From NCBI GenBank assembly GCA_050015075.1, contig JBEKCB010000003.1, positions 160,001 to 224,000 on the forward strand: a stretch of 64,000 nucleotides of DNA, in the 5' to 3' direction. How positions within the stretch are numbered: the first letter of the stretch is position 1; every line of letters begins with the position of its first letter. The notes beneath the pieces were generated by a model that searched no databases, had not been told where the DNA came from, and saw nothing but the letters and a program-made list of their open reading frames with translations. Of the stretch, positions 1 through 64,000 are shown piece by piece. A program made the position numbers and the translations under genes. The DNA comes from Candidatus Brocadiia bacterium (GTDB lineage: Bacteria; Planctomycetota; Brocadiia; CAIUPP01).

Positions 1-16
1 GCAGCTTCCGTTCCTG

Positions 17-1240
17 GTGGGCGTGCTCGGGTTCCGGCGTTACGTGAGGCGCGCCCTGGACGAAGAGAGCGATTTCCTGAAGCGCGAAGCCGGCTCGGCG
101 GTCGCCGCGGGCGCGGCCGCCGGAACGAGCCGGCTCCGGCAGCACACGCCGAAAATCTCCGTCATCCTTCCGTGCAAGGGGATTGATCCGGGCTTCGAGG
201 AAAATGTGCGTTCGATCCTCGAGCAGCGATACCCGGATTTCGAGATCATCTTCGCCACGGCCACCGCCGACGATCCCGCCCGCAAGAGCCTGGAGGCGCT
301 GCTGAAACGGCAGCCTTCGCGGAAGGTCCGGCTGGTCGTCGCCGGAATCCAGCCGGGAAGAAGCCAGAAATTGAACAACCAGTTGGCCGCGCTGGAGGCC
401 GTGCGCCCCGAGAGCGAGGTGCTGGTCTTCTTGGATTCCGACATCCGCGCGCGGCCGACGTTCCTGCTGAGCCTGATCGAGCCGTTCGGGCGCGCGGAGA
501 CGGGCGCGACGACGGGCTTCCGGTGGTACATTCCCGAGAAGGGCGGGTTCGCCTCTTATCTGCGCGCGGCCTGGAACGGCGGCGGGACGCCGATCCTGGC
601 GCAGCGCGGCCTGGCTTACGCCTGGGGCGGCGCGATGGCGATGCGGAAGAGCGATTTCGCGCGGGCCGGCATCCGCGAAAAATGGGCCACGGCGCTGACG
701 GATGATTTTCCCCTGACCGATGCCGTGCGCAACGTGTTGAAGAGCGCCGTCGTCTTCGTGCCGCGCTGCCTGGTGCCCTCGCACGAGGATGCTTCGCTCC
801 GGCAGACGCTCGAGTGGACGAACCGGCAGACGATCATCTGCCGGGTGTACAATCCGAAGCTCTGGTGGGTCCTGTTCGTGTCGCACGGCGTGCAGTCCTT
901 GGCGCTCTTGGCCGGAGCGGCGCTGGTGGCGGCTCGGTTCCTGGGCGCTGCTGGGTTTTCTCTGACGCCTGTATTGTTTTTGTTCGCCGCCATTCCCGTC
1001 CAGATCGGTTTCGGGATGCTCCTGTGGCAGGCCGTGCGAGCGCATCTGCTTCCGGAGATCGGCGGCTGGGGCGAGGCGCTCAAGCATGCGCTGCTCGTGC
1101 CGGCGGCGATTGTCCTGATCTTCTATAACAGTGTGCATTCGCTCTGCACGAGCGTCATCTGCTGGCGAGGCGTGAAGTACCGGCTGCTTTCGGCCACGCG
1201 CACCGAAGTGCTCCCGGAGAGAACGACGCCACAGGGTTGA
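17..1240 (+). CDS. Glycosyltransferase family 2 (ceramide glucosyltransferase/HpnI-like); probably 5'-truncated by the window edge
   Basis: ISVILPCKG, QKLNN, FLDSD (DxD), AWGGAM, LTDD and WTNRQ motifs, followed by C-terminal TM helices. Confidence 0.85.
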   Translation: MGVLGFRRYVRRALDEESDFLKREAGSAVAAGAAAGTSRLRQHTPKISVILPCKGIDPGFEENVRSILEQRYPDFEIIFATATADDPARKSLEALLKRQPSRKVRLVVAGIQPGRSQKLNNQLAALEAVRPESEVLVFLDSDIRARPTFLLSLIEPFGRAETGATTGFRWYIPEKGGFASYLRAAWNGGGTPILAQRGLAYAWGGAMAMRKSDFARAGIREKWATALTDDFPLTDAVRNVLKSAVVFVPRCLVPSHEDASLRQTLEWTNRQTIICRVYNPKLWWVLFVSHGVQSLALLAGAALVAARFLGAAGFSLTPVLFLFAAIPVQIGFGMLLWQAVRAHLLPEIGGWGEALKHALLVPAAIVLIFYNSVHSLCTSVICWRGVKYRLLSATRTEVLPERTTPQG

Positions 1241-2406
1241 GGCCGATGAACATCCCGCTCTCGATATTTCTGAAGATCGCGTTCCGCACGCCGGACCTGT
1301 TCCTGTCCGTCGCGCGCGAGACGATCCGCTCGCATACGGCGCGCCTGCTGGACTACCGCTTCGGCAGGGGCTACGCCTTTCCGCCGCGGTACATTGACCT
1401 GAAGATGACGAACCTCTGCAACCTGCGCTGCAGCATGTGCGGCCAATGGGGCGACCAGGGGAATTTCCGCAACGCGCCGAAGGAGGTCCTGCAGCAGCAA
1501 CTGGAGCTGCCCGTCCTCAAACGGCTGGTGAAAGAGGTCGCCGGCTTCCGCCCGTCGTTCTATCTCTGGGGCGGCGAACCGTTCCTCTACCGCGACCTGA
1601 TTCCGTTCATCAGCACCATCAAGGCGAACAAAATGGTCTGCGCGATGAACACGAACGGGACCTTCCTGACCGAGACGGCCGATGACCTCGTCCGCCTGGG
1701 CGTGGACAATCTGCTGATTTCCGTGGACGGCCCGCGCGAGGTCCACGATCGCGTCCGCGGCATGGCCGGGACTTTCGATCGGGTGATGACCGGAGTGGAT
1801 CGCATCCTTTCGCTCCGGCGCGAACGGCGGGCCGCGAAGCCCTACGTGACCTTCGTCATAACGGTCAATCGGGAGAACGCGTCCGAGTTCCACCATGTCT
1901 ACGACCTGGCGGCGAAGCTCGGGGTGGATTTCGTCGGTCTCCAGTTCGGCACCTCCACGAGCGAGGCCACCGGCGGGGCATACGAGAAGAGGATGAAGCG
2001 GTGCCTGGGGTGCCTCGCGACAAGCTGGCGGGGGTTTCTCTCCTACAAGGTGGACTTCGACGTGGCGGCCGTCCAGGAAGGGCTCAAGCGGATCCGCAGC
2101 ACGCGACATCCGTTCGGCACGTATTTCATCCCGGATCTGTATCCCGAGGACCTGCCGGATTACTACGGCTCGAAGCACTTGGTGAAAGGACACCGCACCT
2201 GCATCGTGCCGTGGATCCGCGCGGACCTGCTGCCGAACGGCGACGTGTACCCGTGCATTGATTTCCCGGATTATATCGTCGGCAATATCCATGAGACTCC
2301 GTTGATGACCCTCTGGAACGGCCCGCAATATGTGCGGTTCCGCCGGGAATTGCAGAAAGGGCTTTTCGCGATCTGCAGCCGGTGCTCTTCGCTTTACGAG
2401 TTTTGA
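1237..2406 (+). CDS. Radical SAM protein with SPASM/Twitch domain
   Basis: CNLRCSMC, WGGEP, ISVDG, and C-terminal CIVPW...NGDVYPC...GNI...ICSRC; ATG at 1246 is an alternative start. Confidence 0.9.
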   Translation: MRPMNIPLSIFLKIAFRTPDLFLSVARETIRSHTARLLDYRFGRGYAFPPRYIDLKMTNLCNLRCSMCGQWGDQGNFRNAPKEVLQQQLELPVLKRLVKEVAGFRPSFYLWGGEPFLYRDLIPFISTIKANKMVCAMNTNGTFLTETADDLVRLGVDNLLISVDGPREVHDRVRGMAGTFDRVMTGVDRILSLRRERRAAKPYVTFVITVNRENASEFHHVYDLAAKLGVDFVGLQFGTSTSEATGGAYEKRMKRCLGCLATSWRGFLSYKVDFDVAAVQEGLKRIRSTRHPFGTYFIPDLYPEDLPDYYGSKHLVKGHRTCIVPWIRADLLPNGDVYPCIDFPDYIVGNIHETPLMTLWNGPQYVRFRRELQKGLFAICSRCSSLYEF

Positions 2407-2414
2407 CCGGGGGA

Positions 2415-3146
2415 ATGGAAGTGGCGAGGAAAGGTCTCAGCCGGATGTCGCTCATGACCGCCGACGTGATTCGGCTGGCGGTTGACGTTCTGCTCCACGC
2501 AGGAGCGATTCTCCTTGCGGGGTTCGTCTTCGTTCAAGTGTGGCGGCAGGGCGCCGTTCTGTGGCGCGTGCTGGCGTTTCCGGCGGCGTACCTGGGCCTG
2601 GTCGCCGGGTTCTGGGCGAGCGTCCTGGTCCTGCGGGCGATCCTCCTCCGCAGGATCACGCCCGGCACGTACCGGCTGAGCGAGCCGGCGGCGGTGCGAT
2701 GGATCGTCGCGGATTCTTTCATGCGCATGGTGCAGCGGAGTTTTCTCCACGGCTATATTGACGACTTCGCGCCGATGCGATATCTCTTCTATCGCTCGCT
2801 GGGCGCGCGGATAGACCGGACGTTTTTCTTCGGCTGGGACGCGAAGATCACCGATCCCTGGGCCCTTGCGGTCGGCCGGGACGTGATCATCGGCAGCTTC
2901 GCGGTGATCCTGGGGCATTCCGTCGAAGGGGACCAGGTGATTCTGGACCGCGTGGAAATAGGCGATGGAGCGACGGTGGGCATCCGGTCCGTGATCATGC
3001 CCGGCGTAAAAATCGGCGCGCGCGCGATGGTGGGCGCCTGTTCGTTGGTCCTGAAAGGAACGACGATACCCGCCGGCGAGATTTGGGCCGGCGTGCCGGC
3101 GCGGAAGATCGGCGGCGGCGCGGCGGCTTCCCCGAAGCAAGTTTGA
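2415..3146 (+). CDS. Membrane-anchored hexapeptide-repeat (LbH) acyltransferase
   Basis: Two N-terminal TM segments; VEIGDGATVG/VIMPGVKIG/IWAGVPARKI hexapeptide repeats. Confidence 0.8.
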   Translation: MEVARKGLSRMSLMTADVIRLAVDVLLHAGAILLAGFVFVQVWRQGAVLWRVLAFPAAYLGLVAGFWASVLVLRAILLRRITPGTYRLSEPAAVRWIVADSFMRMVQRSFLHGYIDDFAPMRYLFYRSLGARIDRTFFFGWDAKITDPWALAVGRDVIIGSFAVILGHSVEGDQVILDRVEIGDGATVGIRSVIMPGVKIGARAMVGACSLVLKGTTIPAGEIWAGVPARKIGGGAAASPKQV

Positions 3147-3166
3147 TTTCATCGTTGGAGAATGAT

Positions 3167-4351
3167 GTGGCGCCCGCAAAGACTGTGGCGGTGGTTCGTT
3201 GCAGCCGGTATGAGCGGAAACTTCTCCGCGATGCCGTCGAGGGAGTCTTCACCCTGATCCCGGAAGCGGCGGCTCATCTCAGCCGAGGCGCCAAGGTGCT
3301 GCTCAAGCCGAACCTGTTAAGCTCCACGGACCCGCCCGAGCGGGCGGTGAACACCCATCCCGAATTCGTCCGCGCGGTGGTCGAGTTCTGCCGCGACCGC
3401 GGCTGCGCCGTCTGGATCGGCGACTCCTGCGGAAGCCTGGCGCCCGGTTCCACGGGAAGCGCGATGGAGGTCACGGGCCTGAACCGCGTGGCCCTGGAGA
3501 CCGGCGCCCAGTTGGTCAACTTCGACACCGCCCCGAGCGTGGAAGTCCCGATCCCCAACGGCCGTGTCCTTCAGCGCGTGCGGATTTCCAAGCCGGCGCT
3601 CGAGGCGGAAGTGCTGGTCAGCCTGCCCAAGATGAAGACGCACGGGCTCACGCTGCTCACCGGCGCCGTCAAGAACCAGTTGGGCGTCGTGCCCGGCCGC
3701 GGGAAGAAGGACATCCATTGCGCGGCGCCGAAACCCGCCGAGATGTCGCAGGCGCTCGTGGATATCTACTCCGTCCTGCGGCCGCACATCGCCCTGATGG
3801 ATGGCGTGATCGCGATGGAGGGCAACGGCCCTGCCGCCGGCGAGCCGCGAGGCGTGGGCCTGGTCCTCGGCTCGGACGACTGCGTGGCGTTGGACGCGGT
3901 CGTCGCCCGGATCATGGGCTATTCGGATGGCGCGGTGATGACGACGCGCTTCGCGCACGAGCAGGGGCTTGGGACCGGAGACCTGGGCTCGATCCGGACC
4001 GCAGGGCTGACGCTGGCGGAGGCAGCCGTTCCGCACTTCAAGAAACTTCCGCATCGGCTCCAGGGCGTGATTTTCAAGTTCATTCCCGGCTTTCTCGCGA
4101 GCTGGATTTTCGACCAGTTGGGCTCCGCGCAGCCGGTGATCCTGGAGGACGCCTGCGTGCTTTGCGGCGAGTGCGTCCTCAACTGCCCGGTCCAGGCCCT
4201 TCGCCGGGAAGGCCGGCGGATCGTCACCAATCCGGCGGAGTGCATCACCTGCTATTGCTGCTCCGAGGTCTGCCGGCAGCGCGCGATCGAGATGCGCCGG
4301 CCGCTCATGGGGCGCGTGCTTCGCGTGTTCGCGGGAAAGCGTGCGAAGTAG
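3167..4351 (+). CDS. DUF362 domain protein with C-terminal 2x[4Fe-4S] ferredoxin
   Basis: VLLKPN, THP, LPKMKTH, TGAVKN, MEGNGP; CVLCGECVLNCP and CITCYCCSEVC; GTG start at 3167 after GGAG. Confidence 0.9.
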   Translation: MAPAKTVAVVRCSRYERKLLRDAVEGVFTLIPEAAAHLSRGAKVLLKPNLLSSTDPPERAVNTHPEFVRAVVEFCRDRGCAVWIGDSCGSLAPGSTGSAMEVTGLNRVALETGAQLVNFDTAPSVEVPIPNGRVLQRVRISKPALEAEVLVSLPKMKTHGLTLLTGAVKNQLGVVPGRGKKDIHCAAPKPAEMSQALVDIYSVLRPHIALMDGVIAMEGNGPAAGEPRGVGLVLGSDDCVALDAVVARIMGYSDGAVMTTRFAHEQGLGTGDLGSIRTAGLTLAEAAVPHFKKLPHRLQGVIFKFIPGFLASWIFDQLGSAQPVILEDACVLCGECVLNCPVQALRREGRRIVTNPAECITCYCCSEVCRQRAIEMRRPLMGRVLRVFAGKRAK

Positions 4352-4399
4352 CGCCCGGCGCGCCGTGAGGCGCATGGTCGTTGCGCGATGCGCGGATTA

Positions 4400-4438
4400 A
4401 AAAACGTGGGCCGCGTGATGCAATGCATCACGCGGCCC
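4400..4438 (-). terminator. Rho-independent terminator between convergent genes
   Basis: GGGCCGCGTGATGC-aat-GCATCACGCGGCCC perfect stem, followed by a T-run on the minus strand. Confidence 0.75.
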
Positions 4439-4493
4439 GTTCTTCCCCGGCGTCACATCATCAGGACGCTGGGCACGTCCAAGTCACCGTAAA

Positions 4494-5624
4494 TTACTTC
4501 TGCCGTCTCCGAAGGAACAGGCTGCTAAGTCCGAGGCCCAGCAACGTGAGAGTCGCCGGCTCGGGGACCGTAGACGCATACAGCGAAGACGAGTCCTGCG
4601 TGCTGCCAATGACTTCGTCGCCCGCCGCAGTGGTGAAAGTCTGACCGTCCACGGTGACGGTGCCGCCGGTCACTGTGCCCGCAATCGTGGGGACAGTGTA
4701 GGAGAAGGCGTCGTCACTTGCGATCTGCCAGCTACCCGCGTCCGCCGAAGTGCCCTCGTAATTCGAACTCTCCGGGAAGTAAAGGGTGGGCTGGAAATCG
4801 ATGAGATTGCCGACACCGCCGAAAGCGGCGACTGCACTTGCATTCCCGCCTTCGACTGCCAGGAAAATGCCGTTCTCCAGGTTGGGAGCCGTTCCGATAT
4901 TCCCAATGCCTGCGTCCGGCCCAGTCAGGGCAAGCGTTTCCACCGCGCAGTATGCGTTCCCGTTGATCGTGCCTTCATTCTCGAACACGCCATCAAGGAA
5001 CACGCTGCTGCTGGCGTTGGAACCGGCGCCCGGATAAGTGTCGAACGTTACGCCCGAAGTGCCCGGAACCCACTGTTGCGGCGCAAGGCCCGTGCCACCC
5101 GGATTGAACAACGCGTTCTTGCTTCCCGCCGTGGTGGAGCCGTTGTCAATGTTGTCATAGACGACCCACGCGCCGGACGTGCCAGCGGGCTGGCCGGACG
5201 GGATCGGGTTCCTGGTGCTGTTTCCAAGGTAGACGTAGAGGGTCGTGACGCCGGCCACTGTGGTGGTAGTCGCCCCAACCACTTTGAGGTCGTACGCAAG
5301 GCCGGTCAACGATCCATAGTTGGCTCCGCTGACTGAATTGAAAGCCAGCGAACTGCCACTCGTCTGGTCCACGAGTCCTTCCACGTTGAACAGGGTGCGG
5401 TCCTCATCCCCGCCTTGCGGCGCGTTGTTGAGGATCGGTCCCCAGCCTGCGGGCGCGGGCTCGCCGGTCGGGTAAGTCCCGGCAGGGAATCCCGGGATGC
5501 CCTGTCCGCCGGAGGCGACGTTGAAGTCTTCCGGCGACCGCGGGTACAGCGAATCTGCGTTCGCCGATGCCGCAAGGAAGGCCAGAATACCCAACACACT
5601 AACGACAACCAATGCTTTTCTCAT
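4494..5624 (-). CDS. PEP-CTERM sorting domain protein (secreted, Ser/Thr/Gly-rich)
   Basis: Signal peptide MRKALVVVSVLGILAFLAASANA; C-terminus VPEPATLTLLGLGLSSLFLRRRQK; GGAGG RBS. Confidence 0.95.
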   Translation of the reverse strand: MRKALVVVSVLGILAFLAASANADSLYPRSPEDFNVASGGQGIPGFPAGTYPTGEPAPAGWGPILNNAPQGGDEDRTLFNVEGLVDQTSGSSLAFNSVSGANYGSLTGLAYDLKVVGATTTTVAGVTTLYVYLGNSTRNPIPSGQPAGTSGAWVVYDNIDNGSTTAGSKNALFNPGGTGLAPQQWVPGTSGVTFDTYPGAGSNASSSVFLDGVFENEGTINGNAYCAVETLALTGPDAGIGNIGTAPNLENGIFLAVEGGNASAVAAFGGVGNLIDFQPTLYFPESSNYEGTSADAGSWQIASDDAFSYTVPTIAGTVTGGTVTVDGQTFTTAAGDEVIGSTQDSSSLYASTVPEPATLTLLGLGLSSLFLRRRQK

Positions 5625-5705
5625 CCTACCTGCACCTCCTCTATGATAAAGAAACCGATGAAGCCACACGTCACAATCGTCGCGCACGTCCGAGTTTTTG
5701 TTCGT

Positions 5706-6368
5706 TTAGCCCCTCCTTTCCCCCGAGTCCACAAACTTGCCCATAGTTCTCACAATGATGATGAAGTCCACCCACCAGCACATGCGCTGGGCGTACATGG
5801 TGTCGAGCTTGACTTTCCGGCGCACGTCGCGCAACGCGTGGTCGTAACCGGCGCGCACCTGCGCCAGGCCGGTGATCCCCGGCTTGACGGTGAGCCGCTG
5901 ATCGTAGCCGGGAATGCGTTCCCGGAGCTGCTGCACGAAATGAGGCCGCTCCGGCCGAGGACCGACGAGGCTCATTTCGCCGCGGACCACGTTGACGAGC
6001 TGCGGCAGTTCGTCCAGATGCGACCGCCTGAGAAAACCGCCGACCAGGGTCACGCGCGAGTCGTGCGCATCGGCCCACACCGGGCCGCTCTTCGTCTCGG
6101 CGTCGGGGCGCATCGTCCGCACCTTGATGATATTGAATGTGCGCCCATGCTCGCCGACGCGCTCCTGCTTGTAGAATGCAGGACCGCGCGAGGTCAACTT
6201 GACCAGCAGCGCGGTGAGACCGATGATCGGCGCGAACGCGACGAGCAATATAAGTCCGACGATGCGATCGAACTTCGGCTTCATCGAGCGGTATTTCGTC
6301 CGCAGATACCGCACGCCCATGGCGATGAAGCCTGTTCCGAGCAATGTAAGTGTTGCGGGTTCCGGCAT
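5706..6368 (-). CDS. Bacterial sugar transferase (polyprenyl-phosphate phosphoglycosyltransferase, WcaJ/PglC-like catalytic domain) with N-terminal PEP-CTERM-like motif
   Basis: KVRTM, DSRVT, LRRSHLDELPQL, GEMSLVGPRPE, KPGITGLAQV; starts MPEPATLTLLG after a GAGGG RBS. Confidence 0.9.
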   Translation of the reverse strand: MPEPATLTLLGTGFIAMGVRYLRTKYRSMKPKFDRIVGLILLVAFAPIIGLTALLVKLTSRGPAFYKQERVGEHGRTFNIIKVRTMRPDAETKSGPVWADAHDSRVTLVGGFLRRSHLDELPQLVNVVRGEMSLVGPRPERPHFVQQLRERIPGYDQRLTVKPGITGLAQVRAGYDHALRDVRRKVKLDTMYAQRMCWWVDFIIIVRTMGKFVDSGERRG

Positions 6369-6415
6369 TAGTCCCTCTGTTCTGATCCCGATAGTCTGAT
6401 CGTCTACTGAACCAA

Positions 6416-6432
6416 AGCAAGATGCATGCCAA
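6416..6432 (-). promoter_or_regulatory. Sigma54 (-24/-12) promoter
   Basis: Minus strand TTGGCAT-GCATC-TTGCT matches TGGCAC-N5-TTGCW; AT-rich region upstream. Confidence 0.75.
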
Positions 6433-6932
6433 TAATTTCCATTAATCCGGGCCCGAAACCGCCGTGCGTGGAATGCACTGTCAAATAAGGACATAGGACA
6501 CTTTTGAATCTGAAATTATCTGCGAATCCGCGTTTTTAGGGGAATCGTATATGAAAACCGTGTTGAGAGGGCTAGACAGACTGGACTTCACGGAATGACA
6601 CTTAACAACATAACGTGCATTCTTATAGTGCGTTATGACGCGTTCATAATTTTAGACTCGCGAAAGTGATTTGAACTTGGGCCGAAGCCAGCCTGGCTAT
6701 GATGCTAACGTGCGCTCTAACAGGGACTTGCGATGAACCGTTTCAGGGCTGTGGAGTTCTTGTGGAAAAGCGGATGCAATGCTGAAAAGCCACGGCGAAG
6801 CCGTGTTGTGGACTCTCGGCGCGACGGGGTTCGAACGTCGAAATGCATCCGCTTGACCATGAGGCGCGCTCAAGGTATGCTTGTGGACGCACTGCGACTT
6901 GCCGTTTCGCTTTCCGCCCTGGGATGGGTTTC

Positions 6933-7784
6933 ATGGATCAAGCCGCGTCGGGCAAGACACTGGGTTTGGCCTTGGGCGGAGGCAGCGAACTGGGGCTGGC
7001 GCATCTGGGCGTGCTGTGCGTGCTCGAAGAGCACGGCATTCGAGCCTCATTTATTTCCGGCTGCAGCGCCGGAGCGCTCGTGGCGGCTTTTTACGCCGGC
7101 GGCGCGCCGGTGGAATTCATGCGCGAGATCGGGCTGAGGCTCAACTGGCGCGCGCTCCAGAAGTTCACGCTGCCGGTGCTGGCGCTCTCGACGAACGAGC
7201 CGCTGGGGCGGTTCCTCCAACGATTCCTGCCCGCGCGCGATTTCGCATCGCTCAAGATACCGATCCGGCTCGTGACGACGGACCTGCTTACGGCGGAGAT
7301 GGTGGTCTTTCAAGGCGGGCCGCCGTTCAAGCCGCTCGGGATCATCGAGGACCCGGAAGTGGTTTTCGAGACCGGCGATTTCATCGAGGCGGTCCGGGCG
7401 AGCTGCGCCCGGCCGGTCATCAATCGCCCGGTGAAGATCGGCAAGCGGCTGCTCGTGGACGGCGCATTGACGAACAATGTGCCCGCGCTGCTGACGCGCG
7501 ACATGGGCGCCGACGTGGTCGTCGCGGTGGACCTGCACCGGCGCCAGTGGAAGGACAAGCCGCCCACGAACATCTTCACCTACGCCGTCCAGGCCCAGGC
7601 GATCCACCTGCACTGGAGCATCAAGCACCGCAAGGTCGCCGCCGACGTGGTGATCCATCCCGACTTCAGCCAGGTGCGCGCGCTGGATTTTTCGGCGGGG
7701 AAGGATCTGGTGCGCTGTGGCGAGGAAGCCGCGAGGAACGCGCTGCCGGCGATTCAGGAAGCCCTGGCCTGCCCGAAGCCGTAA
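6933..7784 (+). CDS. Patatin-like phospholipase (RssA/NTE family)
   Basis: LALGGGS oxyanion loop, GCSAG (GxSxG), VDGA. Confidence 0.9.
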   Translation: MDQAASGKTLGLALGGGSELGLAHLGVLCVLEEHGIRASFISGCSAGALVAAFYAGGAPVEFMREIGLRLNWRALQKFTLPVLALSTNEPLGRFLQRFLPARDFASLKIPIRLVTTDLLTAEMVVFQGGPPFKPLGIIEDPEVVFETGDFIEAVRASCARPVINRPVKIGKRLLVDGALTNNVPALLTRDMGADVVVAVDLHRRQWKDKPPTNIFTYAVQAQAIHLHWSIKHRKVAADVVIHPDFSQVRALDFSAGKDLVRCGEEAARNALPAIQEALACPKP

Positions 7785-7793
7785 GGAAACGCC

Positions 7794-8624
7794 CTACCCT
7801 TTTTGCGCGCCGCTTAACCGGTTGGTCACCAGCCCGTCCCAGTTGAAGTCCGGGTAGCATTCTCGAAGCCGGCTCAGCATGTAGTCGGGCGACTCCTGGA
7901 AGGTCTGCGTCCGTTCCATGAAGAAGTAGCGCAGGTCGCCGGCCGCCATGCGATAGCGGTTCTCGAACAGGCTCAGCGGCGTCCGGTCCTGGTAGAAGCG
8001 GCGCAGCAGCACCGGCCGTCCCTGGCATTCCTCCTCGACGCGCTCCAGGTCGAGCCGCCGGGCGATGGCCGGATTCCCGCTCACGCTCGGGTAGGCTCGC
8101 AGACCGCCGAGGGGCGTGAAGAGGAGGTACTCATGGTAGAACTTGTCGTGATGCGGGTTGACCGTGATGCAGAGGTCGGTGGACTTCAGCGACAGGGTCG
8201 CGTAGTCGAAGACCAGCTTCATGAGCGCGAGCACCATCGCCAGCGAGCGCGAGACGGACAGGCGGCGATCCGCGAGCATCGTGACCTCGATCAGCCGCCG
8301 GCCGGCGTCGCGCAGGGCCTGGACCTCGTCGTGGTAGATCTCGTCCATGGGCAGCCCGACCGGCGTGTCGGGGATCACCGACACCGTGGCGATGACTTCG
8401 TCGCGGATCACGCCGACGAAAGTGACCGTGCTCGGGAACGCGTTGAAGATCGTGAGGCGCAGGCCGGAAGAATTCGGCGGAATATAATCGCGGGTTCGAT
8501 AGTTCTGGTAGACCAGCTCGTACGCGCTTTCAAGCTCAGCGCGGCTGAGCGCCGGCCGGATCTCGAGGTCGCCGCTTCCCCCACGGTCAGCCTCGCCGGG
8601 CGTCGCGCTATCCTTCGGGATCAT
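7794..8624 (-). CDS. FeeM-like N-acyl amino acid synthase / GNAT-fold acyltransferase
   Basis: AYELVYQNY, D-T-PVGLPMDEIY, LIEVTMLA, LCITVNPHH-KFY pattern. Confidence 0.7.
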   Translation of the reverse strand: MIPKDSATPGEADRGGSGDLEIRPALSRAELESAYELVYQNYRTRDYIPPNSSGLRLTIFNAFPSTVTFVGVIRDEVIATVSVIPDTPVGLPMDEIYHDEVQALRDAGRRLIEVTMLADRRLSVSRSLAMVLALMKLVFDYATLSLKSTDLCITVNPHHDKFYHEYLLFTPLGGLRAYPSVSGNPAIARRLDLERVEEECQGRPVLLRRFYQDRTPLSLFENRYRMAAGDLRYFFMERTQTFQESPDYMLSRLRECYPDFNWDGLVTNRLSGAQKG

Positions 8625-8822
8625 CAACAAGACACGTCCTACATACCCGGAAAGGACAGTCCGTCCTTCTCCTGAAACAGCCCCAGCCAAAGGATTCTAC
8701 GTGACGACTTACCGATAGTCAACTCCGATGTCAAGAATATTTTCCAACGCCGCGCGCCGGCGCGCCCGCCGGGAACTTGCTTTTTCCGGCATCGTGTCCC
8801 GATGAGGTAATAAAAAAACCGC

Positions 8823-9563
8823 TCAGCGCGTCTGCAATCTCACCGCCCTCGGCGCCTCAACCGGGCCGCCGGCCGTCGCGCTCAAGCGCAGCACCGACGC
8901 GCGTCCGCCCAGGTCGCACGTCACCGAGAATGCCGCGTCGCCGTCGCGCCGGCATGAGAAGCGCGGCGTCGGCTCGCCCGCGCGCCGCGGACAAAACACG
9001 GTCAGCGTCTCGACCGCCGGCGCGGTGAGCGAAAGCCTGACCTGCGGCCGGCCGCGGTTGTCGCCGAGCGCCAGTTCCGGCGCCGGCGCGCGCGGCCAGA
9101 GCACCTCCGCCACGCAGATGTTCTCCGCGCCGTGGATCACGAACCGCGCGCCGACGCCGAGCGAAATGCGATTGTGCGCGTCCGTGTGCCAAAGGAGGTC
9201 CGCGGTGAACGGGCGGCCGTCCTTCTCATTCACGTCGAGCACCGCCAGGTAAGGCGCGGGGCTGGCGCGGACGAGCACCACTCGCCGCAGCGCGCGGCGC
9301 ACGCGGCCGTCCGGCCCGGCGCATGAGGCCGCATCGGCGAGCGTGGTGTCGAACGCCTCCGTCTCCTGCCCGCCGAGCAACCTGCGTTTCGTATCAGCCG
9401 CGCGGACGTCGCCGCAGCCGTCGTCCACCAGGAACGTCTCGCCCAGCGCGCAAAACGCCGCAGAGTTGAAATCACTCTCGCGCTCGCGCGCGCACTGCTG
9501 GCCCCCGCAGAAGTGCGTGACGCGCCAGTCGGATGAGGCTTGGTCTTTTGGAGAGACCGCCAT
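8823..9563 (-). CDS. Hypothetical protein resembling a heparinase II/III-like C-terminal domain; possibly 5'-truncated
   Basis: DFNS...GETFLVDDG and LLWHT motifs; GC3-rich codon usage; start uncertain and lies beside a repeat. Confidence 0.45.
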   Translation of the reverse strand: MAVSPKDQASSDWRVTHFCGGQQCARERESDFNSAAFCALGETFLVDDGCGDVRAADTKRRLLGGQETEAFDTTLADAASCAGPDGRVRRALRRVVLVRASPAPYLAVLDVNEKDGRPFTADLLWHTDAHNRISLGVGARFVIHGAENICVAEVLWPRAPAPELALGDNRGRPQVRLSLTAPAVETLTVFCPRRAGEPTPRFSCRRDGDAAFSVTCDLGGRASVLRLSATAGGPVEAPRAVRLQTR

Positions 9564-9593
9564 ATCAGAATTCATCTCGTCTTCGTCCGCCAT

Positions 9594-9674
9594 CTCGTCC
9601 TCGTCCTCGCTCTCGTCCTCGTCCTCGGCCGTTCGTCACACTAGTTCGAGGACGAGGACGACGACGAGGACGAT
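9594..9674. repeat. Hexamer-armed palindrome (TCCTCG)n...(CGAGGA)n, copy 1
   Basis: tcgtcctcgtcctcgctctcgtcctcgtcctcg-spacer-cgaggacgaggacgacgacgaggacga. Confidence 0.85.
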
Positions 9675-9687
9675 AGCTTCGCGTCGC

Positions 9688-10803
9688 TCACCCATTAAAA
9701 ATCCGATCCGCCGCGTCGAGCCATTCCAGGTAGTTGCGCGCGTAGATTTCCGGGCAGGGCCGCTCGAACGGCGTGCCGGTCGGCGACAGGATGTACCCGG
9801 TCCGCCCGTTGACCACGCGCGCGATCTCCTCGACCTTGCGCGTCATCCGGCCCGGCGGCGCGGTGTAGAGATCCTGGTCCTGAAGGTAGCCCATCAACCC
9901 GATGCGCCCTTCCGCCTGCTGCATCAGTTCGGCGAGCTTGATGTCCCCCTGGTCCGGCGGCTCGATCGGCTCGAGCAGGTCCGCGCCGGTCTTGAGAATC
10001 TCCGGGAAAATTTCCCGCACGCGCCCGTGGCAGTGGATGCCGCAGAGCAGGCCGCCGCCGTGGATGATCTCCGTCAACTTGCTCAGATATGGCGTGACAA
10101 GCCTGCCGAAGAGCGAAGGCGACATCGCCGGCGGCGTGCAGATTTCGGGGCCGTCGGTGTGGAGGACGCAGTCGAGGCCGTGGCAGGCGGCGACGATCCG
10201 GCGCAGGTCCTCGCTGCAGCGCTCGAATGCCCAGTCCTCCATGCGCTGGACCGCGGGCAGGTCGGTCATGCAGCGCTCGCGGAAATCGTCGAAGTCGAAG
10301 AGCCCCGCGACGGCGGACATCGGCTCGGCGAACGCGATGCCCATCACCGCGCGGTCGCCGGCGGAGACATGGAACTCGCGGGCGCGCATGATGTCAACTT
10401 CCGGCGGATCGTACGGCAGCGAGAGAATGCATTCGATGTCCGCGTCGGAGGTGATGAACGGCTTGACCAGCCGCGCGGGCTTGCCCTCGGGCATGCTCAT
10501 CGTCTCGGTCAGGTCGCCCTCCGGCGTGTGGAGAATCGTGCGCCGGACGCGCGCGTCGCCGACACCCTCGATGCGCCGGTCGAGCAGGCCCGGCCGCTGG
10601 CGGATCAATCCATGCGCCGGCGGCAGGACGCTGATCTTCGCGAACGCGCCCGCGCATTGTTCGATCTTGCTCAGCAGCGGCGCGTAAGTCGGGTCCTCGG
10701 CGTGGCCGCTGCCCGCATACGGGAACAGGTTATATGCCGAGAACGGCACGCGGTCCACCGGCCGTCGGCGCATTGCGGCAAGCATACGCTCTTTGCGAGT
10801 CAT
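9688..10803 (-). CDS. Uroporphyrinogen decarboxylase family protein (MtaA/CmuA-like)
   Basis: MTRKERMLAAMRRRPVDRVP, TPEGDL, MSPSLF, IHCHG, PIEPP, GYILSP. Confidence 0.85.
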   Translation of the reverse strand: MTRKERMLAAMRRRPVDRVPFSAYNLFPYAGSGHAEDPTYAPLLSKIEQCAGAFAKISVLPPAHGLIRQRPGLLDRRIEGVGDARVRRTILHTPEGDLTETMSMPEGKPARLVKPFITSDADIECILSLPYDPPEVDIMRAREFHVSAGDRAVMGIAFAEPMSAVAGLFDFDDFRERCMTDLPAVQRMEDWAFERCSEDLRRIVAACHGLDCVLHTDGPEICTPPAMSPSLFGRLVTPYLSKLTEIIHGGGLLCGIHCHGRVREIFPEILKTGADLLEPIEPPDQGDIKLAELMQQAEGRIGLMGYLQDQDLYTAPPGRMTRKVEEIARVVNGRTGYILSPTGTPFERPCPEIYARNYLEWLDAADRIFNG

Positions 10804-11004
10804 AAGACTAGCCCCTATAAGTCTTTACACACGCCGGGCCGCGTTCGTCATAAGATGCTTTTGGGCAGTGCTTTGCGTCAAATTGGATTCGTTTTTTCAA
10901 ATCACCTTTTGCGCGTTATCTTCTTCCCCTGCATCATCTTGCAACTTCCCATACCACCGAGCGCAGTATACCATAATATTTCTGACTTGTCAAGTAAGCA
11001 CCCG

Positions 11005-12816
11005 CTATTTTTTCTGCGCCGGATGTTCAGCCAGATACTTGCGCAGCATCTCCGCAATATCCTCGTGGCCCTGTTTCGCCGCGTACGTTATCGGCGTCCT
11101 TGCATTGGGCTCGGTGTAGAGCGCCTCGGCCGCGTCCGGCTGCGCGCCGGCGGCCAGGAGCGCTTGGACGACGTCCTTGCGCCCGGCGCCGGCGGCCCAG
11201 AAGAGTGGCGTGCGGCCCCAGCGGTCGCGCGCCTCGATCTGCGCGCCTTTCGAGATGAGCAGTTGCGCGATTTCCTTTGTGACGGCCAGATGCAGCGGCG
11301 TCTGATTCGCGAGCGCCAGCGCATTCACGTCCGCGCCCTTCGCCAGGAGTTCCTCGACAGCCGCCAGGTCGCCGCGGTTGGCCGCGCGATGCAGCGGCGT
11401 CAAGCCGAGGCGATCCACGTCCGGCTGCGCGGCCTGAGCAGCTGCATTGGGAGGCCTTTCCCTTTCCTGCTCTTCCGCTACGGAGAGCTTCCAGTCGTTG
11501 GTTTGAAAACGGATCAAATCCATGGTGGAATCCACACGCGATCTAAAGATACCGTCCTTTACACGCTGGTTGACGCCCTCCCCAATGAACTCCGCCCCGC
11601 CGGTATCCGTGAGCTCCGCACCGACACTCCAAACCAACCAGCCTCCCTTAGTGGTCCTGTAGCGCAGCGGCTTGGCCGAGAACGGATCGAGCGGGACCTT
11701 CGGCAGGAACTCGGGGCAGAGCGCGTCGAGAGTCTCCGGCAGCTTGCCGTGCTGTCGCTCGTAGAGCGCGATGGCCGCGCGGATCTGAAGCACGCGGAGC
11801 TGCGTGTCCATTCGGCTGAGCAGCACCCGCCAACCCCAGAACCCCACGAGAGCTTCATCATACCCTGGGCCTATCGGCGTGTCCTGCTGCAGCCACCTTT
11901 GAGCAGCGGGGTTGTTGATGATCTCGTAAACAGGAAGATCCGCGTCCTTCCGGGTAGCCACGAAGGTTCGGCTGTGTCCGTGGATGATATCGGTTATCTT
12001 CTTGGCTATCCTCGTGCGGAGCCCGCCGGCGCGAAGACATGCGGCAGTATATTCCGCATCACATTCGACACTGTCCGCGATCTCTCCAGGCCTCGTCTCG
12101 GCCTCCGGACAGGACTGGATGATTTTCCTCAGATCGTCGTCCGGCAACTCAGCGTTCGCGACTAACCGGTCGAGTGATGTTGCGCCAATGGAAACGATGA
12201 GCAAGCCAATGGAGATCTGGAAATTAACTCCGTTCCGAAGCTGCGCGCCGATACGAAGGCAGGCCAGGTAAGGCTCGACAGCGGCATGCGGCCTGTCGTT
12301 TAGTTCCTCGGCAAGCCCGGCATTGCCGAAGCGCCTGCCCAACGTCCACAGCGAGGCCAGGCAATATTTGCAGGGATCCGGATAGCCGTTCGCTGCGCCC
12401 GAATGGTTCACTGTGCTTATGAAGATCGGCATCCGGCAGACCGAATGCGAGTGCGCCTCGACGGCCATGTCCATCGCCGGCTTGTTCGCCGCCACCCACG
12501 CCTCGAGCGCGGCCAGGTCGCCTGTGTACGGATACCAGGACTCGCCCGTGCCCGCAGGAGCGCCGTCGCTCTTCATCAGGCTGACGGCCTTCGCATAGTA
12601 GAATGCCACATTCTCTTCCACCGGGACGGTCGGCCACAGAACGGGGAACTGCTTCAGTTCTTTCGCGGTCGGATGCCGCAGCATGGCGGAATCGGAGAGG
12701 ATCTTGAGCATGGCGGAGTAGTCGTACCATGGCGCAGTGCGCGACGGCGTGCTGGCGCTGAGCAGCAGAAGCGCTCCGCCGAGCAGCAGAAGCGCGGCGC
12801 AGGCGATGATCGCCAT
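11005..12816 (-). CDS. Membrane-anchored hypothetical protein with GspG-like C-terminal segment and ankyrin repeats
   Basis: N-terminal TM; LPETLDALCPEFLPKVPLDPFSAKPLRY...WSVG; TPLHRAA/TPLHLAV/TPLFWAA/TPITYAA ankyrins. Confidence 0.8.
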   Translation of the reverse strand: MAIIACAALLLLGGALLLLSASTPSRTAPWYDYSAMLKILSDSAMLRHPTAKELKQFPVLWPTVPVEENVAFYYAKAVSLMKSDGAPAGTGESWYPYTGDLAALEAWVAANKPAMDMAVEAHSHSVCRMPIFISTVNHSGAANGYPDPCKYCLASLWTLGRRFGNAGLAEELNDRPHAAVEPYLACLRIGAQLRNGVNFQISIGLLIVSIGATSLDRLVANAELPDDDLRKIIQSCPEAETRPGEIADSVECDAEYTAACLRAGGLRTRIAKKITDIIHGHSRTFVATRKDADLPVYEIINNPAAQRWLQQDTPIGPGYDEALVGFWGWRVLLSRMDTQLRVLQIRAAIALYERQHGKLPETLDALCPEFLPKVPLDPFSAKPLRYRTTKGGWLVWSVGAELTDTGGAEFIGEGVNQRVKDGIFRSRVDSTMDLIRFQTNDWKLSVAEEQERERPPNAAAQAAQPDVDRLGLTPLHRAANRGDLAAVEELLAKGADVNALALANQTPLHLAVTKEIAQLLISKGAQIEARDRWGRTPLFWAAGAGRKDVVQALLAAGAQPDAAEALYTEPNARTPITYAAKQGHEDIAEMLRKYLAEHPAQKK

Positions 12817-12919
12817 CCGTGGAAATCGGCGACGAAAGTTTTTTTCTATCCTGGGCCCTCACTACGGCGGAAGCGGGACTACTGAGGCATTGTAATGGTC
12901 AACTGTTGCGGGTACAAGA

Positions 12920-13027
12920 GATTTGGACATTGGAAATTGGGAGATGGGAAAATTGGGTGATTAGGAAGTGAGGTGCAATCTCCGAATTACCCAATCTCCT
13001 AATCACCTAATCTCCCAGTCACCCATT
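12920..13027. repeat. Octamer-armed palindrome (GAGATTGG-like)n...(CCAATCTC-like)n, copy 1
   Basis: Degenerate 8-mer arrays in inverted orientation; overlaps the stop codon of the 3D-domain gene. Confidence 0.8.
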
Positions 13028-13420
13028 GTTCTTCCAAATCCACACCTGCCGCTTCTGCACGCCCCATTGCACGGCGTCGTTGTACTTCTGGAAGAAGAGT
13101 TCGACGCGCCGGCCTTTGATCGCGCCGCCCCGGTCGTGGACCTCGACGAGGCCGACGCCTTCGATCCAGAGTTTGGTCCCGAACGGGATGTCCTTCGGCG
13201 CGGAGACCAGGACTCCTTTGAAGCCGGGCGCGTAGGTGCCGTCGGCAGTGATGCCGTCGGATTTCCCGCAGCAGGCCACGCACGCGGAGTAGCCGGTGAC
13301 GCGGTATTCGCCCATCGGCGTCCAGGTCCCGCGCGGCGCAGGCGCGGTCGCGGGCGCAACCGCGGCGGCCGACGCTGTAAGGATCAGGAATAAGATGGGA
13401 ATCGTTATGATTGTTTTCAT
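13019..13420 (-). CDS. 3D (Asp-Asp-Asp) domain secreted protein
   Basis: Signal peptide; VTGYS, GITADG, IPFGTKLWIEGVG, HDRGGAIKGRRVELF; GGGGAGG RBS. Confidence 0.9.
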   Translation of the reverse strand: MKTIITIPILFLILTASAAAVAPATAPAPRGTWTPMGEYRVTGYSACVACCGKSDGITADGTYAPGFKGVLVSAPKDIPFGTKLWIEGVGLVEVHDRGGAIKGRRVELFFQKYNDAVQWGVQKRQVWIWKNNG

Positions 13421-13563
13421 GGCTTGTCCTCCCCTCTGTAAGTATACAACGCGATTTCGGCGTGTGCGGGACCGGCGCGCGAGAATATGATGAAACCGCC
13501 AATAATGACGGGCGTTTCCTCGCGTTCCAAAATCCTCGCCGCCGCGCCGGATTTTCGCCGGTG

Positions 13564-13678
13564 ATCGTCCTCGTCGTCAGCTTTGCATCGTCCTCGTCCT
13601 CGCTCTTGTCCTCGTCCTCGAACGGCAGTTCTGAACCGACGGCCGAGGACGAGGACGACGACGAGGACGAGGACGATT
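13564..13678. repeat. Hexamer-armed palindrome, copy 2
   Basis: Same arms as 9594-9674; the ggccg-containing junction is on the opposite side. Confidence 0.85.
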
Positions 13679-13781
13679 CGAGGAGTCGCATGCGAGTTCC
13701 GCATGACATTTTCCAACACGCAGGTTATAATCCGCGGAGGGGCTATGAGCCGGACGGGAAGCTCTTTATAAGGAGAAGGCG

Positions 13782-14759
13782 ATGGCGGCGCAGATCATCA
13801 ACGGCGAGGCGGTGGCGGCGGAAGTCACGGCCGCACTGAAGAAGGACGTCGAGGCGCTCAAGGCGAAGGGCGTCGCGCCGAAGCTGACGGCGGTGATCGC
13901 CACCGACAACAAGGGCGCGCGCATCTACGCCAGCAACCAGGCGAAGACCTGCGAGAAGATCGGCGTCGCCTACCAGCTCAGCGAGCTGCCGCCGGCGAGC
14001 ACCGAGGCGGAGATCATCGCGGCGATTCAAAAATTGAACGCCGATGCCTCCGTCAGCGGCATCATCATCCAGATGCCGCTGCCGGACGGCGTCAACGCGC
14101 GGCGGCTCCAGGCGATGATCGCCGCGTCGAAGGACGTCGAGGGCATGAGCCCGGCGAACCAGGGGCGCGTGGTGTACGCGCCGCAGCCGTTCTACCGCAA
14201 GCCGCAGGCGGGCGAGCCGGGCTACGCGGACTGGCTCGAGAAGTCGCTCGGCTGGCCGCTGCCGGCGCCGGCGCCCTGCACGCCCTGCGGCGCGATGATG
14301 CTCATCCGCTCGCTCAAGCTGGATCTCTACGGCAAGGAGGCCGTCGTCGTCGGCCACAGCGAGATCGTCGGCAAGCCGATGGCGCTGCTGCTGGTGGCGC
14401 ACTTCTGCACGACGACCTGGTGCCACATCGGCACGCGCGACCTGGCCGCGCACACGCGCCGCGCGGACATCCTCTGCGTCGGCGCCGGCAAGGCCGGCCT
14501 GGTCAAGGGCGACATGGTCAAGCCCGGCTCGGTGGTGATTGACATCGGCATCAACCGCATCCAGGAGACCGGCCCCGACGGCAAGCCCGTCCTCGACGAG
14601 AAGGGCCGGCCGAAGATGAAGACGGTCGGCGACGTGGAGTTCGACAAGGCGAAGGAGGTGGCCGGCTACATCACGCCCGTGCCCGGCGGCGTCGGGCCGA
14701 TGACCGTGGCGATGCTGCTGCGCAACACCGTCGAGGCGGCGAAGGCGCAGGTGAAGTAA
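13782..14759 (+). CDS. folD: Methylenetetrahydrofolate dehydrogenase/cyclohydrolase family protein
   Basis: GIIIQMPLP, KDVEG, PCTP, VVVGHSEIVGKP, VIDIGIN, GDV, ITPVPGGVGPMT. Confidence 0.95.
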   Translation: MAAQIINGEAVAAEVTAALKKDVEALKAKGVAPKLTAVIATDNKGARIYASNQAKTCEKIGVAYQLSELPPASTEAEIIAAIQKLNADASVSGIIIQMPLPDGVNARRLQAMIAASKDVEGMSPANQGRVVYAPQPFYRKPQAGEPGYADWLEKSLGWPLPAPAPCTPCGAMMLIRSLKLDLYGKEAVVVGHSEIVGKPMALLLVAHFCTTTWCHIGTRDLAAHTRRADILCVGAGKAGLVKGDMVKPGSVVIDIGINRIQETGPDGKPVLDEKGRPKMKTVGDVEFDKAKEVAGYITPVPGGVGPMTVAMLLRNTVEAAKAQVK

Positions 14760-14771
14760 AACAGCCTGTGT

Positions 14772-14926
14772 TAAACCACCAAGGCAGCAAGGCGCAAAGA
14801 GAAAACGGCTTCCACCACGGAATACGCGAAGCACACGGAATGACTTTTCTAAATAGCTTCAGTGTCTTCCGTGTGTTCCGTGGTCGCAATACCAGTTGGC
14901 GTTCTTGGTAACTTGGTGGTGATTTA
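14772..14926. repeat. Nested nonamer-armed palindromic element (MITE-like), copy 1
   Basis: Outer CCACCAAGG..CTTGGTGG arms, inner CCACGGAA..TTCCGTGG arms; homologous, inverted, to 59878-60042. Confidence 0.85.
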
Positions 14927-15538
14927 GCGGGCGTAGAGTCGTTTTCGGCGGATGTAGGCGGCGACGGGGTCGGGGACGAGGTAGCGGATCGTCCGGCCGG
15001 CCGCGACGCGGCGGCGGATTTCGGACGAGGAGATCCCGATCAGCGGCATGGCGACCGCGCGCTTGAGGATGGCGCGCGCCGGACGCCGGCCGACGGCGCG
15101 CTCGAGGGCGGCGGCGTTCGGGTTCGCATGCCCGGGCCGGCTCAGAGGGACGAACCGGCAGAGGCGCGCGAGACGGGCGACTTCGCGCCACCCGGTGAGT
15201 TCGGCGACGGTGTCCATCCCGATCAGGAAATAGATTTGCACTCCGGCGCCGAGTTTCTCCCGCAGCGCGCGGACGGTGTCCACCGTGTACGAAATTCCCG
15301 GGCGGCGCAGCTCGATGTCCGAGGCCGAAAACGCGGGATTTCCGGCGACGGCCAGGCGGACCATCGCCAGCCGGTCCGCGCCGTCGGCGAGCGGCGCGGC
15401 GCGCTTGTGCGGCGGGAGCTTCGCCGGGATGAAGATCACGCGCTCGAGGCCCAGCGCCTCGCGCGCCGTCTCCGCCAGGACCAGGTGCCCCAGGTGGATC
15501 GGGTTGAAGCTGCCGCCGAGGATGCCCAGCTTTTTCAC
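14924..15538 (-). CDS. nadD: Nicotinate-nucleotide adenylyltransferase
   Basis: GILGGSFNPIHLGH, PPHK, SYTVDT, FLIGMD, ISSSEIR; GTG start after GAGGAG. Confidence 0.95.
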   Translation of the reverse strand: MKKLGILGGSFNPIHLGHLVLAETAREALGLERVIFIPAKLPPHKRAAPLADGADRLAMVRLAVAGNPAFSASDIELRRPGISYTVDTVRALREKLGAGVQIYFLIGMDTVAELTGWREVARLARLCRFVPLSRPGHANPNAAALERAVGRRPARAILKRAVAMPLIGISSSEIRRRVAAGRTIRYLVPDPVAAYIRRKRLYAR

Positions 15539-15599
15539 GCGCGCTCCTCTCGCTATGACCGGTTGAATTCTATCCGCGCGCGGCGGCGTTTGCAATTTC

Positions 15600-15628
15600 T
15601 TGACAGTGCCCCGCCGGTGTGCTAGCAT
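15600..15628 (+). promoter_or_regulatory. Sigma70-type promoter
   Basis: TTGACA-17 bp-TAGCAT with extended TG. Confidence 0.65.
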
Positions 15629-15682
15629 TCTGAACGATGCGCAGCGGGCAGGCATTTTTGAGTGCGGCTGAGGGAGCGTGCC

Positions 15683-15898
15683 ATGTCGTGGCTGCCCAAT
15701 TTTGATACCCTTTCGGACCAGGAGCAGCCCTGGTTCATCTACGTCATCGTCCTGGTGACGCTGGCCCAGTTGCTGATGCTGTCGCTGGTGCTCGTGCTGT
15801 TCTACAAAGTGCAGCGCCTGGTGGAGAAGCTCGACCGCATTTCCACCGACGCCGGAAAGTTCGTCCAGATGGGGATGATGTACTTCAAGAAACAGTAG
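15683..15898 (+). CDS. Small single-pass membrane protein
   Basis: GAGGGAG RBS, one TM helix, typical codon usage, upstream of larC. Confidence 0.7.
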   Translation: MSWLPNFDTLSDQEQPWFIYVIVLVTLAQLLMLSLVLVLFYKVQRLVEKLDRISTDAGKFVQMGMMYFKKQ

Positions 15899-15948
15899 CG
15901 CCGCCGCGCCCCGCCCGCCGCTGCCGCGAATGAGGAAAGAGCCCGACC

Positions 15949-17133
15949 ATGAGCGAGACCGTCGCGTACTTCGACTGCTTCTCCGGCGCCAGCGGCGACA
16001 TGATCCTCGGCGCGCTGCTCGACTGCGGGCTGCCGCTGGAGGCGCTCGTGGCCGACCTGGCGCTGCTCGCGCCCGGGCTGATCCGGCTCCGCGCCGAGAA
16101 GGTCCTGCGCGGCGGCATCCGCGCGCTGCAGGTGACGGTCGAGACCGCCGACGAGCCGCAGCCTCCGCACCGCAGCCTGGAGACGATCCGCGCGATGATC
16201 CTCGGCTCGCGCCTGCCGGAGCGCGTGAAGGAGCGCGCGATGGCGGTCTTCACGCGGCTCGGCGAGGCCGAAGCGGCGATCCATGACGTGCCCGTCGAGA
16301 AGATCCACTTCCACGAAGTCGGCGCGCTCGACGCGATCGCGGACATCGTCGGCGCGGTCGCGGGCCTCGAGCGGCTCGGCGTCGGCGCGGTGTTCTTCTC
16401 GACGCTGCACCTCGGCGGCGGCACGGTGAAATCGCAGCACGGCACGCTGCCGGTGCCCGCGCCGGCGACGGCTGCTCTGGTCGCCGGCTTGCAATGCGAA
16501 CTCGGCCCGATCTCGCGCGAACTGCTCACGCCGACCGGCGCGGCGATCCTGACCACGCTGGGCCGGCAGGGCTCGCCCGGCCCGCTGCGGGTCGAGCGCG
16601 TCGGCTACGGCGCGGGCTCGCGCGACAACGCGGACCACCCGAACGTCCTGCGGCTGATGCTCGGACAGGCGGCGCCCGCGGCCGAGGCGGACGCGGCCTG
16701 GGTGATCGAGGTCAACCTCGACGACACGACCGCCGAGGTCATCGGCCACACCATCGAGCAGCTTCTCGCCGCCGGCGCGCTCGACGCCTGGGCGGCGCCG
16801 CTCCAGATGAAGAAATCGCGGCCGGGCTGGATGCTCTGCGCGATCGTCCAGGACGAGTCGCTCCGCCGCGCCGAGGAAATCCTCTTCCGCGAGACCACCA
16901 CCTTCGGCATCCGCCGCCACCGCGTCGAGCGGGCCAAGCTCGCGCGCGAGCTGCGCGCCGTCGAGACGCCGTTCGGCCCCGTCCGCGTCAAGGTCGGCAC
17001 GCGCGACGGAAAGCTCGTCACCGCGTCGCCGGAGTACGAGGACTGCCGCCGCATCGCGCTCGAAAAAAACGTCCCGCTGCGCGAGGTCATGGACGCGGCG
17101 CGGAGGGCATTCGACGGAGAACGGCGAACCTAG
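15949..17133 (+). CDS. larC: Nickel pincer cofactor biosynthesis / nickel insertion protein LarC (DUF111)
   Basis: YFDCFSGASGDMILGAL, IHFHEVGALD, HGTLPVPAPAT, TPTGAA, NLDD, MKKSRPG, PEYEDC. Confidence 0.93.
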   Translation: MSETVAYFDCFSGASGDMILGALLDCGLPLEALVADLALLAPGLIRLRAEKVLRGGIRALQVTVETADEPQPPHRSLETIRAMILGSRLPERVKERAMAVFTRLGEAEAAIHDVPVEKIHFHEVGALDAIADIVGAVAGLERLGVGAVFFSTLHLGGGTVKSQHGTLPVPAPATAALVAGLQCELGPISRELLTPTGAAILTTLGRQGSPGPLRVERVGYGAGSRDNADHPNVLRLMLGQAAPAAEADAAWVIEVNLDDTTAEVIGHTIEQLLAAGALDAWAAPLQMKKSRPGWMLCAIVQDESLRRAEEILFRETTTFGIRRHRVERAKLARELRAVETPFGPVRVKVGTRDGKLVTASPEYEDCRRIALEKNVPLREVMDAARRAFDGERRT

Positions 17134-17154
17134 AACACCCGACGCCGAAGTGGT

Positions 17155-17319
17155 AGTGTGGCGTTTCGGAAATAAGTTCCGTAATACGCGGTCATTCCGA
17201 GCGAAGCGAGGAATCTCATACGCAGCGTGCAGGCAACGGTTTGTGGTATGAGACCCTTCGCTGCGCTCAGGGTGACGCGGTCTGGACTCAAGCGTGCCAC
17301 TTCCGGAATACGATACTAG
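17155..17319. repeat. Nested palindromic element (GTCATTCCGAGCGAAGCGAGGAATCTC-type core inside TAGTGT...ATACTAG arms)
   Basis: Inner IR 17191-17276 gtcattccgagcgaagcgaggaatctc...gagacccttcgctgcgctcagggtgac; between convergent genes. Confidence 0.7.
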
Positions 17320-19205
17320 GTCAGCGGTGAATGCGCGGTCATTGACACTCCGGCCGCGTCCAGGAATTCCCTGCACCACATCTCCAGGCAGATCAGCGTC
17401 CAGAGCTGGCGGCGCTCGAACATGCCGTAGCGGGGGCGGTTGAGGAGGCGCGCGACGGCGGCCGGCTCGAAGAGGCCCCGGCGGCGGACCGCGTCGGGGC
17501 CGAGAAGTTCCTGCACCATCCCTCGCATTTCGCCCGCAGCCCATTGGCCGACGGGCACCGCGAAGCCGGTCTTCCGGCGGCGGACGATATCCTCCGGCAG
17601 CAGGCCGGCGGCGACGCGACGCAGGATGCGCTTGCCCTCGAGTCCGCCCAGTTTCCATGACGGCGGCATGTGCATGACCGCCTCAACGACGCGGTGATCC
17701 AGGTACGGCACGCGCGCCTCGACGCCGTGCGCCATGGTCATGCGGTCCACCTTCACGAGCAGGTCGTCGGGCAGCCACGTGGCCAGGTCCATGCGCAGCA
17801 GTTGCTGCAGGTACGGCTCGCCGCCGGGCCGCAGGAACCGGCGGACGGCTTCGTCGGCCGGCGCGATGGTCCGGCACGATGCCTTGAGCCCATCCGAGTA
17901 CAGCCCCGCCTTCTCCGTCTGCGTGAAGACCGACTTCAGCGCCAGGTACGCCGCGGGCCGGTCCTCCAGGCCGGCGGCATACTCCGCGCCGCGGGCGGCG
18001 GCGGTCCAGCGGGAGAATTTCGAGAGCACGAACCGTATCGCGGCCGACGGGCTGACGGCGGAGAGCCGGTCGGCCCAGGCGAGGATCTTGTAGTGCGAGT
18101 AGCCCGCGAACAGCTCGTCGGCGCCCTCGCCGGTCAGCACCACGGTGACGCACGGCTTGGTCAGCTCCGCCATGAAGTACGTCGGGATCGCCGCGGAATC
18201 GGCCACCGGCTCGTCGAGTGCGCGGATGATCTTCGGCAGGCCTGCGACCGACTGCCGGCGCACGACCAGTTCGCGGTGGTTCGTGCCGAACCGGTCCGCG
18301 ACGCGGCGCGCGTACGGGCGCTCGTCGAAGCCGTGCTCCTCGAAGCCGACCGAGAACGTGTTCACCGGCGTGTGCGACGCCAGGGACATCAGCGCGACCA
18401 CCAGGCTGCTGTCGAGTCCGCCGGAGAGATAGGCGCCCAGCGGCACGTCGCTGATCATGCGGCAGCGGACGGCCTCCTCGAGATGCGCGCGCAGTTCGGA
18501 GGCCTCGACCGCGAAGGGCCGGCCCTTGTGGATCGGCTCGGCGCGCGGCAGTTCCCAATACCGCCGGATGACGCAGTGTCCGTCGCGGACGGTGAGCGTG
18601 TGTCCCGGCGGCAGCTTGCGCGCGCCTGTTACGATCGTCCGCGGCGCGGGGACGTACATGAACGTCAGGTACCGGTCGAGCCCTTCGGGATCGAGTTCGC
18701 GGGCGACGCCGCCGTGCGCCAGGATCGCCTTAAGCTCCGAGGCGAAGAGGAACCGCCCGCCCGGCAGTTCGGCGTAGAAGAGCGGCTTGATCCCGAGCCG
18801 GTCGCGCGCCAGGAAGAGCGTGCGCTCGACGGAGTCCCAGATCGCGAAGGCGAACATGCCGATCAACTGCTCGACGCAGCGCTGGCCCATCTGCTCGTAG
18901 AGATGGACGATGACTTCCGTGTCGCTCTGCGTCCGGAACGTATGCCCCTGGCCGATCAGTTCGCCGCGGAGTTCCCGGTAGTTGTAGATCTCGCCGTTGA
19001 AGATGACGTGATAGCGGCCGGACTCGTCGCTCATCGGCTGGCGGCCGCCGGCGAGGTCAATGATGCTCAGCCGCTCGTGGAGGAGCGTGGCCGAGTCGTC
19101 CTCGTAGGCGCCCTGCCCGTCGGGCCCGCGATGGCGGATCGTCGAGCGCATGCGCTCGGCCGCTTCGCGGTCCCTTGGTCCGATCCAGCCGCTGATCCCG
19201 CACAC
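17316..19205 (-). CDS. asnB: Asparagine synthase (glutamine-hydrolysing) family amidotransferase
   Basis: MCGI, HRGPD, RLSIID, NGEIYN, RDRLGIKPL, LSGGLDSS, GEGADELFAGY, EARVPYLD. Confidence 0.93.
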   Translation of the reverse strand: MCGISGWIGPRDREAAERMRSTIRHRGPDGQGAYEDDSATLLHERLSIIDLAGGRQPMSDESGRYHVIFNGEIYNYRELRGELIGQGHTFRTQSDTEVIVHLYEQMGQRCVEQLIGMFAFAIWDSVERTLFLARDRLGIKPLFYAELPGGRFLFASELKAILAHGGVARELDPEGLDRYLTFMYVPAPRTIVTGARKLPPGHTLTVRDGHCVIRRYWELPRAEPIHKGRPFAVEASELRAHLEEAVRCRMISDVPLGAYLSGGLDSSLVVALMSLASHTPVNTFSVGFEEHGFDERPYARRVADRFGTNHRELVVRRQSVAGLPKIIRALDEPVADSAAIPTYFMAELTKPCVTVVLTGEGADELFAGYSHYKILAWADRLSAVSPSAAIRFVLSKFSRWTAAARGAEYAAGLEDRPAAYLALKSVFTQTEKAGLYSDGLKASCRTIAPADEAVRRFLRPGGEPYLQQLLRMDLATWLPDDLLVKVDRMTMAHGVEARVPYLDHRVVEAVMHMPPSWKLGGLEGKRILRRVAAGLLPEDIVRRRKTGFAVPVGQWAAGEMRGMVQELLGPDAVRRRGLFEPAAVARLLNRPRYGMFERRQLWTLICLEMWCREFLDAAGVSMTAHSPLT

Positions 19206-19244
19206 ATTGATATCCGCATAAGAAACCCGGCGGCGGCTCTAGCT

Positions 19245-19301
19245 GCTCGTAGTGTGCCCGTCAGGGCATACGACGTAGCGCCTGACGGCGCCACTACAAG
19301 C
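19245..19301. repeat. GTAG-type REP doublet (REPIN-like), copy 1
   Basis: gctcgtagtgtgcccgtcagggcatacgacgtagcgcctgacggcgccactacaagc; 4 copies in window. Confidence 0.9.
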
Positions 19302-19308
19302 GGCCGCT

Positions 19309-20313
19309 TCAACGCGTATTCACGTACGGAGCAATCGCGAAGTCCCGGTGAGCATTCGGATCGCCGGCCTTGCCCGCCTCGGCCGCTTTCACGATGTTGT
19401 ACGCCTCGCGCGCGGTGACGTAATGAAGCCGCCACGCGCTTTCCTTGTACCGCTTCGCGAGGTGCGAGTGCAACTGCTGCATGCCGGAATTGAAGTACGC
19501 GCTGAAGTTCTGCGGCCGCGCGCCGTGCATGTGCACCTTGACGAAGACCCATTCCGGCCGGCCGACGACGCTGACGTTCGCGGCGACCCATCGGTCCACG
19601 CGCCGCGGCCTCGGCGGCATGTGCGCCTCCATCGAGCAAGTCAGGCGGAGCCGGTCGGCGATCCACGGCAGCGCCGGAATCCACCCCGCCGGCCGCGGCA
19701 CGCCGCTCAGCCGGCCCGGGCCCTGGAAGATCATCAGGTCGCCCGACGGCTTTCCGCCGGCGTGCACGTCCTCGCCCGTGTCGTACGACTTCGGCCGCGC
19801 CGGATCGTCCGCCGCGTAATAGATGCTGTTGCATTTGCCCGGCTGCATTCGGCCCCAGGCGGGAAACGTGAAGTCCGCGTAGCAGTTCGCCTGGCGCAAC
19901 ACGGCGAGTTCGTCGTTCACGCCGCAGTGCTCGTCGCCGCGCGAGTTGTCGAGCGACCACTTGCCGTGCACGAAGCCGAACGTGGAGACCGGTTCCGGCC
20001 CGATGGTGATCAGCGCGCCGGACCGCGCGTAAACTGCCTTGCGCCGCTCCAGTTTCTCGCGAAGCCCGTCGGCGGTATCGCGGCTGTGGTGCAGGTGCAC
20101 TTCGATCTCGCCGAGCCCCATCCGGCAGAGCGCTCCGAGCGAGTCCAGCACGGCCGGGTCCTCGGCATCGTAAAACCAGGTATGCCGTGGACTGCGCCCG
20201 TCGGAATCGGTGAACGCTTTCGCGACTTCGGGATAGCCCTGCCTCCACGCCGCGACCGACTCGGCCGAGCGCGGCTCGAAATGGTCGGCGAAGAGGAAGA
20301 TCAGGTGGCGCAC
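19309..20313 (-). CDS. Conserved hypothetical protein of polysaccharide clusters (His-rich putative metal-dependent hydrolase)
   Basis: DHFEP, EVHLHH, FVHGKWSLDNS, CYADFTFP, WVFVKVHMHG, LHYVTARE. Confidence 0.7.
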   Translation of the reverse strand: MRHLIFLFADHFEPRSAESVAAWRQGYPEVAKAFTDSDGRSPRHTWFYDAEDPAVLDSLGALCRMGLGEIEVHLHHSRDTADGLREKLERRKAVYARSGALITIGPEPVSTFGFVHGKWSLDNSRGDEHCGVNDELAVLRQANCYADFTFPAWGRMQPGKCNSIYYAADDPARPKSYDTGEDVHAGGKPSGDLMIFQGPGRLSGVPRPAGWIPALPWIADRLRLTCSMEAHMPPRPRRVDRWVAANVSVVGRPEWVFVKVHMHGARPQNFSAYFNSGMQQLHSHLAKRYKESAWRLHYVTAREAYNIVKAAEAGKAGDPNAHRDFAIAPYVNTR

Positions 20314-21476
20314 GGCGTGGCTCCATGCTCGGCGCGAAGCAGGACCGCCTCGTACTCGGCGGCGATTTTATCCCATGAGAAATCCGCGGCTCGCGACAGC
20401 GCGTTGCGGCTCATGGAACGCCAGGTCTCCGCGTCGCCGAGGAGGCGCGCGGCGGCGCGCGCGAGCGCGTCCGGGGCTTTCGGCGGGACCAGGATTCCCT
20501 CGCGGCCGTCGGTGATCGTCTCGCGGATTCCCGGCACGTCGGAGGCCACGCACGGCAGGCCGGCGGCGAGCGCTTCGAGGATCACGTTCGAGTGCCCCTC
20601 GGCGTACGACGGCAGCAGCAGCAGCGAGGCGGACTGATAGGCGGCCGGCAGCGCAGCCGGATCGAGCCAGCCGAGGAACCGCACCTCCGAGTTCGATCCG
20701 GCGGCGCGCAGAGCCGCGGCCTGCGCCTCGAGCGCCGCCCGCGACGGTCCGTCGCCGATGATCGTCAGCCGCGCCGGCCGGCCGAGCGCCCGCTCCAGCG
20801 CCGGCAACGCCGCAATCGCGTCCTGCACGCCCTTGAATTCCTGCAGCCGCCCGACGAAGAGCAGTTCCATCCTGTCCGGCGGCACGGAGCGCTCCCTGGG
20901 CGGCTTGAACCGCTCGGTGTCCACGCCGTTCGGAATGACCTCGATGCGCGCCTCCGGAAGGACGGCCAGCGCCGCGAGCCGGAGCGCATCGCTGACGGCG
21001 ATCAGTCCGGCCGCGTCGCGATACATCCGGCGCAGCAGCGGCCGCGTCAGCGCGTGCAGCCGCTGATGGGCGGCCAGCTCCGGCCGCGGCACGTCCGATC
21101 CGCGCAACGAGAGAACGTACGGGATGCCGCGCCGGCGCCACAGCCGCCACGCCGCCGGCCCGCCCGGAATCCCGAAGAACGCGCAGACGACCGTCGGCTT
21201 CATCTCGTCCGCCAGCCGCCGCGCCGCCGGGATGCTCCTGCGCATGAACGAGAGCAGCTCGACCGGCGTGCATTGATCCGGCTTCTTCCGCCGCACGCGG
21301 AGGCGATGGATCGCGACGCCGTCGCTCTGTTCCCGCTCCGGCAGCCCAGGGAAAAGCGAGGAGAGAATGGCGACCGAATGGCCCCGGAGCGCCAGGCGGC
21401 GCGCGATTTGCAGCGCCGCACGCCCGCCTCCGCCGCCGATCGGGGGAAGCTCGTAGCTGATGAAGAGGACCCTCAT
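20301..21476 (-). CDS. Glycosyltransferase family 4
   Basis: MRVLFISYELPPIGGG, IPNGVD, FVGRL..KG, PSYAEG..NVILEALAAG. Confidence 0.93.
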   Translation of the reverse strand: MRVLFISYELPPIGGGGGRAALQIARRLALRGHSVAILSSLFPGLPEREQSDGVAIHRLRVRRKKPDQCTPVELLSFMRRSIPAARRLADEMKPTVVCAFFGIPGGPAAWRLWRRRGIPYVLSLRGSDVPRPELAAHQRLHALTRPLLRRMYRDAAGLIAVSDALRLAALAVLPEARIEVIPNGVDTERFKPPRERSVPPDRMELLFVGRLQEFKGVQDAIAALPALERALGRPARLTIIGDGPSRAALEAQAAALRAAGSNSEVRFLGWLDPAALPAAYQSASLLLLPSYAEGHSNVILEALAAGLPCVASDVPGIRETITDGREGILVPPKAPDALARAAARLLGDAETWRSMSRNALSRAADFSWDKIAAEYEAVLLRAEHGATPCAT

Positions 21477-22456
21477 GCGCCGCGGACGCCCTCGCCGGAA
21501 TGCCCCGGAGCCGAGCCGCCGCTGAACCGCTCGCGCACGACGTACGTCGGTTTCTCGTGCAGCTCGTAGTAAGTCCGGATCGTGATCTCGCCGAGCAGCC
21601 CGATGCAGATGAACTGGAACCCGACCAGCACGCAGAGCCCCGAGAGGATGAAGAACGGGTTGCCCGTGATATTGTAGCCGGCGAAGTACTTCATGAGGAC
21701 CGTCAGCGCCAGGAAGAGGAAGCCGACGAGAAATGAGGCGATGCCGACCTTGCCGAAGACCTGGATCGGCCGCGTGGAATAGCTGACGAGGAACTTGACG
21801 TTGATCAGGTCGAGGATGACCGGGACCACGCGCTCGAGGCCGTACTTGCTCTTGCCGGCGACGCGCGCGCGGTGGCGCACGGGGACCTCGGCGACGCGGA
21901 CGCCCATCCACGCCGAGAGCGCGGGAATGAAGCGGTGCATCTCGCCGTAAAGGCGGAGGCCGCGGAGCACCTCGCGGCGGTAGGCCTTCAGGGAGCAGCC
22001 GTAGTCGTGCAGGCGCACGTTGGTAATCTTGCTGATCAGCCGGTTGCCGACCCAGCTCGGGAGGCGGCGCGTCAGCCAGGCGTCCTTGCGGTCCTTGCGC
22101 CAGCCGCTGACCACGTCGTAGCCTTCGTCAATCTTCGCGAGCAGCAGCGGGATTTCGCGGGGGTCGTTCTGCAGATCGCCGTCCATCGGGCAGATCACGT
22201 CGCCGGTGGCGATGTCGAAGCCGGCCGAGAGCGCCGCCGTCTGCCCGAAATTCCGGCGCAGCCGAAGCACCGTCACGCGCGGATCGCCCGCGCACGCCTG
22301 GACGAGCCGCTGGTAGGTGTCGTCGGTCGAGCCGTCATCCACGAAGATCATCTCGGCGATGCGCTTCTCGGCGTCCGCGAACTCGCGAAGCTCGCGGCAG
22401 AGCGGCTCGACGTTCATCGCTTCGTTATGGAGCGGCACGACGATGCTGACTTTCAT
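21473..22456 (-). CDS. Glycosyltransferase family 2 (ArnC/GtrB-like)
   Basis: SIVVPLHNE, VDDGSTD, RRNFGQ, MDGDLQNDP, DYGCSLKAY, EMHRFIP, two C-terminal TMs. Confidence 0.93.
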   Translation of the reverse strand: MKVSIVVPLHNEAMNVEPLCRELREFADAEKRIAEMIFVDDGSTDDTYQRLVQACAGDPRVTVLRLRRNFGQTAALSAGFDIATGDVICPMDGDLQNDPREIPLLLAKIDEGYDVVSGWRKDRKDAWLTRRLPSWVGNRLISKITNVRLHDYGCSLKAYRREVLRGLRLYGEMHRFIPALSAWMGVRVAEVPVRHRARVAGKSKYGLERVVPVILDLINVKFLVSYSTRPIQVFGKVGIASFLVGFLFLALTVLMKYFAGYNITGNPFFILSGLCVLVGFQFICIGLLGEITIRTYYELHEKPTYVVRERFSGGSAPGHSGEGVRGA

Positions 22457-22595
22457 GGGCATTATTCTAATCGCAATCGGCGCGGGAATCCACTGCTCTT
22501 CCAGGGGCTTTTGTTGACAATCGCCGGATGCTTTGGGATATTGAGCGCGGCGAGGAACGTTCAACAAAATCAATTATGGGCTATGCGACGCCGCC

Positions 22596-23711
22596 ATGCG
22601 CAAGGAAGCAACATATGCAGCCGCGACCAAAAAAGCGGCTCGTCTGATTGTAAAAGAAAAGAAGACGGAAGCAAGAGCTGTCCTCCAAGATGCTCTAGGA
22701 CGAGCGGTCGCGGCGAAGCAGGAAGGATATGCCTTATTCTTCCAAGGTGAATTGGCGTTCTTGGATGGTGAGCCGCTCAAAGGCTTCGAACTTGAGAAGC
22801 GGGCAAGAGAGCTTAAGCCAAGGTCACTTACAATTCTGCGAACTTTAGGGCTAAAAAGCTTAGCTCTCGGCAGGCTCGCAGAAGCCATTGAACGGTTCGA
22901 TGAGATACTGGCTATTAGGCCTAGAGATGCATGGGCACGGCTTTGCCGCTCGAGTGCCCAACTTAGCATTACCATTGCTGGCTTGAAAACGCACTTCGAT
23001 GAGATCAGTGCCGCGCGCGAAAAGGAGGAGCAAAGGATAAAGCTGGATGCGTGGCGGTCGCTTTCGGCCAGGGCCGCACACCGAATCGGAAATCAACTTT
23101 TCGCCTCCATGGGCGCTTTGCGGACGCTCTCAAAGCTGGACGTCCCCGAAGCACGAGAGGCTGTTGAAGATCTTTCGGGCAACGTAGATAGAATACGAAG
23201 GATCGTGCAGGAGTTTCAGCGTTTCAGCGCAAATGAGGCGCCCAGGTTACTACCAGCTGACATTGCGGTCCTCGTCAGCGATGTCGTACGACGTCACACG
23301 GACTTGAAACCGAACATTGCGCTCTCCTCGCAGGTTCAGGGACCATTTATTTGCGAAATCGACCGCATCCAGTTCGAGCAGGCGCTGGGAGAGCTGCTTG
23401 AGAATGCAATGTTTCACACTAAGCCTGGCGGGGAAATCACTGTCCGTGTCGAGCCGGTTGAAGCGCCGAACGCGCAGAATGTTCGAATCATCATCCAAGA
23501 CACAGGCGCCGGGATACCGCCGCAATCGAAGGAGCGCATATTCCAGGCCTTTTACAGCACCAAGCCGGGCGGCAGCGGTCTCGGGCTTGCCATCGTCCGC
23601 CAGATTGTGGAAAATCACAAAGGAACGATTCGAGAGACAGGACAGGAAGGGGCAGGCGCGCGTTTCGAGATCGTCCTGCCCGTGAAGGCACGCGAGGAGA
23701 GCCGCCAATGA
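22596..23711 (+). CDS. Cytoplasmic sensor histidine kinase with N-terminal TPR-like helices
   Basis: H-box AAHRIGNQL, LLENA, IQDTGAGI, IFQAFYSTK, GSGLGLAI; no TM segment. Confidence 0.9.
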   Translation: MRKEATYAAATKKAARLIVKEKKTEARAVLQDALGRAVAAKQEGYALFFQGELAFLDGEPLKGFELEKRARELKPRSLTILRTLGLKSLALGRLAEAIERFDEILAIRPRDAWARLCRSSAQLSITIAGLKTHFDEISAAREKEEQRIKLDAWRSLSARAAHRIGNQLFASMGALRTLSKLDVPEAREAVEDLSGNVDRIRRIVQEFQRFSANEAPRLLPADIAVLVSDVVRRHTDLKPNIALSSQVQGPFICEIDRIQFEQALGELLENAMFHTKPGGEITVRVEPVEAPNAQNVRIIIQDTGAGIPPQSKERIFQAFYSTKPGGSGLGLAIVRQIVENHKGTIRETGQEGAGARFEIVLPVKAREESRQ

Positions 23712-24328
23712 AAGTACTAGCGATTGACGATCAGGCCGAGGCGCTCAAGCAAATCGAGAAGGCCCTTTCCGGCGCCAAAGGTCCCGACGACATGCCGTAT
23801 GAAGTCATGGCGCTGGCGGACCACCACGCGGCGCTGGAACTCCTGACGAGAGAACATTTTGACGTCATCGTCACCGACATGGTTATGGGCAACCAGGAGA
23901 AGGAAGGGCTGGAGATTCTTCGCGAAATGACGGGCAAGTCGCCGATAACTATTGTCCTGACTGCCTATCCTTCAATTCCGAATTGTGTCGCTGCGATGCG
24001 CGCGGGCGCATGGGACTATCTTGAGAAGACGCCTGCAGATGGGAGTGATCCATATGAGATCCTGTTGAATTCTGTGAGCCAAGCATGCCGAGAGCGGCTG
24101 GCAAGGCCTGAGGCCGGCCGCGTGAACCCGGACGCTACATGGGTTAAAGACCACTATGAAGAACTGACGGCAAAGTATGCCGGAAAGATCGTTGCGGTTC
24201 TCGATGGGAAGGTGGTTGACGAGGACGAGAACTACGGAAAGCTGGCGGAACGCGTCAAGCGCGATTACCCTGTTGCCGTGCCTACGCTAGTCTTGGTGCC
24301 GGACACAAAGGTGGATGCAATCGATTGA
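23708..24328 (+). CDS. Response regulator: receiver domain fused to DUF5678-like C-terminal domain
   Basis: AIDDQ, IVTDMVM, LTAYPS, DYLEK; C-terminal WVKDHYEELTAKYAGKIVAVLDGKVV. Confidence 0.85.
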   Translation: MKVLAIDDQAEALKQIEKALSGAKGPDDMPYEVMALADHHAALELLTREHFDVIVTDMVMGNQEKEGLEILREMTGKSPITIVLTAYPSIPNCVAAMRAGAWDYLEKTPADGSDPYEILLNSVSQACRERLARPEAGRVNPDATWVKDHYEELTAKYAGKIVAVLDGKVVDEDENYGKLAERVKRDYPVAVPTLVLVPDTKVDAID

Positions 24329-24750
24329 ACAACTTCTGCAACGGCCACAACTACGTTCTTGCGATAAGGCGCGTTCGCCGTACGCCCGCGTCCGAGATCG
24401 TTGTCGAAATGTCAGGCGCTTCCCCGATTTTCCAGCCTGTGTTCGGGAAGGTTGATACGGGGGCTTACCGAACCGTGCTCAACTTCGATACCGCTAGAGC
24501 GCTTGCCATCGCCGACCCGGAGGCAAATTGCATTCGTCGCGGCACCGCGAAGTCAGCAACAGACGAGCCAATCCCTTATTTCGTCCACAGGGTCTTAGTC
24601 CAAATATCAGACAACGGTTGGCCACCGATTCTATTCCCGTTAGAGGCTGCGTTCGCAGAAAAGGTGAAGCGGAACCTTTTCGGCATTGACTGGCTGCAGA
24701 ATCTATGTCTGGCCTTCGATAGCTCCTCCGTACACTTCCTCCGAGACTAA
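24325..24750 (+). CDS. Retropepsin-like (clan AA) aspartyl protease
   Basis: KVDTGA catalytic motif and NLFGIDWL (hhG-D) motif; TTGA overlap with the upstream stop. Confidence 0.8.
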   Translation: MNNFCNGHNYVLAIRRVRRTPASEIVVEMSGASPIFQPVFGKVDTGAYRTVLNFDTARALAIADPEANCIRRGTAKSATDEPIPYFVHRVLVQISDNGWPPILFPLEAAFAEKVKRNLFGIDWLQNLCLAFDSSSVHFLRD

Positions 24751-25130
24751 TCTCATATCGGGCGCGTCAGAGTTGGAGAGCTGACGGAAGCGTCTCCAAA
24801 TATCTGGCGGCCACGGCCGAATCGTATGGTATTCTATTCACAAACCTTCCGCCAGTCCAGAGGCATCCGCGCGGGGCCGGCAACCGCGGGTATAGCGGGG
24901 AGACTATGGCGCCGGCTCCAGTGCATGCCGCGGTTTCAGGCCTTCGATAGCGCGTGAGCCGGGCTTGATCCGGAAAACCCCCACTTAAGCAGGTCCCTCC
25001 GTCGGATTCTTCGGCGGCGCTGCCCGGTACGCCTTTTGCTCTTCCTGGAATGCGCACTTCAGAACGCCCCTGGCTTCAAGGGCGAAAAACCTTCCCTGTC
25101 CAGCCGATGCGCGAACGCGCGGGAACTCGA

Positions 25131-25721
25131 ATGAGAAAGACGACGATTGCGATGGCGTTTTCGGCCGCGCTGATTTCAGCGCCGGCCTGGGCGGGAATCA
25201 CCGGCTCGCCGCACGACCTCTCCAGCCGGCTGGGCACCGGGCAGGTTTGCCTGCCGTGCCACGCGCCGCACGCGGGATTGAATGCTTCGGCCGGGCCGGT
25301 GTGGAACCACGCCTTGTCGAAGGCGAGCTTTACGCAGTTCGGGGCGCCGCTCAAGTTGACGGGCGACTCGGTGCTCTGCATGGGCTGTCACGACGGGGTG
25401 ACGGCGGTGGGCGATTTCAACGTCGCGAGTCCCGCGGTCCGCGTCAGCCCCGACGTGGCGAACCTGGCGATTCAAAAGCTGCCGGGCGCAAATCCCGCGA
25501 ACGACCTGGGGACCGATTTGTCCGGCATCCACGCGGTCAGCGCGCTCTACGAGGCGACGCGCGCCTCCATGAAACCGATTACGGCCCTGGGCCCGCTGCG
25601 TTTGCAGGATGGCAGGGTCGAATGCACCACCTGCCACGATCCTCACAGCAGCCTGTACGGGAAGTTCCTCAGAATGTCGAACGCGCACAGCGCGATGTGC
25701 CTCACGTGCCATGCCGTTTGA
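25131..25721 (+). CDS. Periplasmic tetraheme cytochrome c (doubled CxxCH / cytochrome c3 family)
   Basis: Signal peptide; CLPCHAPH, CMGCHDG, CTTCHDPH, CLTCH. Confidence 0.9.
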   Translation: MRKTTIAMAFSAALISAPAWAGITGSPHDLSSRLGTGQVCLPCHAPHAGLNASAGPVWNHALSKASFTQFGAPLKLTGDSVLCMGCHDGVTAVGDFNVASPAVRVSPDVANLAIQKLPGANPANDLGTDLSGIHAVSALYEATRASMKPITALGPLRLQDGRVECTTCHDPHSSLYGKFLRMSNAHSAMCLTCHAV

Positions 25722-25739
25722 GGCGGCGGCCGCGCCGGA

Positions 25740-26357
25740 TTATGAAATCAAGTGCATCGCCTGCAGGAAACTCTTGCAGGCGGCCGGGGCGAGGATCAGC
25801 GTCAGGGCGAGTCCCGAGACGGCGCCCCAGAGGTGCGCGGCGTGGTTGACGCGCGTCTGCCGGAACCGCGCAGAGTAGTAGCTGTACGCGACGAAAACAA
25901 TGCCGAAAAGCCAGGCCGGCATCGGGATCACGCCGAAGATCAATATCGTGTCCTTGGGCGCGTAAAGGATGAAGCTGAAGATCACCGCCGTCACCGCGCC
26001 CGAGGCGCCCACGCAGAAATAATCCGGGTCGTCCCGGTGTTTCACCACGGTCGTGATATCGCTCAGGACGAGCGAGGCGGCGTAGAGCACGAAGAACTGC
26101 CAGTGCCCCATCAGTTGTTCGAGCAGGAACGCGAAGAAGTAAAACGAGAACATGTTGAAGATGAGATGTCCGACGTCGGCGTGGATCAGGCCGCTGGTGA
26201 GGAAGGTGTAGTAGCGGCGCTCGCGGACCAGGCTCCACGGGCTCAGCGCGAAGAACCGGAACAGGTCCGGGTACTGCCACGCGATCAGGCTGGTCACGAT
26301 GGTGAGGACCAGGATGAAGAGCGCGACGGGCGACTGCTGCATAACGCCGCTTTCCAT
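25740..26357 (-). CDS. Rhomboid intramembrane serine protease
   Basis: HLIFNM, GASG, NHAAHLWGA. Confidence 0.92.
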   Translation of the reverse strand: MESGVMQQSPVALFILVLTIVTSLIAWQYPDLFRFFALSPWSLVRERRYYTFLTSGLIHADVGHLIFNMFSFYFFAFLLEQLMGHWQFFVLYAASLVLSDITTVVKHRDDPDYFCVGASGAVTAVIFSFILYAPKDTILIFGVIPMPAWLFGIVFVAYSYYSARFRQTRVNHAAHLWGAVSGLALTLILAPAACKSFLQAMHLIS

Positions 26358-26451
26358 GGCTGCCTTTCGATGGGCTGTGGAAACACAGCTGGTATCATAC
26401 CTGTTTTCCGGCGCCGGCGGTCAGGCCCGCAGGGCGGCGGCGGGCCCGGCA

Positions 26452-26934
26452 TCAGTCACGGCGGGATCGGCTTTGCTTGGCAGGCCTTGTCGCGCCCTCT
26501 TCGGAAATCGGGTCGAGCACATCCAGGAACGGAAAGCGGCGGAAGTCCAAGTCGTGCGTATAGATGGTCTTGACGCCGTTCTCCCGCATCAGAATCGCCG
26601 TGTGGGCGTCGAATACCAGGTTCCCCGAAATGTCGGGCACTTCGGCGAGGATCTCGGCGACGACCTGGCGGTGACGATCCGTTTCGGCCAGCACTTGGAG
26701 GTTAGATGAGGCGAATAATGCTTCCAGGAACTGCCATGACTGCCCTAAGGTGAAGGGACGCTGCAAGACGCGAGGATGTGTTGTTACGCGCAGGAACTCG
26801 TAAGCAATGCCCCAAGTCACATACCACGCCTTCTGCTGAGCACGCCAGCTTTCGATGAGGCGGCCGCACCTGGCGTTCTCGGGCGCATCCCGGTTGGCGG
26901 CATAGATCAGGATGTTGGTGTCAACGACGAACAA
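26452..26934 (-). CDS. vapC: VapC-family PIN toxin
   Basis: VVDTNILIYA, YEFLRVTTHPR, GNLVFDAHTA, THDLDFRRF. Confidence 0.9.
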   Translation of the reverse strand: MFVVDTNILIYAANRDAPENARCGRLIESWRAQQKAWYVTWGIAYEFLRVTTHPRVLQRPFTLGQSWQFLEALFASSNLQVLAETDRHRQVVAEILAEVPDISGNLVFDAHTAILMRENGVKTIYTHDLDFRRFPFLDVLDPISEEGATRPAKQSRSRRD

Positions 26935-26936
26935 AG

Positions 26937-27170
26937 CTAGCGTTCCATGACTTCATACAGGGCGTCGCGGTCGGCCACATCGACGCGCGCGGCGCCGCCG
27001 TGGAACTGGGGGAGTTTCGGGCGTTGAGCCGTACCCGCGCTCGGCGGTTTTGGAGTGATGAGATCGCGCAGTGCTGCCTCGACCAGCGCAGACATCGTCT
27101 GCCCGCGGCGCGCAGCCTCTCGCTTCAGCGCACGCATCGTCACGTCGCTGATATTCAATGTGGTTTTCAT
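26937..27170 (-). CDS. vapB: VapB-like RHH antitoxin
   Basis: MKTTLNISD...LKREAARRGQTMSALVE; directly upstream of the PIN gene. Confidence 0.85.
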   Translation of the reverse strand: MKTTLNISDVTMRALKREAARRGQTMSALVEAALRDLITPKPPSAGTAQRPKLPQFHGGAARVDVADRDALYEVMER

Positions 27171-27174
27171 ATGG

Positions 27175-27792
27175 TTAACCATATCTTGCAGGCGGCGGGA
27201 TGTCAACGCGGTTGCGCACCCTCGGGCAGGCCCGCAGGGCGGCGGCGAGGGCGGCGGCGGCTCGGCGGGCGGCTTGCTTCACCGGGGCGGAAAGCGGCCG
27301 GCCGTATTCGTGCGATTTCGGCTGAATGCCGAGGATCAGGACTTCGCACGGGAACGATTGCTGGAGATACTGGACGAGGACGTTGACGGGCATGTTGTGG
27401 GTCGAGATCGAACTGCCGCCGCGCAGGAGGCCGTGTTGAACCAGGGTGATGCTGCCGGGCTTTTTCCGGGCGACGTCGGCGGCGTCGAGGATGACGAGGT
27501 GCGTGGGGCGGAATTTCTTGATCTCGCCGGTGAGGTTTTCCGGAGCGGTCTCGCCCAGGAAAATGCGGAGCGACTTACGGATGGACGATGGACGATGGAC
27601 GATGGACAGTGTCGCGCAAGCGCGACAGGATTGAACGGCTTTTTTGCGCGCTTTCGCCCTGATGCGGCGCAGCTCTTCGGCGGCCTGGAGGCCTGCGGCG
27701 TCATCGCCTCTGAGCGACGAGCCGATGGCGAGGACGGCGACGCGGCGCGCGTCTTTGAGGTTCCGGCGGACGGCGGTCTTCAGCGATTCCAT
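27175..27792 (-). CDS. hycI: Hydrogenase maturation endopeptidase (HycI-like)
   Basis: VLAIGSSLRGDDAAG, ETAPEN, ILDAA, STHNMP, ILGIQP. Confidence 0.88.
   Translation of the reverse strand: MESLKTAVRRNLKDARRVAVLAIGSSLRGDDAAGLQAAEELRRIRAKARKKAVQSCRACATLSIVHRPSSIRKSLRIFLGETAPENLTGEIKKFRPTHLVILDAADVARKKPGSITLVQHGLLRGGSSISTHNMPVNVLVQYLQQSFPCEVLILGIQPKSHEYGRPLSAPVKQAARRAAAALAAALRACPRVRNRVDIPPPARYG
27580..27607. repeat. (GATGGAC)4 heptamer array inside hycI
   Basis: Four exact copies; same unit as at 38434-38500 and 39236-39250. Confidence 0.9.
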
Positions 27793-27848
27793 GAGCGGCC
27801 CCTGCGCTTTTCCACGCGCGAAGCGCAAAATGCTTCACTTCGCGCTCT

Positions 27849-28241
27849 TCACTTTTCAGGCTTCTTCGGCTCCGGCTCGGGACCCGGCGCGGGCTGGATG
27901 ACGATTCGGAGTTTGCCGCGGCTGAGCTGCGCCAGCTCGAAGTCGCCCGTCAGCCGCAGCGTGTCCTTGGGACATGAATCCACGCATTGCCCGCAGGCGA
28001 TGCACTTGGCGATGTCAATGTGCGCCTCGAACTTCTTGTCGCCGACCTTGACGATCTCGATCGCGGCGGCCGGGCAGTCGCGCATGCACAGCTTGCAGCC
28101 GATGCACTTGGCCGGGTCGAAGGCCAGCTTGCCGCGGAAGTCCGCCGGCATCGTGACCTTGACGTGCGGATAGCGGACCGTGGCGGGCTTTCTCCCGACC
28201 GACCGCAGCACTTCCTGGAGCATCTTCCCCGCCTTCGTCAT
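27849..28241 (-). CDS. Hydrogenase 2x[4Fe-4S] subunit (EchF/HycF/NuoI-like)
   Basis: PATVRYP, FRG, CIGCKLCMRDCP, CIACGQCVDSCP. Confidence 0.9.
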   Translation of the reverse strand: MTKAGKMLQEVLRSVGRKPATVRYPHVKVTMPADFRGKLAFDPAKCIGCKLCMRDCPAAAIEIVKVGDKKFEAHIDIAKCIACGQCVDSCPKDTLRLTGDFELAQLSRGKLRIVIQPAPGPEPEPKKPEK

Positions 28242-29203
28242 GGGCCGACCGGTCCTTTCATCAGTCCTTTCGCCGCCAGGTCAATGAGCAACTGGAGGAA
28301 CGCGACCGGGGCGACGTAGCGCCAGCAGAAGGTGACCATCTGGTCTATGCGCAGCCGCGCGAAGACGCTGCGGAGGAGCGAGATGAGGCAGACGATCGCG
28401 AAGACCTTGACCAGGTACAGCCCGAACCCGACCTCCGGCCCCAGGTTCAGCCCGAACGGCAGGTAGACCGCCGCGAGCAGCGAGCCGCCGACGATCATCT
28501 CGACGCTGATCGCCATCCGGAAGATCGCCAGCAGCTTGCCGCTGTACTCGGTCAGCGTGCCGGCGACGATCTCCGTCTCGGCCTCCGGCGCGTCGAAGGG
28601 CACGCGCTCGAGCTTGCCCAGGAGCGCCAGCAGGCCGACCGCCAGCCCGATGACGTTGAAGAGCATGTGCAGCGGGTGCGCGGCGTAATACTTCGTCAGC
28701 TCGCTGAGCGACCAGGTGTCGGCCAGCAGCGCCGGCGCCAGGATGCTCAGGACGAGCGGGACCTCGTAGGCGAAGAGCTGCGTGATCGCGCGCGCCGCGC
28801 CGATCATGGAAAAGAGCGACCGCGAATACCACCCGCCGAGGAAGAACGCGACGGTCGGGATGCTCAGCAGGTAGAGGACCACGATCGCGTCGCCCTTGAA
28901 CGCGTAGAGCGCCGAGGACTTCCAGATGGGGATGTACATCAGCGCGGTGACGACCGAGGTCAGCGCGACGAGCGGCGCGATGGCGAACATGGGCCGGTCC
29001 ACGAGTTCCGGGACGAGGTTCTCCTTGGCCATGAGCTTGATGAAGTCGGCCCAGGGCTGGAACCACGGCGGCCCGACGCGGTTCTGCAGCCGGGCGCAGA
29101 CCTTGCGGTCCACGTATTCCGCGAACAGCGCCATCGTGGCGAGGAAGAGCAAGCCGGGGAAAATCAGGATGTGGAACAGGACGCCGGCCAGGGTGTGCTC
29201 CAT
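28238..29203 (-). CDS. Hydrogenase membrane subunit (EchB/HycD/NuoH-like)
   Basis: DRKVCARLQNRVGPP, DFIKL, PFDAPEAETEIVAG...EYSG, RLRIDQ. Confidence 0.92.
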   Translation of the reverse strand: MEHTLAGVLFHILIFPGLLFLATMALFAEYVDRKVCARLQNRVGPPWFQPWADFIKLMAKENLVPELVDRPMFAIAPLVALTSVVTALMYIPIWKSSALYAFKGDAIVVLYLLSIPTVAFFLGGWYSRSLFSMIGAARAITQLFAYEVPLVLSILAPALLADTWSLSELTKYYAAHPLHMLFNVIGLAVGLLALLGKLERVPFDAPEAETEIVAGTLTEYSGKLLAIFRMAISVEMIVGGSLLAAVYLPFGLNLGPEVGFGLYLVKVFAIVCLISLLRSVFARLRIDQMVTFCWRYVAPVAFLQLLIDLAAKGLMKGPVGP

Positions 29204-30429
29204 TATCGGTTCTCTCCCGCGCGGAAGTTGCGGTTCAAGGCCGAGAAGTCCACGCCGCGCTTGCGGTGCCACTCGATGCCGTACTCGCGCAACTGGCCCC
29301 AGGTCATGACGCCGTCGCGGGCGGATCCGGCGACTTCGATCAGCCGGTCGGTGCAGGAGAAGCACGGGTCAATCGCGGCGACGACGATCGGCAGGTCGGC
29401 CAGGTAGCCGTCCTTGAGCATGTGGGCGACGGCCTGGACGTTCGCGAGCGTGGGCGCGCGGACTTTCACGCGCTCGGGCTTCTCCGTGCCGTTGGACTTG
29501 ACGTAATGCGCGTCCTCGCCGCGCGGCGCCTCGTAGCGGACGAACGCCTCGGCGGCGGGGACTTTGCGCGGCGCCTTGACGGCGATGGGGCCTTCAGGCA
29601 GGTTCTCGATGAGTTGCCGGATGAGGCGGTAGCATTCCATCAGCTCGCCGCAGCGGACGAGCGTGCGGCCGTACACGTCGTTATGGTTGTCGGTGATGAC
29701 GTTGACGGGGACCTCGGCGTACGCGGCGTACGGATCGTCCTTGCGGCAGTCGCGCGGCACGCTGGAGGCACGCGCGGTCGGGCCGACGGCGCCGAGCCGC
29801 ACCGCGTCGTCGTGCGAGAGCGCGCCGACGCCGGAGAGCCGCTTGGCCAGCGTCACCTCTTCGGTCGCGACGGTGATGTAGTACTTCGTCCGCTCCTCGA
29901 GCACCTTGACGCCCTCGAGGATCTTCAGCTTCTGCTCGGAGCTGACGTCGCGCCGGACGCCGCCGATGGTGTTGATGCCGTAGTTGACGCGGTTGCCGGT
30001 GAGCATGGCGAGCAGGTCCATCACCACCTCGCGGTCGCGCCAGGTGTACATCAGCAGCGTGTCGAAGCCGACCTCGTGGCCGGCGACGCCGAGCCAGAGC
30101 AGGTGGCTGTGGACGCGCTCGAGCTCGCCGACGAGGCTGCGGATGTAGTTCGCGCGGCGGGGGACTTCGAGCTGCGCGCATTCCTCGACGGCCATGGCAA
30201 AGGCGGTGGCGTGCGAGTGCGAGCAGATGCCGCAGATGCGCTCGACGAGGTAGAGGTCCTGAATGTACGTGCGCGCCTCGCAGGCCTTCTCGATCCCGCG
30301 GTGGTTGTAGCCGAGCCGGATGCCGGCCTTCATGATCTTCTCGCCGCTGAGGGTGAGCATGAAGCTCGTCGGCTCTTTGAGCGCCGGGTGTTGCGGCCCG
30401 ATGGGCACTTGCAGATTCGCATCAGGCAT
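29203..30429 (-). CDS. Group 4 [NiFe]-hydrogenase large subunit
   Basis: GPQHP, HRGIEK, L1 ERICGICSHSH, EAPRGE, L2 DPCFSCTDR plus C-terminal extension. Confidence 0.95.
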   Translation of the reverse strand: MPDANLQVPIGPQHPALKEPTSFMLTLSGEKIMKAGIRLGYNHRGIEKACEARTYIQDLYLVERICGICSHSHATAFAMAVEECAQLEVPRRANYIRSLVGELERVHSHLLWLGVAGHEVGFDTLLMYTWRDREVVMDLLAMLTGNRVNYGINTIGGVRRDVSSEQKLKILEGVKVLEERTKYYITVATEEVTLAKRLSGVGALSHDDAVRLGAVGPTARASSVPRDCRKDDPYAAYAEVPVNVITDNHNDVYGRTLVRCGELMECYRLIRQLIENLPEGPIAVKAPRKVPAAEAFVRYEAPRGEDAHYVKSNGTEKPERVKVRAPTLANVQAVAHMLKDGYLADLPIVVAAIDPCFSCTDRLIEVAGSARDGVMTWGQLREYGIEWHRKRGVDFSALNRNFRAGENR

Positions 30430-30443
30430 GGTCCACCTCCATT

Positions 30444-30532
30444 CAGCCGCGTTCGCGCGAAGGCTCGAAAGACCCGAAGTCCGGGACGGTCACATCCGTC
30501 CCCCTCTTTCGCGGGTTCGCGTTTGCGCGGCT
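30444..30532. repeat. Imperfect GC-rich palindrome upstream of the hydrogenase large subunit
   Basis: agccgcgttcgcgcgaaggctcgaaag...ctttcgcgggttcgcgtttgcgcggct. Confidence 0.6.
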
Positions 30533-30533
30533 A

Positions 30534-30579
30534 GTGTTTAGTTGCGTAAATTGGCGTACCAATTTACGCAACTAAACAC
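30534..30579. repeat. Perfect 21-bp AT-rich inverted repeat
   Basis: GTGTTTAGTTGCGTAAATTGG-cgta-CCAATTTACGCAACTAAACAC. Confidence 0.95.
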
Positions 30580-30678
30580 GGCCCAACGGAACGCATAACT
30601 CGCTATAACGACGCGGTTTATTGCGGTCATGCTTCTTTGCGGAAATAGGACGCCTATTTCCGCAAGGAAGCACTACCG

Positions 30679-31173
30679 TCAATCTCTCTTTCGCGGGGCG
30701 CCCGGAAGGCTCTCCGCCGTCCAGTCTTTGCGCAGCGGGTGCTGGCCCGCCGGCCAGTTATCCGGCAGCGGATACCGCGGGCCTTCCGGCAGGCCCTGCA
30801 CCTGGAAGCCCAGCAGGTCCACCAGTTCGCGTTCGTAAGCTGCGGCGGCCGGGAATCGGGCCGTGACGCTCTGCAGGACCGGCTTGTCCTTGGGCAGAGC
30901 GGTGGCCAGGTTCAGGACGACGCCGCTGGGCCGCGCCAGGTGATAGATGACGCCGAGCGTGGCGCCCAGGTCGAGCCCGGTCATCGCGCAGAGGATCGTG
31001 AACTGCATCCGATCCTGAAGGTGGCCCAGGACCTCGGCGGCCTGGTCGGCGGGCGCTTCGGCGAACATCCGCCGCGCGCGCGCAATGCGGATCTTGGCGT
31101 CCAGGAATGGAAATTTCCCGGCGAGTTCGGCCTGAATCGCCTTCTCTTCCGTCATGGCATTTTCACCGGACAT
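30679..31173 (-). CDS. Hydrogenase subunit (EchD/NuoC-like)
   Basis: LCAMTGLD, YEREL.DLLG, WPAGQHPLRKD. Confidence 0.88.
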   Translation of the reverse strand: MSGENAMTEEKAIQAELAGKFPFLDAKIRIARARRMFAEAPADQAAEVLGHLQDRMQFTILCAMTGLDLGATLGVIYHLARPSGVVLNLATALPKDKPVLQSVTARFPAAAAYERELVDLLGFQVQGLPEGPRYPLPDNWPAGQHPLRKDWTAESLPGAPRKRD

Positions 31174-31193
31174 GGCCGCCCCGATTCATGATA

Positions 31194-31625
31194 TCACTGT
31201 TCCAGGCTCTTGAGCAACTTCACGACGCCGTCAATGATCGCCGGCGGGCTGGCCGGGCAGCCGGGAATGTAGGCGCTGACCGGCAGCACGGCGTCGATTC
31301 CCTGCATGACATTGTAGCAGCCCTGGAAAACGCCGCCGGAGCAGGCGCAGGTGCCGCAGGCGACGACGAATTTCGGCTCGGCCATCTGCTCGTAGATGCG
31401 GACGATCCGGTCCTGGATCTGCCGCGTCACCGGCCCGGAGCAGACGAGCACGTCGGCATGCCGCGGCGTGGCCTTGAGCTGGATGCCGAAGCGCTCGATG
31501 TCGTACCTCGGCGTCAGCGCCGCGATGATCTCGATGTCGCAGGCGTTGCACGCGCCGGAGTTGAAATGGAGGATCCACGGCGACTTGATCCTCGCCCAGG
31601 TCACTACGCGCTGAAGCACAGGCAT
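31194..31625 (-). CDS. Group 4 hydrogenase small subunit (EchC/NuoB-like)
   Basis: SPW, GACNACDIE, DIERFG, PRHAD, GTCACSGG, YIPGCP. Confidence 0.93.
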   Translation of the reverse strand: MPVLQRVVTWARIKSPWILHFNSGACNACDIEIIAALTPRYDIERFGIQLKATPRHADVLVCSGPVTRQIQDRIVRIYEQMAEPKFVVACGTCACSGGVFQGCYNVMQGIDAVLPVSAYIPGCPASPPAIIDGVVKLLKSLEQ

Positions 31626-31629
31626 TCGA

Positions 31630-31962
31630 TCACCTTCTGTACAAGACCGAGAGTCCGACGAACCCGCCGAGGACATAGATCAGTGCGATGCACAGCGTCG
31701 CGAGGGTGCCCACCTGCATGGTGGTGGTCATCAGCGCGATGACGTGGAGGATCGTGAAGAAAAAAGCGAACGGGAAGAACTGGCTGTAGTCCGGCTGGAC
31801 TTTCTGGTCGGGCGTCTCCTCGCCGCAGGCGTACGGCTTGGCGCCGGCGCCGATCCGGCCTTTGCGCAGGGCCAGGCCCGAGAGGACGCCGAAGAAGCAG
31901 ACCCCCGCGGCCAGGATGATGAGGAACGCGGCCGGCGGGCTCAGCAGCCAGGACCAGTTCAT
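31630..31962 (-). CDS. NuoA-like small membrane subunit
   Basis: KPYACGE loop, FPFAFFFTILHV, 3 TMs. Confidence 0.8.
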   Translation of the reverse strand: MNWSWLLSPPAAFLIILAAGVCFFGVLSGLALRKGRIGAGAKPYACGEETPDQKVQPDYSQFFPFAFFFTILHVIALMTTTMQVGTLATLCIALIYVLGGFVGLSVLYRR

Positions 31963-31966
31963 GAGA

Positions 31967-32287
31967 TCACCCTTTCAGTTCGCGCAGATGGGCCACGTCG
32001 AGCGAGTCGGTGTGCTTGTAAACGCACAGGATGATGGCCACCGCCACCACGACGACGGCGACCTCGATGACGATCAGCGTGATGGCCAGCGCCTGCGCCA
32101 GCCCGTACTGCCCGGTGGCGTAGCCGCTGGCGACCAGCGCGAGCGTGGTCGCCTTGGAGAGGATCTCCAGCGCGATCACCATCCGCACCAGGTTCCGCGT
32201 CGTCAGCAGGCTGTAAAAGCCGACGATCAGCAGCAGGACGATGCCCATGCCGCACAGCAGCACCAGGCGAGCCACGGGGTCAGGCAT
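31967..32287 (-). CDS. NuoK/MnhC-like membrane subunit
   Basis: RNLVRMVIALE, QALAITLIVIE, LRELKG. Confidence 0.85.
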   Translation of the reverse strand: MPDPVARLVLLCGMGIVLLLIVGFYSLLTTRNLVRMVIALEILSKATTLALVASGYATGQYGLAQALAITLIVIEVAVVVVAVAIILCVYKHTDSLDVAHLRELKG

Positions 32288-32328
32288 GCGTTCATCCTAT
32301 CGCATCACGTGAAATACGGGCGACTCAT

Positions 32329-32829
32329 TCACTTTGCGTCGCGCTTTTCCCGCACCAGCACCACCACCGCCAGCGCGCCGCCGAGCAGGATGACAATCTG
32401 CCCGAGCAGGTCCATGTGGCGCAGCGCCCAGAGCGTGGTGCGCACGTCTTCCTCCTTCGGCGGCGGCGGAAGGATCGCCGGGAAATCGAGCGACACGTTC
32501 AGCCGGCTCAGCAGGATGGCCGCCACGATCACGAGGATGGGCAGCGGCCAGTATTGCTTGAGTTTCTGTTTCTTGCGCGCGATCAACTGCTCCGCGTCGA
32601 GACGCTGCGTCAGGCTGATCGTGGTGATCAGGATGGCCGGGATGAGGCCGGCGCAGACGGACAGCTCGAACACGCCGGCGATCGGCGAATTCAGCCGGAA
32701 CATGAGCGCGGTGATGAGCACGCTCGTCACGGCCAGCGCCACCACCGCCCGCAACAGCCGCGCCGTCATCACCGTCCAGAGCGCGGCCGCCACCAGCGCG
32801 GCGATCAGCATCACGTCCACTCTGTGCAT
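32329..32829 (-). CDS. NuoJ/MnhB-like membrane subunit
   Basis: AGVFELSVCAGLI, LWALRHMDLLGQ. Confidence 0.8.
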   Translation of the reverse strand: MHRVDVMLIAALVAAALWTVMTARLLRAVVALAVTSVLITALMFRLNSPIAGVFELSVCAGLIPAILITTISLTQRLDAEQLIARKKQKLKQYWPLPILVIVAAILLSRLNVSLDFPAILPPPPKEEDVRTTLWALRHMDLLGQIVILLGGALAVVVLVREKRDAK

Positions 32830-32853
32830 CGTTCTCGTCGTCCTTGTCCGTGC

Positions 32854-34365
32854 CTACGGCGCAACCCGCGCCTGGAGCAGGAACGTGTGGTACAGCAATG
32901 GAAACAGCACGCCCGCGCCGACGGTCACGCCGGCGAGCGCCATCGAGGCGATCACCAGGCCGGCGCTCGCCTCGCGCGTTTCCTCGAGCCCTTCGCGCAC
33001 TTTGCCGAAGAACACCTTGCGCTGCATGATCAGTAGATAGGCCAGCGTCACCACGCTCATCAGCACGGCGAGGATCGCGTAAACGCCGTGGCCCGCCTGC
33101 CAGAGCGCCAGGATGATCAGCAGCTTGCTCCAGAATCCCGCCAGCGGCGGCACGCCCGCCGCCGAGAGCAGGCCGACGACGGAGGTCGTCGCCGTGACCG
33201 GCATCCGCCCGCCCAGTCCGCCGAGCCGCTCCATGTCCGTGGTCTTGAGCCGCTGCTCGACGGCGGCGGAGTTGACGAAGAGGAGCGACTTGAAGGTGGC
33301 ATGGTTGAACAGGTGGAACACCGCGCCGACGACCGCCAGCGGCGTGCCGCAGCCGAGAGCCAGGACGATGTAGCCGACCTGGCTGATGGATGACCACGCC
33401 AGCAGGCGTTTCATGTCGGTCTGCGCGATCGCCGCGAACGCGCCGACGACGATCGAGACCATGCCCACCAGCAGCATCACCGCGCTGAACGAGGCGCTCC
33501 CGGCGAAGAGGTCCGAGGCCCACGCGAGCCGGGCGACCGGCAGCGCCGGCGGCGCCGCCGAGTACGCGCCGATCAGCCCCAGCCGGATCAAGCCGTAGAT
33601 GCCCGAGATCTTCGTCGCCGCCCCGGCGAGCAGCACCGAGACCGGCGCGGGCGCCGCCGAGTACGCGCCGGGCACCCAGCCGTGGAACGGCACCAGCCCG
33701 CCCTTGATGAACAGGCCGCAGATGAACGCGCCCAGGGCGATCCGCACCAGCGGGTTTGCCCCCGGCGCGCAGACGGCTTTGTGGATCACCTCGAACGACG
33801 CGCTGTGCGCCGCCAGGACGAAGAGCGCGATCGCCGTCAGCATCAGCACCGTCGCCACGGCGGACATGATGATGTACTTGAAGGCGCCCTCGAGCCCGTG
33901 CCGGTCGCGGTTGAACGCGATCAGCAGGAACGAGGCCACCGCCGTGATCTCCAGGAAGACGTACAGGCTGAACAGGTCGCTGACGAGCACCGCGCCGTTC
34001 ATGCCGATCAGCGACACGAGCAGCACGTTCATGAAGTAGAACCGCTGCTTCTCGTCGGCCATCATCGCGTGGCCGACCAGGGCCGTGACGAAGATCACCA
34101 TGCCGGCGCAGAGCAGCAGCACGAAGCTCAGCTCGTCGGCCATCAGGTTGAGGCCGAGGAACTGCCCGCCCGCGCCCGCGCGCACCAGGTCGGGCCGGAA
34201 CACCAGCACCGCCGCCTGCGCGGCCGTCAGGAGCAGGACCAGCCCATAAGCGAGGCCCGTCCGCTGCCCCCGGATCGGCAGGTTCAGCAGGATCAATGCC
34301 GCCAGCGGCGCCAGGACCAGGACCGAAAGCACCGTTGCACTCCTATTGACGTGTACCCGAAACAA
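32854..34365 (-). CDS. Proton-conducting antiporter-like subunit (MnhD/NuoN-like)
   Basis: DLFSLYVFLEI, KGGLVPFHGW, KRLLAWSSISQVG, HATFKSLLF, PPLAGFWSK; start uncertain. Confidence 0.9.
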   Translation of the reverse strand: MFRVHVNRSATVLSVLVLAPLAALILLNLPIRGQRTGLAYGLVLLLTAAQAAVLVFRPDLVRAGAGGQFLGLNLMADELSFVLLLCAGMVIFVTALVGHAMMADEKQRFYFMNVLLVSLIGMNGAVLVSDLFSLYVFLEITAVASFLLIAFNRDRHGLEGAFKYIIMSAVATVLMLTAIALFVLAAHSASFEVIHKAVCAPGANPLVRIALGAFICGLFIKGGLVPFHGWVPGAYSAAPAPVSVLLAGAATKISGIYGLIRLGLIGAYSAAPPALPVARLAWASDLFAGSASFSAVMLLVGMVSIVVGAFAAIAQTDMKRLLAWSSISQVGYIVLALGCGTPLAVVGAVFHLFNHATFKSLLFVNSAAVEQRLKTTDMERLGGLGGRMPVTATTSVVGLLSAAGVPPLAGFWSKLLIILALWQAGHGVYAILAVLMSVVTLAYLLIMQRKVFFGKVREGLEETREASAGLVIASMALAGVTVGAGVLFPLLYHTFLLQARVAP

Positions 34366-34420
34366 CGCACATACGTCCAGCGCGCTTCATGTCGCGCGCA
34401 GTACGCTGCGCGCCCTGGCT

Positions 34421-34477
34421 GCTTGTAGTGTGCCCGTCAGGGCATACGAAGCAGCGCCTGACGGCGCCACTACAAGC
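34421..34477. repeat. GTAG-type REP doublet, copy 2 (inside hydrogenase operon)
   Basis: gcttgtagtgtgcccgtcagggcatacgaagcagcgcctgacggcgccactacaagc. Confidence 0.9.
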
Positions 34478-34492
34478 GACACCATTTTCCGC

Positions 34493-36319
34493 TCAGACGC
34501 ACCAGACGACGAACGCGATGACGGCCGCAGCGCCGCCGAGCGCCCAGAGGACGTAGAGCGACGCGTTGCCGGTGTGGACGGCGCGAATGCTCCAGCCCAG
34601 CCCGCGCGCCGCGCCCACGGCCAGCCGGTCATAGACCCAGTCCAGCCCGCGGTCGCAGGCCCAGCCGATCGCCGAGATCACGCCGAGCAGTTTCATTCCC
34701 AGATCGTACGGGTCGAAGTATCGCTTCTCGGCGCCGTCATAGACGCTGCACAGCCCGGGCGCGTTGCGGATGTGGTCCACGGCGTGCAGTCCGCCGCCGT
34801 GCGCCTTCGCGCCGAGCAGGTGATGGACCAGCGCGGCCGCCAGCGCGAGCACCGCCAGCCCGGCCAGCAGCGGGTGGAACTGCATGCCGGCGAAAGGCTC
34901 CGGCCCGGCCAGCGGCGTGATCTGGCCGAGGTGGTTGACCGGCAGCGCGTTCCACACGCCGAAGAGCACGCACAGCGCCGCGATCACGATCATCGGGGCG
35001 AGCATGGAGACCGGCGCCTCGCGGACCGAATCGTGGCTCGGGTCCCGCTTGCCGAAATAGGCCGCGTGGCCGAGCTTGAGGAAGGAGGCCGCGGTGAGGA
35101 ACGTGCCGAGGAGCGCCGCGAGATAGAAGACGACGTGCCGCTCCTTCGCGGCGTCGTAGATCAGCTCCTTCGAGAAGAACCCGTTGAACGGCGGGCAGCC
35201 GGAGATGGAGAGCGCGAAGACCAGGTAGCAGGCGAACGTCACCGGCATCCGCGACGCCAGCCCGCCGAGCTTCGAGAGGTCCGTCGTGCCGGTCTGCTTC
35301 TCCACCGAGCCGGCCGTCATGAACAGGCCGCTTTTGTACAGCGCATTGTTCAGCATGTGGAACAGCCCGCCGATGACGCCGGCCGGCAGCGCCGTCCCGA
35401 GGCCCAGGATCATGTAACCGACCTGGCTGATCGCGTGATACGAGAGCAGCCGCTTGTAGTTCTTCTGCACCAGGGCCATCATCACGGCGATCAGCAAGCC
35501 CGCCGAGCCGAGGATCATCAGCGCCGGGCTCAGCCAGGTGTGCTCGATCGGGAACAGGTCCAGCGTAATCCGCGCGAGCATGTAGATGCCGAGCAGTTTC
35601 TCGAGGCTCGCCGGCAGGAACGCCATGAACGGCAGCGGCGCGTCCACCGCCGCGTCGGGAATCCACGTGTGAAACGGGACCGACCCGGCCTTGGAGACCG
35701 CGCCGATCGCGAGGAGGGCGGCGGCCAGGCAGCCCATCGCGCTTATCGGCAGCCGGGCCTGGTGCATCACCAGCGAACTCTGCCAGCCGGTCAGCGCGAT
35801 GCCGAACAGCATGCACAGGTCCGTGATCCCGACGATGATGAACATCTTCGTCGCGGTCTTGAACGCTCCCGGCGAGCCGAGCGCGATCATGCCGAACGTC
35901 GTGCCGAGCAGCCCTTCCCAGAAGAAGAGCAGCACCACCAGGTGGTCGGCCAGCACGATGCCGTTGGCCATCGCCAGCGAGATGAGCAGGTACGCGTAGA
36001 AGAGCGCCGGCCGGCTCCGGTCGCGCATAAACTTCCAGCAGTAGAGCGTGACCAGGAACGAGAAGAACGCCACCGCGAGCAGGAAGAACGCGCTGAACCG
36101 GTACAGCCGCAGCGTGAACGTCAGCCCCGCGCACCAGGCGAAGGAACAGGAGACGGTCTCGCCGAAGAGGTCGCAGGCGAGGACCAGGTTGCCCAGCGCG
36201 GCGAGCAGTGCGACCGCCTCGCGCAGGTACGGGACGCGCTTCGGCATCGCCAGCACCAGCAGCGCGCCGGCCAGCGGCAGGAAGATCGGCCAGAAGAGGA
36301 TGGGCATCCAATCGGTCAT
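34493..36319 (-). CDS. Proton-conducting antiporter-like subunit (NuoL/MnhA-like, with C-terminal extension)
   Basis: FFWEG, KAGSVPFHTWIPDA, KRLLSYHAISQ, PPFNGFFSKE, HTGN..LY. Confidence 0.92.
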   Translation of the reverse strand: MTDWMPILFWPIFLPLAGALLVLAMPKRVPYLREAVALLAALGNLVLACDLFGETVSCSFAWCAGLTFTLRLYRFSAFFLLAVAFFSFLVTLYCWKFMRDRSRPALFYAYLLISLAMANGIVLADHLVVLLFFWEGLLGTTFGMIALGSPGAFKTATKMFIIVGITDLCMLFGIALTGWQSSLVMHQARLPISAMGCLAAALLAIGAVSKAGSVPFHTWIPDAAVDAPLPFMAFLPASLEKLLGIYMLARITLDLFPIEHTWLSPALMILGSAGLLIAVMMALVQKNYKRLLSYHAISQVGYMILGLGTALPAGVIGGLFHMLNNALYKSGLFMTAGSVEKQTGTTDLSKLGGLASRMPVTFACYLVFALSISGCPPFNGFFSKELIYDAAKERHVVFYLAALLGTFLTAASFLKLGHAAYFGKRDPSHDSVREAPVSMLAPMIVIAALCVLFGVWNALPVNHLGQITPLAGPEPFAGMQFHPLLAGLAVLALAAALVHHLLGAKAHGGGLHAVDHIRNAPGLCSVYDGAEKRYFDPYDLGMKLLGVISAIGWACDRGLDWVYDRLAVGAARGLGWSIRAVHTGNASLYVLWALGGAAAVIAFVVWCV

Positions 36320-36320
36320 T

Positions 36321-37793
36321 TCACCTGCCCAGCATTTGCAGTGCGGCCGCTTGCGCGAACCGGGCGCACGGGTTGATGAACAGTCCCGCCGCGAGCGACA
36401 GCGCCGCGAGGCTCACCACCGAGCCGACCATCACCGGCGATCCTTCGGCGGCTTGCGAGGACTTCGGCTCGCCCAGGAAGACCATCGTGAACGCGCGGAA
36501 GAGGTACGCGATCGTCATGAACGCCGCCGCCAGGAACGCCAGGCCGACCCAGAGCCGCCCGTTCTCGGCGGCCGCCGCGAACACCATGTATTTCGCGAAG
36601 AACCCGCCGAACGGCGGAATGCCCATCACCGAGAATGAGCAGAGCAGGAACGCCACGGCCGTGAACGGCATCGTCCGCGCCAGCCCGCCGAGCTGGCGGA
36701 TGTCCTTCGTGTGCGTCCGCTGCTCGACGATGCCCGCGCAGAGGAAAAGCCCGCCCTTCGCCAGGCCGTGCATCAGGATGTAGAGCAGCGCGCCCGTCAC
36801 GCCGATCTCCGCGGCCCGGCCGCCGATCCCGCCGACGGCGAACCCGAAGAAGATGAACGCGATCTGGCTGATGGTGCTGTAGGCGATCAGCCGCTTCAGG
36901 TCCGTCTCCTTCAGCGCCGCGCCCGCGCTGATGAGCGCGCTCGCCGCGGCCACCACCAGCACCGCGCTCCGCCCCCACGCGGCGATGTCGAACGTGACCA
37001 CGAACAGCCGCGCGTAAACGTACACGCCGATCTTCACCAGCACCGCCGCGTGGAGCAGCGCCGTGACCGGCGAGGGCGCCACGCCGGCGTCGGGCAGCCA
37101 CGTCTGGAACGGCAGCGTGGCCGATTTCGACAGGATGCCCAGCATGATCAGCGTCGCCGCCAGCGTGCTGATCTCCTTGCCGCGCAGCGCCAGCAGGTTG
37201 AACGCGAACCGCTGCTCCGCGCCGTGCTGCCCGTTCGAGCCGTACTGCACGCCCAGGATCACAAAGCCCGCCAGCATCGCCAGCGCGCCGAACCCGGTGA
37301 CCAGGAACGCCTTGTCGGCGCGCACGACGTGCTGCTTCTCGCGGAAGTACCCGATCAGCCGCCAGCTCGTGATCGCCGTCAGCTCCCAGAAGACGTACAG
37401 CCAGATCAGGTTCGACGAGAACACCAGCCCCATCATCGAGCCGAGGAAGAGCACCACCATGCAATAGTACTCGTCCTGGTATTCGTAGTGGCTGATGTAG
37501 CTCATCGAGTAGAGGACGATGATGCTGCTGATCAGCGACGACATGGCGGCGGTGAAGACCGCCAGCCCGTCCGCGCGGAGGATGAAATCGAACCCGTACG
37601 GCAGCGGGACGGAGAACACGGCCGGCATTCCGGCCATCGCCGACGGGATGAGCATCAGCGAGCAGACCAGCGAGGCCGCCACGAAGCAGAGCGCCGCGCC
37701 GTTGCGGAGCCTGGCGCCGAACAGCGGCAGGAGAAACGCGCCCAGGATCGGGACGAACACGGCGAGCAAAAGAAGTGTTTCGTTGCTTGTCAC
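36321..37793 (-). CDS. Proton-conducting antiporter-like subunit (MnhA/NuoM-like)
   Basis: YVFWEL, KSATLPFQTWLPDA, ALLHAA, KRLIAYSTISQ, PPFGGFFAK; GTG start. Confidence 0.92.
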   Translation of the reverse strand: MTSNETLLLLAVFVPILGAFLLPLFGARLRNGAALCFVAASLVCSLMLIPSAMAGMPAVFSVPLPYGFDFILRADGLAVFTAAMSSLISSIIVLYSMSYISHYEYQDEYYCMVVLFLGSMMGLVFSSNLIWLYVFWELTAITSWRLIGYFREKQHVVRADKAFLVTGFGALAMLAGFVILGVQYGSNGQHGAEQRFAFNLLALRGKEISTLAATLIMLGILSKSATLPFQTWLPDAGVAPSPVTALLHAAVLVKIGVYVYARLFVVTFDIAAWGRSAVLVVAAASALISAGAALKETDLKRLIAYSTISQIAFIFFGFAVGGIGGRAAEIGVTGALLYILMHGLAKGGLFLCAGIVEQRTHTKDIRQLGGLARTMPFTAVAFLLCSFSVMGIPPFGGFFAKYMVFAAAAENGRLWVGLAFLAAAFMTIAYLFRAFTMVFLGEPKSSQAAEGSPVMVGSVVSLAALSLAAGLFINPCARFAQAAALQMLGR

Positions 37794-37927
37794 CGCGCGC
37801 TGTATCCATGTCCAGGAAGGAGGCTGTCAGACAGGACGGCATTTTACCCGCGTCATGCGCGTTCTGCAAACGGAAGACGGCTGATTTTTGAGGAGCGGGG
37901 CGGCGGGCGAAAGGCCCGGCTGCGCCT

Positions 37928-38356
37928 TCAATCCGTCTTCCCCAGCCGCTTCAGGGCGGCGGCCGCGTCGCCGTCGCCGCGGTCGCGCGAAATCCCATAC
38001 CAGCGGCGCGCCTGCGCGAGGTTTTTCTTCACGCCCTCGCCGTTCTCGTAGGCCACCGCCAGCCAATACGCGGCGGTCGGGCAGCCCTGGCCGGCGGCCT
38101 GCCGGTAGAACGGGAGCGCCTTCGCGTAGTCCTGCTTCACGCCGGTCCCGTTGCGGTAGCAGTAGCCCACGTCGCAGAGGCCGCTGTTGTGGCCCTGCGC
38201 GGCGGCCTTGCGGTACCATTTCAGCGCCTCGGCGTAATCGCGGGCGACCGAATCGCCCTCGTAATACTTGCAGCCGAGTTCATACTGCGCGTCCGCCTCG
38301 CCCGCCTCCGCCCGCCGGCGCAACGCCGCAAGCTCCGATCGTTCGGCCGCTTTCAT
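37928..38356 (-). CDS. Sel1-like repeat protein
   Basis: AQYELG..YYEGDSV..DYAEA.KWYRKAA.QG repeats; GGAGGAG RBS. Confidence 0.9.
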   Translation of the reverse strand: MKAAERSELAALRRRAEAGEADAQYELGCKYYEGDSVARDYAEALKWYRKAAAQGHNSGLCDVGYCYRNGTGVKQDYAKALPFYRQAAGQGCPTAAYWLAVAYENGEGVKKNLAQARRWYGISRDRGDGDAAAALKRLGKTD

Positions 38357-38433
38357 GTCTGCTCCTCCTTATTAAAGGGTGACCAGCCGGAATCCTACGT
38401 CCCGCATCGGAATCTTGTCAAGCTACGAACGGG

Positions 38434-38505
38434 GACGATGGACGATAGACGATGGACCACGGAACCTCGTCCGCCGTCCATCGTCCATCGTCCATTCTCC
38501 ATCTT
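38434..38505. repeat. Heptamer-armed palindrome (GACGATG)n...(CATCGTC)n
   Basis: gacgatggacgatagacgatggac-spacer-gtccatcgtccatcgtccat. Confidence 0.85.
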
Positions 38506-38516
38506 CCGTGATTTTG

Positions 38517-38545
38517 TTGACAGGTATCCTTTCGGATGATATCCT
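38517..38545 (+). promoter_or_regulatory. Sigma70-type promoter
   Basis: TTGACA-17 bp-TATCCT with extended TG. Confidence 0.55.
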
Positions 38546-38645
38546 TTCTCCGAGGGAAGGGTGGGGCGCAATCGGCGGAACAAACTCGTCCGTAGGCGAG
38601 AGGAGATTTTGCGCCGTTAGCGGGTATCACACAAGGAGGGCGTTC

Positions 38646-39212
38646 ATGGCGTTTTCGCGCGTCAGGTCGTTGGTCCTGGCCGGGCTGTTGGCGATGCTGC
38701 TCCTCTCGAGCGGCTGCGCGTATATGCATGACCGCGGCCACGACGCGCTCAACATCTTCGACATCGGCTTCACGGTGACGAAGGAACCGCACTTCGGAAT
38801 CTACGCCGGCTTCAACAGCATCCTCGCGCTCGGCTACATAGACATGCCGGAAGGCTGGCTGCTCGGCCTGGGCCACACGCATTTCGGCGCGCTCGACATG
38901 CGTTATCACGGCGGCGGCATGCTCCTCGAAGGATACGAGACACAGGGCTACGACGATTTCGACAAGAACGATCCGGCTTCGCCCCGCGAACGCGGCATGG
39001 CACTGGGACTTCTCTATTCGCACACGCCGCGCACGATCCCCGAGGCGATGCAGTGCAACAAGATCGTCCACATCGGCTGGATCGGGTTCGACCTGAATTG
39101 CAAGATCGGCGGGCTGCTGAATTTCCTCGTCGGCTGGACGACCTTCAGCCTCGACCGATGGGAATGTTTCGGCTCGGGCAAGTACCTTCCCGAGCCTCCG
39201 CCGATCAAATGA
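38646..39212 (+). CDS. Lipoprotein, hypothetical
   Basis: AAGGAGG RBS; signal peptide with lipobox LSSGC. Confidence 0.8.
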   Translation: MAFSRVRSLVLAGLLAMLLLSSGCAYMHDRGHDALNIFDIGFTVTKEPHFGIYAGFNSILALGYIDMPEGWLLGLGHTHFGALDMRYHGGGMLLEGYETQGYDDFDKNDPASPRERGMALGLLYSHTPRTIPEAMQCNKIVHIGWIGFDLNCKIGGLLNFLVGWTTFSLDRWECFGSGKYLPEPPPIK

Positions 39213-39299
39213 CGCGGGACGGGCGGGCGGCGGCGGTCCATCGTCCATGGTCCGCCGCTCATCGGGTGTCGGCATCAGTGCACAAGGGGATGCGCGGCG

Positions 39300-40754
39300 A
39301 TGATTCACGACGCAACATATTTCGCGGCGCGCGCCAGGCTGGCGGCGAAGCACGGCTCGGAGCCGTGCCTCGACGCGCGTAACCGCATCGTCGGCGCCGG
39401 CCGCGCGGTGCCCATCTCCGGCGGGCGGCGCGTCATGTACGTCAACTTCGACAACGCGGCCACGACCCCGGCGCTCAAGGACGTCGCCGACTGCGTCGTC
39501 GAGTTCCTCGACTGGTACGGCTCGGTGCATCGCGGCACCGGCGCGCGCTCGCACGTCTCCACGCACTGTTACGACCGCAGCCGCGAAATCATCGCCGCGT
39601 TCGTCGGCGCCGACCCGGATTACCACACCGCGATCTTCACCCGCAACACCACCGACTCGATCAACAAGCTCGCCGGCGTGCTCTCGCGCGAGGAGCGCCC
39701 CCTGGTGCTCTGCACGGTCCTCGAACACCACTCGAACCTGCTCCCGTGGCGGAGGAACGCCGGCCGCGTCGAGTGCGTGGACTGCCGCGCCTCCGACGCG
39801 TCGCTCGACCTGGAGCAGCTCGAGCGGAAACTGCGCGAGCACTCCGGCGCCGTCCGGCTCGTCGCCGTGACGGGCGCCTCGAACGTCACCGGCTTCGCCC
39901 CGCCGATCCACGACATCGCGCGGCTGGCGCACCGGCACGGCGCGGAGATCTTCGTGGACGCCGCGCAGCTCGCCGCCCATCATCCGCTCGACATGGGCAG
40001 GCCGGGCGAGCCGGAAAGCCTCGACTACGTCGCCTTCAGCGCGCACAAGATGTACGCGCCGTTCGGCGCGGGGATCCTGGTCGGGCCGAAAGCGGCGTTC
40101 GAGCGCGGCGAGCCGACCCAGGTCGGCGGCGGCACCGTGCGGCTCGTCTCGGACGACCGCATCATCTGGGCGGACGCGCCCGCGCGCGAGGAGGGCGGCA
40201 CGCCGAACCTCGTCGGCGCGGTGGCGATGGCCAAGGCCGCGCAGGTGCTCGGCGAGATCGGCATGGGCCGCGTGGCCGCGCACGAGTGGGCGCTGCGGAC
40301 GCACATGGTTGATTTGCTGCGCGGCATCCCGCGCGTGCGCCTCTTCGGAGCGGAGCCGCCGGCGGACCATTCGCAGGTCAGCATCGTCGGGTTCACGGCC
40401 GACGGGATGGACCATGGCCTGCTGGCCGCCGCGCTCGGGCACGAGTGGGGCATCGGCCTGCGGCACGGCTGCTTCTGCGCGCACCCGTACGTCCTGCGCC
40501 TGCTCGGCGTCGGCCCGCAGGAAGTCGAGCGGCTCGCCCGCAAGGCCGAACTCAACGACCGCTCCGGCTTCCCCGGCCTGGTGCGGATCAGCCTGGGTCT
40601 GTACAACACGCGGCAGGAGGTGGACTACGTCGCCGAGGCCGTCCGCGACCTCCTCGACCGCGGCCCTCGCGAGCGCTACGTCTTCGACCGCCGCACCGGC
40701 GAATACACCCCCGAATCCGGCTGCGTCTGGCCGGAAGAATGCTGCCCGCTGTAG
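39300..40754 (+). CDS. Aminotransferase class V / SufS-like cysteine desulfurase
   Basis: NFDNAATT, EHHSN, VDAAQ, FSAHKMYAP, EEGGTPN, RHGCFCAHP. Confidence 0.9.
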   Translation: MIHDATYFAARARLAAKHGSEPCLDARNRIVGAGRAVPISGGRRVMYVNFDNAATTPALKDVADCVVEFLDWYGSVHRGTGARSHVSTHCYDRSREIIAAFVGADPDYHTAIFTRNTTDSINKLAGVLSREERPLVLCTVLEHHSNLLPWRRNAGRVECVDCRASDASLDLEQLERKLREHSGAVRLVAVTGASNVTGFAPPIHDIARLAHRHGAEIFVDAAQLAAHHPLDMGRPGEPESLDYVAFSAHKMYAPFGAGILVGPKAAFERGEPTQVGGGTVRLVSDDRIIWADAPAREEGGTPNLVGAVAMAKAAQVLGEIGMGRVAAHEWALRTHMVDLLRGIPRVRLFGAEPPADHSQVSIVGFTADGMDHGLLAAALGHEWGIGLRHGCFCAHPYVLRLLGVGPQEVERLARKAELNDRSGFPGLVRISLGLYNTRQEVDYVAEAVRDLLDRGPRERYVFDRRTGEYTPESGCVWPEECCPL

Positions 40755-41221
40755 GACCGCAACGCGACGCCCCGGTGAACCGTTTCAGGAATAAGGCCCG
40801 CGCCGCCAGGCGCGCCTCCACTTGCGAAAGGCTGCGCCCGCCGCGCGCCAAGCCGGTTCCCATGCAGTCCTAGCGCGTCCCTACGAACTCGCGCCGCAGA
40901 CGTCTCGGAAGTTAAGGCCGTTCGAAGAAGTATGCATGAATCGCTGGCCACATAGGTCACTAAGCGAACCACGTCGGATTCTCGTCCCAATCATCCGCGC
41001 GAGGGGCGCGCGTGGGCGTATCGTCTTTCAGAACACCGTCTTACGCACCTGCTGACGGGCAACTCGCCGAAATAACCTGCGCGAACTCTACGCCAGGGTA
41101 CCGCCAACAAGTGCCAAGCCCTCGCCGCCTGGCAGAAATCTTCGCCGCGCTAGCGTCGTCGGAAGACATTAAGTATACTGTCCGTCAAACCTGTTAACAG
41201 GACATAGGAATCGGGGGCTCT

Positions 41222-42535
41222 GTGCGTACACTTACGTCCACACAGTTTCGCGACGCGCTCGCCAAAGGACTTGGGCGAGCTGTCGAGCATGTCCGCAGCC
41301 AGCCTGCGCGATCCGTTCGCGGTGATCTGCTTTACGCCTGTCTGCACAACCTCCGCTACGATTACTGGTTCGAGGAAGGGCGTGACGACTGGCTGATGGA
41401 GTTGATCAACTTGACCGGCGACGCAGAGTTCTATCGTTGCCGGATTGTGCGCGCGCTCGCGAAGGCCAGGAAGCGCAAAGATGTGGACCAACTTTTCGTT
41501 TTGGCAGCCCTGTTCGCCGGACGCGGCGATGCGGAATCACGACAGGCCGTCTATGAGCGTTTTGACCGCTTTGAGCCCCAACTCAACTGGATGCGCTACA
41601 AGGCTGTCGTCCTGGCCGACGGGATGAGGGGCCTCGAACATATAGTCGAACGGGTCGGTGAGTACGCGCGGCTTGGACACGAAGTCAGAGATCCTGCGGC
41701 GGCATACGAAGTCGCCAGGATTCGATTTGGCGTCAGGCGCGTCCGTGCGGCATTGCGAAAGTGGGCGGCGCGCAGCCAAAACGCGAGGGCCTACATGGAA
41801 CTCGTCCTTCCCAAGGTGCAGTCCAGGCGCTGGAGCCCGCTCCGCAAAGTTCCCCCGACGGCCACGTTAGTCCGCAAGATCATGGGCGAACCGGTGGACC
41901 ACAGGTACATCGGGGTGCTCCATGCGCACGGCACGAAGGAGCAAATCGCGGACTTCTACCGGCAGATTCTGCGGGAGAAGTACCTGGATCGAGTGTGGCG
42001 AGGCCTGAAGTTCTTCTCCTCCTGGCCTCCTTTGCCCTGGTTGGAGCCGGCGCTCTTCCGCTGGGCGCGTTCGCGCAGACGACGGTTGCGAAGTGTCGCG
42101 ATTAACGCGTTGGCCTCCGTGCAAGCGCCGGAGGTGCGTGAATTTGCTCTCGGCGCTCTACAGGACAAACGGCTGTCGTGGCGATGGAACGCGCTGAGGC
42201 TTCTTCAATGGAACTTCGTCCGAGGCGACGGACGCTGGCTGGAGCCTCTCCTTCGATCCGTCCGCGACAGGAATACCATCCATGAGATCACGGTGGCCCT
42301 CCGCGACATCGCCAAGGGAAAGCGGTATCGTGATCTGAGAAGTTGCTTCATCTGGGGATACGAACAGACCCCATGTTCATTCTGCAGGAGATGCCTTGTC
42401 GAGACGCTCATTGAACGCGGCTGCGCTCCGCGTTGGTTGTTGGGGGAATGCCTCTCCGACTTCAATGACGATACGCGCGAGTTCGCGCGAAAGGCGCTGC
42501 ATGCGCTTGGCGTCGAGCCGACGGGGCATGACTGA
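41222..42535 (+). CDS. Hypothetical protein (helical-repeat-like, C-terminal CxxC)
   Basis: 437-aa ORF, KGLGRA...YEQTPCSFCR; atypical codon usage. Confidence 0.65.
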   Translation: MRTLTSTQFRDALAKGLGRAVEHVRSQPARSVRGDLLYACLHNLRYDYWFEEGRDDWLMELINLTGDAEFYRCRIVRALAKARKRKDVDQLFVLAALFAGRGDAESRQAVYERFDRFEPQLNWMRYKAVVLADGMRGLEHIVERVGEYARLGHEVRDPAAAYEVARIRFGVRRVRAALRKWAARSQNARAYMELVLPKVQSRRWSPLRKVPPTATLVRKIMGEPVDHRYIGVLHAHGTKEQIADFYRQILREKYLDRVWRGLKFFSSWPPLPWLEPALFRWARSRRRRLRSVAINALASVQAPEVREFALGALQDKRLSWRWNALRLLQWNFVRGDGRWLEPLLRSVRDRNTIHEITVALRDIAKGKRYRDLRSCFIWGYEQTPCSFCRRCLVETLIERGCAPRWLLGECLSDFNDDTREFARKALHALGVEPTGHD

Positions 42536-42597
42536 ACGAACCACGTCTATCCCCAGACGCGCGCATACGGCCCATCCAAGTGCAGGCGGAAAATGGA

Positions 42598-42749
42598 GCG
42601 GGCCGAACCCTTCGGCTTGGCCCGTTCTCGGTAGACCACATTTTCGCAGCAGTGACCATTCTCTGGACGGTCGCCCCGGCCTTCGCCAGGTCCGTTTTTG
42701 CGCCCGCAAGGCTCCGGTTTGCTGTAACGAACCAGATGGCTGGCCATCC
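42598..42749 (-). pseudogene. Degenerate, internally deleted copy of 44804-45270 (att-like core, gene 3' end, hairpin)
   Basis: Encodes ALAGAKTDLAKAGATVQRMVTAAK vs ALADAKADLAKAEATVESLVTAAK; shares the gggccgaacccttcggc hairpin and the 15-bp gatggctggccatcc. Confidence 0.75.
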
Positions 42750-43062
42750 GACACCGGCAGCGAACTCCGGCTGTCATTTCCTCTGGTCCGCAGGCGGGTT
42801 GCTCGCGGCAGAATCCTTGTCGAAACGGACTCGACACGCTGATTGCGCCAGGCACTTAAACCGCTCCGGCTCATTCTGCCATTCACCCGTGTCAAAATTG
42901 CACACGGGCGAATCACTTTCCAAGCCTCGAACGATGTCGAAAGCGACCACACTCTCGACACGACTTTAACCTGTGATCTCCAGACCCCCGGTCTGGAATC
43001 TGAACGGCGTTAGTCAGTATGGCGTATAGAGTTACGACGGGTGCCAGATGGGCTACTGACCG

Positions 43063-43908
43063 CTATGCTGTCATCGCGGCCGACAATTGCGTTCGAACGG
43101 GTCGGCGGGTTCTGCCATCCAAATTCGGGATGATGAAGATGGCGGCACCTTCGCTGACGGGCGTATCGAGCGCGACGGACACGCCGTTCACCCAAAGAGT
43201 GCCCAATCGGGCGAAACCACCGTAAAATTCCTCGGCCGCTTCCATGAGCGTTCCCTCGTGTCCTAACAACTTTCCGGAGCTTGGAGAGGAGAAAGCGTCC
43301 TGCACGGTGCCGCTCTCACGCGCCTCCACAGTGAGCGGCGCGAGCACACTGCGCGTTCCCTCCAAATCAATGCCAAGACTTGCGCAGACTCTGCGCCAGC
43401 GCGCCCTCATGTCCGGCGCAAAGAGATATGGAACATAGCCGAGGCCCAGGTAGACCTTGATCGCCGCAAGCCGGAAATCATCCGTTCGGAGGCACACCCA
43501 TTGCCGTCCGCTTTCGATAAAGCGTCGAGTCGCCGCCGCACAGACCGCATAACCCAGCCCTTTGCCTCTATGCTCCGGGTCGGCGGCAACCCAGTTCAAC
43601 TCGCCGCCTTCTATAAAACCGTCCAGTGGCACGCGCTGCGCTATGGCCGAAGCCGCAATGCGGTCTGTCTGGATATGTCTGATAACCAGGAATCCATCCG
43701 GCAGGGACTTTTCGATCGCCTCGGCGAGTTCTTTCTCTCCCCATTCGGCGAAGCCCGCAGTATGCATAAGCCGGAGGTGCTCGGCGGCGTCGCCAAGCCG
43801 GAAGGTGCAAAGCGCATATCCTTCCGGTAGAGGCCGGACCGGCGGTCTGGTGGCCGCCTCTCGCGGCCACCAGATCATGGCAAGTTGCTCCACGGTGTTG
43901 GCATTCAC
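43063..43908 (-). CDS. GNAT acetyltransferase with C-terminal MoaD/ThiS-like segment
   Basis: WVAADPEHRGKGLG, TDDFRLAAIKVYLGLG; C-terminal VNGVSVALDTPVSEGAAIFIIPNLDG. Confidence 0.8.
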   Translation of the reverse strand: MNANTVEQLAMIWWPREAATRPPVRPLPEGYALCTFRLGDAAEHLRLMHTAGFAEWGEKELAEAIEKSLPDGFLVIRHIQTDRIAASAIAQRVPLDGFIEGGELNWVAADPEHRGKGLGYAVCAAATRRFIESGRQWVCLRTDDFRLAAIKVYLGLGYVPYLFAPDMRARWRRVCASLGIDLEGTRSVLAPLTVEARESGTVQDAFSSPSSGKLLGHEGTLMEAAEEFYGGFARLGTLWVNGVSVALDTPVSEGAAIFIIPNLDGRTRRPVRTQLSAAMTA

Positions 43909-43978
43909 CGATACAACCGACTTTCTTCCAGGAATTTCGCATCCTCGGAACTCTTGAGTTCGGCCCGCCAGTGGTCAT

Positions 43979-44482
43979 TCAGGCCGTGAACTCTACGCCG
44001 TTGCTCTGGGTGCTCGTGGATTGTCCTGTCCCGTTCTGGTTGGCCTCGGCCAGGAGCTGATTGAGCAGCGTCGTACTGCTGTTCGTCGCGGTCGAAGCGC
44101 CGCTCTGTGATGCGCTGGTGCCGTTCGCGCCGCGATGATGATGATGGTGGCCCTGCGCCTTCTGCGCCATCAACTGCTTGAGGGCGGTAGCAAACTGGCT
44201 CTGAGTCATCTGCCCGTTACTGCTCGAACCGGTAATCTGCTGGAATAGCTGGTCTGCTGCTGAAGTGGCCGAAGACGTCGAACTGGATGTCTGTCCGCTC
44301 TGGGACGACGTTCCGTTCATGAACTGATTGTAAAAGGTCTCAAACTGCGCCTCGGAAATCGTGCCGCCGCTGGTCCCGCCGGCAGCCTGGAACAGATTCT
44401 GCACCATCTGCTGCTGCATGGCCGCCCAATTGGCCTGAGACGTCGCCGAACTTCCCTGCGACCCGGAAATAGCGCTTGCCAC
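43979..44482 (-). CDS. Low-complexity S/T/Q-rich protein with degenerate EF-hand-like helices and His tract
   Basis: LFQ...GTISEAQF and LFQQI...GQMTQSQF; GHHHHHR; GGAGG RBS before GTG. Confidence 0.7.
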   Translation of the reverse strand: MASAISGSQGSSATSQANWAAMQQQMVQNLFQAAGGTSGGTISEAQFETFYNQFMNGTSSQSGQTSSSTSSATSAADQLFQQITGSSSNGQMTQSQFATALKQLMAQKAQGHHHHHRGANGTSASQSGASTATNSSTTLLNQLLAEANQNGTGQSTSTQSNGVEFTA

Positions 44483-44803
44483 GTCTTTACCCTCCATTCC
44501 TGCAAAACTGTGCTGCCTTGGGTGTCGGCGTCGGCCGATCCACAACTGTCGGCAGCGCGGGAAAACGCAACGACCTGACTAGTTTTTCAACGTCAAGGCC
44601 CGTTCGTGAGAGCAACATACCGCATTCAGCAATAACCGTGCCAAGGCAGAAGAAGCGCTGATACACCTGTCCGGGATTTACTGCTATAAAACAGAGCCAG
44701 CACGTTTTTCAGGTCTCGCGCTGAAATTACTATCGTTAGAATCCTGAGCCGCTTATGATAATATTCAAGATTTCTCTCAAACCGCTCTAGGTCCGTATAG
44801 AGA

Positions 44804-44839
44804 CGGGACGGGCCGAACCCTTCGGCTCGGCCCGTCCCG
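44804..44839. terminator. GC-rich hairpin downstream of the 44846 gene
   Basis: cgggacgggccga-acccttcggc-tcggcccgtcccg. Confidence 0.6.
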
Positions 44840-44845
44840 GTTTCT

Positions 44846-45245
44846 CTAGACCGCCTTCTTCGCAGCGGTAACGAGGCTCTCCACAGTCGCTTCGGCCTTC
44901 GCCAGGTCCGCCTTCGCGTCCGCAAGCGCCGTGGAGAGGCTGCCATGCGCCTTCACGACTTCGTAGACGATGCAGCCAAGCGCCGCGACGACCACGAAGC
45001 AGACGATGCCTAGGCCGATGCCGGCGACGATCTTCTCGTAGCGCATCAGGGCCAGCAGGACGGCGAGCATGACCGTAAAGGTCGCGGTCAGCGCCCAGCT
45101 CAGGAAGCCCTGGATTGTCATGTAGACGCTGATGGCAATGAAGATCAGCGAGATCACGATCCCGATTCGGAAGGTCGCGTTCATACTCGCCTCGGCCGCC
45201 GACTTCAGGTCGGCGATCTGCTTGTTCAGGGCGTCGAACTTACCT
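44846..45245 (-). pseudogene. 5'-truncated membrane/coiled-coil protein gene (called ORF 44846-45184)
   Basis: Coding-like frame continues upstream of the ATG (GKFDALNKQIADLKSAAEAS) to an in-frame TAA next to the att-like site. Confidence 0.55.
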
Positions 45246-45257
45246 TAACGCACTGGA

Positions 45258-45285
45258 TGGCTGGCCATCCAGGACTCTAACCTGA
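45258..45285 (-). mobile_element. tRNA-Gln-like 3' fragment (putative att scar)
   Basis: Minus strand TCAGG-TTAGAGT-CCTGG-ATGGCCA-G-CCA: T-arm, acceptor strand, G73 and CCA; no 5' half. Confidence 0.6.
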
Positions 45286-45417
45286 GGCTAGGTCGAGCGC
45301 CTCGGGCTGAACAAAATGCTGGATTTCGGGGCTGGCGGGTCGCGCGACAGTGTCCGTCGCGCCGCCGGCGGCAGATGTGCAGCAGGAACCCGGCTCAGTG
45401 CCGCGCGCAGGCAAAGA

Positions 45418-45648
45418 CTACGACGCAGCCTCTATGGCGCGGTACACTTTTCCACGCCGTTGAAGCCATCGGACGTCCCCTCGTTCAGCGTGCCTCTGAA
45501 CATCGCGCAGCAAGCGGACTGTTTCGCTCTCGAAGCACGCCTCGCTTGGGTCTTCGTCCGGGAATACGGCCTCGACTTCCACGGCCACCACAAATCTCGG
45601 CGTTCTCACCAGCCGAATACGGTTGACGCGCTTGCCGGGAATCCTCAT
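45418..45648 (-). CDS. Small partner protein of DUF4258 (putative antitoxin)
   Basis: ATGA overlap with the DUF4258-like gene; 76 aa. Confidence 0.65.
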   Translation of the reverse strand: MRIPGKRVNRIRLVRTPRFVVAVEVEAVFPDEDPSEACFESETVRLLRDVQRHAERGDVRWLQRRGKVYRAIEAAS

Positions 45649-45938
45649 TTGTCACCTTCCTCAATAAAGTGCACAGTGACCAACTTGGCCACGCCGCTTT
45701 GCGCAAGAAGCGCCCAGACGGCTTTGACCTCTGTCCCATCGGGCAATACGACCAGGATCTCGACAGCCGGGTTGGGTTTGCCATCCGGCCGTTCAAGCAG
45801 CAATCGGCCCTCCGCCACTCCCGATACGACCTGCCATTCCAGGAAACCGCGCTCTTCGAGCCGCTCAACGGCATGTTCGCCGACAATGTACTTCTCGTCG
45901 GCCACAAGCTTCCGGACACGGTCGAACAACCGGCCCAT
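45645..45938 (-). CDS. DUF4258-like protein (putative toxin)
   Basis: YIVGEHAVERLEERG...VW...AKLVTVHF. Confidence 0.75.
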   Translation of the reverse strand: MGRLFDRVRKLVADEKYIVGEHAVERLEERGFLEWQVVSGVAEGRLLLERPDGKPNPAVEILVVLPDGTEVKAVWALLAQSGVAKLVTVHFIEEGDK

Positions 45939-46222
45939 TGAGGATCTCTCGCCTGAAGCGACCCGTGAAGCGCCTACACACTGTGGGCGGACGAACCAGA
46001 CGCGCGCTCTTTCCTTAAGCTACACACCGTTCAGTTGAAATGCAAGGCGATGCTCTCAGGCCCCGGGCAATGCTCAAGCGGGGTCGAAGGCCGCCGGGCA
46101 ATGGGCGTTTTTCGACGGAAGCACACACCTTCCCTGTTGGCTGCCTAGCCTGCCGGACCGGACCGGCAATGGGCGCCGGAAATCCGGCGCGCGATAAACC
46201 GCTGGCCGGAACCGGCCTCCTC

Positions 46223-46231
46223 TGGTAGAAT
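46223..46231 (+). promoter_or_regulatory. Extended -10 promoter of rnpB
   Basis: TGgTAGAAT just upstream of the P1 helix. Confidence 0.55.
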
Positions 46232-46244
46232 AACTGTTGGAGAA

Positions 46245-46658
46245 GCGAAAGTCGGCAGGGCGGCCGTCGCGGCGTGGGCGTCCGGTTGCGTTCTCGCCGG
46301 ACCGTCCGGATGCCGCGGAGGAAAGTCCGAGCTCCACAGGGCGGAGCGGTTTCTAACGGAAACCGGGAGTGATCCCAGGGAAAGTGCCACAGAAAACATA
46401 CCGCCTCGCGCTTGATGCGAGGTAAGGGTGAAAAGGTGAGGCAAGAGCTCACCGCGCTCCTGGTGACAGGAGCGGCAGGGCAAACCCCGCTCGGAGAAAG
46501 GCCAAATAGGGGAGCATGAGGCGGCCCGCCTCGTTAGGACTCCCGGGTAGGCCGTTCGAGGTCCGTCGCAAGGCGGATCCTAGATACATGGTCGCCGCCT
46601 CCCGCTTTGCCTCGGCAACGCGGGAGGAGACAAGACTCGGCTTACGGCCGGCTTTCGC
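46245..46658 (+). ncRNA. rnpB: RNase P RNA, bacterial type A
   Basis: GAGGAAAGTCCG, AAAGTGCCACAGAAA, GGTAAGGGTGAAA, GGCAAACCCC, ACAAGACTCGGCTTA; P1 gcgaaagtcggc/gccggctttcgc. Confidence 0.97.
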
Positions 46659-46679
46659 CCTCTGACGTTTCCTCGCCGC

Positions 46680-46970
46680 GACGGAGCCGCCGCGAAAAAA
46701 CGCGATTCCATGCGAGGCTCTCCCTGCTAACTGCGACCGGCATCCCAAGTTGCTATATCCCAGCGACGTATACTGTAAGCGGATATAGTGGCGGAGAAAC
46801 ACAACGGAACGCCCGCGTGCAGAAACGCGCATCGCGCCGGGATTCGCCTTCCTCCCGGCGACCGATGCCCGAATCCACTATATTCTAAAGCAGTATACTC
46901 CAAGCAAATATAGCGACAGAGAAACACAACGGAATGCCCGCCCCGAAGAAACGCGCGCCGCGCCGAGGGT
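46680..46970. repeat. About 2.5 degenerate 125-bp direct repeats downstream of rnpB
   Basis: CTATAT-N9-GTATAC-N9-ATATAG at 46753 and 46878; GAGAAACACAACGGAA at 46794 and 46919. Confidence 0.85.
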
Positions 46971-47016
46971 CTCCTTCGTGCCGGCATGACGACGGCAACG
47001 CCGTGCGCGCCCGCCC

Positions 47017-48213
47017 TCACTTCGGCCGGTCGGTCCGAACCATGCTCGTAAAGATGACCATGAGGACCGCCACGCACGCGGCGCCGACGAACACCCACGA
47101 GTAACCATAGCGGATCCAGACCAGCCCGCCGATGGAGGGCACCGACATGGACACGGCGTGGTTGATCGTGATCCCCAGCGAGAGCGACGGCGCCACGTGC
47201 TCCGGCTTGAGCGCGATCTTCGACATGTACGTGTCGCGCGCCATGTTGACGCCGAAGAGAAGCTGGTCCGCGACGAAGCACGCGTACAGCAGCCAGAGCG
47301 CCAGCCGGTGGTTGCCGAGGTGGTCCGCGAAACCGTAGCCCGCGCAAATGCAGAAGATCAGCATCGCGTCCACCATCAGCACCTTGCGCTCGCCGAACCG
47401 GTCTATCGCGCGCCCCAGCGCCGGCTGGAACACCAGGCCCAGCACAGCTCCGGCCATGAACAGCTCGGCGAAGATGTTCGCCTCCTGGTGGAAGATCTGG
47501 ACGAGCACCCACGGGCCGAAGGTGATGAAGATCTGCTTGCGCGCGCCGAAGAAGGCCGCGAGCAGGTAGTAGAGCCAGTACCGGCGCCGGAAGATGAACT
47601 TGGGCCGGCTCAGGTGCGCGCCGGGCATGCGCATGGCGAAGAAGACCGCCGCCGCGCCGAGGGCCACGACGCCGCCGATGATGTAGATGAGCCGGTAGTT
47701 CTTCGGCGACAAGTCCATGACGACCCAGATGAGCGCGTAGCCGACGATGCTCGCCGCGATGCTCGCGCCCTGGATCTGTCCCAGCCGCCGACCTTTCTTT
47801 CCGTCGGGCGCCAGGTCCATGCTGATCGAGGAGCGCACCGGCATGATCAGGTGCGAGCCGACGCTCCAGAGGATCATGAGCGCCATCATCGCCGACCAGC
47901 CGCCGCCCCAGATCGCCACCCCGATCAGCCCCGCGCCGACGCACAACGCCGAGATCCCCGCGATGTTCGTCTCGGAGGTGAAGAACAGCAGGCCGGCGAA
48001 CAGCGCGCACAGGAAGCCGGGCAGCTCGCGCGGGAATTCCAGGTTCCCGCGCGCCTCCGCCGAGAGATTGAACGTGTCGGAGAGGAAGTTGTTGAACGTG
48101 GTGTCGAACATCGTCCCGGCGAAACCCATCAGCGCCGCCCCCGCCGCGAACAGCAGCAGATTCCGGTGCGCGTTTCTGACGCGGATTCGCCAGGATTCGA
48201 GATACTGAATCAT
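47017..48213 (-). CDS. MFS transporter
   Basis: About 12 TM segments; RELPG, GRAIDRFGERK motif A-like. Confidence 0.88.
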   Translation of the reverse strand: MIQYLESWRIRVRNAHRNLLLFAAGAALMGFAGTMFDTTFNNFLSDTFNLSAEARGNLEFPRELPGFLCALFAGLLFFTSETNIAGISALCVGAGLIGVAIWGGGWSAMMALMILWSVGSHLIMPVRSSISMDLAPDGKKGRRLGQIQGASIAASIVGYALIWVVMDLSPKNYRLIYIIGGVVALGAAAVFFAMRMPGAHLSRPKFIFRRRYWLYYLLAAFFGARKQIFITFGPWVLVQIFHQEANIFAELFMAGAVLGLVFQPALGRAIDRFGERKVLMVDAMLIFCICAGYGFADHLGNHRLALWLLYACFVADQLLFGVNMARDTYMSKIALKPEHVAPSLSLGITINHAVSMSVPSIGGLVWIRYGYSWVFVGAACVAVLMVIFTSMVRTDRPK

Positions 48214-48688
48214 GAGAACGGTCCTGCAACCTCAGCGGCCTAAAGGTTCACGGAGAAGCCGTCCGCAAGCGCCTGACCTGCGGCGGCCCTGGCGGGCGAA
48301 CGCAATGCAACGTCCTGCCGCGTGCGGAATCGGCACAGTATACCCGCGCTATTCGCCGGCGGCAAGGTAATCGGCGCCTACTCGCCCCGGTGAGTGTAAC
48401 GTTTCGGGACCCAGGCCGCATCTTTGTTCATTTTCGGGGCGCTGAGTGGTCAGAGTTGTAACGGGTGCAACGGCGCTTCACGAATGTGCGGCGCGGTCGT
48501 TCTTGTTCTAAAGAGTGGCATAACCACGTGCGCCTGCGCGCCCTATGATAATTTCGCTTTCGCCGCTGACCAGGCAGGACTTAACATTTCGGGACGGGGA
48601 ACGATAATTGCATTGTGGGGAAACGGTGACGTTAACGGAGAAATGTCCGAGATTACGGCTCCGGCCAAAGCCTGGGAGAGTGAAAGTC

Positions 48689-49111
48689 ATGAAAAAGACA
48701 TGTCGGCAAATGCGGCGCGCTGGGGCGTTCACGCTGGTGGAGCTGATGATCGTCGTCACGATCGTGGCCATTCTGGCGCTGATTGCAATTCCGCTCTATT
48801 CGTCGAACACGGTCTCCTCGATGATGAGCGAAGGCATCGCGGGCGCAGGCTCGATCCGCACCGCGCTGCGGACCTACTACGCCGCCAACGGCGACAGTTA
48901 CTCCGGCGCAACGCTGAACACTCTGATGATCAACCTGGTGGACTTGGACGGCAAGTATTTCGCGTCCACGGACTATTCGCTCATCAACGTCACCGCCTCG
49001 ACGTACACGATCAAGGCCGGGCCGCCTTCGCAGACCAGCAAGCCCGGCATGCCGTACTACACGATAGACCAGAACGGCTCGGAGCTGGGAACGTACTATA
49101 CTAACCAGTAG
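48689..49111 (+). CDS. Type IV pilin (prepilin N-terminal cleavage/methylation domain)
   Basis: Basic leader, then A|FTLVELMIVVTIVAILALIAIP. Confidence 0.9.
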   Translation: MKKTCRQMRRAGAFTLVELMIVVTIVAILALIAIPLYSSNTVSSMMSEGIAGAGSIRTALRTYYAANGDSYSGATLNTLMINLVDLDGKYFASTDYSLINVTASTYTIKAGPPSQTSKPGMPYYTIDQNGSELGTYYTNQ

Positions 49112-49399
49112 AGCGACCGCAGTCGGTGGTCAGAAGCCGGAAGACGGAACCGCTTCGCGAATCGTCGCGAGGGACTCCGCTTCCGGCTTTGGCTTGCCGC
49201 ACGCACATCCCGCATACGCGGGAACCTCCACGACCGCTCGTCCCGCTCGACAAGGGACAACTCTGTCAGCCCGCCGAAAAAATGTTTGACGGTGGCGACC
49301 TCCGCAGCTAGAATCCGGCCGTACCGGCGATCTGTCGCACGATGGGCGTGAGCCGGCCCTTTATCCCGCGAGCCGCCGCCGAACCGGGCAGCGAGACCG

Positions 49400-50374
49400 A
49401 TGACGAGTCGAGAACGCTTTCTGCGGACGATGCGCTACGAGCGCCCGGACCGCGTTCCGTACCTCGAAGAGGGCCTGCGCGATGACGTGCTCCAGCGCTG
49501 GCGCGCCGAGGGCCTGCCCGCGGACGCGGACCTGGCGACGATGTTCCATACCGACCGGCGCGAGCAAATCGAGTTGGTCCTGGAGCCTCTGCCGCGGTCG
49601 AAGGTCCGGCCCACCTCGCGGCGCGGCCTGAGAACGTTGCGCGAGAGGCTGAATCCGGCGGACCCGGCGCGGTTTCCGAAAGACTGGCCCGCGCGCGTCA
49701 AAGCCTGGAAGACCCGGCGGCATATCCTCGAACTTCGGATTTCCCACGGCTTCTTCCTTTCCATGGGAGCGGGCACGTGGCCGGGGTTCACCGAGGTGAT
49801 GTACCTGCTCAGCGATGCGCCCGACCTCGTGCGCGAGATCACCGCCATCCACGGCGAGTTCGCCGCGCGCATGGCCGAGCGCGTGCTCCGCGAGGTGGAA
49901 GTGGACTGGCTCATCTTCTCCGAGCCGATCGGCGGGAACGAGGGGCCGCTGCTCTCGCCGCGGCAGTACGAGGAATTCGTTCTCTCCGGTTATCGGCCCG
50001 CCCTCGACGTGATCAGGCGCCACGGCGTGCCCGCCATCTGCCTGGTGACCTATGCCAACGCGCGCGTCCTGCTCCCGAGCATCGTGAACGCGGGCTTCAA
50101 CTGTCTGTGGGCGTGCGAGGTGAATACCGACGCGATGGATTACCGCGATATCCGCCGCGAGTTCGGCCGCGACCTTCGCCTGATCGGCGGGATTGACCTG
50201 GACACGCTATCCGTCGGAAAGGCGGCCATTCGCAGAGAGATGCTCTCGAAGGCCGCACCGCTCCTGGCCGGCGGCGGATATATTCCCCTGGCCGACGGGC
50301 GAGTCCGCGCCAACGTGCCGTTCGAGAACTACGCCTACTACCGGCGCCTGATGGAGAAGATGACGCGCCGCTGA
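49400..50374 (+). CDS. Uroporphyrinogen decarboxylase family protein
   Basis: MTSRERF...PDRVP, LLSP..YEEF, LIGGID, GGYIP..D..V...VPFENY. Confidence 0.85.
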   Translation: MTSRERFLRTMRYERPDRVPYLEEGLRDDVLQRWRAEGLPADADLATMFHTDRREQIELVLEPLPRSKVRPTSRRGLRTLRERLNPADPARFPKDWPARVKAWKTRRHILELRISHGFFLSMGAGTWPGFTEVMYLLSDAPDLVREITAIHGEFAARMAERVLREVEVDWLIFSEPIGGNEGPLLSPRQYEEFVLSGYRPALDVIRRHGVPAICLVTYANARVLLPSIVNAGFNCLWACEVNTDAMDYRDIRREFGRDLRLIGGIDLDTLSVGKAAIRREMLSKAAPLLAGGGYIPLADGRVRANVPFENYAYYRRLMEKMTRR

Positions 50375-50407
50375 ATTCTGCCATTGAACGCTGCACAACA
50401 ATACGCA

Positions 50408-50464
50408 GCTTGTAGTGGCGCCGTCAGGCGCTACTTTGTATGCCCTGACGGGCACACTACGAGC
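50408..50464. repeat. GTAG-type REP doublet, copy 3 (opposite orientation)
   Basis: gcttgtagtggcgccgtcaggcgctactttgtatgccctgacgggcacactacgagc. Confidence 0.9.
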
Positions 50465-50627
50465 AACACGCGGAAAAAGACTTGACGGCGCGTTCGCTCA
50501 CTCATAAGATGAAAGCAGCATCGTTCGGGGCGGGGCGGCGGACGTGGGGCAGGCACGGTTCGCGGGGCGTCCTGTTCGCTCAGACTTCCGCCGGCCCATG
50601 ACGAATCCAGTCGAAAGGGGGCATATC

Positions 50628-51578
50628 ATGAAACGCAGCGAGTCTCGGCCGCGCGGCGGCGCTTCGACTTCGGCGGCGCGGAAGATCAGCAAGGTCGTCA
50701 AGAGCAAGCCGACGATCGAGGGCGCCGGCGTGCATCTCAAGCGCGCGTTCGGCTTCTACGAGGTCCCGGCGTTCGATCCATTCCTGCTGCTCGACGATTT
50801 CCACAGCAGCGATCCGGCGCACTACCTGCCCGGCTTCCCGTGGCATCCCCATCGCGGCATCGAGACGATCACCTACATGTTCGAGGGCCGCGTCGAGCAT
50901 GGCGACAGCATGGGCAACAAAGGGGTAATCGGTCCGGGCGAGGTGCAATGGATGACCGCCGGCGGCGGCATCATTCACCAGGAGATGCCCAAGGGCGCCC
51001 GCACCGGCGCGATGTGGGGTTGCCAGCTCTGGGCGAACCTGCCGGCCGCCGACAAGATGATGCCGCCGCGCTATCGCGAGGTGAAGGCGAAGGAGATCCC
51101 CGAGGCGGCGCTGAAGTCCGGGGCGCGGATCAAAGTCATCTGCGGCGAGGTCGAGGGCGTCCGCGGGCCGGTGCAGGACGTCGTAGCCGCGCCGGAATAC
51201 CTCGACGTGACCATGCCGGCCGGCTCGAAGTTCACGCACGCGGTGAAGCCCGGGTATACCGCCGTCGCGTACGTGCTCAAGGGCGAAGGGTTCTTCGATG
51301 AGCGGCGCGACGCCTTCTCGCGGCAGATGTTCGGCGCCGGCTGGTGGGACTCCGCGCCGCGCTGCGTCTGCGGCGCCGAAAGCCTGGTGCTGTACGAGAA
51401 GGAAGGCGACCACGTCGCGATCTCCACCGAGAAGCAGCCCGTGCGCTTCCTGCTGCTCTCCGGCCGCCCGCTCGGCGAGCCGGTGGCCTGGTACGGCCCG
51501 ATCGTGATGAACACGCAGGAGGAACTGCGCGTGGCGTTTGAGGAATACCAGAACGGCACGTTCATTCGCTCCAGATGA
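50628..51578 (+). CDS. Pirin family protein
   Basis: DPFLLLD, GFPWHPHRGIETITY, QWMTAGGGIIHQE, QLWANLP, GPIVMNT. Confidence 0.93.
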   Translation: MKRSESRPRGGASTSAARKISKVVKSKPTIEGAGVHLKRAFGFYEVPAFDPFLLLDDFHSSDPAHYLPGFPWHPHRGIETITYMFEGRVEHGDSMGNKGVIGPGEVQWMTAGGGIIHQEMPKGARTGAMWGCQLWANLPAADKMMPPRYREVKAKEIPEAALKSGARIKVICGEVEGVRGPVQDVVAAPEYLDVTMPAGSKFTHAVKPGYTAVAYVLKGEGFFDERRDAFSRQMFGAGWWDSAPRCVCGAESLVLYEKEGDHVAISTEKQPVRFLLLSGRPLGEPVAWYGPIVMNTQEELRVAFEEYQNGTFIRSR

Positions 51579-51783
51579 TCGTAGTCGCAGGATTCGCTCG
51601 GCATTCTCAGCGACCACTGATCGAAACGCGTGTCCGAACCGCTATAGTTGACAGTTCCGCTTGAGTACGTTATCATATCCCACGCCGCCATCCGCGCGGT
51701 GTTACCGATGCTTTTGCTCGCGCATATGGTGCAGGGTAATTGTCGAGCATATCAGTCGTGATGTCCATTCTGCGGGGAAGCCC

Positions 51784-53358
51784 ATGAACCGCGCCTTATG
51801 CAACCGCTGCCAGAAGCTCGTCCCGGCCCGCCACCTGGAGCGCGACCGCAAGATATTCCTCGTCAAGGACTGCCCGGGCTGCGGGCCGACCGAGACGCTC
51901 CTTTCCTCCAACTCCGAAAGCTACTGGCGCAAGCGCAAGATGGACTCCGATTTCCAGTACGGAAGCTGCGGCCTCTCCTGCCTGAGCTGCCAGCACAAAG
52001 AGCCGAACATCGTCTTCCTCGACATCACGAACCGCTGCAACTTGAACTGCCCGATCTGCATCAACAATACGCCCTCGATGGGATTCCTGTTCGAGCCGCC
52101 GATCTCGTACTTCGACACGATCTTCAAGCACTTCGCCGAGCGCACGCCGAAGCCCTCCATCCAGCTCTTCGGCGGCGAGCCGACCGTGCGCAAGGACCTG
52201 ATCGAGATCATCCGTCTCGCAAAATCGTACGGCCTGCCCACGCGCCTGGTCACCAACGGAGTGCGCCTCGCCGACGAGGAGTACTGCCGCCGGATCGTCG
52301 AGACGAACGTCACGGTGTTGCTCTCGTACGACGGCGAGAACCCCGCGATGTACCGCGCGCTGCGCAACCACGAGGAGTGCGGGCGGCTCAAGCGCCAGGC
52401 CGTGGACAACATCGGGCGACTCGGCGGGACGAAGGTGGTGCTGATGACGCTGGTGGCGAAGGGCTACAACGACACGGAGCTGGCCTCGATCTTCGCGTTC
52501 TGCCACGAGCGGCGCGACTTCATCCGCGGCGTGTACCTCATGCCGCTGGCGCATTCGTGGGACAGCGAGAAGGTGGACCTGAACCCGGAACGGATCACGA
52601 CCGAGGACCTGGAACAGGCGATCGAGAACGCGTTCCCGGAGGACGTGGTGGAGTTCGTGCCGACGAACCTGCTCGGCCGCATCCCGACGCTCTCGCGGCT
52701 GCTCGGCATCCGCGAGGTGCCCTTCGTCGGCGGCCATCCGAACTGCGAGAGCATGTATCTGCTCATCTCCGACGGGCAGCGCTATCGGCCGCTGGCGCAC
52801 TATCTCAAGCAGGGCCTGACCGCCGCGGCCAAGGACCTGCTGCTGCTCGAAGACCGCCTGGCGGCCGGCGAGAAATCGCTGGCGCGGAGCCTCTGGGGGC
52901 GGACGCTCCGCCGGCTTCATCTGCGGCAGGCGTGGCAGAAACTCGTGATGTTCAAGGAATTTGCGCGGCTGAGCCGGCGGCACGTCCGCCTCGGCGAGGC
53001 GCTCGGCGCGCGCGGTCCGGCGGCGCTCTGGCGCCTCCTGCGCGTCGGCCTGGGAATCCTCGCGGGGCAGAAGTCGAAGAAACTCCTGCGCCGTTTCACC
53101 GCGGTGCAGGCCGCGCTGCAGATCATCGTCCTGCCGTTCGGCGACGAGAAGAACATGGAGACCGACCGCCTGCAGCGCTGCCCCGCCGCTTTCGCCTACG
53201 TGGACCCGAAGGACGGCCGCGTCAAGCACGTCCCGAACTGCGCCTGGGGCCTTCACAAGGACAAGGTGCTTCGCGAGATCGCCGCACACTACGCCGAGAT
53301 GGCGCAGCCGGCCGCTGAGGCCAAGACGGCCGTCAACGCAGAGATCACCGCCGAGTAA
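51784..53358 (+). CDS. Radical SAM protein, Tes/GDGT-MAS (MJ0619)-like architecture
   Basis: CNRC...KDCPGCG, CGLSCLSCQH, ITNRCNLNCPIC, FGGEPT, HPNC, RLQRC, VPNC. Confidence 0.8.
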   Translation: MNRALCNRCQKLVPARHLERDRKIFLVKDCPGCGPTETLLSSNSESYWRKRKMDSDFQYGSCGLSCLSCQHKEPNIVFLDITNRCNLNCPICINNTPSMGFLFEPPISYFDTIFKHFAERTPKPSIQLFGGEPTVRKDLIEIIRLAKSYGLPTRLVTNGVRLADEEYCRRIVETNVTVLLSYDGENPAMYRALRNHEECGRLKRQAVDNIGRLGGTKVVLMTLVAKGYNDTELASIFAFCHERRDFIRGVYLMPLAHSWDSEKVDLNPERITTEDLEQAIENAFPEDVVEFVPTNLLGRIPTLSRLLGIREVPFVGGHPNCESMYLLISDGQRYRPLAHYLKQGLTAAAKDLLLLEDRLAAGEKSLARSLWGRTLRRLHLRQAWQKLVMFKEFARLSRRHVRLGEALGARGPAALWRLLRVGLGILAGQKSKKLLRRFTAVQAALQIIVLPFGDEKNMETDRLQRCPAAFAYVDPKDGRVKHVPNCAWGLHKDKVLREIAAHYAEMAQPAAEAKTAVNAEITAE

Positions 53359-53360
53359 AG

Positions 53361-53490
53361 ACTGGAGATTGGGAGATTAGGAAATTGGGAAATTAGGAGC
53401 TTAAGGAAGTTGCCGCGCAGAATCTCCTAATCACCCAATTTCCAACTTTCCTAATCGCCCAATCACCCAATCTCCCTCCTCAATCACCGG
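53361..53490. repeat. Octamer-armed palindrome, copy 2
   Basis: gagattgg gagattag gaaattgg gaaattag ... ctaatcac ccaatttc ... ccaatctc; between convergent genes. Confidence 0.8.
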
Positions 53491-55973
53491 TAAGTGCTCT
53501 TCAAACTCATCACGCGCAGTTGCCGCCGGAACGCGGCCGACGAGAGAACGCGCGACGGCTCGACTAATATCTCGATGGGCTTCCCCGGCCGCAGATGGAA
53601 GAAGTTGTCGGAGAAGCGCGCGTCGGCATCGGCGAGTTCGAGCCAAGTCCAGAGCGCCGGGCGGGCGGCGGTTAGACCGACGCGGAAGCCGCCGGCTTCG
53701 GCGCGCGAGACGGCGACCTTGATGCCCGGCTCCGCGAGCTCCAGGTGCTTCGGACGCGAGAAGGTGACGACGTCGCTCGAGACCGACCGGCCGCGGACGC
53801 TCAGGTCGAGCCATAGCAGCAAGTCGCGCGGGCCGCGCGCGCCGAGATGCGGCTTGAGGTCGAGCGTCCGCACTAGCCGGCTCGTCCGCGCGGCCAGCCG
53901 CACCGGATGCGAGCCGGTCTCCAGGCTTTCGCCGGCCACGGTGGTGACCCGCCAGGACAGCACGCCCGCACACGGCCGGAGCAGGTCGCTCGTCGCGTGC
54001 GCTTCCACGCGGCCAGTCTTCAAATCCTCCACGCCGGAGACCAGCAGCGGCGCGAAGAACCGCTTAGCCATGTAATGCAGCGCCTTCCACCGCTTGAAGT
54101 AGTCAATGGAGGAGCAGCTCGCGACCGGCCAGCAGTCGTTGATCTGCCAGTAGAGCGCGCCCATCGTGCGCGGCATGCTGCGGCGCCAGTGCTCGACGGC
54201 GTACTTCATCCCGACTCCGTGCAGAATCTGGCTCAGCCAGAGCGCGCTGTCGAAGTCCCTCGGCAGCCGGAACCAGTCGAGCATGTACTGAAAAATCGTG
54301 CTGTTGCCGATGTAGCTGCGCTGGTGCTGCTCCATGATGTACGAGGTCACGTTGCGGTCGGCCGGCACGGTGAAGCTGCGGACGGTGCGCGGCTCGGGGA
54401 AGGACTCGAAGCCGAACTCGCTGCAGAAGCGGTGGAGGTTGGAGCGATAGCTCTCGAACGGCTTGCGGCCGTGCCAGACTTCCCAGAGGTGCGCGTCGCC
54501 GCAGGTCGGGTTGTTGTATTTGCTCCGGTCGCCGCACGGCGTGTGCGGGCTGCCGGGCCAGTATGCGCGCTCGGGATCGTTCCGGCGGACTACTTCGGGC
54601 AGGAGCTTGTCGAAGAGTTTTCCGTAGTCGCGCCAGCTCATGCACGACCGCTCCAGCGACCACTCCTTGCCGACGAGCCCCTGCTCCAGCTCGTTGTTCC
54701 CGCACCAGAGCGCGAGGCAGGCGTGGTGGCGCAGGCGGCGGACCTGGTAGTCCGCCTCGGCGCGGACGCTGCGCAGGAATGCCTTGTCGAAGGCGGGATA
54801 GGTCGAGCAGGCGAACATGAATTCCTGCCAGACGCACAGGCCGAGTTCGTCGCAGAGATTGTAGAAATCCTCGCTCTCGTAGACGCCGCCGCCCCAGACG
54901 CGGAGCATGTTCATGTGGGCGCCCGCGGCGCTGCGGAGAAGCGACTCGTAGTCGGCCAGGCCCAGGCGCGCGGCGAAGACGTCGGAGGGGATCCAGTTCG
55001 CGCCCTTGGCGAAGAACGGCACGCCGTTGACGGCGAACCGGAAGGATTCGCCCCAGCGGTCCTTCTCGCGCTGGAGCTCAAACCGCCGGAGGCCGATGCG
55101 GCGGAAGGCGTTGTGAAGCAGGTGGTCGTCGGCATCGAGCAGGTCCGCCACAACGGAGTACAGCGGTTGATCGCCCATGACGTTCGGCCACCAGAGTTTC
55201 GGGTTGCGGATCGTCAGGTTGGCGTCGGCGCTCCGCGCGCGGACGGGCGCGACGGCGTGGCCAACGGCCTTATCCTGGAAGAGGACCGTGACGCGGATAT
55301 GCGTCGCCGCGCGGGCTGCGCCTTCGACATCGGCGCGCACGCGCAAAGTCACCGCGCCTGAGCGCGAATGTTCCTGGGTGACGTGCAGGTCGGCGATCCG
55401 CGGAAGGTCGAACGCTTCGATGCTGATCGCGCGCCAGATGCCCGCCGTCACGAGCACGGGCGCCCAGTCCCAGCCGAAGTTGCAGGGTTCCTTGCGGACC
55501 CACGCGCGGCCGGCGACCTCGTTCGGCCCGCCCCAACTCGGCAGGCGGCGCTCCTTCTGCCGCTGCCGGATGTACGGCAGCACGGAATTGAACCGGATGC
55601 TGATGCGGTTCTCGCCGCGGCGCAGCGCCGGCTTGATGTCGAACTCCCAGAGCCGGAACATGTTGTCCGCCGCGCCCACCTGCCGCCCGTTGACCGTCAC
55701 GACCGCGAACGTGTCCAGCCCCTTGCACCGCAGCAGCACCCGGTCGCGCGCCAGGACCTCGTCGCCCATGGAGAAGGTGCGCGAATAAACCCAGTCCGCC
55801 TCACCGATCCACTTCACCTTCAGCTCGTTGTCGCGGTAGAACGGGTCCTCGATCGCGCCCGCGTTGAGCAGGTCCGTGTGCACGCACCCGGGCACAGTCG
55901 CCGGGAACCGCCGTCCATTTCCCACGCGCTGAAGTTTCCAGGCGCCGCCCAGATCAATCGTGAAGTTCGGCAC
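53484..55973 (-). CDS. Beta-mannosidase, glycoside hydrolase family 2
   Basis: FGWDW, KGANWIP, MLRVWGGG, WCGNNE, GDAHLW, SEFG, YWQINDCWP; GTG after AAGGAG. Confidence 0.95.
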   Translation of the reverse strand: MPNFTIDLGGAWKLQRVGNGRRFPATVPGCVHTDLLNAGAIEDPFYRDNELKVKWIGEADWVYSRTFSMGDEVLARDRVLLRCKGLDTFAVVTVNGRQVGAADNMFRLWEFDIKPALRRGENRISIRFNSVLPYIRQRQKERRLPSWGGPNEVAGRAWVRKEPCNFGWDWAPVLVTAGIWRAISIEAFDLPRIADLHVTQEHSRSGAVTLRVRADVEGAARAATHIRVTVLFQDKAVGHAVAPVRARSADANLTIRNPKLWWPNVMGDQPLYSVVADLLDADDHLLHNAFRRIGLRRFELQREKDRWGESFRFAVNGVPFFAKGANWIPSDVFAARLGLADYESLLRSAAGAHMNMLRVWGGGVYESEDFYNLCDELGLCVWQEFMFACSTYPAFDKAFLRSVRAEADYQVRRLRHHACLALWCGNNELEQGLVGKEWSLERSCMSWRDYGKLFDKLLPEVVRRNDPERAYWPGSPHTPCGDRSKYNNPTCGDAHLWEVWHGRKPFESYRSNLHRFCSEFGFESFPEPRTVRSFTVPADRNVTSYIMEQHQRSYIGNSTIFQYMLDWFRLPRDFDSALWLSQILHGVGMKYAVEHWRRSMPRTMGALYWQINDCWPVASCSSIDYFKRWKALHYMAKRFFAPLLVSGVEDLKTGRVEAHATSDLLRPCAGVLSWRVTTVAGESLETGSHPVRLAARTSRLVRTLDLKPHLGARGPRDLLLWLDLSVRGRSVSSDVVTFSRPKHLELAEPGIKVAVSRAEAGGFRVGLTAARPALWTWLELADADARFSDNFFHLRPGKPIEILVEPSRVLSSAAFRRQLRVMSLKSTYR

Positions 55974-56048
55974 GGCGATCTCCTTCAATGGCCCATGAAT
56001 CGCGGCACGACGGGCGGAATTTAGTCTTCGCGAATCGAAAAAGCAACT

Positions 56049-56140
56049 GCTCGTAGTGGCGCCGTAAGGCGCTATTTCGTTTCGCTCGTAGTGGCGCCGC
56101 CAGGCGCTGCTTCGTATGCCCTGACGGGCACACTACCAGC
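56049..56140. repeat. GTAG-type REP: half unit plus doublet, copy 4
   Basis: 56049-56080 half unit, 56084-56140 full doublet; overlaps a CDS 3' end. Confidence 0.9.
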
Positions 56141-57439
56141 AGAATCCAGGACGGACTTCGTCCACGCCGCATCCAGTTGCGACTGGGTCATGCCCAGGAG
56201 CCGCAGCAGTTCGGCGTGGCACTCCTTCGGCCGCGGGCGGGGCGAGTTGCGGATGAACGCGACCAGCTCCACCCACTCCTTCGGGTGCTCGGTGCGGAGG
56301 AAGTGGACCAGGCTCTGCGAGAGCAGGTAGTCCAGCCCGAAGGCGATTTTTTCGCTCATCAGCAGCGGCTCCAGGCTGATCGGCACGACGTTCAGGAGCC
56401 GCTCGCGCAGCGGCCGGTCGGCATCGGCGGCGTCGCGCGGATCGGCCATGTTCTCGGCCATCCCTTCCGCGAGCCAGCTCGGCGCGCCGAACAGGTGCAT
56501 CCGGCGGAACATCAGCAGGTGCGTCCCCTCGTGCCTGACCGTGGGGCGGAACGTCGGCGAGAACCAGACCGCGAAGTAACCCGCCGGCGTCGCGTACCCG
56601 CCCGATTTCAGGGCGGCCGGGTCATGGCGCTCGGCGAATTTCAGGTACGTCTGGTGATACGAGAACAGGAAGACGATCATGTAGGGATCGGGGCCGGGCG
56701 AGAACGGCAGCGGCGGCTCGACGGCGTCCGCGGGCGCGGGGTTTCCGGCGTCGGCGGAGGCCGGTTGCGCGCGTGGCTGGATGCCGAGATCGAAGGGGAA
56801 GACCTGCTGGAAATTGTCGTACAGCTCCTCGAGCAGTTGCGCCGCCGACTGCGCCGGCAGAGGCCCGGTGTGCGCGAAGATCAGGAAGTGCTTCGTCTCC
56901 ACGAGGTCCGCATCGTCCGCGATCCCGCGGAGCGCCCGGCGGCAGATCGAGACGATCTCCTCTTTCGGCCGCGGCCCGCTCGAACGCTGCAGGGTCAGCG
57001 TAAGGTCCACCTTCCACGCGCCGTCCTCCCGGAGCATGTAAACGGAGGGCCGGAAGCTCAACAGCGGCTCGATGTCCAACCGCGCGTGTTCGGGCTCCGT
57101 CAGCGTCACACTGAATTCCGGCCCGGTGTCCGGCGCAGGCTCCGCTGCGTCGCGCTTTGCCCTGGAGACGGCCATGGCGAAGAAGCGGGCCAGGTCCTCC
57201 ACCCGGAAGAGCGAAAGTTTGGCGGCCAACCGTTCCCGTATCTCGCGGGCATCGGCGGAGGCGACGGTCGGAATGATCGCCTCATAAGTTCCCTCGCCGA
57301 CCGCCGCGCGAAACCGCGACACGGCCTCGCGGACCGCCGTTTCGGAATCGGAATCCTCCGGCGCGGCGGTCGCGGGACGCGCGGCCCAGGAACAGAGGAG
57401 CAGAATCGCCACGCAGGCGCCCCAGACAGACCGCCGCAT
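56072..57439 (-). CDS. Secreted HExxH metallopeptidase-like protein (DUF1570/peptidase MA-like)
   Basis: Signal peptide; VETKHF, RHEGTH, PSWLAEGMAE, YLLSQSLVHFL. Confidence 0.8.
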   Translation of the reverse strand: MRRSVWGACVAILLLCSWAARPATAAPEDSDSETAVREAVSRFRAAVGEGTYEAIIPTVASADAREIRERLAAKLSLFRVEDLARFFAMAVSRAKRDAAEPAPDTGPEFSVTLTEPEHARLDIEPLLSFRPSVYMLREDGAWKVDLTLTLQRSSGPRPKEEIVSICRRALRGIADDADLVETKHFLIFAHTGPLPAQSAAQLLEELYDNFQQVFPFDLGIQPRAQPASADAGNPAPADAVEPPLPFSPGPDPYMIVFLFSYHQTYLKFAERHDPAALKSGGYATPAGYFAVWFSPTFRPTVRHEGTHLLMFRRMHLFGAPSWLAEGMAENMADPRDAADADRPLRERLLNVVPISLEPLLMSEKIAFGLDYLLSQSLVHFLRTEHPKEWVELVAFIRNSPRPRPKECHAELLRLLGMTQSQLDAAWTKSVLDSAGSVPVRAYEAAPGGATTSETK

Positions 57440-57594
57440 AAGGAGCGGCCTCTCCGTTCGCGCGCGGCCTATATTTTCTGGATCTATCAGGAACGCGGCT
57501 CTCTTCTTGGCTGGAACTTCAGCAAGCAACTGCCTGCAAGCGGCAACAAAACGCGGCCTGTCAATATTAAGCCCATGGCGGCCTTGCTCAGATC

Positions 57595-58239
57595 TCACTT
57601 TACTCTTCTCACTGTGATACTCTCGAAACGTGTGTAGAATCCTACTGCCCATGAGGGCTTCTGCATTGTTTCTAGCCAACCAACTTCTTTGTATACCTCA
57701 CGCGAGTATGTGAAATTAAAATATCCCGTCTCGACCCCCAACATTTCTCACGTCTCTCCTTCCGACCGCGTTGGCCAAGGTTCATTTCCTTCCAAGTCAA
57801 CTCTCCAGTCCCATAACTCCCCAGGCTTCGGTCCACGTCCTTTCTGGGGGTACATCGGCCCTAGCAGTTCACCGACGATCACAACCTTCTCATCAAGCTT
57901 CTTTCCATTAACGAGAGCGACCTCGAAGTGAAGAGAGTCGCCCTTTGAGTTTATTGTAATCCATTTGCCTCGAATCCTTAACAAGCTTCCGATCGGTTGG
58001 CCAAGCTTGCCGATAATCTGAACGGTAGCTGGTATGTCTTCTGCTCTAACTGTAACCGGCGGCAGCAGGCCTCCAAGCGGGCCAAGCCCGCCGGCAATCT
58101 GAACGGTACCCGGTATGTCGTCTGATCTAACCGCCTGCTTTTCCTTCACACCGTCACAGGTGCATTGGCGGCCAGCGCTGCAGCCGACCGTGACGGCAAG
58201 CAGGACGACTGCGCAGCACTTTAATCTAAAGTCATTCAT
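57595..58239 (-). pseudogene. Lower-GC lipoprotein gene with in-frame TGA at 57748-57750
   Basis: GGAGG RBS, lipobox VTVGC; frame stays open for 50 codons past the TGA (EGET*EMLGVETGYF...). Confidence 0.65.
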
Positions 58240-58289
58240 TCGATTGTGCCTCCTTTTTTATTATTCCTCTTCGTGTAAGAAAAGGAAAG

Positions 58290-58378
58290 GTCTCTCGCAA
58301 AGACGCAAAGAGCGCCAAGAACGGCATAATCATGCAGTTTTTCGTTCTTTGCGTTCTTGGCGTCTTGGCGAGAGAATT
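58290..58378. repeat. Nonamer-armed palindrome
   Basis: tctctcgcaaagacgcaaagagcgccaag...ctttgcgttcttggcgtcttggcgagaga. Confidence 0.8.
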
Positions 58379-58432
58379 CCTTTTTTTATGCGAACGTCAA
58401 AAGAGACGCCGCGCCTATCCTGCTTGCGCCCA

Positions 58433-58843
58433 TTAGCATATCTCCCTTATGAATTCAGCAGGGGACAGAATGCGGATGGCTCGCCACCGGCCGAGGCTCA
58501 GCAGGTGCGCGTCTCCGGAAATGATCAGACTTGCCCCGGCTGCGCTGGCGCAGGCCAGGATCATGTTGTCGTCCGGATCGGCTGGAACGGCTCGGACTTT
58601 TTCGGCCGGGGTCACGACCTGGCAGAGGTCGCGGAATTCCTCGACCAGCGCGACGGCTTGCGCCGGGGACAGGCCGAATTTCGGCCTCTGCAGGACGTCG
58701 CGCACTTCGTCGAGAATGGGGACCGGCGTGAAGCACTGCACGGCGCCGGCCAGCGCGCAGTCCAGCACGCGGGCCGGCGGACCGCCGAAGAGGAATGCCG
58801 AGATGACGACGTTCGAGTCCAGTACGACGCGCGGAGGAGTCAT
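58433..58843 (-). CDS. PIN-family toxin (TIGR00305-like)
   Basis: RVVLDSNVVISA, VLQRPKF, DPDDNMILACA, IISGDAHLL. Confidence 0.9.
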   Translation of the reverse strand: MTPPRVVLDSNVVISAFLFGGPPARVLDCALAGAVQCFTPVPILDEVRDVLQRPKFGLSPAQAVALVEEFRDLCQVVTPAEKVRAVPADPDDNMILACASAAGASLIISGDAHLLSLGRWRAIRILSPAEFIREIC

Positions 58844-59091
58844 CCGCGCCGCGCCTTGCTCTTTCGGTGGGCTCTGATTTCGCTCGATACGTCCGCCGGC
58901 TTCAGCCCCTTCGCGCGCGCGATCTTCCGGCCCAGGGCGAAAATTCCCGCCCATCGCTCCTTGCGCTGGATGTAAGAGCGCGCGGCCTCGCGCAGCAACT
59001 CCGAGCGGCTCCGCGATTCGCGCCGGGCCATGCGGTCAATGCCGCGAAGGAGGCTGTCCTGAAACGATATGTTCACCGTTACATTGCTCAT
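58840..59091 (-). CDS. CopG/RHH antitoxin
   Basis: TVNISF...IDRMARRESRSRSELLREA; ATGA overlap with the PIN gene. Confidence 0.88.
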   Translation of the reverse strand: MSNVTVNISFQDSLLRGIDRMARRESRSRSELLREAARSYIQRKERWAGIFALGRKIARAKGLKPADVSSEIRAHRKSKARRG

Positions 59092-59225
59092 GGTCCCGCC
59101 TCGCTTTCCGCATCGATGATATAAAGTTTGTATATGCCCTGTCAATGGGGTATGGATCCGGCTCGACGGATTTTCCGCGCATGAAACGGATGACCGGCGA
59201 TCCGCGCCGACCGGCCGGCCTCGTC

Positions 59226-59855
59226 TCACTTCGCCGGCGGTCCGCCGCATACCACGCCTGCGCGTTGAAGGCCCTGGATCAACTCGGCCGGCGTCGTGGA
59301 TTGGAACGTCGTGAAGCCGAGCGCGCGCGCGGCCTGGACGTTCTCGGCGAGGTCGTCCACGAAGACCGTCTCGGCCGCGGTGGCGCCCATGCGGTCGAGC
59401 GCGGCACGGTAGGCGCGCGGGTCGGGCTTGCAGAAGCCGATCAGGTGCGACGCGATGAGCGCGTCGAACTGCCGCGCGAGATCCATCGCGATGAAGTAGT
59501 CCCAGTGGCCGAAGAACGTGTTCGAGAGAATGGCCAGCCCGTAATGCCCCTTGAGCGAGGCGATCAGCCCGGGCACTTCGGGAAAGACGACCGCGAGTTC
59601 CGGGCCGAACCAGCTCACGACGTCGGCGGGCGCGACGGAGGTCCCGAACCGGCGATTGATCTGCTCCACGAACTCCTGCGGCGAGAGTTTCCCCAGCGCG
59701 ATCGCCTGGGCCATGCCGCTTTCGTTGAACAGCGCGACCAGCCGCTCGGGCGTGCTGCCGAGCGCCGCCGCCGCGCGCCCGAGCCCGTCCGCGTGCAGCT
59801 CGATCAGCACGTTGCCCAGGTCGAAAAGGATCCACGTAATCTTCCGTGACGCCAT
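59226..59855 (-). CDS. HAD-family phosphatase (YihX-like)
   Basis: FDLGNV, LSNT, KPD, FVDD..N. Confidence 0.9.
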   Translation of the reverse strand: MASRKITWILFDLGNVLIELHADGLGRAAAALGSTPERLVALFNESGMAQAIALGKLSPQEFVEQINRRFGTSVAPADVVSWFGPELAVVFPEVPGLIASLKGHYGLAILSNTFFGHWDYFIAMDLARQFDALIASHLIGFCKPDPRAYRAALDRMGATAAETVFVDDLAENVQAARALGFTTFQSTTPAELIQGLQRAGVVCGGPPAK

Positions 59856-59877
59856 TCGCTATTCCTTAGAGACGACA

Positions 59878-60042
59878 TAACCACCAAGGCACCAGGACAC
59901 CAAGAACGCCAACTCATATTGCAACCACGGAACACACGGAAAACACTGAAGCTGTTTAGGATAGTCATTCAGTGTGCTCCGTGTATTCCGTGGTGGAAGA
60001 CGCTGTTTTTTTGTGCCTTGGTGTCTTTGCGCCTGGCGGTAA
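59878..60042. repeat. Nested nonamer-armed palindromic element, copy 2
   Basis: Reverse-complement homolog of 14772-14926, including internal spacers. Confidence 0.85.
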
Positions 60043-60051
60043 GAGCGCGGC

Positions 60052-60849
60052 TCAAGACGCCGCCCCGAACGCCTCGGTGATCTTCGCCTCCAGCAGCGCC
60101 GCCAGCGCGGTTTTCTCGGGCGTTTTCTTGCCGAGGACGCCGAGCACGGCCGGGTCAATCGGCCCGGCGGCGGGGCGGCCGCAGAACTGGCGCAGCGTGG
60201 CGGCGACGACGCGCATTTGGGGTGCGATCGGGTTGAGCTTCAGGTTCCGCTCGGCGACCGCGAACGGCTCGTGCGGCTTCAGGTTGCCGTTGATGGCGCG
60301 CAGCACCAGCAGCAGGTTCTCCGGGAAGTTCCAGTTCGCCGGCTCGGTATGGTCAATCGCCTGCGCCAGCGACAGCTCCGCCGGCGCGCCGTCCACGGTG
60401 TCATGGATCACGGTGGCGAGCGTCGGCTCGCGGTATCCGGCGAAGTCCGCGTACTTCTCCGGATGCGTCACGATCGGGAAATACTCGGCGCCCGGGTACA
60501 GCCGCGACGCGGCCTTCAATTTCGCGACGAGCCGCTCGACCTGCCAGTGCTTGATCCGCGTCCGGTCCTCCAGCGCGCCGAGCAACTTCCAGCCCGCGTG
60601 GCGGCCGACGAACAGCTTATCCATCCGGGCCGTGTTGCCGGAGAGCCACGCCTCGAGGACCAGGATCGCGTTCTCCCACATCCACGTCGCCGGGTGCAGC
60701 TTTTCCGTCTCGCGGCCCCGGTATCCCTTGGTCGTCTGCCCCTCGCCGATGGCCTGCACGATCAGCTCCACGTGCCGCTGCGCCTTGTGATGGCAGAGCC
60801 TCAGAGCCGTGATCAGGCCGCGTATCTCTTCCGCGTCTTCCTTCTGCAT
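60052..60849 (-). CDS. Hypothetical protein
   Basis: 265-aa ORF with genome-typical GC3 codon usage. Confidence 0.7.
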   Translation of the reverse strand: MQKEDAEEIRGLITALRLCHHKAQRHVELIVQAIGEGQTTKGYRGRETEKLHPATWMWENAILVLEAWLSGNTARMDKLFVGRHAGWKLLGALEDRTRIKHWQVERLVAKLKAASRLYPGAEYFPIVTHPEKYADFAGYREPTLATVIHDTVDGAPAELSLAQAIDHTEPANWNFPENLLLVLRAINGNLKPHEPFAVAERNLKLNPIAPQMRVVAATLRQFCGRPAAGPIDPAVLGVLGKKTPEKTALAALLEAKITEAFGAAS

Positions 60850-61121
60850 CGGTCCATCGCTCCTGAAACCGGGATTCCCTGAATTCTAGCGCATTGCCGC
60901 GCCCAGTCAAGGCCATTGGCGCAATTTGCGGACCCGGGGCGCCGTTCCGGTTGATTTCCCCAGTGGACTGCTCTATCCTTTCTCGGCGCGGCGGCTGAGT
61001 CCGCAGACTTTGAACTGACCTGCAAGGAGGTCAGGAACATATCACAAATTGTGATAAGTCCAGGCCTCAAGCACGCCCCGAGAATGACGGCATTTACCCA
61101 GCTTGGACAAGGGAACGCAAG

Positions 61122-63065
61122 ATGAAGCCCGAACCGCCCGTTCTCATCCCGCGCAAGCTGATCTTCGGAAACCCGGAGCGCACGGCCGTCACGATCAGCC
61201 CCGATGGCGCGAAGCTGGCGTTCCTCGCGCCGGTCGAAGGCGTGCTGAACGTCTGGATCGCTCCCGCGGCCGCGCCGGAGAAGGCCGCGCCGGTTACGAA
61301 CGACCGCCGCCGCGGCATCCGCAACTATCACTGGGCGCACACGAACGCCCACGTGCTCTACATCCAGGACAAGGACGGCGACGAGAACTGGCACGTGTAC
61401 GCGACCGACCTGCGGACGAAGGAGACGCGCGACCTGACGCCGTTCCCGGCGACGCAGGCCCGCGTCCAGCACGTGGGCCGCCGCTTCCCGCAGGAGATTC
61501 TCGTCGCGCTCAACAACCGCGACCCGAAATTCCACGATGTTCACCGCGTGAACATCCTCACCGGCGCGATCCGGCTTCTCCAGAAGAACACCGAGTTCGC
61601 CGAGTTCGTCACCGATGAGCAGTTCGAGGTCCGCCTGGGCCTGCGCCAGACCCCCGACGGCGGATGGGAATTTCTCAAGCGCGCGGGCGAGGAGCGATGG
61701 GAACTCCTCGTCAAGTTCGGCCTGGAGGACGCCGCGAGCACCACCACGGTCGGCTTCGACGACACCGGCCGCACGCTCTATATGACCGACTGCCGCGACC
61801 GCGACACCGCCGCGCTCTTCGCGTGGGACTTGAGCAGCGGCCGGCGCGAACTCCTCGCCGAGGACCCGCGCGCCGACTCCGGCGAGTTCCTCCAGCACCC
61901 GGTCACCCAGGCCGTCCAGGCGGTCTCCTTCGACTACGAGCGCATGGCGTGGAAGGTGCTCGACCCGGAGATCGCGCCGGACTTCGAGGCCCTCCGCGCC
62001 GTCAGCGAGGGAGATTTCCGCGTCGTCAGCCGCTCACTGGACGATTCCACGTGGATCGTCGCCTACACGAACGACATCGGCCCCATGCGCTATTACCGCT
62101 ACGACCGCACGTCGCGCCGCGCCGAGTTCCTCTTCAGCAACCGCCCCGCGCTCGAAGGGCAACCGCTCGCGAAGATGCGCCCGCGGGTCATCCGCTCGCG
62201 CGACGGCCTCGACATGGTCAGCTATCTCACGCTGCCCCTCGCCGCCGGCGACGCGCCGAAGGAGCCGCTGCCGATGGTGCTCTACGTCCACGGCGGACCG
62301 TGGGGCCGCGACAGTTGGGGATTTCACAGCATCCACCAGTGGCTCGCGAACCGCGGCTACGCGGCGCTCAGCGTCAACTTCCGCGGCTCGCTGGGGTTCG
62401 GCAAGAAGTTCGTCAACGCCGGCAACCTCGAATGGGGCCGCAAGATGCACGACGACCTGCTCGACGCGGTGGATTGGGCCATTGAGAAGCGGATCGCCGA
62501 TCCGGCGCGCGTCGCGATCATGGGCGGCAGCTATGGAGGCTACGCGACGCTCGTCGGGCTGGCCTTCACGCCGGAGAAGTTCGTCTGCGGCGTGGACATC
62601 GTCGGGCCGTCGAACCTGCTGACGCTCCTCAACTCGATCCCGCCGTACTGGCAGCCGATCGTCGAACTCTTCGCCAAGCGCACCGGCGATCACCGGACCG
62701 AGGACGGCCGCCGCCTGCTCAACGAACGGTCGCCGCTGACCCGCGCGGACCGCATCCGCCGGCCGCTGCTCATCGCCCAGGGCGCGAACGACCCGCGCGT
62801 GAAACAGGCCGAGTCCGACCAGATCGTCGCCGCGATGATGGCCGGGAATATCCCGGTCACGTACCTGCTCTATCCCGACGAGGGCCACGGCTTCGGCCGC
62901 CCGGAGAATTGGCTCTCGTTCACCGCCGCGTCGGAAGCCTTCCTCGCCGCGCACCTCGGCGGCCGCGTCGAGCCGGTCGGCGACGATTTCAGGAACTCGT
63001 CCATCACCTGCCGCGCCGGCTGCGACCAGGTCGCCGGCCTGGCCGGCGCGCTGGAGAAGAAGTGA
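61122..63065 (+). CDS. S9 family peptidase (dipeptidyl aminopeptidase/acylaminoacyl peptidase)
   Basis: [30 protein letters not shown]. Confidence 0.95.
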
Positions 63066-63517
63066 TCCGCATCTACGTGGATGCCGACGGCTGCCCCGTG
63101 AAGCAGGAAATCTGCAAGGTGGCCGCGCGCTGCGGCGTCGAGGCCGTCTTCGTCGCGAACACCTGGATGCGGATCGGCGAGGGCGCCGGGGCCAAGATGG
63201 TCGTCGTGGACGGCGACTTCAACGCCGCGGATGACTGGATCGCCGGGCAGGCCGTCGCGAACGACATCGTCATCACCGCGGACATCCCGTTGGCCGCGCG
63301 CTGCCTGGCGAAAGGCGCCGTCGTCCTCGACCCGCGCGGCGGCGCGTTCAGCGAGAACACCATCGGCCAGGCGCTCGCCACGCGGGAGCTGATGTCGCAC
63401 CTGCGCGACCAGGGCCAGGTCGGCGGCGGTCCCGCGCCCTTCGAGAAGCGCCACCGCTCCCGCTTCCTCCAGCGCCTCGACGAGACCATCCAGTCCGCGC
63501 TCCGGAAGAAGCCGTGA
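63062..63517 (+). CDS. YaiI/YqxD (DUF188) family protein
   Basis: IYVDADGCPVK, AADDWI, ITADIPLA, GGPAPF. Confidence 0.92.
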   Translation: MIRIYVDADGCPVKQEICKVAARCGVEAVFVANTWMRIGEGAGAKMVVVDGDFNAADDWIAGQAVANDIVITADIPLAARCLAKGAVVLDPRGGAFSENTIGQALATRELMSHLRDQGQVGGGPAPFEKRHRSRFLQRLDETIQSALRKKP

Positions 63518-63609
63518 ACCGCAGCGCTCGCCGGATCGTTAGCCTTCTGGTATGATGCCGCCGCTGGGATTTGTTCTCGACGGCGGCCATGGGACACCGG
63601 GAGAGCGCA

Positions 63610-64000
63610 GTGGGCGCGAACGGCGCGAGCGCGATCGTTCTCGACCGCGTGAGCAAGAGCTTCGACGGCGTGCGCGCGGTGCGGGCGCTGAGCGCGCAGG
63701 TGCCGCGCGGGACCATCTACGGATTCCTCGGGCCGAACGGCGCGGGGAAGACGACCACCATCCGGATGATCATGGACATCCTCCGGCCCGACGGCGGGCG
63801 GATCGAGGTGCTCGGCGCGGCGTCGGCGCGTCAGGCGAAGGACCGCGTCGGCTACATGCCCGAGGAGCGCGGGCTTTATCCGCGCATGAAAGTGCGCAAC
63901 ATCCTGGCGTTCTTCGCCGCGCTCAAGGGCGTGCCGAAAACGAAAATCCCCGGCCGCATCGAGGGCTGGCTGAAGGCGATGGACCTCTCCGGCTGGCAGC
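63610..64000 (+). CDS. ABC transporter ATP-binding protein (partial, runs off the window)
   Basis: GFLGPNGAGKTT Walker A, GYMPEERGLY. Confidence 0.9.
   Translation, partial: MGANGASAIVLDRVSKSFDGVRAVRALSAQVPRGTIYGFLGPNGAGKTTTIRMIMDILRPDGGRIEVLGAASARQAKDRVGYMPEERGLYPRMKVRNILAFFAALKGVPKTKIPGRIEGWLKAMDLSGWQ

Follow-up and report, generated by a model that had tools for sequence, protein, structure and literature searches.

A small sugar-priming transferase encoded in a 64,000-nucleotide stretch of a Brocadiia genome (hereafter the window) starts with a conserved PEP helix, and, as far as sequence can tell, this helix suggests that sugar priming and protein sorting are physically linked. In our preferred reading, which we hold with a probability of roughly 0.55, the helix is a recognition or docking element through which the priming enzyme would be recruited to the exosortase-EpsI fusion of the same genome, placing glycan initiation and PEP-CTERM processing at one site. 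The features on which the argument relies are the following:

6416-6431, minus strand: sigma-54-type promoter element (-24 GG at 6430-6429, -12 GC at 6418-6417)
6373-6377, minus strand: Shine-Dalgarno site GAGGG, 5 nt ahead of the ATG at 6368
5706-6368, minus strand: small monotopic phosphoglycosyl transferase of the PglC type (220 aa; coordinates include the stop codon)
6285-6368, minus strand: N-terminal PEP-CTERM-like module of the transferase (residues 1-28, with Met and PEP followed by a hydrophobic helix of 15 residues and then a basic cluster)
5733-6275, minus strand: Bac_transf catalytic domain with re-entrant helix (residues 32-212)
4494-5624, minus strand: putative secreted PEP-CTERM protein (376 aa, signal-peptide-like start), referred to below as the cargo
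4497-4571, minus strand: PEP-CTERM sorting tail of the cargo (residues 352-376)
4398-4438, minus strand: intrinsic terminator downstream of the cargo gene (a stem of 14 bp, of which 11 are G-C, followed by a T run)

The transferase matches the Pfam family Bac_transf, PF02397, over residues 32-212 with an E-value of 2.6e-61 (206.7 bits, cut-off 27). Its AlphaFold2 model (pLDDT 84.9) aligns with PglC of Campylobacter concisus (8e37_A) with a Z-score of 20.8 and an rmsd of 3.0 over 179 of 185 residues at 33% identity; the aligned part of the model, residues 23-215, covers the whole of PglC, and Foldseek comparisons of the model with PglC gave E-values of about 5e-14 to 7e-14. P47, D119 and E120 are invariant among 83 aligned transferase homologues. 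We take Pro47 to be the helix-break proline and Asp119-Glu120 to be the catalytic dyad. By homology, the protein is a priming enzyme, predicted to move sugar-1-phosphate onto polyprenyl phosphate. It shares with PglC (PDB 8e37, 8g1n) the catalytic domain and the re-entrant helix, but, whereas PglC is a catalytic core alone, the transferase adds 22-28 N-terminal residues that form a PEP-CTERM-like membrane-spanning helix. The PglC alignment does not include residues 1-22, where an additional hydrophobic helix is located.

We found no published description of a PEP-CTERM-like helix on a PglC-type transferase. In the part of PMC11626204 available to us the classes of monotopic phosphoglycosyl transferases are named as small, large and bifunctional, with the PEP-helix form not among them, and a term search of that text returned zero mentions of PEP-CTERM or exosortase. 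Should its contact with exosortase be confirmed, the PEP-helix transferase would add a fourth architectural class. When residues 1-40 were used as a homology query, 13 near relatives were recovered among 18 candidates scored, a number that does not measure family size. The host is a peat bacterium; a motif search of genome contigs with generic catalytic motifs returned 79 unrelated transferases and one close relative.

A preliminary description of this locus had proposed that the transferase opens with PEP, a transmembrane helix and a basic cluster, and that the neighbouring gene product ends in a PEP-CTERM signal; both parts of this proposal are confirmed, on the minus strand, at the positions listed above. 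The transferase module has all elements of the PEP-CTERM domain (PF07589/TIGR02595), namely the PEP motif, a hydrophobic stretch of about 15 residues and a cluster of basic residues. However, the domain is C-terminal and found on proteins with a signal peptide, while the module is N-terminal and occupies residues 1-28 with nothing ahead of it. Compared to cargo tails, it has no signal peptide and no exported domain, and would be followed by a cytoplasmic enzyme. Its basic cluster differs from that of the PEP-CTERM domain in being broken up by aromatic residues, among which Tyr26 is invariant. Scores of the module itself fall just short of the model cut-offs (PF07589 on residues 2-20, 19.0 bits against 20.7; TIGR02595, 11.5-15.3 bits against 16). 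The N-terminus of one orthologue (G007) exceeds the TIGR02595 cut-off (21.5 bits against 16), and 46 of the 83 homologues give a PF07589 match at E <= 0.01, the best at 5.2e-07, so the likeness is more than chance.

P2, E3, P4 and Y26 are invariant in the 83 homologues, M1, L9, G13 and K30 are conserved at 90% or more, and the transferase helices keep the G-x-G register of PEP-CTERM tails. Orthologues keep the N-terminal motif, on which the initial proposal depended: 101 of 120 listed homologue clusters start with M-PEP or V-PEP. The suggestion of protein-level selection also held, with pN/pS of 0.00-0.34 for codons 2-27 in nine within-lineage pairs; the catalytic core of these pairs gives 0.07-0.31. 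By this measure the N-terminal helix is under purifying selection.

The module is not confined to transferases of this length. Library representatives include longer relatives in which the PEP-helix-basic module likewise stands directly ahead of a PglC-type domain and is preceded by an exported part, ranging from a signal peptide with a spacer to a 246-aa domain; the Brocadiia transferase, in contrast, has PEP at residues 2-4 and no exported part. The real exported part that these relatives have ahead of PEP marks the helix as a true PEP-CTERM derivative, and its sequence identifies it as a homologue of the sorting signal. In a weakly resolved tree of catalytic domains (75 domains, quick search, 6 rows left out), the cargo-bearing forms branch apart from the clade of this transferase. 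On this tree the M-PEP form needs 7 changes, of which well-supported branches force only 2.

The start codon of the cargo gene is preceded by a GGAGG site and lies 81 nt downstream of the transferase stop. The cargo tail scores above both cut-offs (PF07589, 26.8 bits; TIGR02595, 24.3 bits), and the secreted protein is likely an exosortase cargo. From PEP on, ten residues are the same in transferase and cargo while 9 of the 10 codons differ, all synonymously, exactly as first described. This identity is not a sign of a special pairing of the two neighbours. In the genome, 12 PEP-CTERM tails reach or exceed the TIGR02595 cut-off. These ten residues are also the consensus of those tails, and one tail, encoded on another contig (C37), has all ten unchanged; the identity thus reflects fit to a genome-wide consensus and no private relation between neighbours. 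Pairing with a PEP-CTERM gene stands in part: it was found in this genus, in families f5 and f71 and at a degenerate second copy in G024 (family f7), and does not hold in families f53, f85 and f8.

The genome does encode an exosortase, as the proposed coupling presupposes. A single one was found (G000:C19:41311-42072, E = 6.3e-60; 8TM_EpsH, 154 bits against a cut-off of 105.55), on a different contig from the transferase. Its locus is XrtA-like, with an export protein, a TIGR03015 ATPase, a TIGR03007 chain-length protein, a tyrosine kinase, a GT2 glycosyltransferase and an Xrt-EpsI fusion encoded at G000:C19:40570-42183; no priming transferase was found within it. Shared with the XrtA system are the exosortase with an EpsI domain, the TIGR03015-like ATPase, the TIGR03007-like chain-length determinant, the tyrosine kinase, the export protein and the sigma-54-type promoters, and a PrsT-like TPR protein is present in relatives of this genome. 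However, every system-specific model stays under its cut-off here. The exosortase fits no named subtype (best XrtD, 239.3 against 400; XrtA TIGR03109, 173.4 against 208), and the accessory proteins are clear homologues with scores under the cut-offs (TIGR03015, 282.9 against 324.5; TIGR03007, 202.9 against 278.85; TIGR03018, 97.7 against 230.65; TIGR03027, 79.3 against 180). The XrtA system primes with the large sugar transferase TIGR03013 (EpsB_2), whereas here a small transferase with a PEP helix is found; TIGR03013 gives this protein 226 bits against 393.35, and the catalytic part alone aligns. No PrsR (TIGR02915) scored over the cut-off in the genome (best 397.9 against 502.6), which contains many NtrC-type activators.

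Globally, the PEP-helix transferase travels with exosortases. At least 29 sampled Planctomycetota genomes carry it, and an exosortase was found in 28 of these 29; the one in which it was not found, G218, is 89% complete and in 400 contigs. Among 31 relatives, exosortases are present in 7/7 genomes with the PEP-transferase compared to 8/24 others. In the phylum sample the corresponding numbers are 23/24 and 146/377 (about 39%), where the 24 carriers are a lower bound, taken among the best matches listed, and the comparison group may itself hold PEP forms. In all these counts kin are not independent, and in family f5 the transferase and exosortase share a locus, so that joint presence is partly linkage. 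A further candidate carrier, G176, was dropped, its protein being a 465-aa large transferase without PEP. In nine genomes the exosortase lies directly upstream of the transferase (1-2.2 kb, same strand), and 28 transferase clusters have exactly the same longest-contig size as exosortase clusters, suggesting that the two genes are on the same contig. Co-occurrence and adjacency thus lend support to the coupling to exosortase proposed earlier, in which the transferase might dock on the exosortase or serve as its substrate. Two complex-prediction runs for exosortase and transferase each scored 0.00, where the mark is 0.32; controls were not folded, and the result weighs neither for nor against binding. 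A search by sequence found no solved exosortase structure. In family f18 close transferase orthologues without PEP occur in genomes that have an exosortase (6 of 8), so exosortases work without such a helix.

Under the positive-inside rule, Met-Pro-Glu-Pro would be periplasmic, the 15-residue helix would cross the membrane, and everything from the basic cluster through the catalytic domain would be cytoplasmic, which may place PEP of the transferase at the same membrane depth as in exosortase cargo. With nothing ahead of PEP, the helix cannot sort or deliver a cargo; what it could do is draw the enzyme to the exosortase-EpsI fusion, where polysaccharide initiation and PEP-CTERM protein processing may then proceed together. 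A priming enzyme with an exosortase recognition helix and no cargo would be a case of recognition separated from sorting. It also offers a simple experimental handle, one helix with three invariant residues and two membrane proteins expected to meet. Should the contact be confirmed, glycan initiation and protein sorting would be organised in one membrane complex. In the available part of the original report, the link between exosortases and exopolysaccharide loci, recognized since 2006, is one of gene neighbourhood alone (Haft et al. 2006, PMC1569441).

Alternatively, the helix may be a membrane anchor only, a relic of a fusion between a PEP-CTERM gene and a transferase that was kept for insertion and makes no contact with exosortase. 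Orthologues with a shortened, non-spanning N-terminus exist, the M-PEP forms do not all fall together in the catalytic-domain tree, and, according to the part of PMC11626204 available, PglC-type enzymes function with the re-entrant helix alone while large relatives bear unrelated N-terminal helices. Yet a plain anchor needs neither an invariant Pro-Glu-Pro at residues 2-4 nor the G-x-G register of the tails, and it leaves unaddressed the exosortases of the carrier genomes. Where the closest orthologue is one with the shortened N-terminus, the sampled genomes mostly show no exosortase (0/5 in family f52 and one weak match in nine in family f77). We consider this reading unlikely.

Somewhat less probable still, in our view, is that the helix acts as a genuine substrate of exosortase or as a decoy, either cleaved at PEP with the loss of 1-4 residues or filling the substrate groove. 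Dosage of the enzyme would then throttle or time the exosortase, or cleavage would switch the transferase. The strict PEP, the helix length and the basic cluster resemble cargo, the cargo-bearing relatives look cleavable, and the M-PEP form looks like the product expected to remain after such a cut; with the transferase and a cargo in one unit, the two would also compete simultaneously. Against this, cleavage of a form without cargo frees almost nothing, and we know of no established cleavage site for these exosortases.

The docking reading can be extended, quite speculatively. The Met-PEP helix would be a built-in mimic of the membrane fragment left after exosortase cuts a tail and would lock a standing complex, and the lipid-linked glycan started by the transferase would be the acceptor for PEP-CTERM proteins or a step on the way to it. 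To our knowledge, no acceptor for exosortase cargo has yet been established; this extension, doubtful as it is, would name the acceptor if true.

All of these readings take the start codon to be the one directly before PEP. An ATG or GTG stands at this position in 28/28 PEP-transferase loci, and a GAGG, GGAGG or AGGA site is located 5-11 nt upstream in 24 of them. One relative (L019) has an in-frame stop immediately before the start Met, and five others (L033, L016, L030, L015, L024) have one 1-4 codons before it. Residue 29 is Met in 13 of 102 homologues and Ala, Val or Gly in most, so that the downstream start at Met29 (MKPKFDR), raised in the preliminary description, is not borne out. These observations place the beginning of translation at the Met or Val that immediately precedes PEP. 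An annotation artefact, with the true start at Met29 or at an ATG at 6494 and PEP left untranslated or inside a longer leader, is hardly credible, for although no stop interrupts the frame as far as 6494 and gene callers placed the start further downstream in some cases (12/120 clusters), such an artefact is at odds with the stops in relatives, the correct Shine-Dalgarno spacing, purifying selection on the PEP segment, the poor conservation of Met29, and the sigma-54 element downstream of 6494 with no RNA-library contig in 6456-6600.

The sigma-54-type element predicts a transcript start near 6405. In 14 of the 28 PEP-transferase loci the strict pattern TGG[CT]A[CT]-N4-6-TTGC[ATC] stands 52-78 nt ahead of the start codon, compared to 0.003 expected per 160-nt window from the genome background. 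In the 81-nt spacer ahead of the cargo gene, nothing convincing was seen by eye as a sigma-54 or sigma-70 promoter of its own, and there was no minus-strand match. RNA-library contigs at the locus cover only 4461-6385, which corresponds to the predicted unit. Contig depth, a measure that cannot rank genes, is much greater over the cargo gene than over the transferase, and the cargo region is covered over 4511-5694 with 0 differences. The transferase and one cargo gene form a predicted unit that runs from the sigma-54-type promoter to the intrinsic terminator.

A translated and conserved PEP-CTERM-derived helix is carried by a complete PglC-type priming phosphoglycosyl transferase and is tied to exosortase by both presence and position. 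The transferase and its surroundings in the window comprise the following features:

5706–6368, minus strand, transferase, 220 aa
4494–5624, minus strand, gene of the secreted PEP-CTERM protein (cargo), 376 aa, 81 nt downstream of the transferase
6416–6431, minus strand, sigma-54-type element ending ~37 nt before the ATG
4438–4408, minus strand, terminator 3′ of the cargo gene, 14-bp stem
6843–7784, plus strand, patatin-like phospholipase, just upstream of the transferase promoter
7794–8690, minus strand, FeeM-family N-acyl amino acid synthase (156 bits), just upstream of the transferase promoter

The Bac_transf domain occupies residues 32–212 (Pfam, E 2.6e-61). An AlphaFold2 model of the transferase (pLDDT 84.9) superposes on all of Campylobacter concisus PglC (8e37; Z 20.8, rmsd 3.0, 179 residues aligned; Foldseek E 7e-14). 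Since model residues 23–215 cover all of PglC, residues 1–22 are an addition to a complete enzyme. This added part consists of Met, Pro-Glu-Pro, 15 hydrophobic residues and then a basic cluster; the PEP-CTERM model scores 19.0 bits against residues 2–20, slightly below its cut-off of 20.7 bits.

An ATG or GTG stands immediately 5′ of the PEP codons in all 28 loci read, with a Shine-Dalgarno-like site 5–11 nt upstream of the start in 24. At one locus (L019) an in-frame stop directly adjoins the Met of M-PEP, and at five others (L033, L016, L030, L015, L024) the gap from stop to Met is only 1–4 codons. Met29, the internal start considered in the preliminary description, proved a poor candidate: of 102 homologues, just 13 have Met at this position and 64 have Ala. 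For within-lineage pairs, pN/pS is 0.00–0.34 over codons 2–27, compared with 0.07–0.31 in the catalytic core of those pairs; values in deep pairs go up to 0.44–0.70. These sequence comparisons show that the PEP segment is translated and that purifying selection acts on it. In four loci (L004–L007; genomes G013, G023, G007 and G027) the start is GTG and the DNA reads Val-PEP; the residue before PEP in most cargo tails is Val or Ile, and the Val-PEP reading could be a remnant of descent from an internal tail.

Of the 120 homologue clusters listed (57–97% identity), 101 start with M-PEP or V-PEP, four have extra called residues before PEP, two have PDP or AEP instead and one lacks any such motif; the remaining 12 start inside or after the helix, probably through gene-caller start choices. 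An alignment of 83 homologues shows no variation at P2, E3, P4 and Y26; these homologues were selected for a PEP start, making the PEP invariance there circular; 46 of the 83 match PF07589 at E ≤ 0.01.

Longer forms also exist. When 1.84 billion representatives were searched with a profile, 78,546 transferases were returned, and among the best 150 of these a PEP tripeptide precedes the catalytic domain in 15, the PEP-helix-basic module being judged present in 12. The leader is absent or nearly absent in three; the others have a signal-peptide-like start with a 40–55-residue spacer, a 135-residue leader or a 246-residue domain. The form in this window is the minimal end of this series; it retains the helix alone, and therefore the helix itself is what selection maintains. 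In a tree built by quick search from 75 catalytic domains, compatible with one or several M-PEP origins, the clade of this genome (13 rows) has an SH-aLRT of 99. A second copy in a related genome (G024:C35; L081:8625–9272), sister to the intact copy (SH-aLRT 99, catalytic-domain tree), has PEP replaced and charged residues in a decayed helix, with a PEP-CTERM gene still 3′ of it.

The cargo starts with a signal-peptide-like segment, and its PEP-CTERM tail scores above both curated cut-offs. The observation that transferase and cargo share a run of ten residues, encoded by different synonymous codons at 9 of the 10 positions, is exact. A special identity between the two neighbours does not follow: the same residues are the consensus of the 12 tails in the genome at or above the TIGR02595 cut-off, with an exact copy in a tail on another contig (C37), and the transferase helix conforms to this general consensus. 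Compared with a same-genus orthologue (L072:9098–10255), the cargo is 74% identical and the transferase 95%; similarity to cargo proteins of family f5 is only at E about 1e-3. The cargo diverges much faster than its own tail or the transferase.

The proposal that the N-terminal PEP copy serves as exosortase dock or substrate presupposed an exosortase in this genome, and one is indeed encoded, as an exosortase-EpsI fusion protein of 537 aa (8TM_EpsH 154 bits, cut-off 105.55; EpsI 73.9, cut-off 42.8). It scores below the cut-off of every named subtype; in an alignment of 80 homologues, its Cys, Arg and His columns do not vary. The locus is XrtA-like, with an export protein, a TIGR03015-like ATPase, a TIGR03007-like chain-length determinant, a tyrosine kinase and a GT2, and no transferase match was found on its contig. 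Two ~500-aa proteins without NCBIfam or Pfam match flank the exosortase (G000:C19:39025–40518 and 42173–43672, locus L162); the upstream one has counterparts in f5 loci (L063:10785–12002).

Among 31 relatives, exosortase is present in all seven genomes with the PEP-transferase (carriers) vs 8 of 24 others. In an even sample of 401 genomes from the host's phylum, Planctomycetota, 25 had a match from profile position 1; N-termini were read and 24 kept (23 PEP, 1 AEP), a count that is at least 24, being taken from the best matches listed. The genome dropped on reading was G176. Exosortase occurs in 23 of these 24 carriers vs 146 of the 377 other genomes, the carriers being related to each other and the two genes linked in f5. 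The carrier without an exosortase match is G218, an assembly of 400 contigs with 89% completeness. Carriers spread over nine families, and in f1, f5 and f7 both genes are present or absent together. In nine genomes (G007, G013, G023, G027, G124, G202, G186, G418, G307) the two genes share a strand and the exosortase is 1–2.2 kb upstream; in G230 the distance is 6.5 kb. In metagenomes, 28 transferase clusters match an exosortase cluster exactly in the size of the longest contig, which would place each pair on one contig.

The gene order at the G007 locus is ATPase, chain-length protein, kinase, GT2, unknown protein, exosortase-EpsI, PEP-transferase and cargo. Convergent with this block are an HpnI-like GT2, a radical SAM protein and an acetyltransferase, which recur at 17–3146 of the window (the radical SAM protein is of B12-binding type in G007 and SPASM type in the window). 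One ancestral locus seems to have been split in this genome.

The closest PEP-less orthologues have a short, non-spanning N-terminus. Exosortase was found in none of five sampled genomes of f52, and f77 gave one weak match among nine sampled. In f18, also PEP-less, 6 of 8 sampled genomes have exosortase, and the rule is therefore one-way, from the PEP helix to exosortase only.

With an N-out topology, PEP would lie at the periplasmic face, as in the cargo, and the helix would be recognised by exosortase. Because there is no cargo to release, the simplest reading is that the helix serves docking or co-localisation, and we give this a probability of roughly 0.55. A mere membrane anchor is rather unlikely. 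Cleavage or decoy regulation is improbable. Full-text searches of the openly available literature turned up no account of a priming transferase with a PEP-CTERM-like N-terminus; nor did term searches of Haft 2006 (PMC1569441) and a 2024 monotopic-transferase survey (PMC11626204) find a mention.

A strict sigma-54 pattern occurs at the corresponding place in 14 of 28 loci (expectation from the genome background 0.003 per 160-nt interval). Metatranscriptome contigs from four libraries of three studies span 4461–6385, and no library has any over 4300–4453 or 6456–6600. The contig X19 record 15 links the cargo gene to the 3′ end of the transferase; another (X18 record 14, 10 differences) passes the PEP codons and reaches 6385. 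Such contigs are uninformative on starts and levels and may include DNA contamination, and it is as a weak hint that their coverage fits the predicted transcription unit and speaks against an upstream ATG at 6494. Word depth in the same runs is 77–112 over the cargo gene (4511–5694) vs 2–8 over the transferase (5696–6385), although contig depth cannot rank genes. The stretch is also found in peat metagenomes.

A family of FeeM-like acyltransferases is listed among those associated with exosortase systems. The block at 17–4351, which is convergent with the cargo gene, encodes the HpnI-like GT2, the radical SAM/SPASM protein and a hexapeptide acetyltransferase, together with a DUF362-plus-ferredoxin protein. 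The PEP-transferase of family f53 has a small gene for a PilZ-domain protein immediately 5′ of it (L073:7129–7545, L076:7028–7459, L075:9497–9910), which hints at c-di-GMP control there; at L073 an M48 peptidase gene lies downstream.

Follow-up and report, generated by a model that had tools for sequence, protein, structure and literature searches.

A cassette of 2,330 bp (22461-24790; strand not applicable) lies among housekeeping genes of a peat bacterium within the window, which is the whole 64,000-nucleotide stretch of DNA analysed here. It carries three overlapping genes, for a soluble TPR histidine kinase, a response regulator (RR) whose receiver is followed by a C-terminal DUF5678 domain, and a small retropepsin-like aspartic protease. 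On balance, DUF5678 is probably a dedicated partner of the protease, through which phosphorylation of the receiver would switch proteolysis. The arrangement points to signalling whose end result is protein cleavage, not gene regulation. To our knowledge, almost all two-component systems studied so far have transcription, second-messenger turnover or chemotaxis as their output. A literature search found no paper describing a kinase / receiver-DUF5678 / retropepsin system, and it is the two-component version of the DUF5678-protease pairing that is new here.

Organization of the three genes

The genes for the kinase (22596-23711, 371 aa), the RR (23708-24328, 206 aa) and the protease (24325-24750, 141 aa, with a TTG start) were taken from the open reading frame list and Pfam, and all lie on the forward strand. 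The overlaps from which the initial annotation read translational coupling were located at both junctions: kinase and RR share an ATGA at 23708-23711, and RR and protease share a TTGA at 24325-24328. Upstream of the kinase gene, in the inserted leader, a consensus scan found a promoter-like site on the forward strand (TTGACA-17-GATATT, 22514-22542) with 10 of 12 consensus matches and a TG, which is a pattern match only; the region holds three such sites against 0.9 expected. In an RNA library, one contig of 238 nt (24197-24434) crosses the RR/protease overlap with zero differences and gives a weak hint of co-transcription. In this RNA run (X24), coverage of the cassette was limited to these positions, and the uncovered remainder is uninformative.

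Histidine kinase

The ATPase domain of the kinase was matched by HATPase_c (PF02518) with E 2.5e-27; the score was 96 bits and the cut-off 26.4. Conservation extends to the four boxes N, G1, F and G2; N270, D302-x-G304-x-G306 and G325-G326-x-G328-L329-G330 are invariant among three aligned kinases, as is His162 (codon 23079-23081) within AAHRIGNQLF. The match to HisKA was weak (E 0.0027, 18.1 bits) and under the cut-off of 26.9, yet His162 lies in a conserved H-box, LDAWRxLSxRxAH(R/K)(I/L)xNxLFA, which is common to the window kinase and the kinases of loci L002, L005, L047 and L048. This means that the DHp is a divergent one. The TPR matches were also weak (E 0.003-0.03). Since the peak hydropathy over 19 residues is only 0.97, the kinase has no membrane helix and is soluble, in line with the earlier description of a TPR kinase lacking transmembrane segments. 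The TPR region is shorter by approximately 105 residues than those of the L002 and L005 kinases; with these sensor residues lost, the window copy may sense poorly.

Response regulator and its DUF5678 domain

The N-terminal part of the RR matched Response_reg (PF00072) with E 3e-15 and 56.8 bits, against a cut-off of 30.2. Among 25 relatives, Asp57 (codon 23876-23878) is invariant, and Asp8 and Thr85 are at least 90% conserved. The lysine of the DYLEK motif (Lys107 by count) is present in the window; it varies among the 25 rows and is off the list of conserved positions. In other words, the receiver has its D/T/K residues intact, as had been read from the sequence, with a lysine that is variable among relatives.

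The output part of the RR matched DUF5678 (PF18929) above the Pfam cut-off, with E 1.7e-8 and 34.6 bits against 23.2, over residues 152-199 (24161-24304, forward strand) and model positions 1-48 of 49. The same domain scored 37.2 bits in a six-frame search of the genome, and the full domain covers approximately residues 140-199. The initial annotation, which had seen a small DUF5678-like output in place of a helix-turn-helix, was correct on this point. The AlphaFold model of the RR had a pLDDT of 90.5 and a pTM of 0.81. The predicted topology of the domain is helix-helix-strand-strand-helix-strand, in which the two leading helices precede the Pfam core. Residues 140-205 of the ESM Atlas model of the RR and a 68-aa stand-alone DUF5678 cluster superposed with TM scores of 0.85/0.86, both structures being predictions. 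A fold search with the whole RR model retrieved receiver domains only, so that the DUF5678 part was barely probed; the NtrC1 receiver was found with Z 16.5, and receiver structures of RssB were among the matches. The NCBIfam RssB model itself gave 29.7 bits, far under its cut-off of 700.

Relatives of the RR were obtained by an exhaustive homologue search, after a word-index search with the C-terminal part had recovered only the RR itself (1 of 26 candidates). A feature search of the ESM Atlas gave no usable match. A profile search of the PDB with 34 DUF5678 sequences returned a single match, S2hlx_EX_19, at E 0.5, which was judged meaningless.

A receiver is attached to DUF5678 in 21 of 44 scanned relatives, and others carry a ribbon-helix-helix (RHH) domain or tandem DUF5678 copies. 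Fusions to RHH (P0079 and P0105, for example), TPR and dUTPase modules were also observed. The receiver, RHH and tandem architectures indicate that DUF5678 acts as a module for protein binding, to which regulatory heads have been attached.

It should be considered here whether the RR is an ordinary transcription factor, with DUF5678 as a small DNA-binding domain that regulates the protease or other genes. Most response regulators are transcription factors, and this one sits in an operon that is open to autoregulation. Moreover, when the public names of ten relatives were collected, two were called "DNA-binding NtrC family response regulator" by one source, and the names gave nothing else; an NtrC-type name mirrors the receiver domain only, however. 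Neither a helix-turn-helix nor a match to any DNA-binding family of Pfam or NCBIfam was found in the DUF5678 domain. The DUF5678 domain is acidic, with a mean net charge of -3.3 and a charge of zero or below in 23 of 25 relatives, which argues against DNA binding. The separate RHH domain of P0079 and P0105 would be redundant if DUF5678 bound DNA, and in some loci DUF5678 is fused straight to the protease. A role as a transcription factor is accordingly regarded as quite improbable.

Protease

The catalytic DTGA motif of the third protein is formed by residues 44-47 (24454-24465, forward strand). In the family alignment Asp44, Gly46 and Ala47 are invariant and Thr45 is at least 90% conserved; the motifs GKVD-GA and RNLFGxDWL are also invariant. 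Homologues align over the full length at 46-58% identity, which supports the TTG start. The window protease scored 17.5 bits with PF13975, under the cut-off of 28.2. All 19 aligned family members, including the window protein, matched this model at E <= 0.1, the best at 1.9e-7, and the homologue in L046 reached 38.0 bits, above the cut-off. The family therefore belongs to clan AA (PF13975/PF13650), and it is the window member alone that is sub-threshold. With NCBIfam, including TIGR02281 (clan_AA_DTGA) and TIGR03698 (clan_AA_DTGF), the window protease gave no match at E <= 1, and its relatives scored 16.9-34.6 bits with these two models, whose cut-offs are approximately 57-58.

The AlphaFold model of the protease (pLDDT 83.4) matched 116 PDB chains at E <= 0.001 in Foldseek, and the matches listed were all retroviral, Ddi1 or Rickettsia APRc proteases. 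The DTGA motif and this retropepsin fold bear out the assignment as a single-domain aspartyl protease. The protein is soluble and has a conserved N-terminal extension of 22 residues. We assume that the active form would be a homodimer to which each chain contributes one aspartate.

Linkage of DUF5678 to the protease

The order kinase, receiver-DUF5678 and protease recurs in Planctomycetota metagenome-assembled genomes (MAGs) and in metagenome contigs, and it was also seen in other phyla with identical 4-bp overlaps; the trio is thus present in further genomes and metagenomes. In loci found with the protease as the seed, a receiver-DUF5678 gene lies directly upstream with a 4-bp overlap in all three that were readable (L002, L004 and L005). 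With the RR as the seed, a retropepsin gene lies directly downstream in four of seven readable loci (L046, L047, L048 and L050). The gene that follows the RR in the other three (L025, L059 and L085) is not a recognisable retropepsin, and hhalign comparison with the protease family was negative for the third gene in L025 and in L085. In 10 of 11 readable loci (the window, L002, L005, L047, L048, L049, L050, L025, L059 and L085) the gene immediately preceding that of the RR encodes a kinase, and L004 has the RR and the protease with no adjacent kinase. The sensor domains of these kinases are TPR, PocR, GAF or none, whereas the kinase core is kept with the RR, as is usual where an output module is fixed.

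A census of 401 genomes of the phylum to which the window belongs revealed 29 DUF5678 places besides the window. Their distribution is patchy: the domain occurs in 23 of the 401 genomes, at up to three places per genome. In 17 of the 29 places a retropepsin-like gene directly follows it or is fused to it, and in 19 if two borderline cases with a match at E 0.011 are included. Fifteen of the 17 have a downstream reading frame that overlaps or lies within 7 bases and matches a retropepsin Pfam model at E <= 0.01; the other two (L019 and L033) are fusions in which DUF5678 comes first. Ten places have no adjacent protease, some of them near contig ends. The expectation that stand-alone DUF5678 genes typically precede such proteases therefore held in 17-19 of the 29 loci. 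D[TS]G is present in all 27 adjacent or fused proteases checked, and also in the protease of L023. The proteases linked to a receiver form a clade of their own (support 100/99).

Predicted complex of DUF5678 and protease

Because natural fusions exist, the prior for binding between DUF5678 and the protease is already high. Modelling of the protease with residues 130-206 of the RR gave scores of 0.56, 0.39 and 0.56, and none of three controls exceeded 0.00. Of 157 solved complexes, 116 attain the mark used, as do 2 of 215 mismatched pairs; these counts hold roughly here, since custom alignments were used. Scores of 0.60 or below came from 18 of the 157 solved complexes and from both of the mismatches that passed, so that the present score is within a range where passes are often wrong. 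The runs agreed in at least 4% of contacts with a partner pLDDT of at least 75, and no interface was returned. The RR-protease interaction expected in the initial annotation thus passed the mark, and its strength at that mark is weak support. Physical binding of the DUF5678 domain to the protease is, in this model, weakly supported.

Adjacency and a weak complex score would suit a substrate as well as a regulator. DUF5678 might be a substrate or a processed pro-domain of the protease, in which case cleavage would set something free or eliminate it and phosphorylation would decide whether the RR is cut, and the fusions in L019 and L033 do resemble retroviral or zymogen precursors with a self-removed upstream segment. 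However, the genes of an enzyme and its substrate are rarely coupled so strictly one-to-one, by 4-bp overlaps and in several phyla. The heads found N-terminal to DUF5678 (receiver, RHH and TPR) are typical of a regulator or antitoxin, and an unsystematic look noticed no conserved cleavage-like linker. We consider the substrate reading unlikely, and prefer DUF5678 as a regulatory partner.

Proposed mechanism

In the model with DUF5678 as the partner, the soluble TPR kinase would autophosphorylate at His162 and the phosphate would then be passed to Asp57 of the RR. The C-terminal DUF5678 domain would bind, as a dedicated partner, the protease whose gene overlaps the end of the RR gene. Once the receiver is phosphorylated, the hold of DUF5678 on the protease might change, so that proteolysis is switched. 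In the version that we prefer, the unphosphorylated RR would restrain the protease, like a pro-segment in trans or an antitoxin, and phosphorylation, probably via dimerisation of the receiver, would permit or drive formation of the active protease homodimer.

If this is true, the outputs of two-component systems would come to include proteolysis by a private protease under direct control. The system would also provide a first experimental handle on DUF5678 and on small soluble prokaryotic retropepsins, both of which are widespread and uncharacterised. The kinase histidine, the receiver aspartate and the catalytic aspartate offer ready-made on/off mutants.

A more speculative extension, which we hold only tentatively, is that DUF5678 and retropepsin constitute a widespread, undescribed family that is like toxin-antitoxin (TA) systems, with the protease as the putative toxin and DUF5678 as its inhibitor. 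In the window the inhibitor would have come to answer to a sensor kinase of its own in the cytoplasm. Its phosphorylation would free the protease or let it assemble, so that cellular or invader proteins might be cut; this would be a stress or anti-phage switch similar to Detocs, with a retroviral-type protease as the killing arm. Such a pair would be a new effector class, and would bear on how dimerisation-dependent proteases of the retroviral type can be regulated in trans.

Comparison with known systems

Gene layout, mobility and the RHH fusions point toward the TA-like reading, in which toxicity and neutralisation are putative. As in type II systems, a small upstream partner gene overlaps the gene of a downstream enzyme. 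Occurrence is uneven among genomes, at times with several copies in one (23 of 401 genomes, up to three places), the cassette is cleanly inserted or deleted, as vapBC is, and some relatives of the partner have an RHH head. The differences are that the partner in the window has a receiver domain and its own kinase, and that the "toxin" would be a retropepsin-like protease. We know of no retropepsin-like protease among the known toxin families, and a literature search on retropepsins together with antitoxins found nothing relevant.

RssB and CpdR are response regulators that control proteolysis, as adaptors for the general ClpXP machine. They share with the RR a phosphorylatable receiver, the lack of a DNA-binding output and, in the proposed mechanism, the governing of proteolysis through protein-protein contact. 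Here, in contrast, the protease is dedicated, co-encoded and retropepsin-like, and the output domain is DUF5678.

In retroviral protease precursors, an upstream transframe or p6* segment restrains the protease until it is processed, and activity depends on dimerisation. The same order of upstream segment and protease is found in the DUF5678-protease fusions of L019 and L033. DUF5678 has no sequence relationship to the retroviral upstream segments, however, and the upstream element here forms a folded domain that in most cases sits on a protein of its own.

The APRc structures 5c9b, 5c9d and 5c9f were among the fold matches of the protease, at E of approximately 1e-4. APRc is membrane-embedded, whereas the window protease is soluble. 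Bacterial retropepsin-like proteases described so far include APRc of Rickettsia (PMC4140852), RimB, which works with the glutamate ligase RimK (PMC11957791), and RloA, which is secreted (PMC11957051). From these accounts, they resemble the window protease in their single-domain clan AA fold with D-T/S-G, and differ from it in that the descriptions, as far as available, mention no DUF5678 partner or two-component system.

Detocs (DtcA/DtcB/DtcC) is a defensive two-component system (Rousset et al., bioRxiv 10.1101/2023.01.24.525353). As outlined in that preprint, it resembles the present cassette in having a TPR kinase and a receiver protein whose output is an enzyme activity that affects the cell, instead of DNA binding. 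Both are compact mobile operons with a fixed core, in which other parts are swapped. In Detocs as outlined there, the receiver carries the effector (PNP and others) as a fusion and a stand-alone receiver serves as a buffer; here the receiver is fused to DUF5678, the enzyme is separate, and none of the three genes of the 2,330-bp cassette encodes a stand-alone receiver.

Searches for defence systems and mobile elements were also carried out. PADLOC, in a release that may not hold Detocs models, gave for the three window proteins weak matches to unrelated candidate systems, the best at 1.7e-4. With six relatives, E values down to 4.6e-8 were obtained; these came from the TPR repeats in the TPR-DUF5678 protein of L024, and no defence assignment resulted. 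No match to the protease was found in phage records by tblastn, none of 65 pattern matches of its family in IMG/VR viral contigs was confirmed, and the RR had no match in plasmids at E <= 1e-10.

Mobility of the cassette and its surroundings

The cassette was horizontally acquired and is mobile. In a contig of the same genus (contig C118 of genome G001), the flanks are collinear, with 93-95% identity on the left and 84% on the right, and positions 22461-24790 are replaced by an unrelated short spacer of approximately 15-30 nt. This precise empty site shows the horizontal acquisition that the initial annotation had drawn from codon usage. The excess of codons ending in A or T was likewise reproduced: the GC3 values of the three genes are 0.58, 0.64 and 0.65, and among 11 neighbouring genes computed, eight have values of 0.81-0.96, hycI has 0.79 and a vapBC pair has 0.71-0.74. 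The sliding-window GC content is 0.525-0.583 across 22200-24899 and 0.64-0.74 upstream.

The source assembly is a MAG with an estimated contamination of 3.78%, and the composition of the cassette is unlike that of its flanks, as might be expected of chance neighbours or an assembly artefact. However, contigs from further peat runs cross both junctions with zero differences (X8 record 29, 22236-24143; X12 record 16, 24556-25000). Together with the empty site and the conserved order and overlaps in other phyla, this makes such an origin very improbable.

A search for tRNA genes in 15000-32000 found none. An imperfect direct repeat of 14 nt (12 of 14 identical) lies near the ends of the cassette, at 22463-22476 and 24830-24843; it belongs to a set of 27 comparable short families in the region, so that it is possibly due to chance. 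The vapBC pair, 1.6 kb downstream of the cassette, is likewise a clean insertion or deletion.

Organization of the gene trio

The three genes form a two-component system, probably with a nontranscriptional output, built on an unstudied protease-partner module. A histidine kinase gene (22596-23711; 371-residue ORF), a response regulator (RR) gene (23708-24328; 206-residue ORF), and a protease gene (24325-24750; 141-residue ORF with a TTG start) lie on the forward strand. The kinase and RR genes share the overlap ATGA, and the RR and protease genes the overlap TTGA, as the initial annotation had described for a coupled trio. Its observation that the trio is richer in A/T-ending codons is also confirmed: the GC3 values are 0.58, 0.64, and 0.65, as compared with 0.81-0.96 in eight of the 11 neighbors computed (0.79 in hycI and 0.71-0.74 in a vapBC pair). 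In a sliding window, the GC content dips to 0.525-0.583 across the trio, against 0.64-0.74 upstream. No hydrophobic stretch was found in the three proteins, the maxima of the 19-residue Kyte-Doolittle mean being 0.97, 1.25, and 0.98. A 238-nt contig of the metatranscriptome X24 covers the RR/protease overlap (24197-24434) with 0 differences; this may reflect co-transcription, or else DNA carry-over.

Structures of the three proteins

The kinase matches HATPase_c of Pfam at an E-value of 2.5e-27, whereas HisKA (0.0027) and TPR (0.003-0.03) are weak. It was aligned with its two closest homologues (46-51% identity), from the loci L002 (1042-2466) and L005 (815-2248). His162 in the H-box AAHRIGNQLF is kept, as are the N, G1, F, and G2 boxes. 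Relative to these homologues, the window kinase has three gaps that together remove approximately 105 TPR residues, with the core intact. The homologues show strong TPR matches (TPR_1, 4e-21), and the TPR sensor may be degenerate in the window copy. The kinase is a TPR histidine kinase without a transmembrane segment, as proposed. In NCBIfam, no equivalog came near its cut-off for this protein. The H-box LDAWRxLSxRxAH(R/K)(I/L)xNxLFA is common to the kinases of the window, L002, L005, L047, and L048, independent of the sensor domain.

The RR matches Response_reg with 56.8 bits (cut-off 30.2) and, in residues 152-199, DUF5678 (PF18929) with 34.6 bits (cut-off 23.2). This identifies the output domain as the one suspected in the initial annotation. 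In an alignment of 25 receiver (REC)-DUF5678 proteins, Asp57 is invariant and Asp8 and Thr85 are at least 90% conserved. The lysine of DYLEK (Lys107 by our count) is present in the window RR, and its column is not among the conserved ones. The AlphaFold model (pLDDT 90.5, pTM 0.81) shows the receiver followed by a helix-helix-strand-strand-helix-strand arrangement, and the ESM Atlas model of residues 140-205 aligns to a stand-alone DUF5678 cluster with a TM-score of 0.85. The domain is acidic, with a mean net charge of -3.3 and a charge of zero or below in 23 of the 25 proteins, and some relatives bear a separate ribbon-helix-helix (RHH) domain; both points count against DNA binding.

The protease matches PF13975 with 17.5 bits, below the Pfam cut-off of 28.2. 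However, all 19 aligned family members, including the window protein, match this profile at E ≤ 0.1 (best, 1.9e-7), and the L046 homologue exceeds the cut-off with 38.0 bits. The model (pLDDT 83.4, pTM 0.77) matches 116 PDB chains at E ≤ 0.001, those listed all being retroviral proteases, Ddi1, or Rickettsia APRc. The residues invariant in the 19 aligned sequences are Gly41-Lys42-Val43-Asp44, Gly46-Ala47, Arg116-Asn117-Leu118-Phe119-Gly120, and Asp122-Trp123-Leu124, and Thr45 is nearly so. The catalytic motif and the modeled retropepsin fold bear out the assignment as a single-domain DTGA aspartyl protease. Among 45 candidates, 29 homologues were found at E ≤ 0.001; most have 142-143 residues and align from end to end, in support of the TTG start. 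The N-terminal 22 residues are conserved despite being poorly modeled, with Asn6 and Gly7 invariant and Phe10 nearly so. Judging from this conservation, they might form a binding surface.

Linkage of DUF5678 with retropepsins

Of the 401 genomes of the phylum, 23 have a PF18929 match, counting that of the window, as against none of the 14 control genomes; in the window genome, the RR is the sole match. Twenty-nine DUF5678 places outside this genome were compared. At 15 of them, an ORF of 110-153 residues with a retropepsin match (Pfam, E ≤ 0.01) follows on the same strand, overlapping or within 7 bases. Two more, L019 (1289-1888) and L033 (1072-1671) on two contigs of the genome G129, are single-chain fusions of 200 residues, in which residues 14-57 match DUF5678 and residues 94-173 match Asp_protease_2. 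At a further two (L010 and L017) the match has an E-value of 0.011, and 10 have no protease, two of these lying near contig ends. The statement in the initial annotation that DUF5678 genes typically precede such proteases holds for 17-19 of the 29 places, adjacent or fused. The D[TS]G motif is present in all 27 adjacent or fused proteases checked, as well as in that of L023. Some DUF5678-linked proteases are related to NCBIfam TIGR03698 or TIGR02281, though distantly and with scores below the threshold.

Other N-terminal heads are grafted onto DUF5678 in place of the receiver. A dUTPase-DUF5678 fusion of 244 residues (L031:928-1659) and a TPR-DUF5678 fusion of 362 residues (L024:601-1686) each have a retropepsin-like gene directly downstream. 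An exhaustive phmmer search with the last 77 residues of the RR against 1.84 billion representatives gave 75 matches at E ≤ 0.001, and 44 of them, mostly the longer ones, were scanned with Pfam. A receiver was found in 21 of the 44, 17 of which also match Pfam DUF5678. Several relatives carry tandem DUF5678 copies. The remaining architectures include RHH_1 with two copies (P0079), a sub-threshold FitA-like RHH with DUF5678 (P0105), a sub-threshold Phd/YefM match with two copies (P0044), and semialdehyde dehydrogenase with DUF5678 (P0080). Four matches (P0035, P0048, P0059, and P0073), repeat proteins with no DUF5678 match, were judged false.

At L029 (340-2260), a DUF5678 gene is flanked on one side by a CRISPR-associated gene of the RAMP superfamily and on the other by a UPF0175 gene, and the protease is absent. 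A retropepsin-domain protein is listed near type III CRISPR systems of Sulfolobales (archaea) in PMC3973734. The DUF5678-linked protease of L013 (1665-2060) weakly matches the PADLOC candidate-system model PDC-M52B (9.4e-5, 20.1 bits); this sole hint of a link to a proposed defense system is too weak for use.

Recurrence of the trio

The complete order of kinase, RR, and protease recurs at other loci. With the protease as the query, the genome collection yielded L002 of a Planctomycetales MAG (TPR kinase of 475 residues, RR of 206, and protease of 143) and L005 of a Brocadiia MAG (478, 206, and 142 residues). L004 of a Planctomycetota MAG has the RR and protease with no kinase upstream, and the L003 contig ends 50 bases before the protease. 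The match at L006, just 26 residues long, was spurious. With the RR family as the query against metagenome contigs, the DUF5678 profile was applied to the best 80 of 300 relatives, mostly plain receivers, and gave seven ORFs of RR length, one being the window's own contig. A kinase of 331 residues (L047), a PocR kinase of 811 residues (L048), or a GAF kinase of 829 residues (L050) precedes the RR and protease, the last being a 160-residue Asp_protease_2 protein (3.1e-6) in L050. L046 has the RR and then the protease. L049, a tblastn match with a kinase C-terminus and then the RR, is outside the seven because the contig end truncates its RR.

In L059 and L085, the kinase and RR are followed by an unrelated third gene (277 and 184 residues), and in L025, from the phylum search, by one of 235 residues. 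These third genes have no Pfam match, and those of L025 and L085 were negative against the protease family by hhalign. Here DUF5678 may serve clients other than the protease, unless the latter is encoded elsewhere.

Predicted contact and a model of regulation

A complex was predicted from the alignments of the protease and of RR residues 130-206. The scores were 0.56, 0.39, and 0.56, rated as weak support and returned with no interface; the best of three controls gave 0.00. At least 4% of contacts are common to the runs, and the partner has a pLDDT of 75 or higher. Among solved complexes, 116 of 157 reached the mark, as did two of 215 mismatched pairs; these counts hold only roughly here, our own alignments having been used. 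Scores of 0.60 or below were given by just 18 of the 157 solved complexes and by both mismatched pairs that passed. Since the fusions and strict adjacency made binding likely beforehand, the score counts as a modest addition. The complex prediction lends weak support to the interaction postulated in the initial annotation and is silent on inhibition versus activation.

The kinase, receiver, and protease are intact, the operon is conserved, the partner domain is genetically tied to the protease, and the cassette is mobile. The initial interpretation survives its own refutation tests; its mechanistic core is what we infer. The RR probably controls the protease posttranslationally through DUF5678. 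The kinase would phosphorylate Asp57, DUF5678 would bind the protease, and phosphorylation would alter this hold. Retropepsins (clan AA) must dimerize to form one active site, and many receivers dimerize on phosphorylation. In proteins with tandem DUF5678 copies, and in those with dimeric RHH heads, two DUF5678 units would likewise be available. On these grounds, we favor the view that pairing of two protease chains would depend on the state of the head. The unphosphorylated RR might restrain the enzyme, as an antitoxin or a trans-acting pro-segment would, and phosphorylation might switch it on; this direction is proposed tentatively.

Comparison with known systems

RssB and CpdR are response regulators steering proteolysis, but they act through ClpXP. 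Layout and mobility are common to the cassette and type II toxin-antitoxin modules. The closest system in logic is Detocs (10.1101/2023.01.24.525353), in which a TPR-repeat kinase acts with a receiver linked to a harmful enzyme, and parts can be swapped. Unlike the cassette, Detocs includes a buffer receiver, and its effector is part of the receiver protein. No sequence link to Detocs was found in a PADLOC scan of the window proteins and six relatives, the presence of Detocs models in the release being unconfirmed. The studied bacterial retropepsins APRc, RimB, and RloA are not known to have such a partner. In line with the initial annotation, open PMC papers and bioRxiv gave no description of DUF5678 paired with a retropepsin, or of a regulator that joins a receiver to DUF5678; a paper there on clubroot disease in Arabidopsis that contains the term DUF5678 was judged unrelated.

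Insertion of the cassette

Both flanks are collinear in contig C118 of the same-genus genome G001 (93-95% identity on the left, 84% on the right), and 22461-24790 is absent, replaced by a short unrelated spacer. The missing 2,330 bp consist of a 135-bp leader, the trio itself, and a 40-bp tail. The leader contains a promoter-like TTGACA-17-GATATT (22514-22542; pattern match only). The insertion adjoins the start of a family-2 glycosyltransferase gene on the opposite strand. The mechanical ORF of this gene extends to a TTG at 22573, inside the insert (22461-22573). Since conservation with G001 stops at 22460, the true start is the ATG at about 22453-22461 (MPMKV...), and the 38 additional codons of the mechanical ORF are an insertion artefact.

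Both junctions are bridged, with no differences, by contigs of other peat runs. One contig of the run X12 has the joined form without the cassette (22460 to 24826) and may come from the related species. A search of 40 relatives, spanning the genus to the class, found no member of the protease family. When 27 partner-linked proteases were placed in a tree, the window protein fell, with support of 100/99, in a clade of Planctomycetota and Chloroflexota MAGs and metagenome contigs, not with the DUF5678-linked proteases of its own phylum. The empty site in G001 shows the horizontal acquisition originally proposed. No integrase gene lies inside the cassette, and no tRNA gene was found in 15000-32000. 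A 14-nt imperfect direct repeat, TATTCTAATCGCAA at 22463-22476 and TATTCTATTCACAA at 24830-24843, lies just inside the left end and 40 bases past the right end; it is doubtful, and may be a recombination footprint or chance.

A vapBC-like pair on the reverse strand (26368-27227) consists of a PIN gene (26452-26934; PIN domain, 7.4e-11) and an upstream 89-residue gene (26937-27206). It is absent from G001, where 91 bases replace approximately 860, and its GC3 is under that of most neighbors. This is a second small insertion/deletion cassette, 1.6 kb downstream of the trio.
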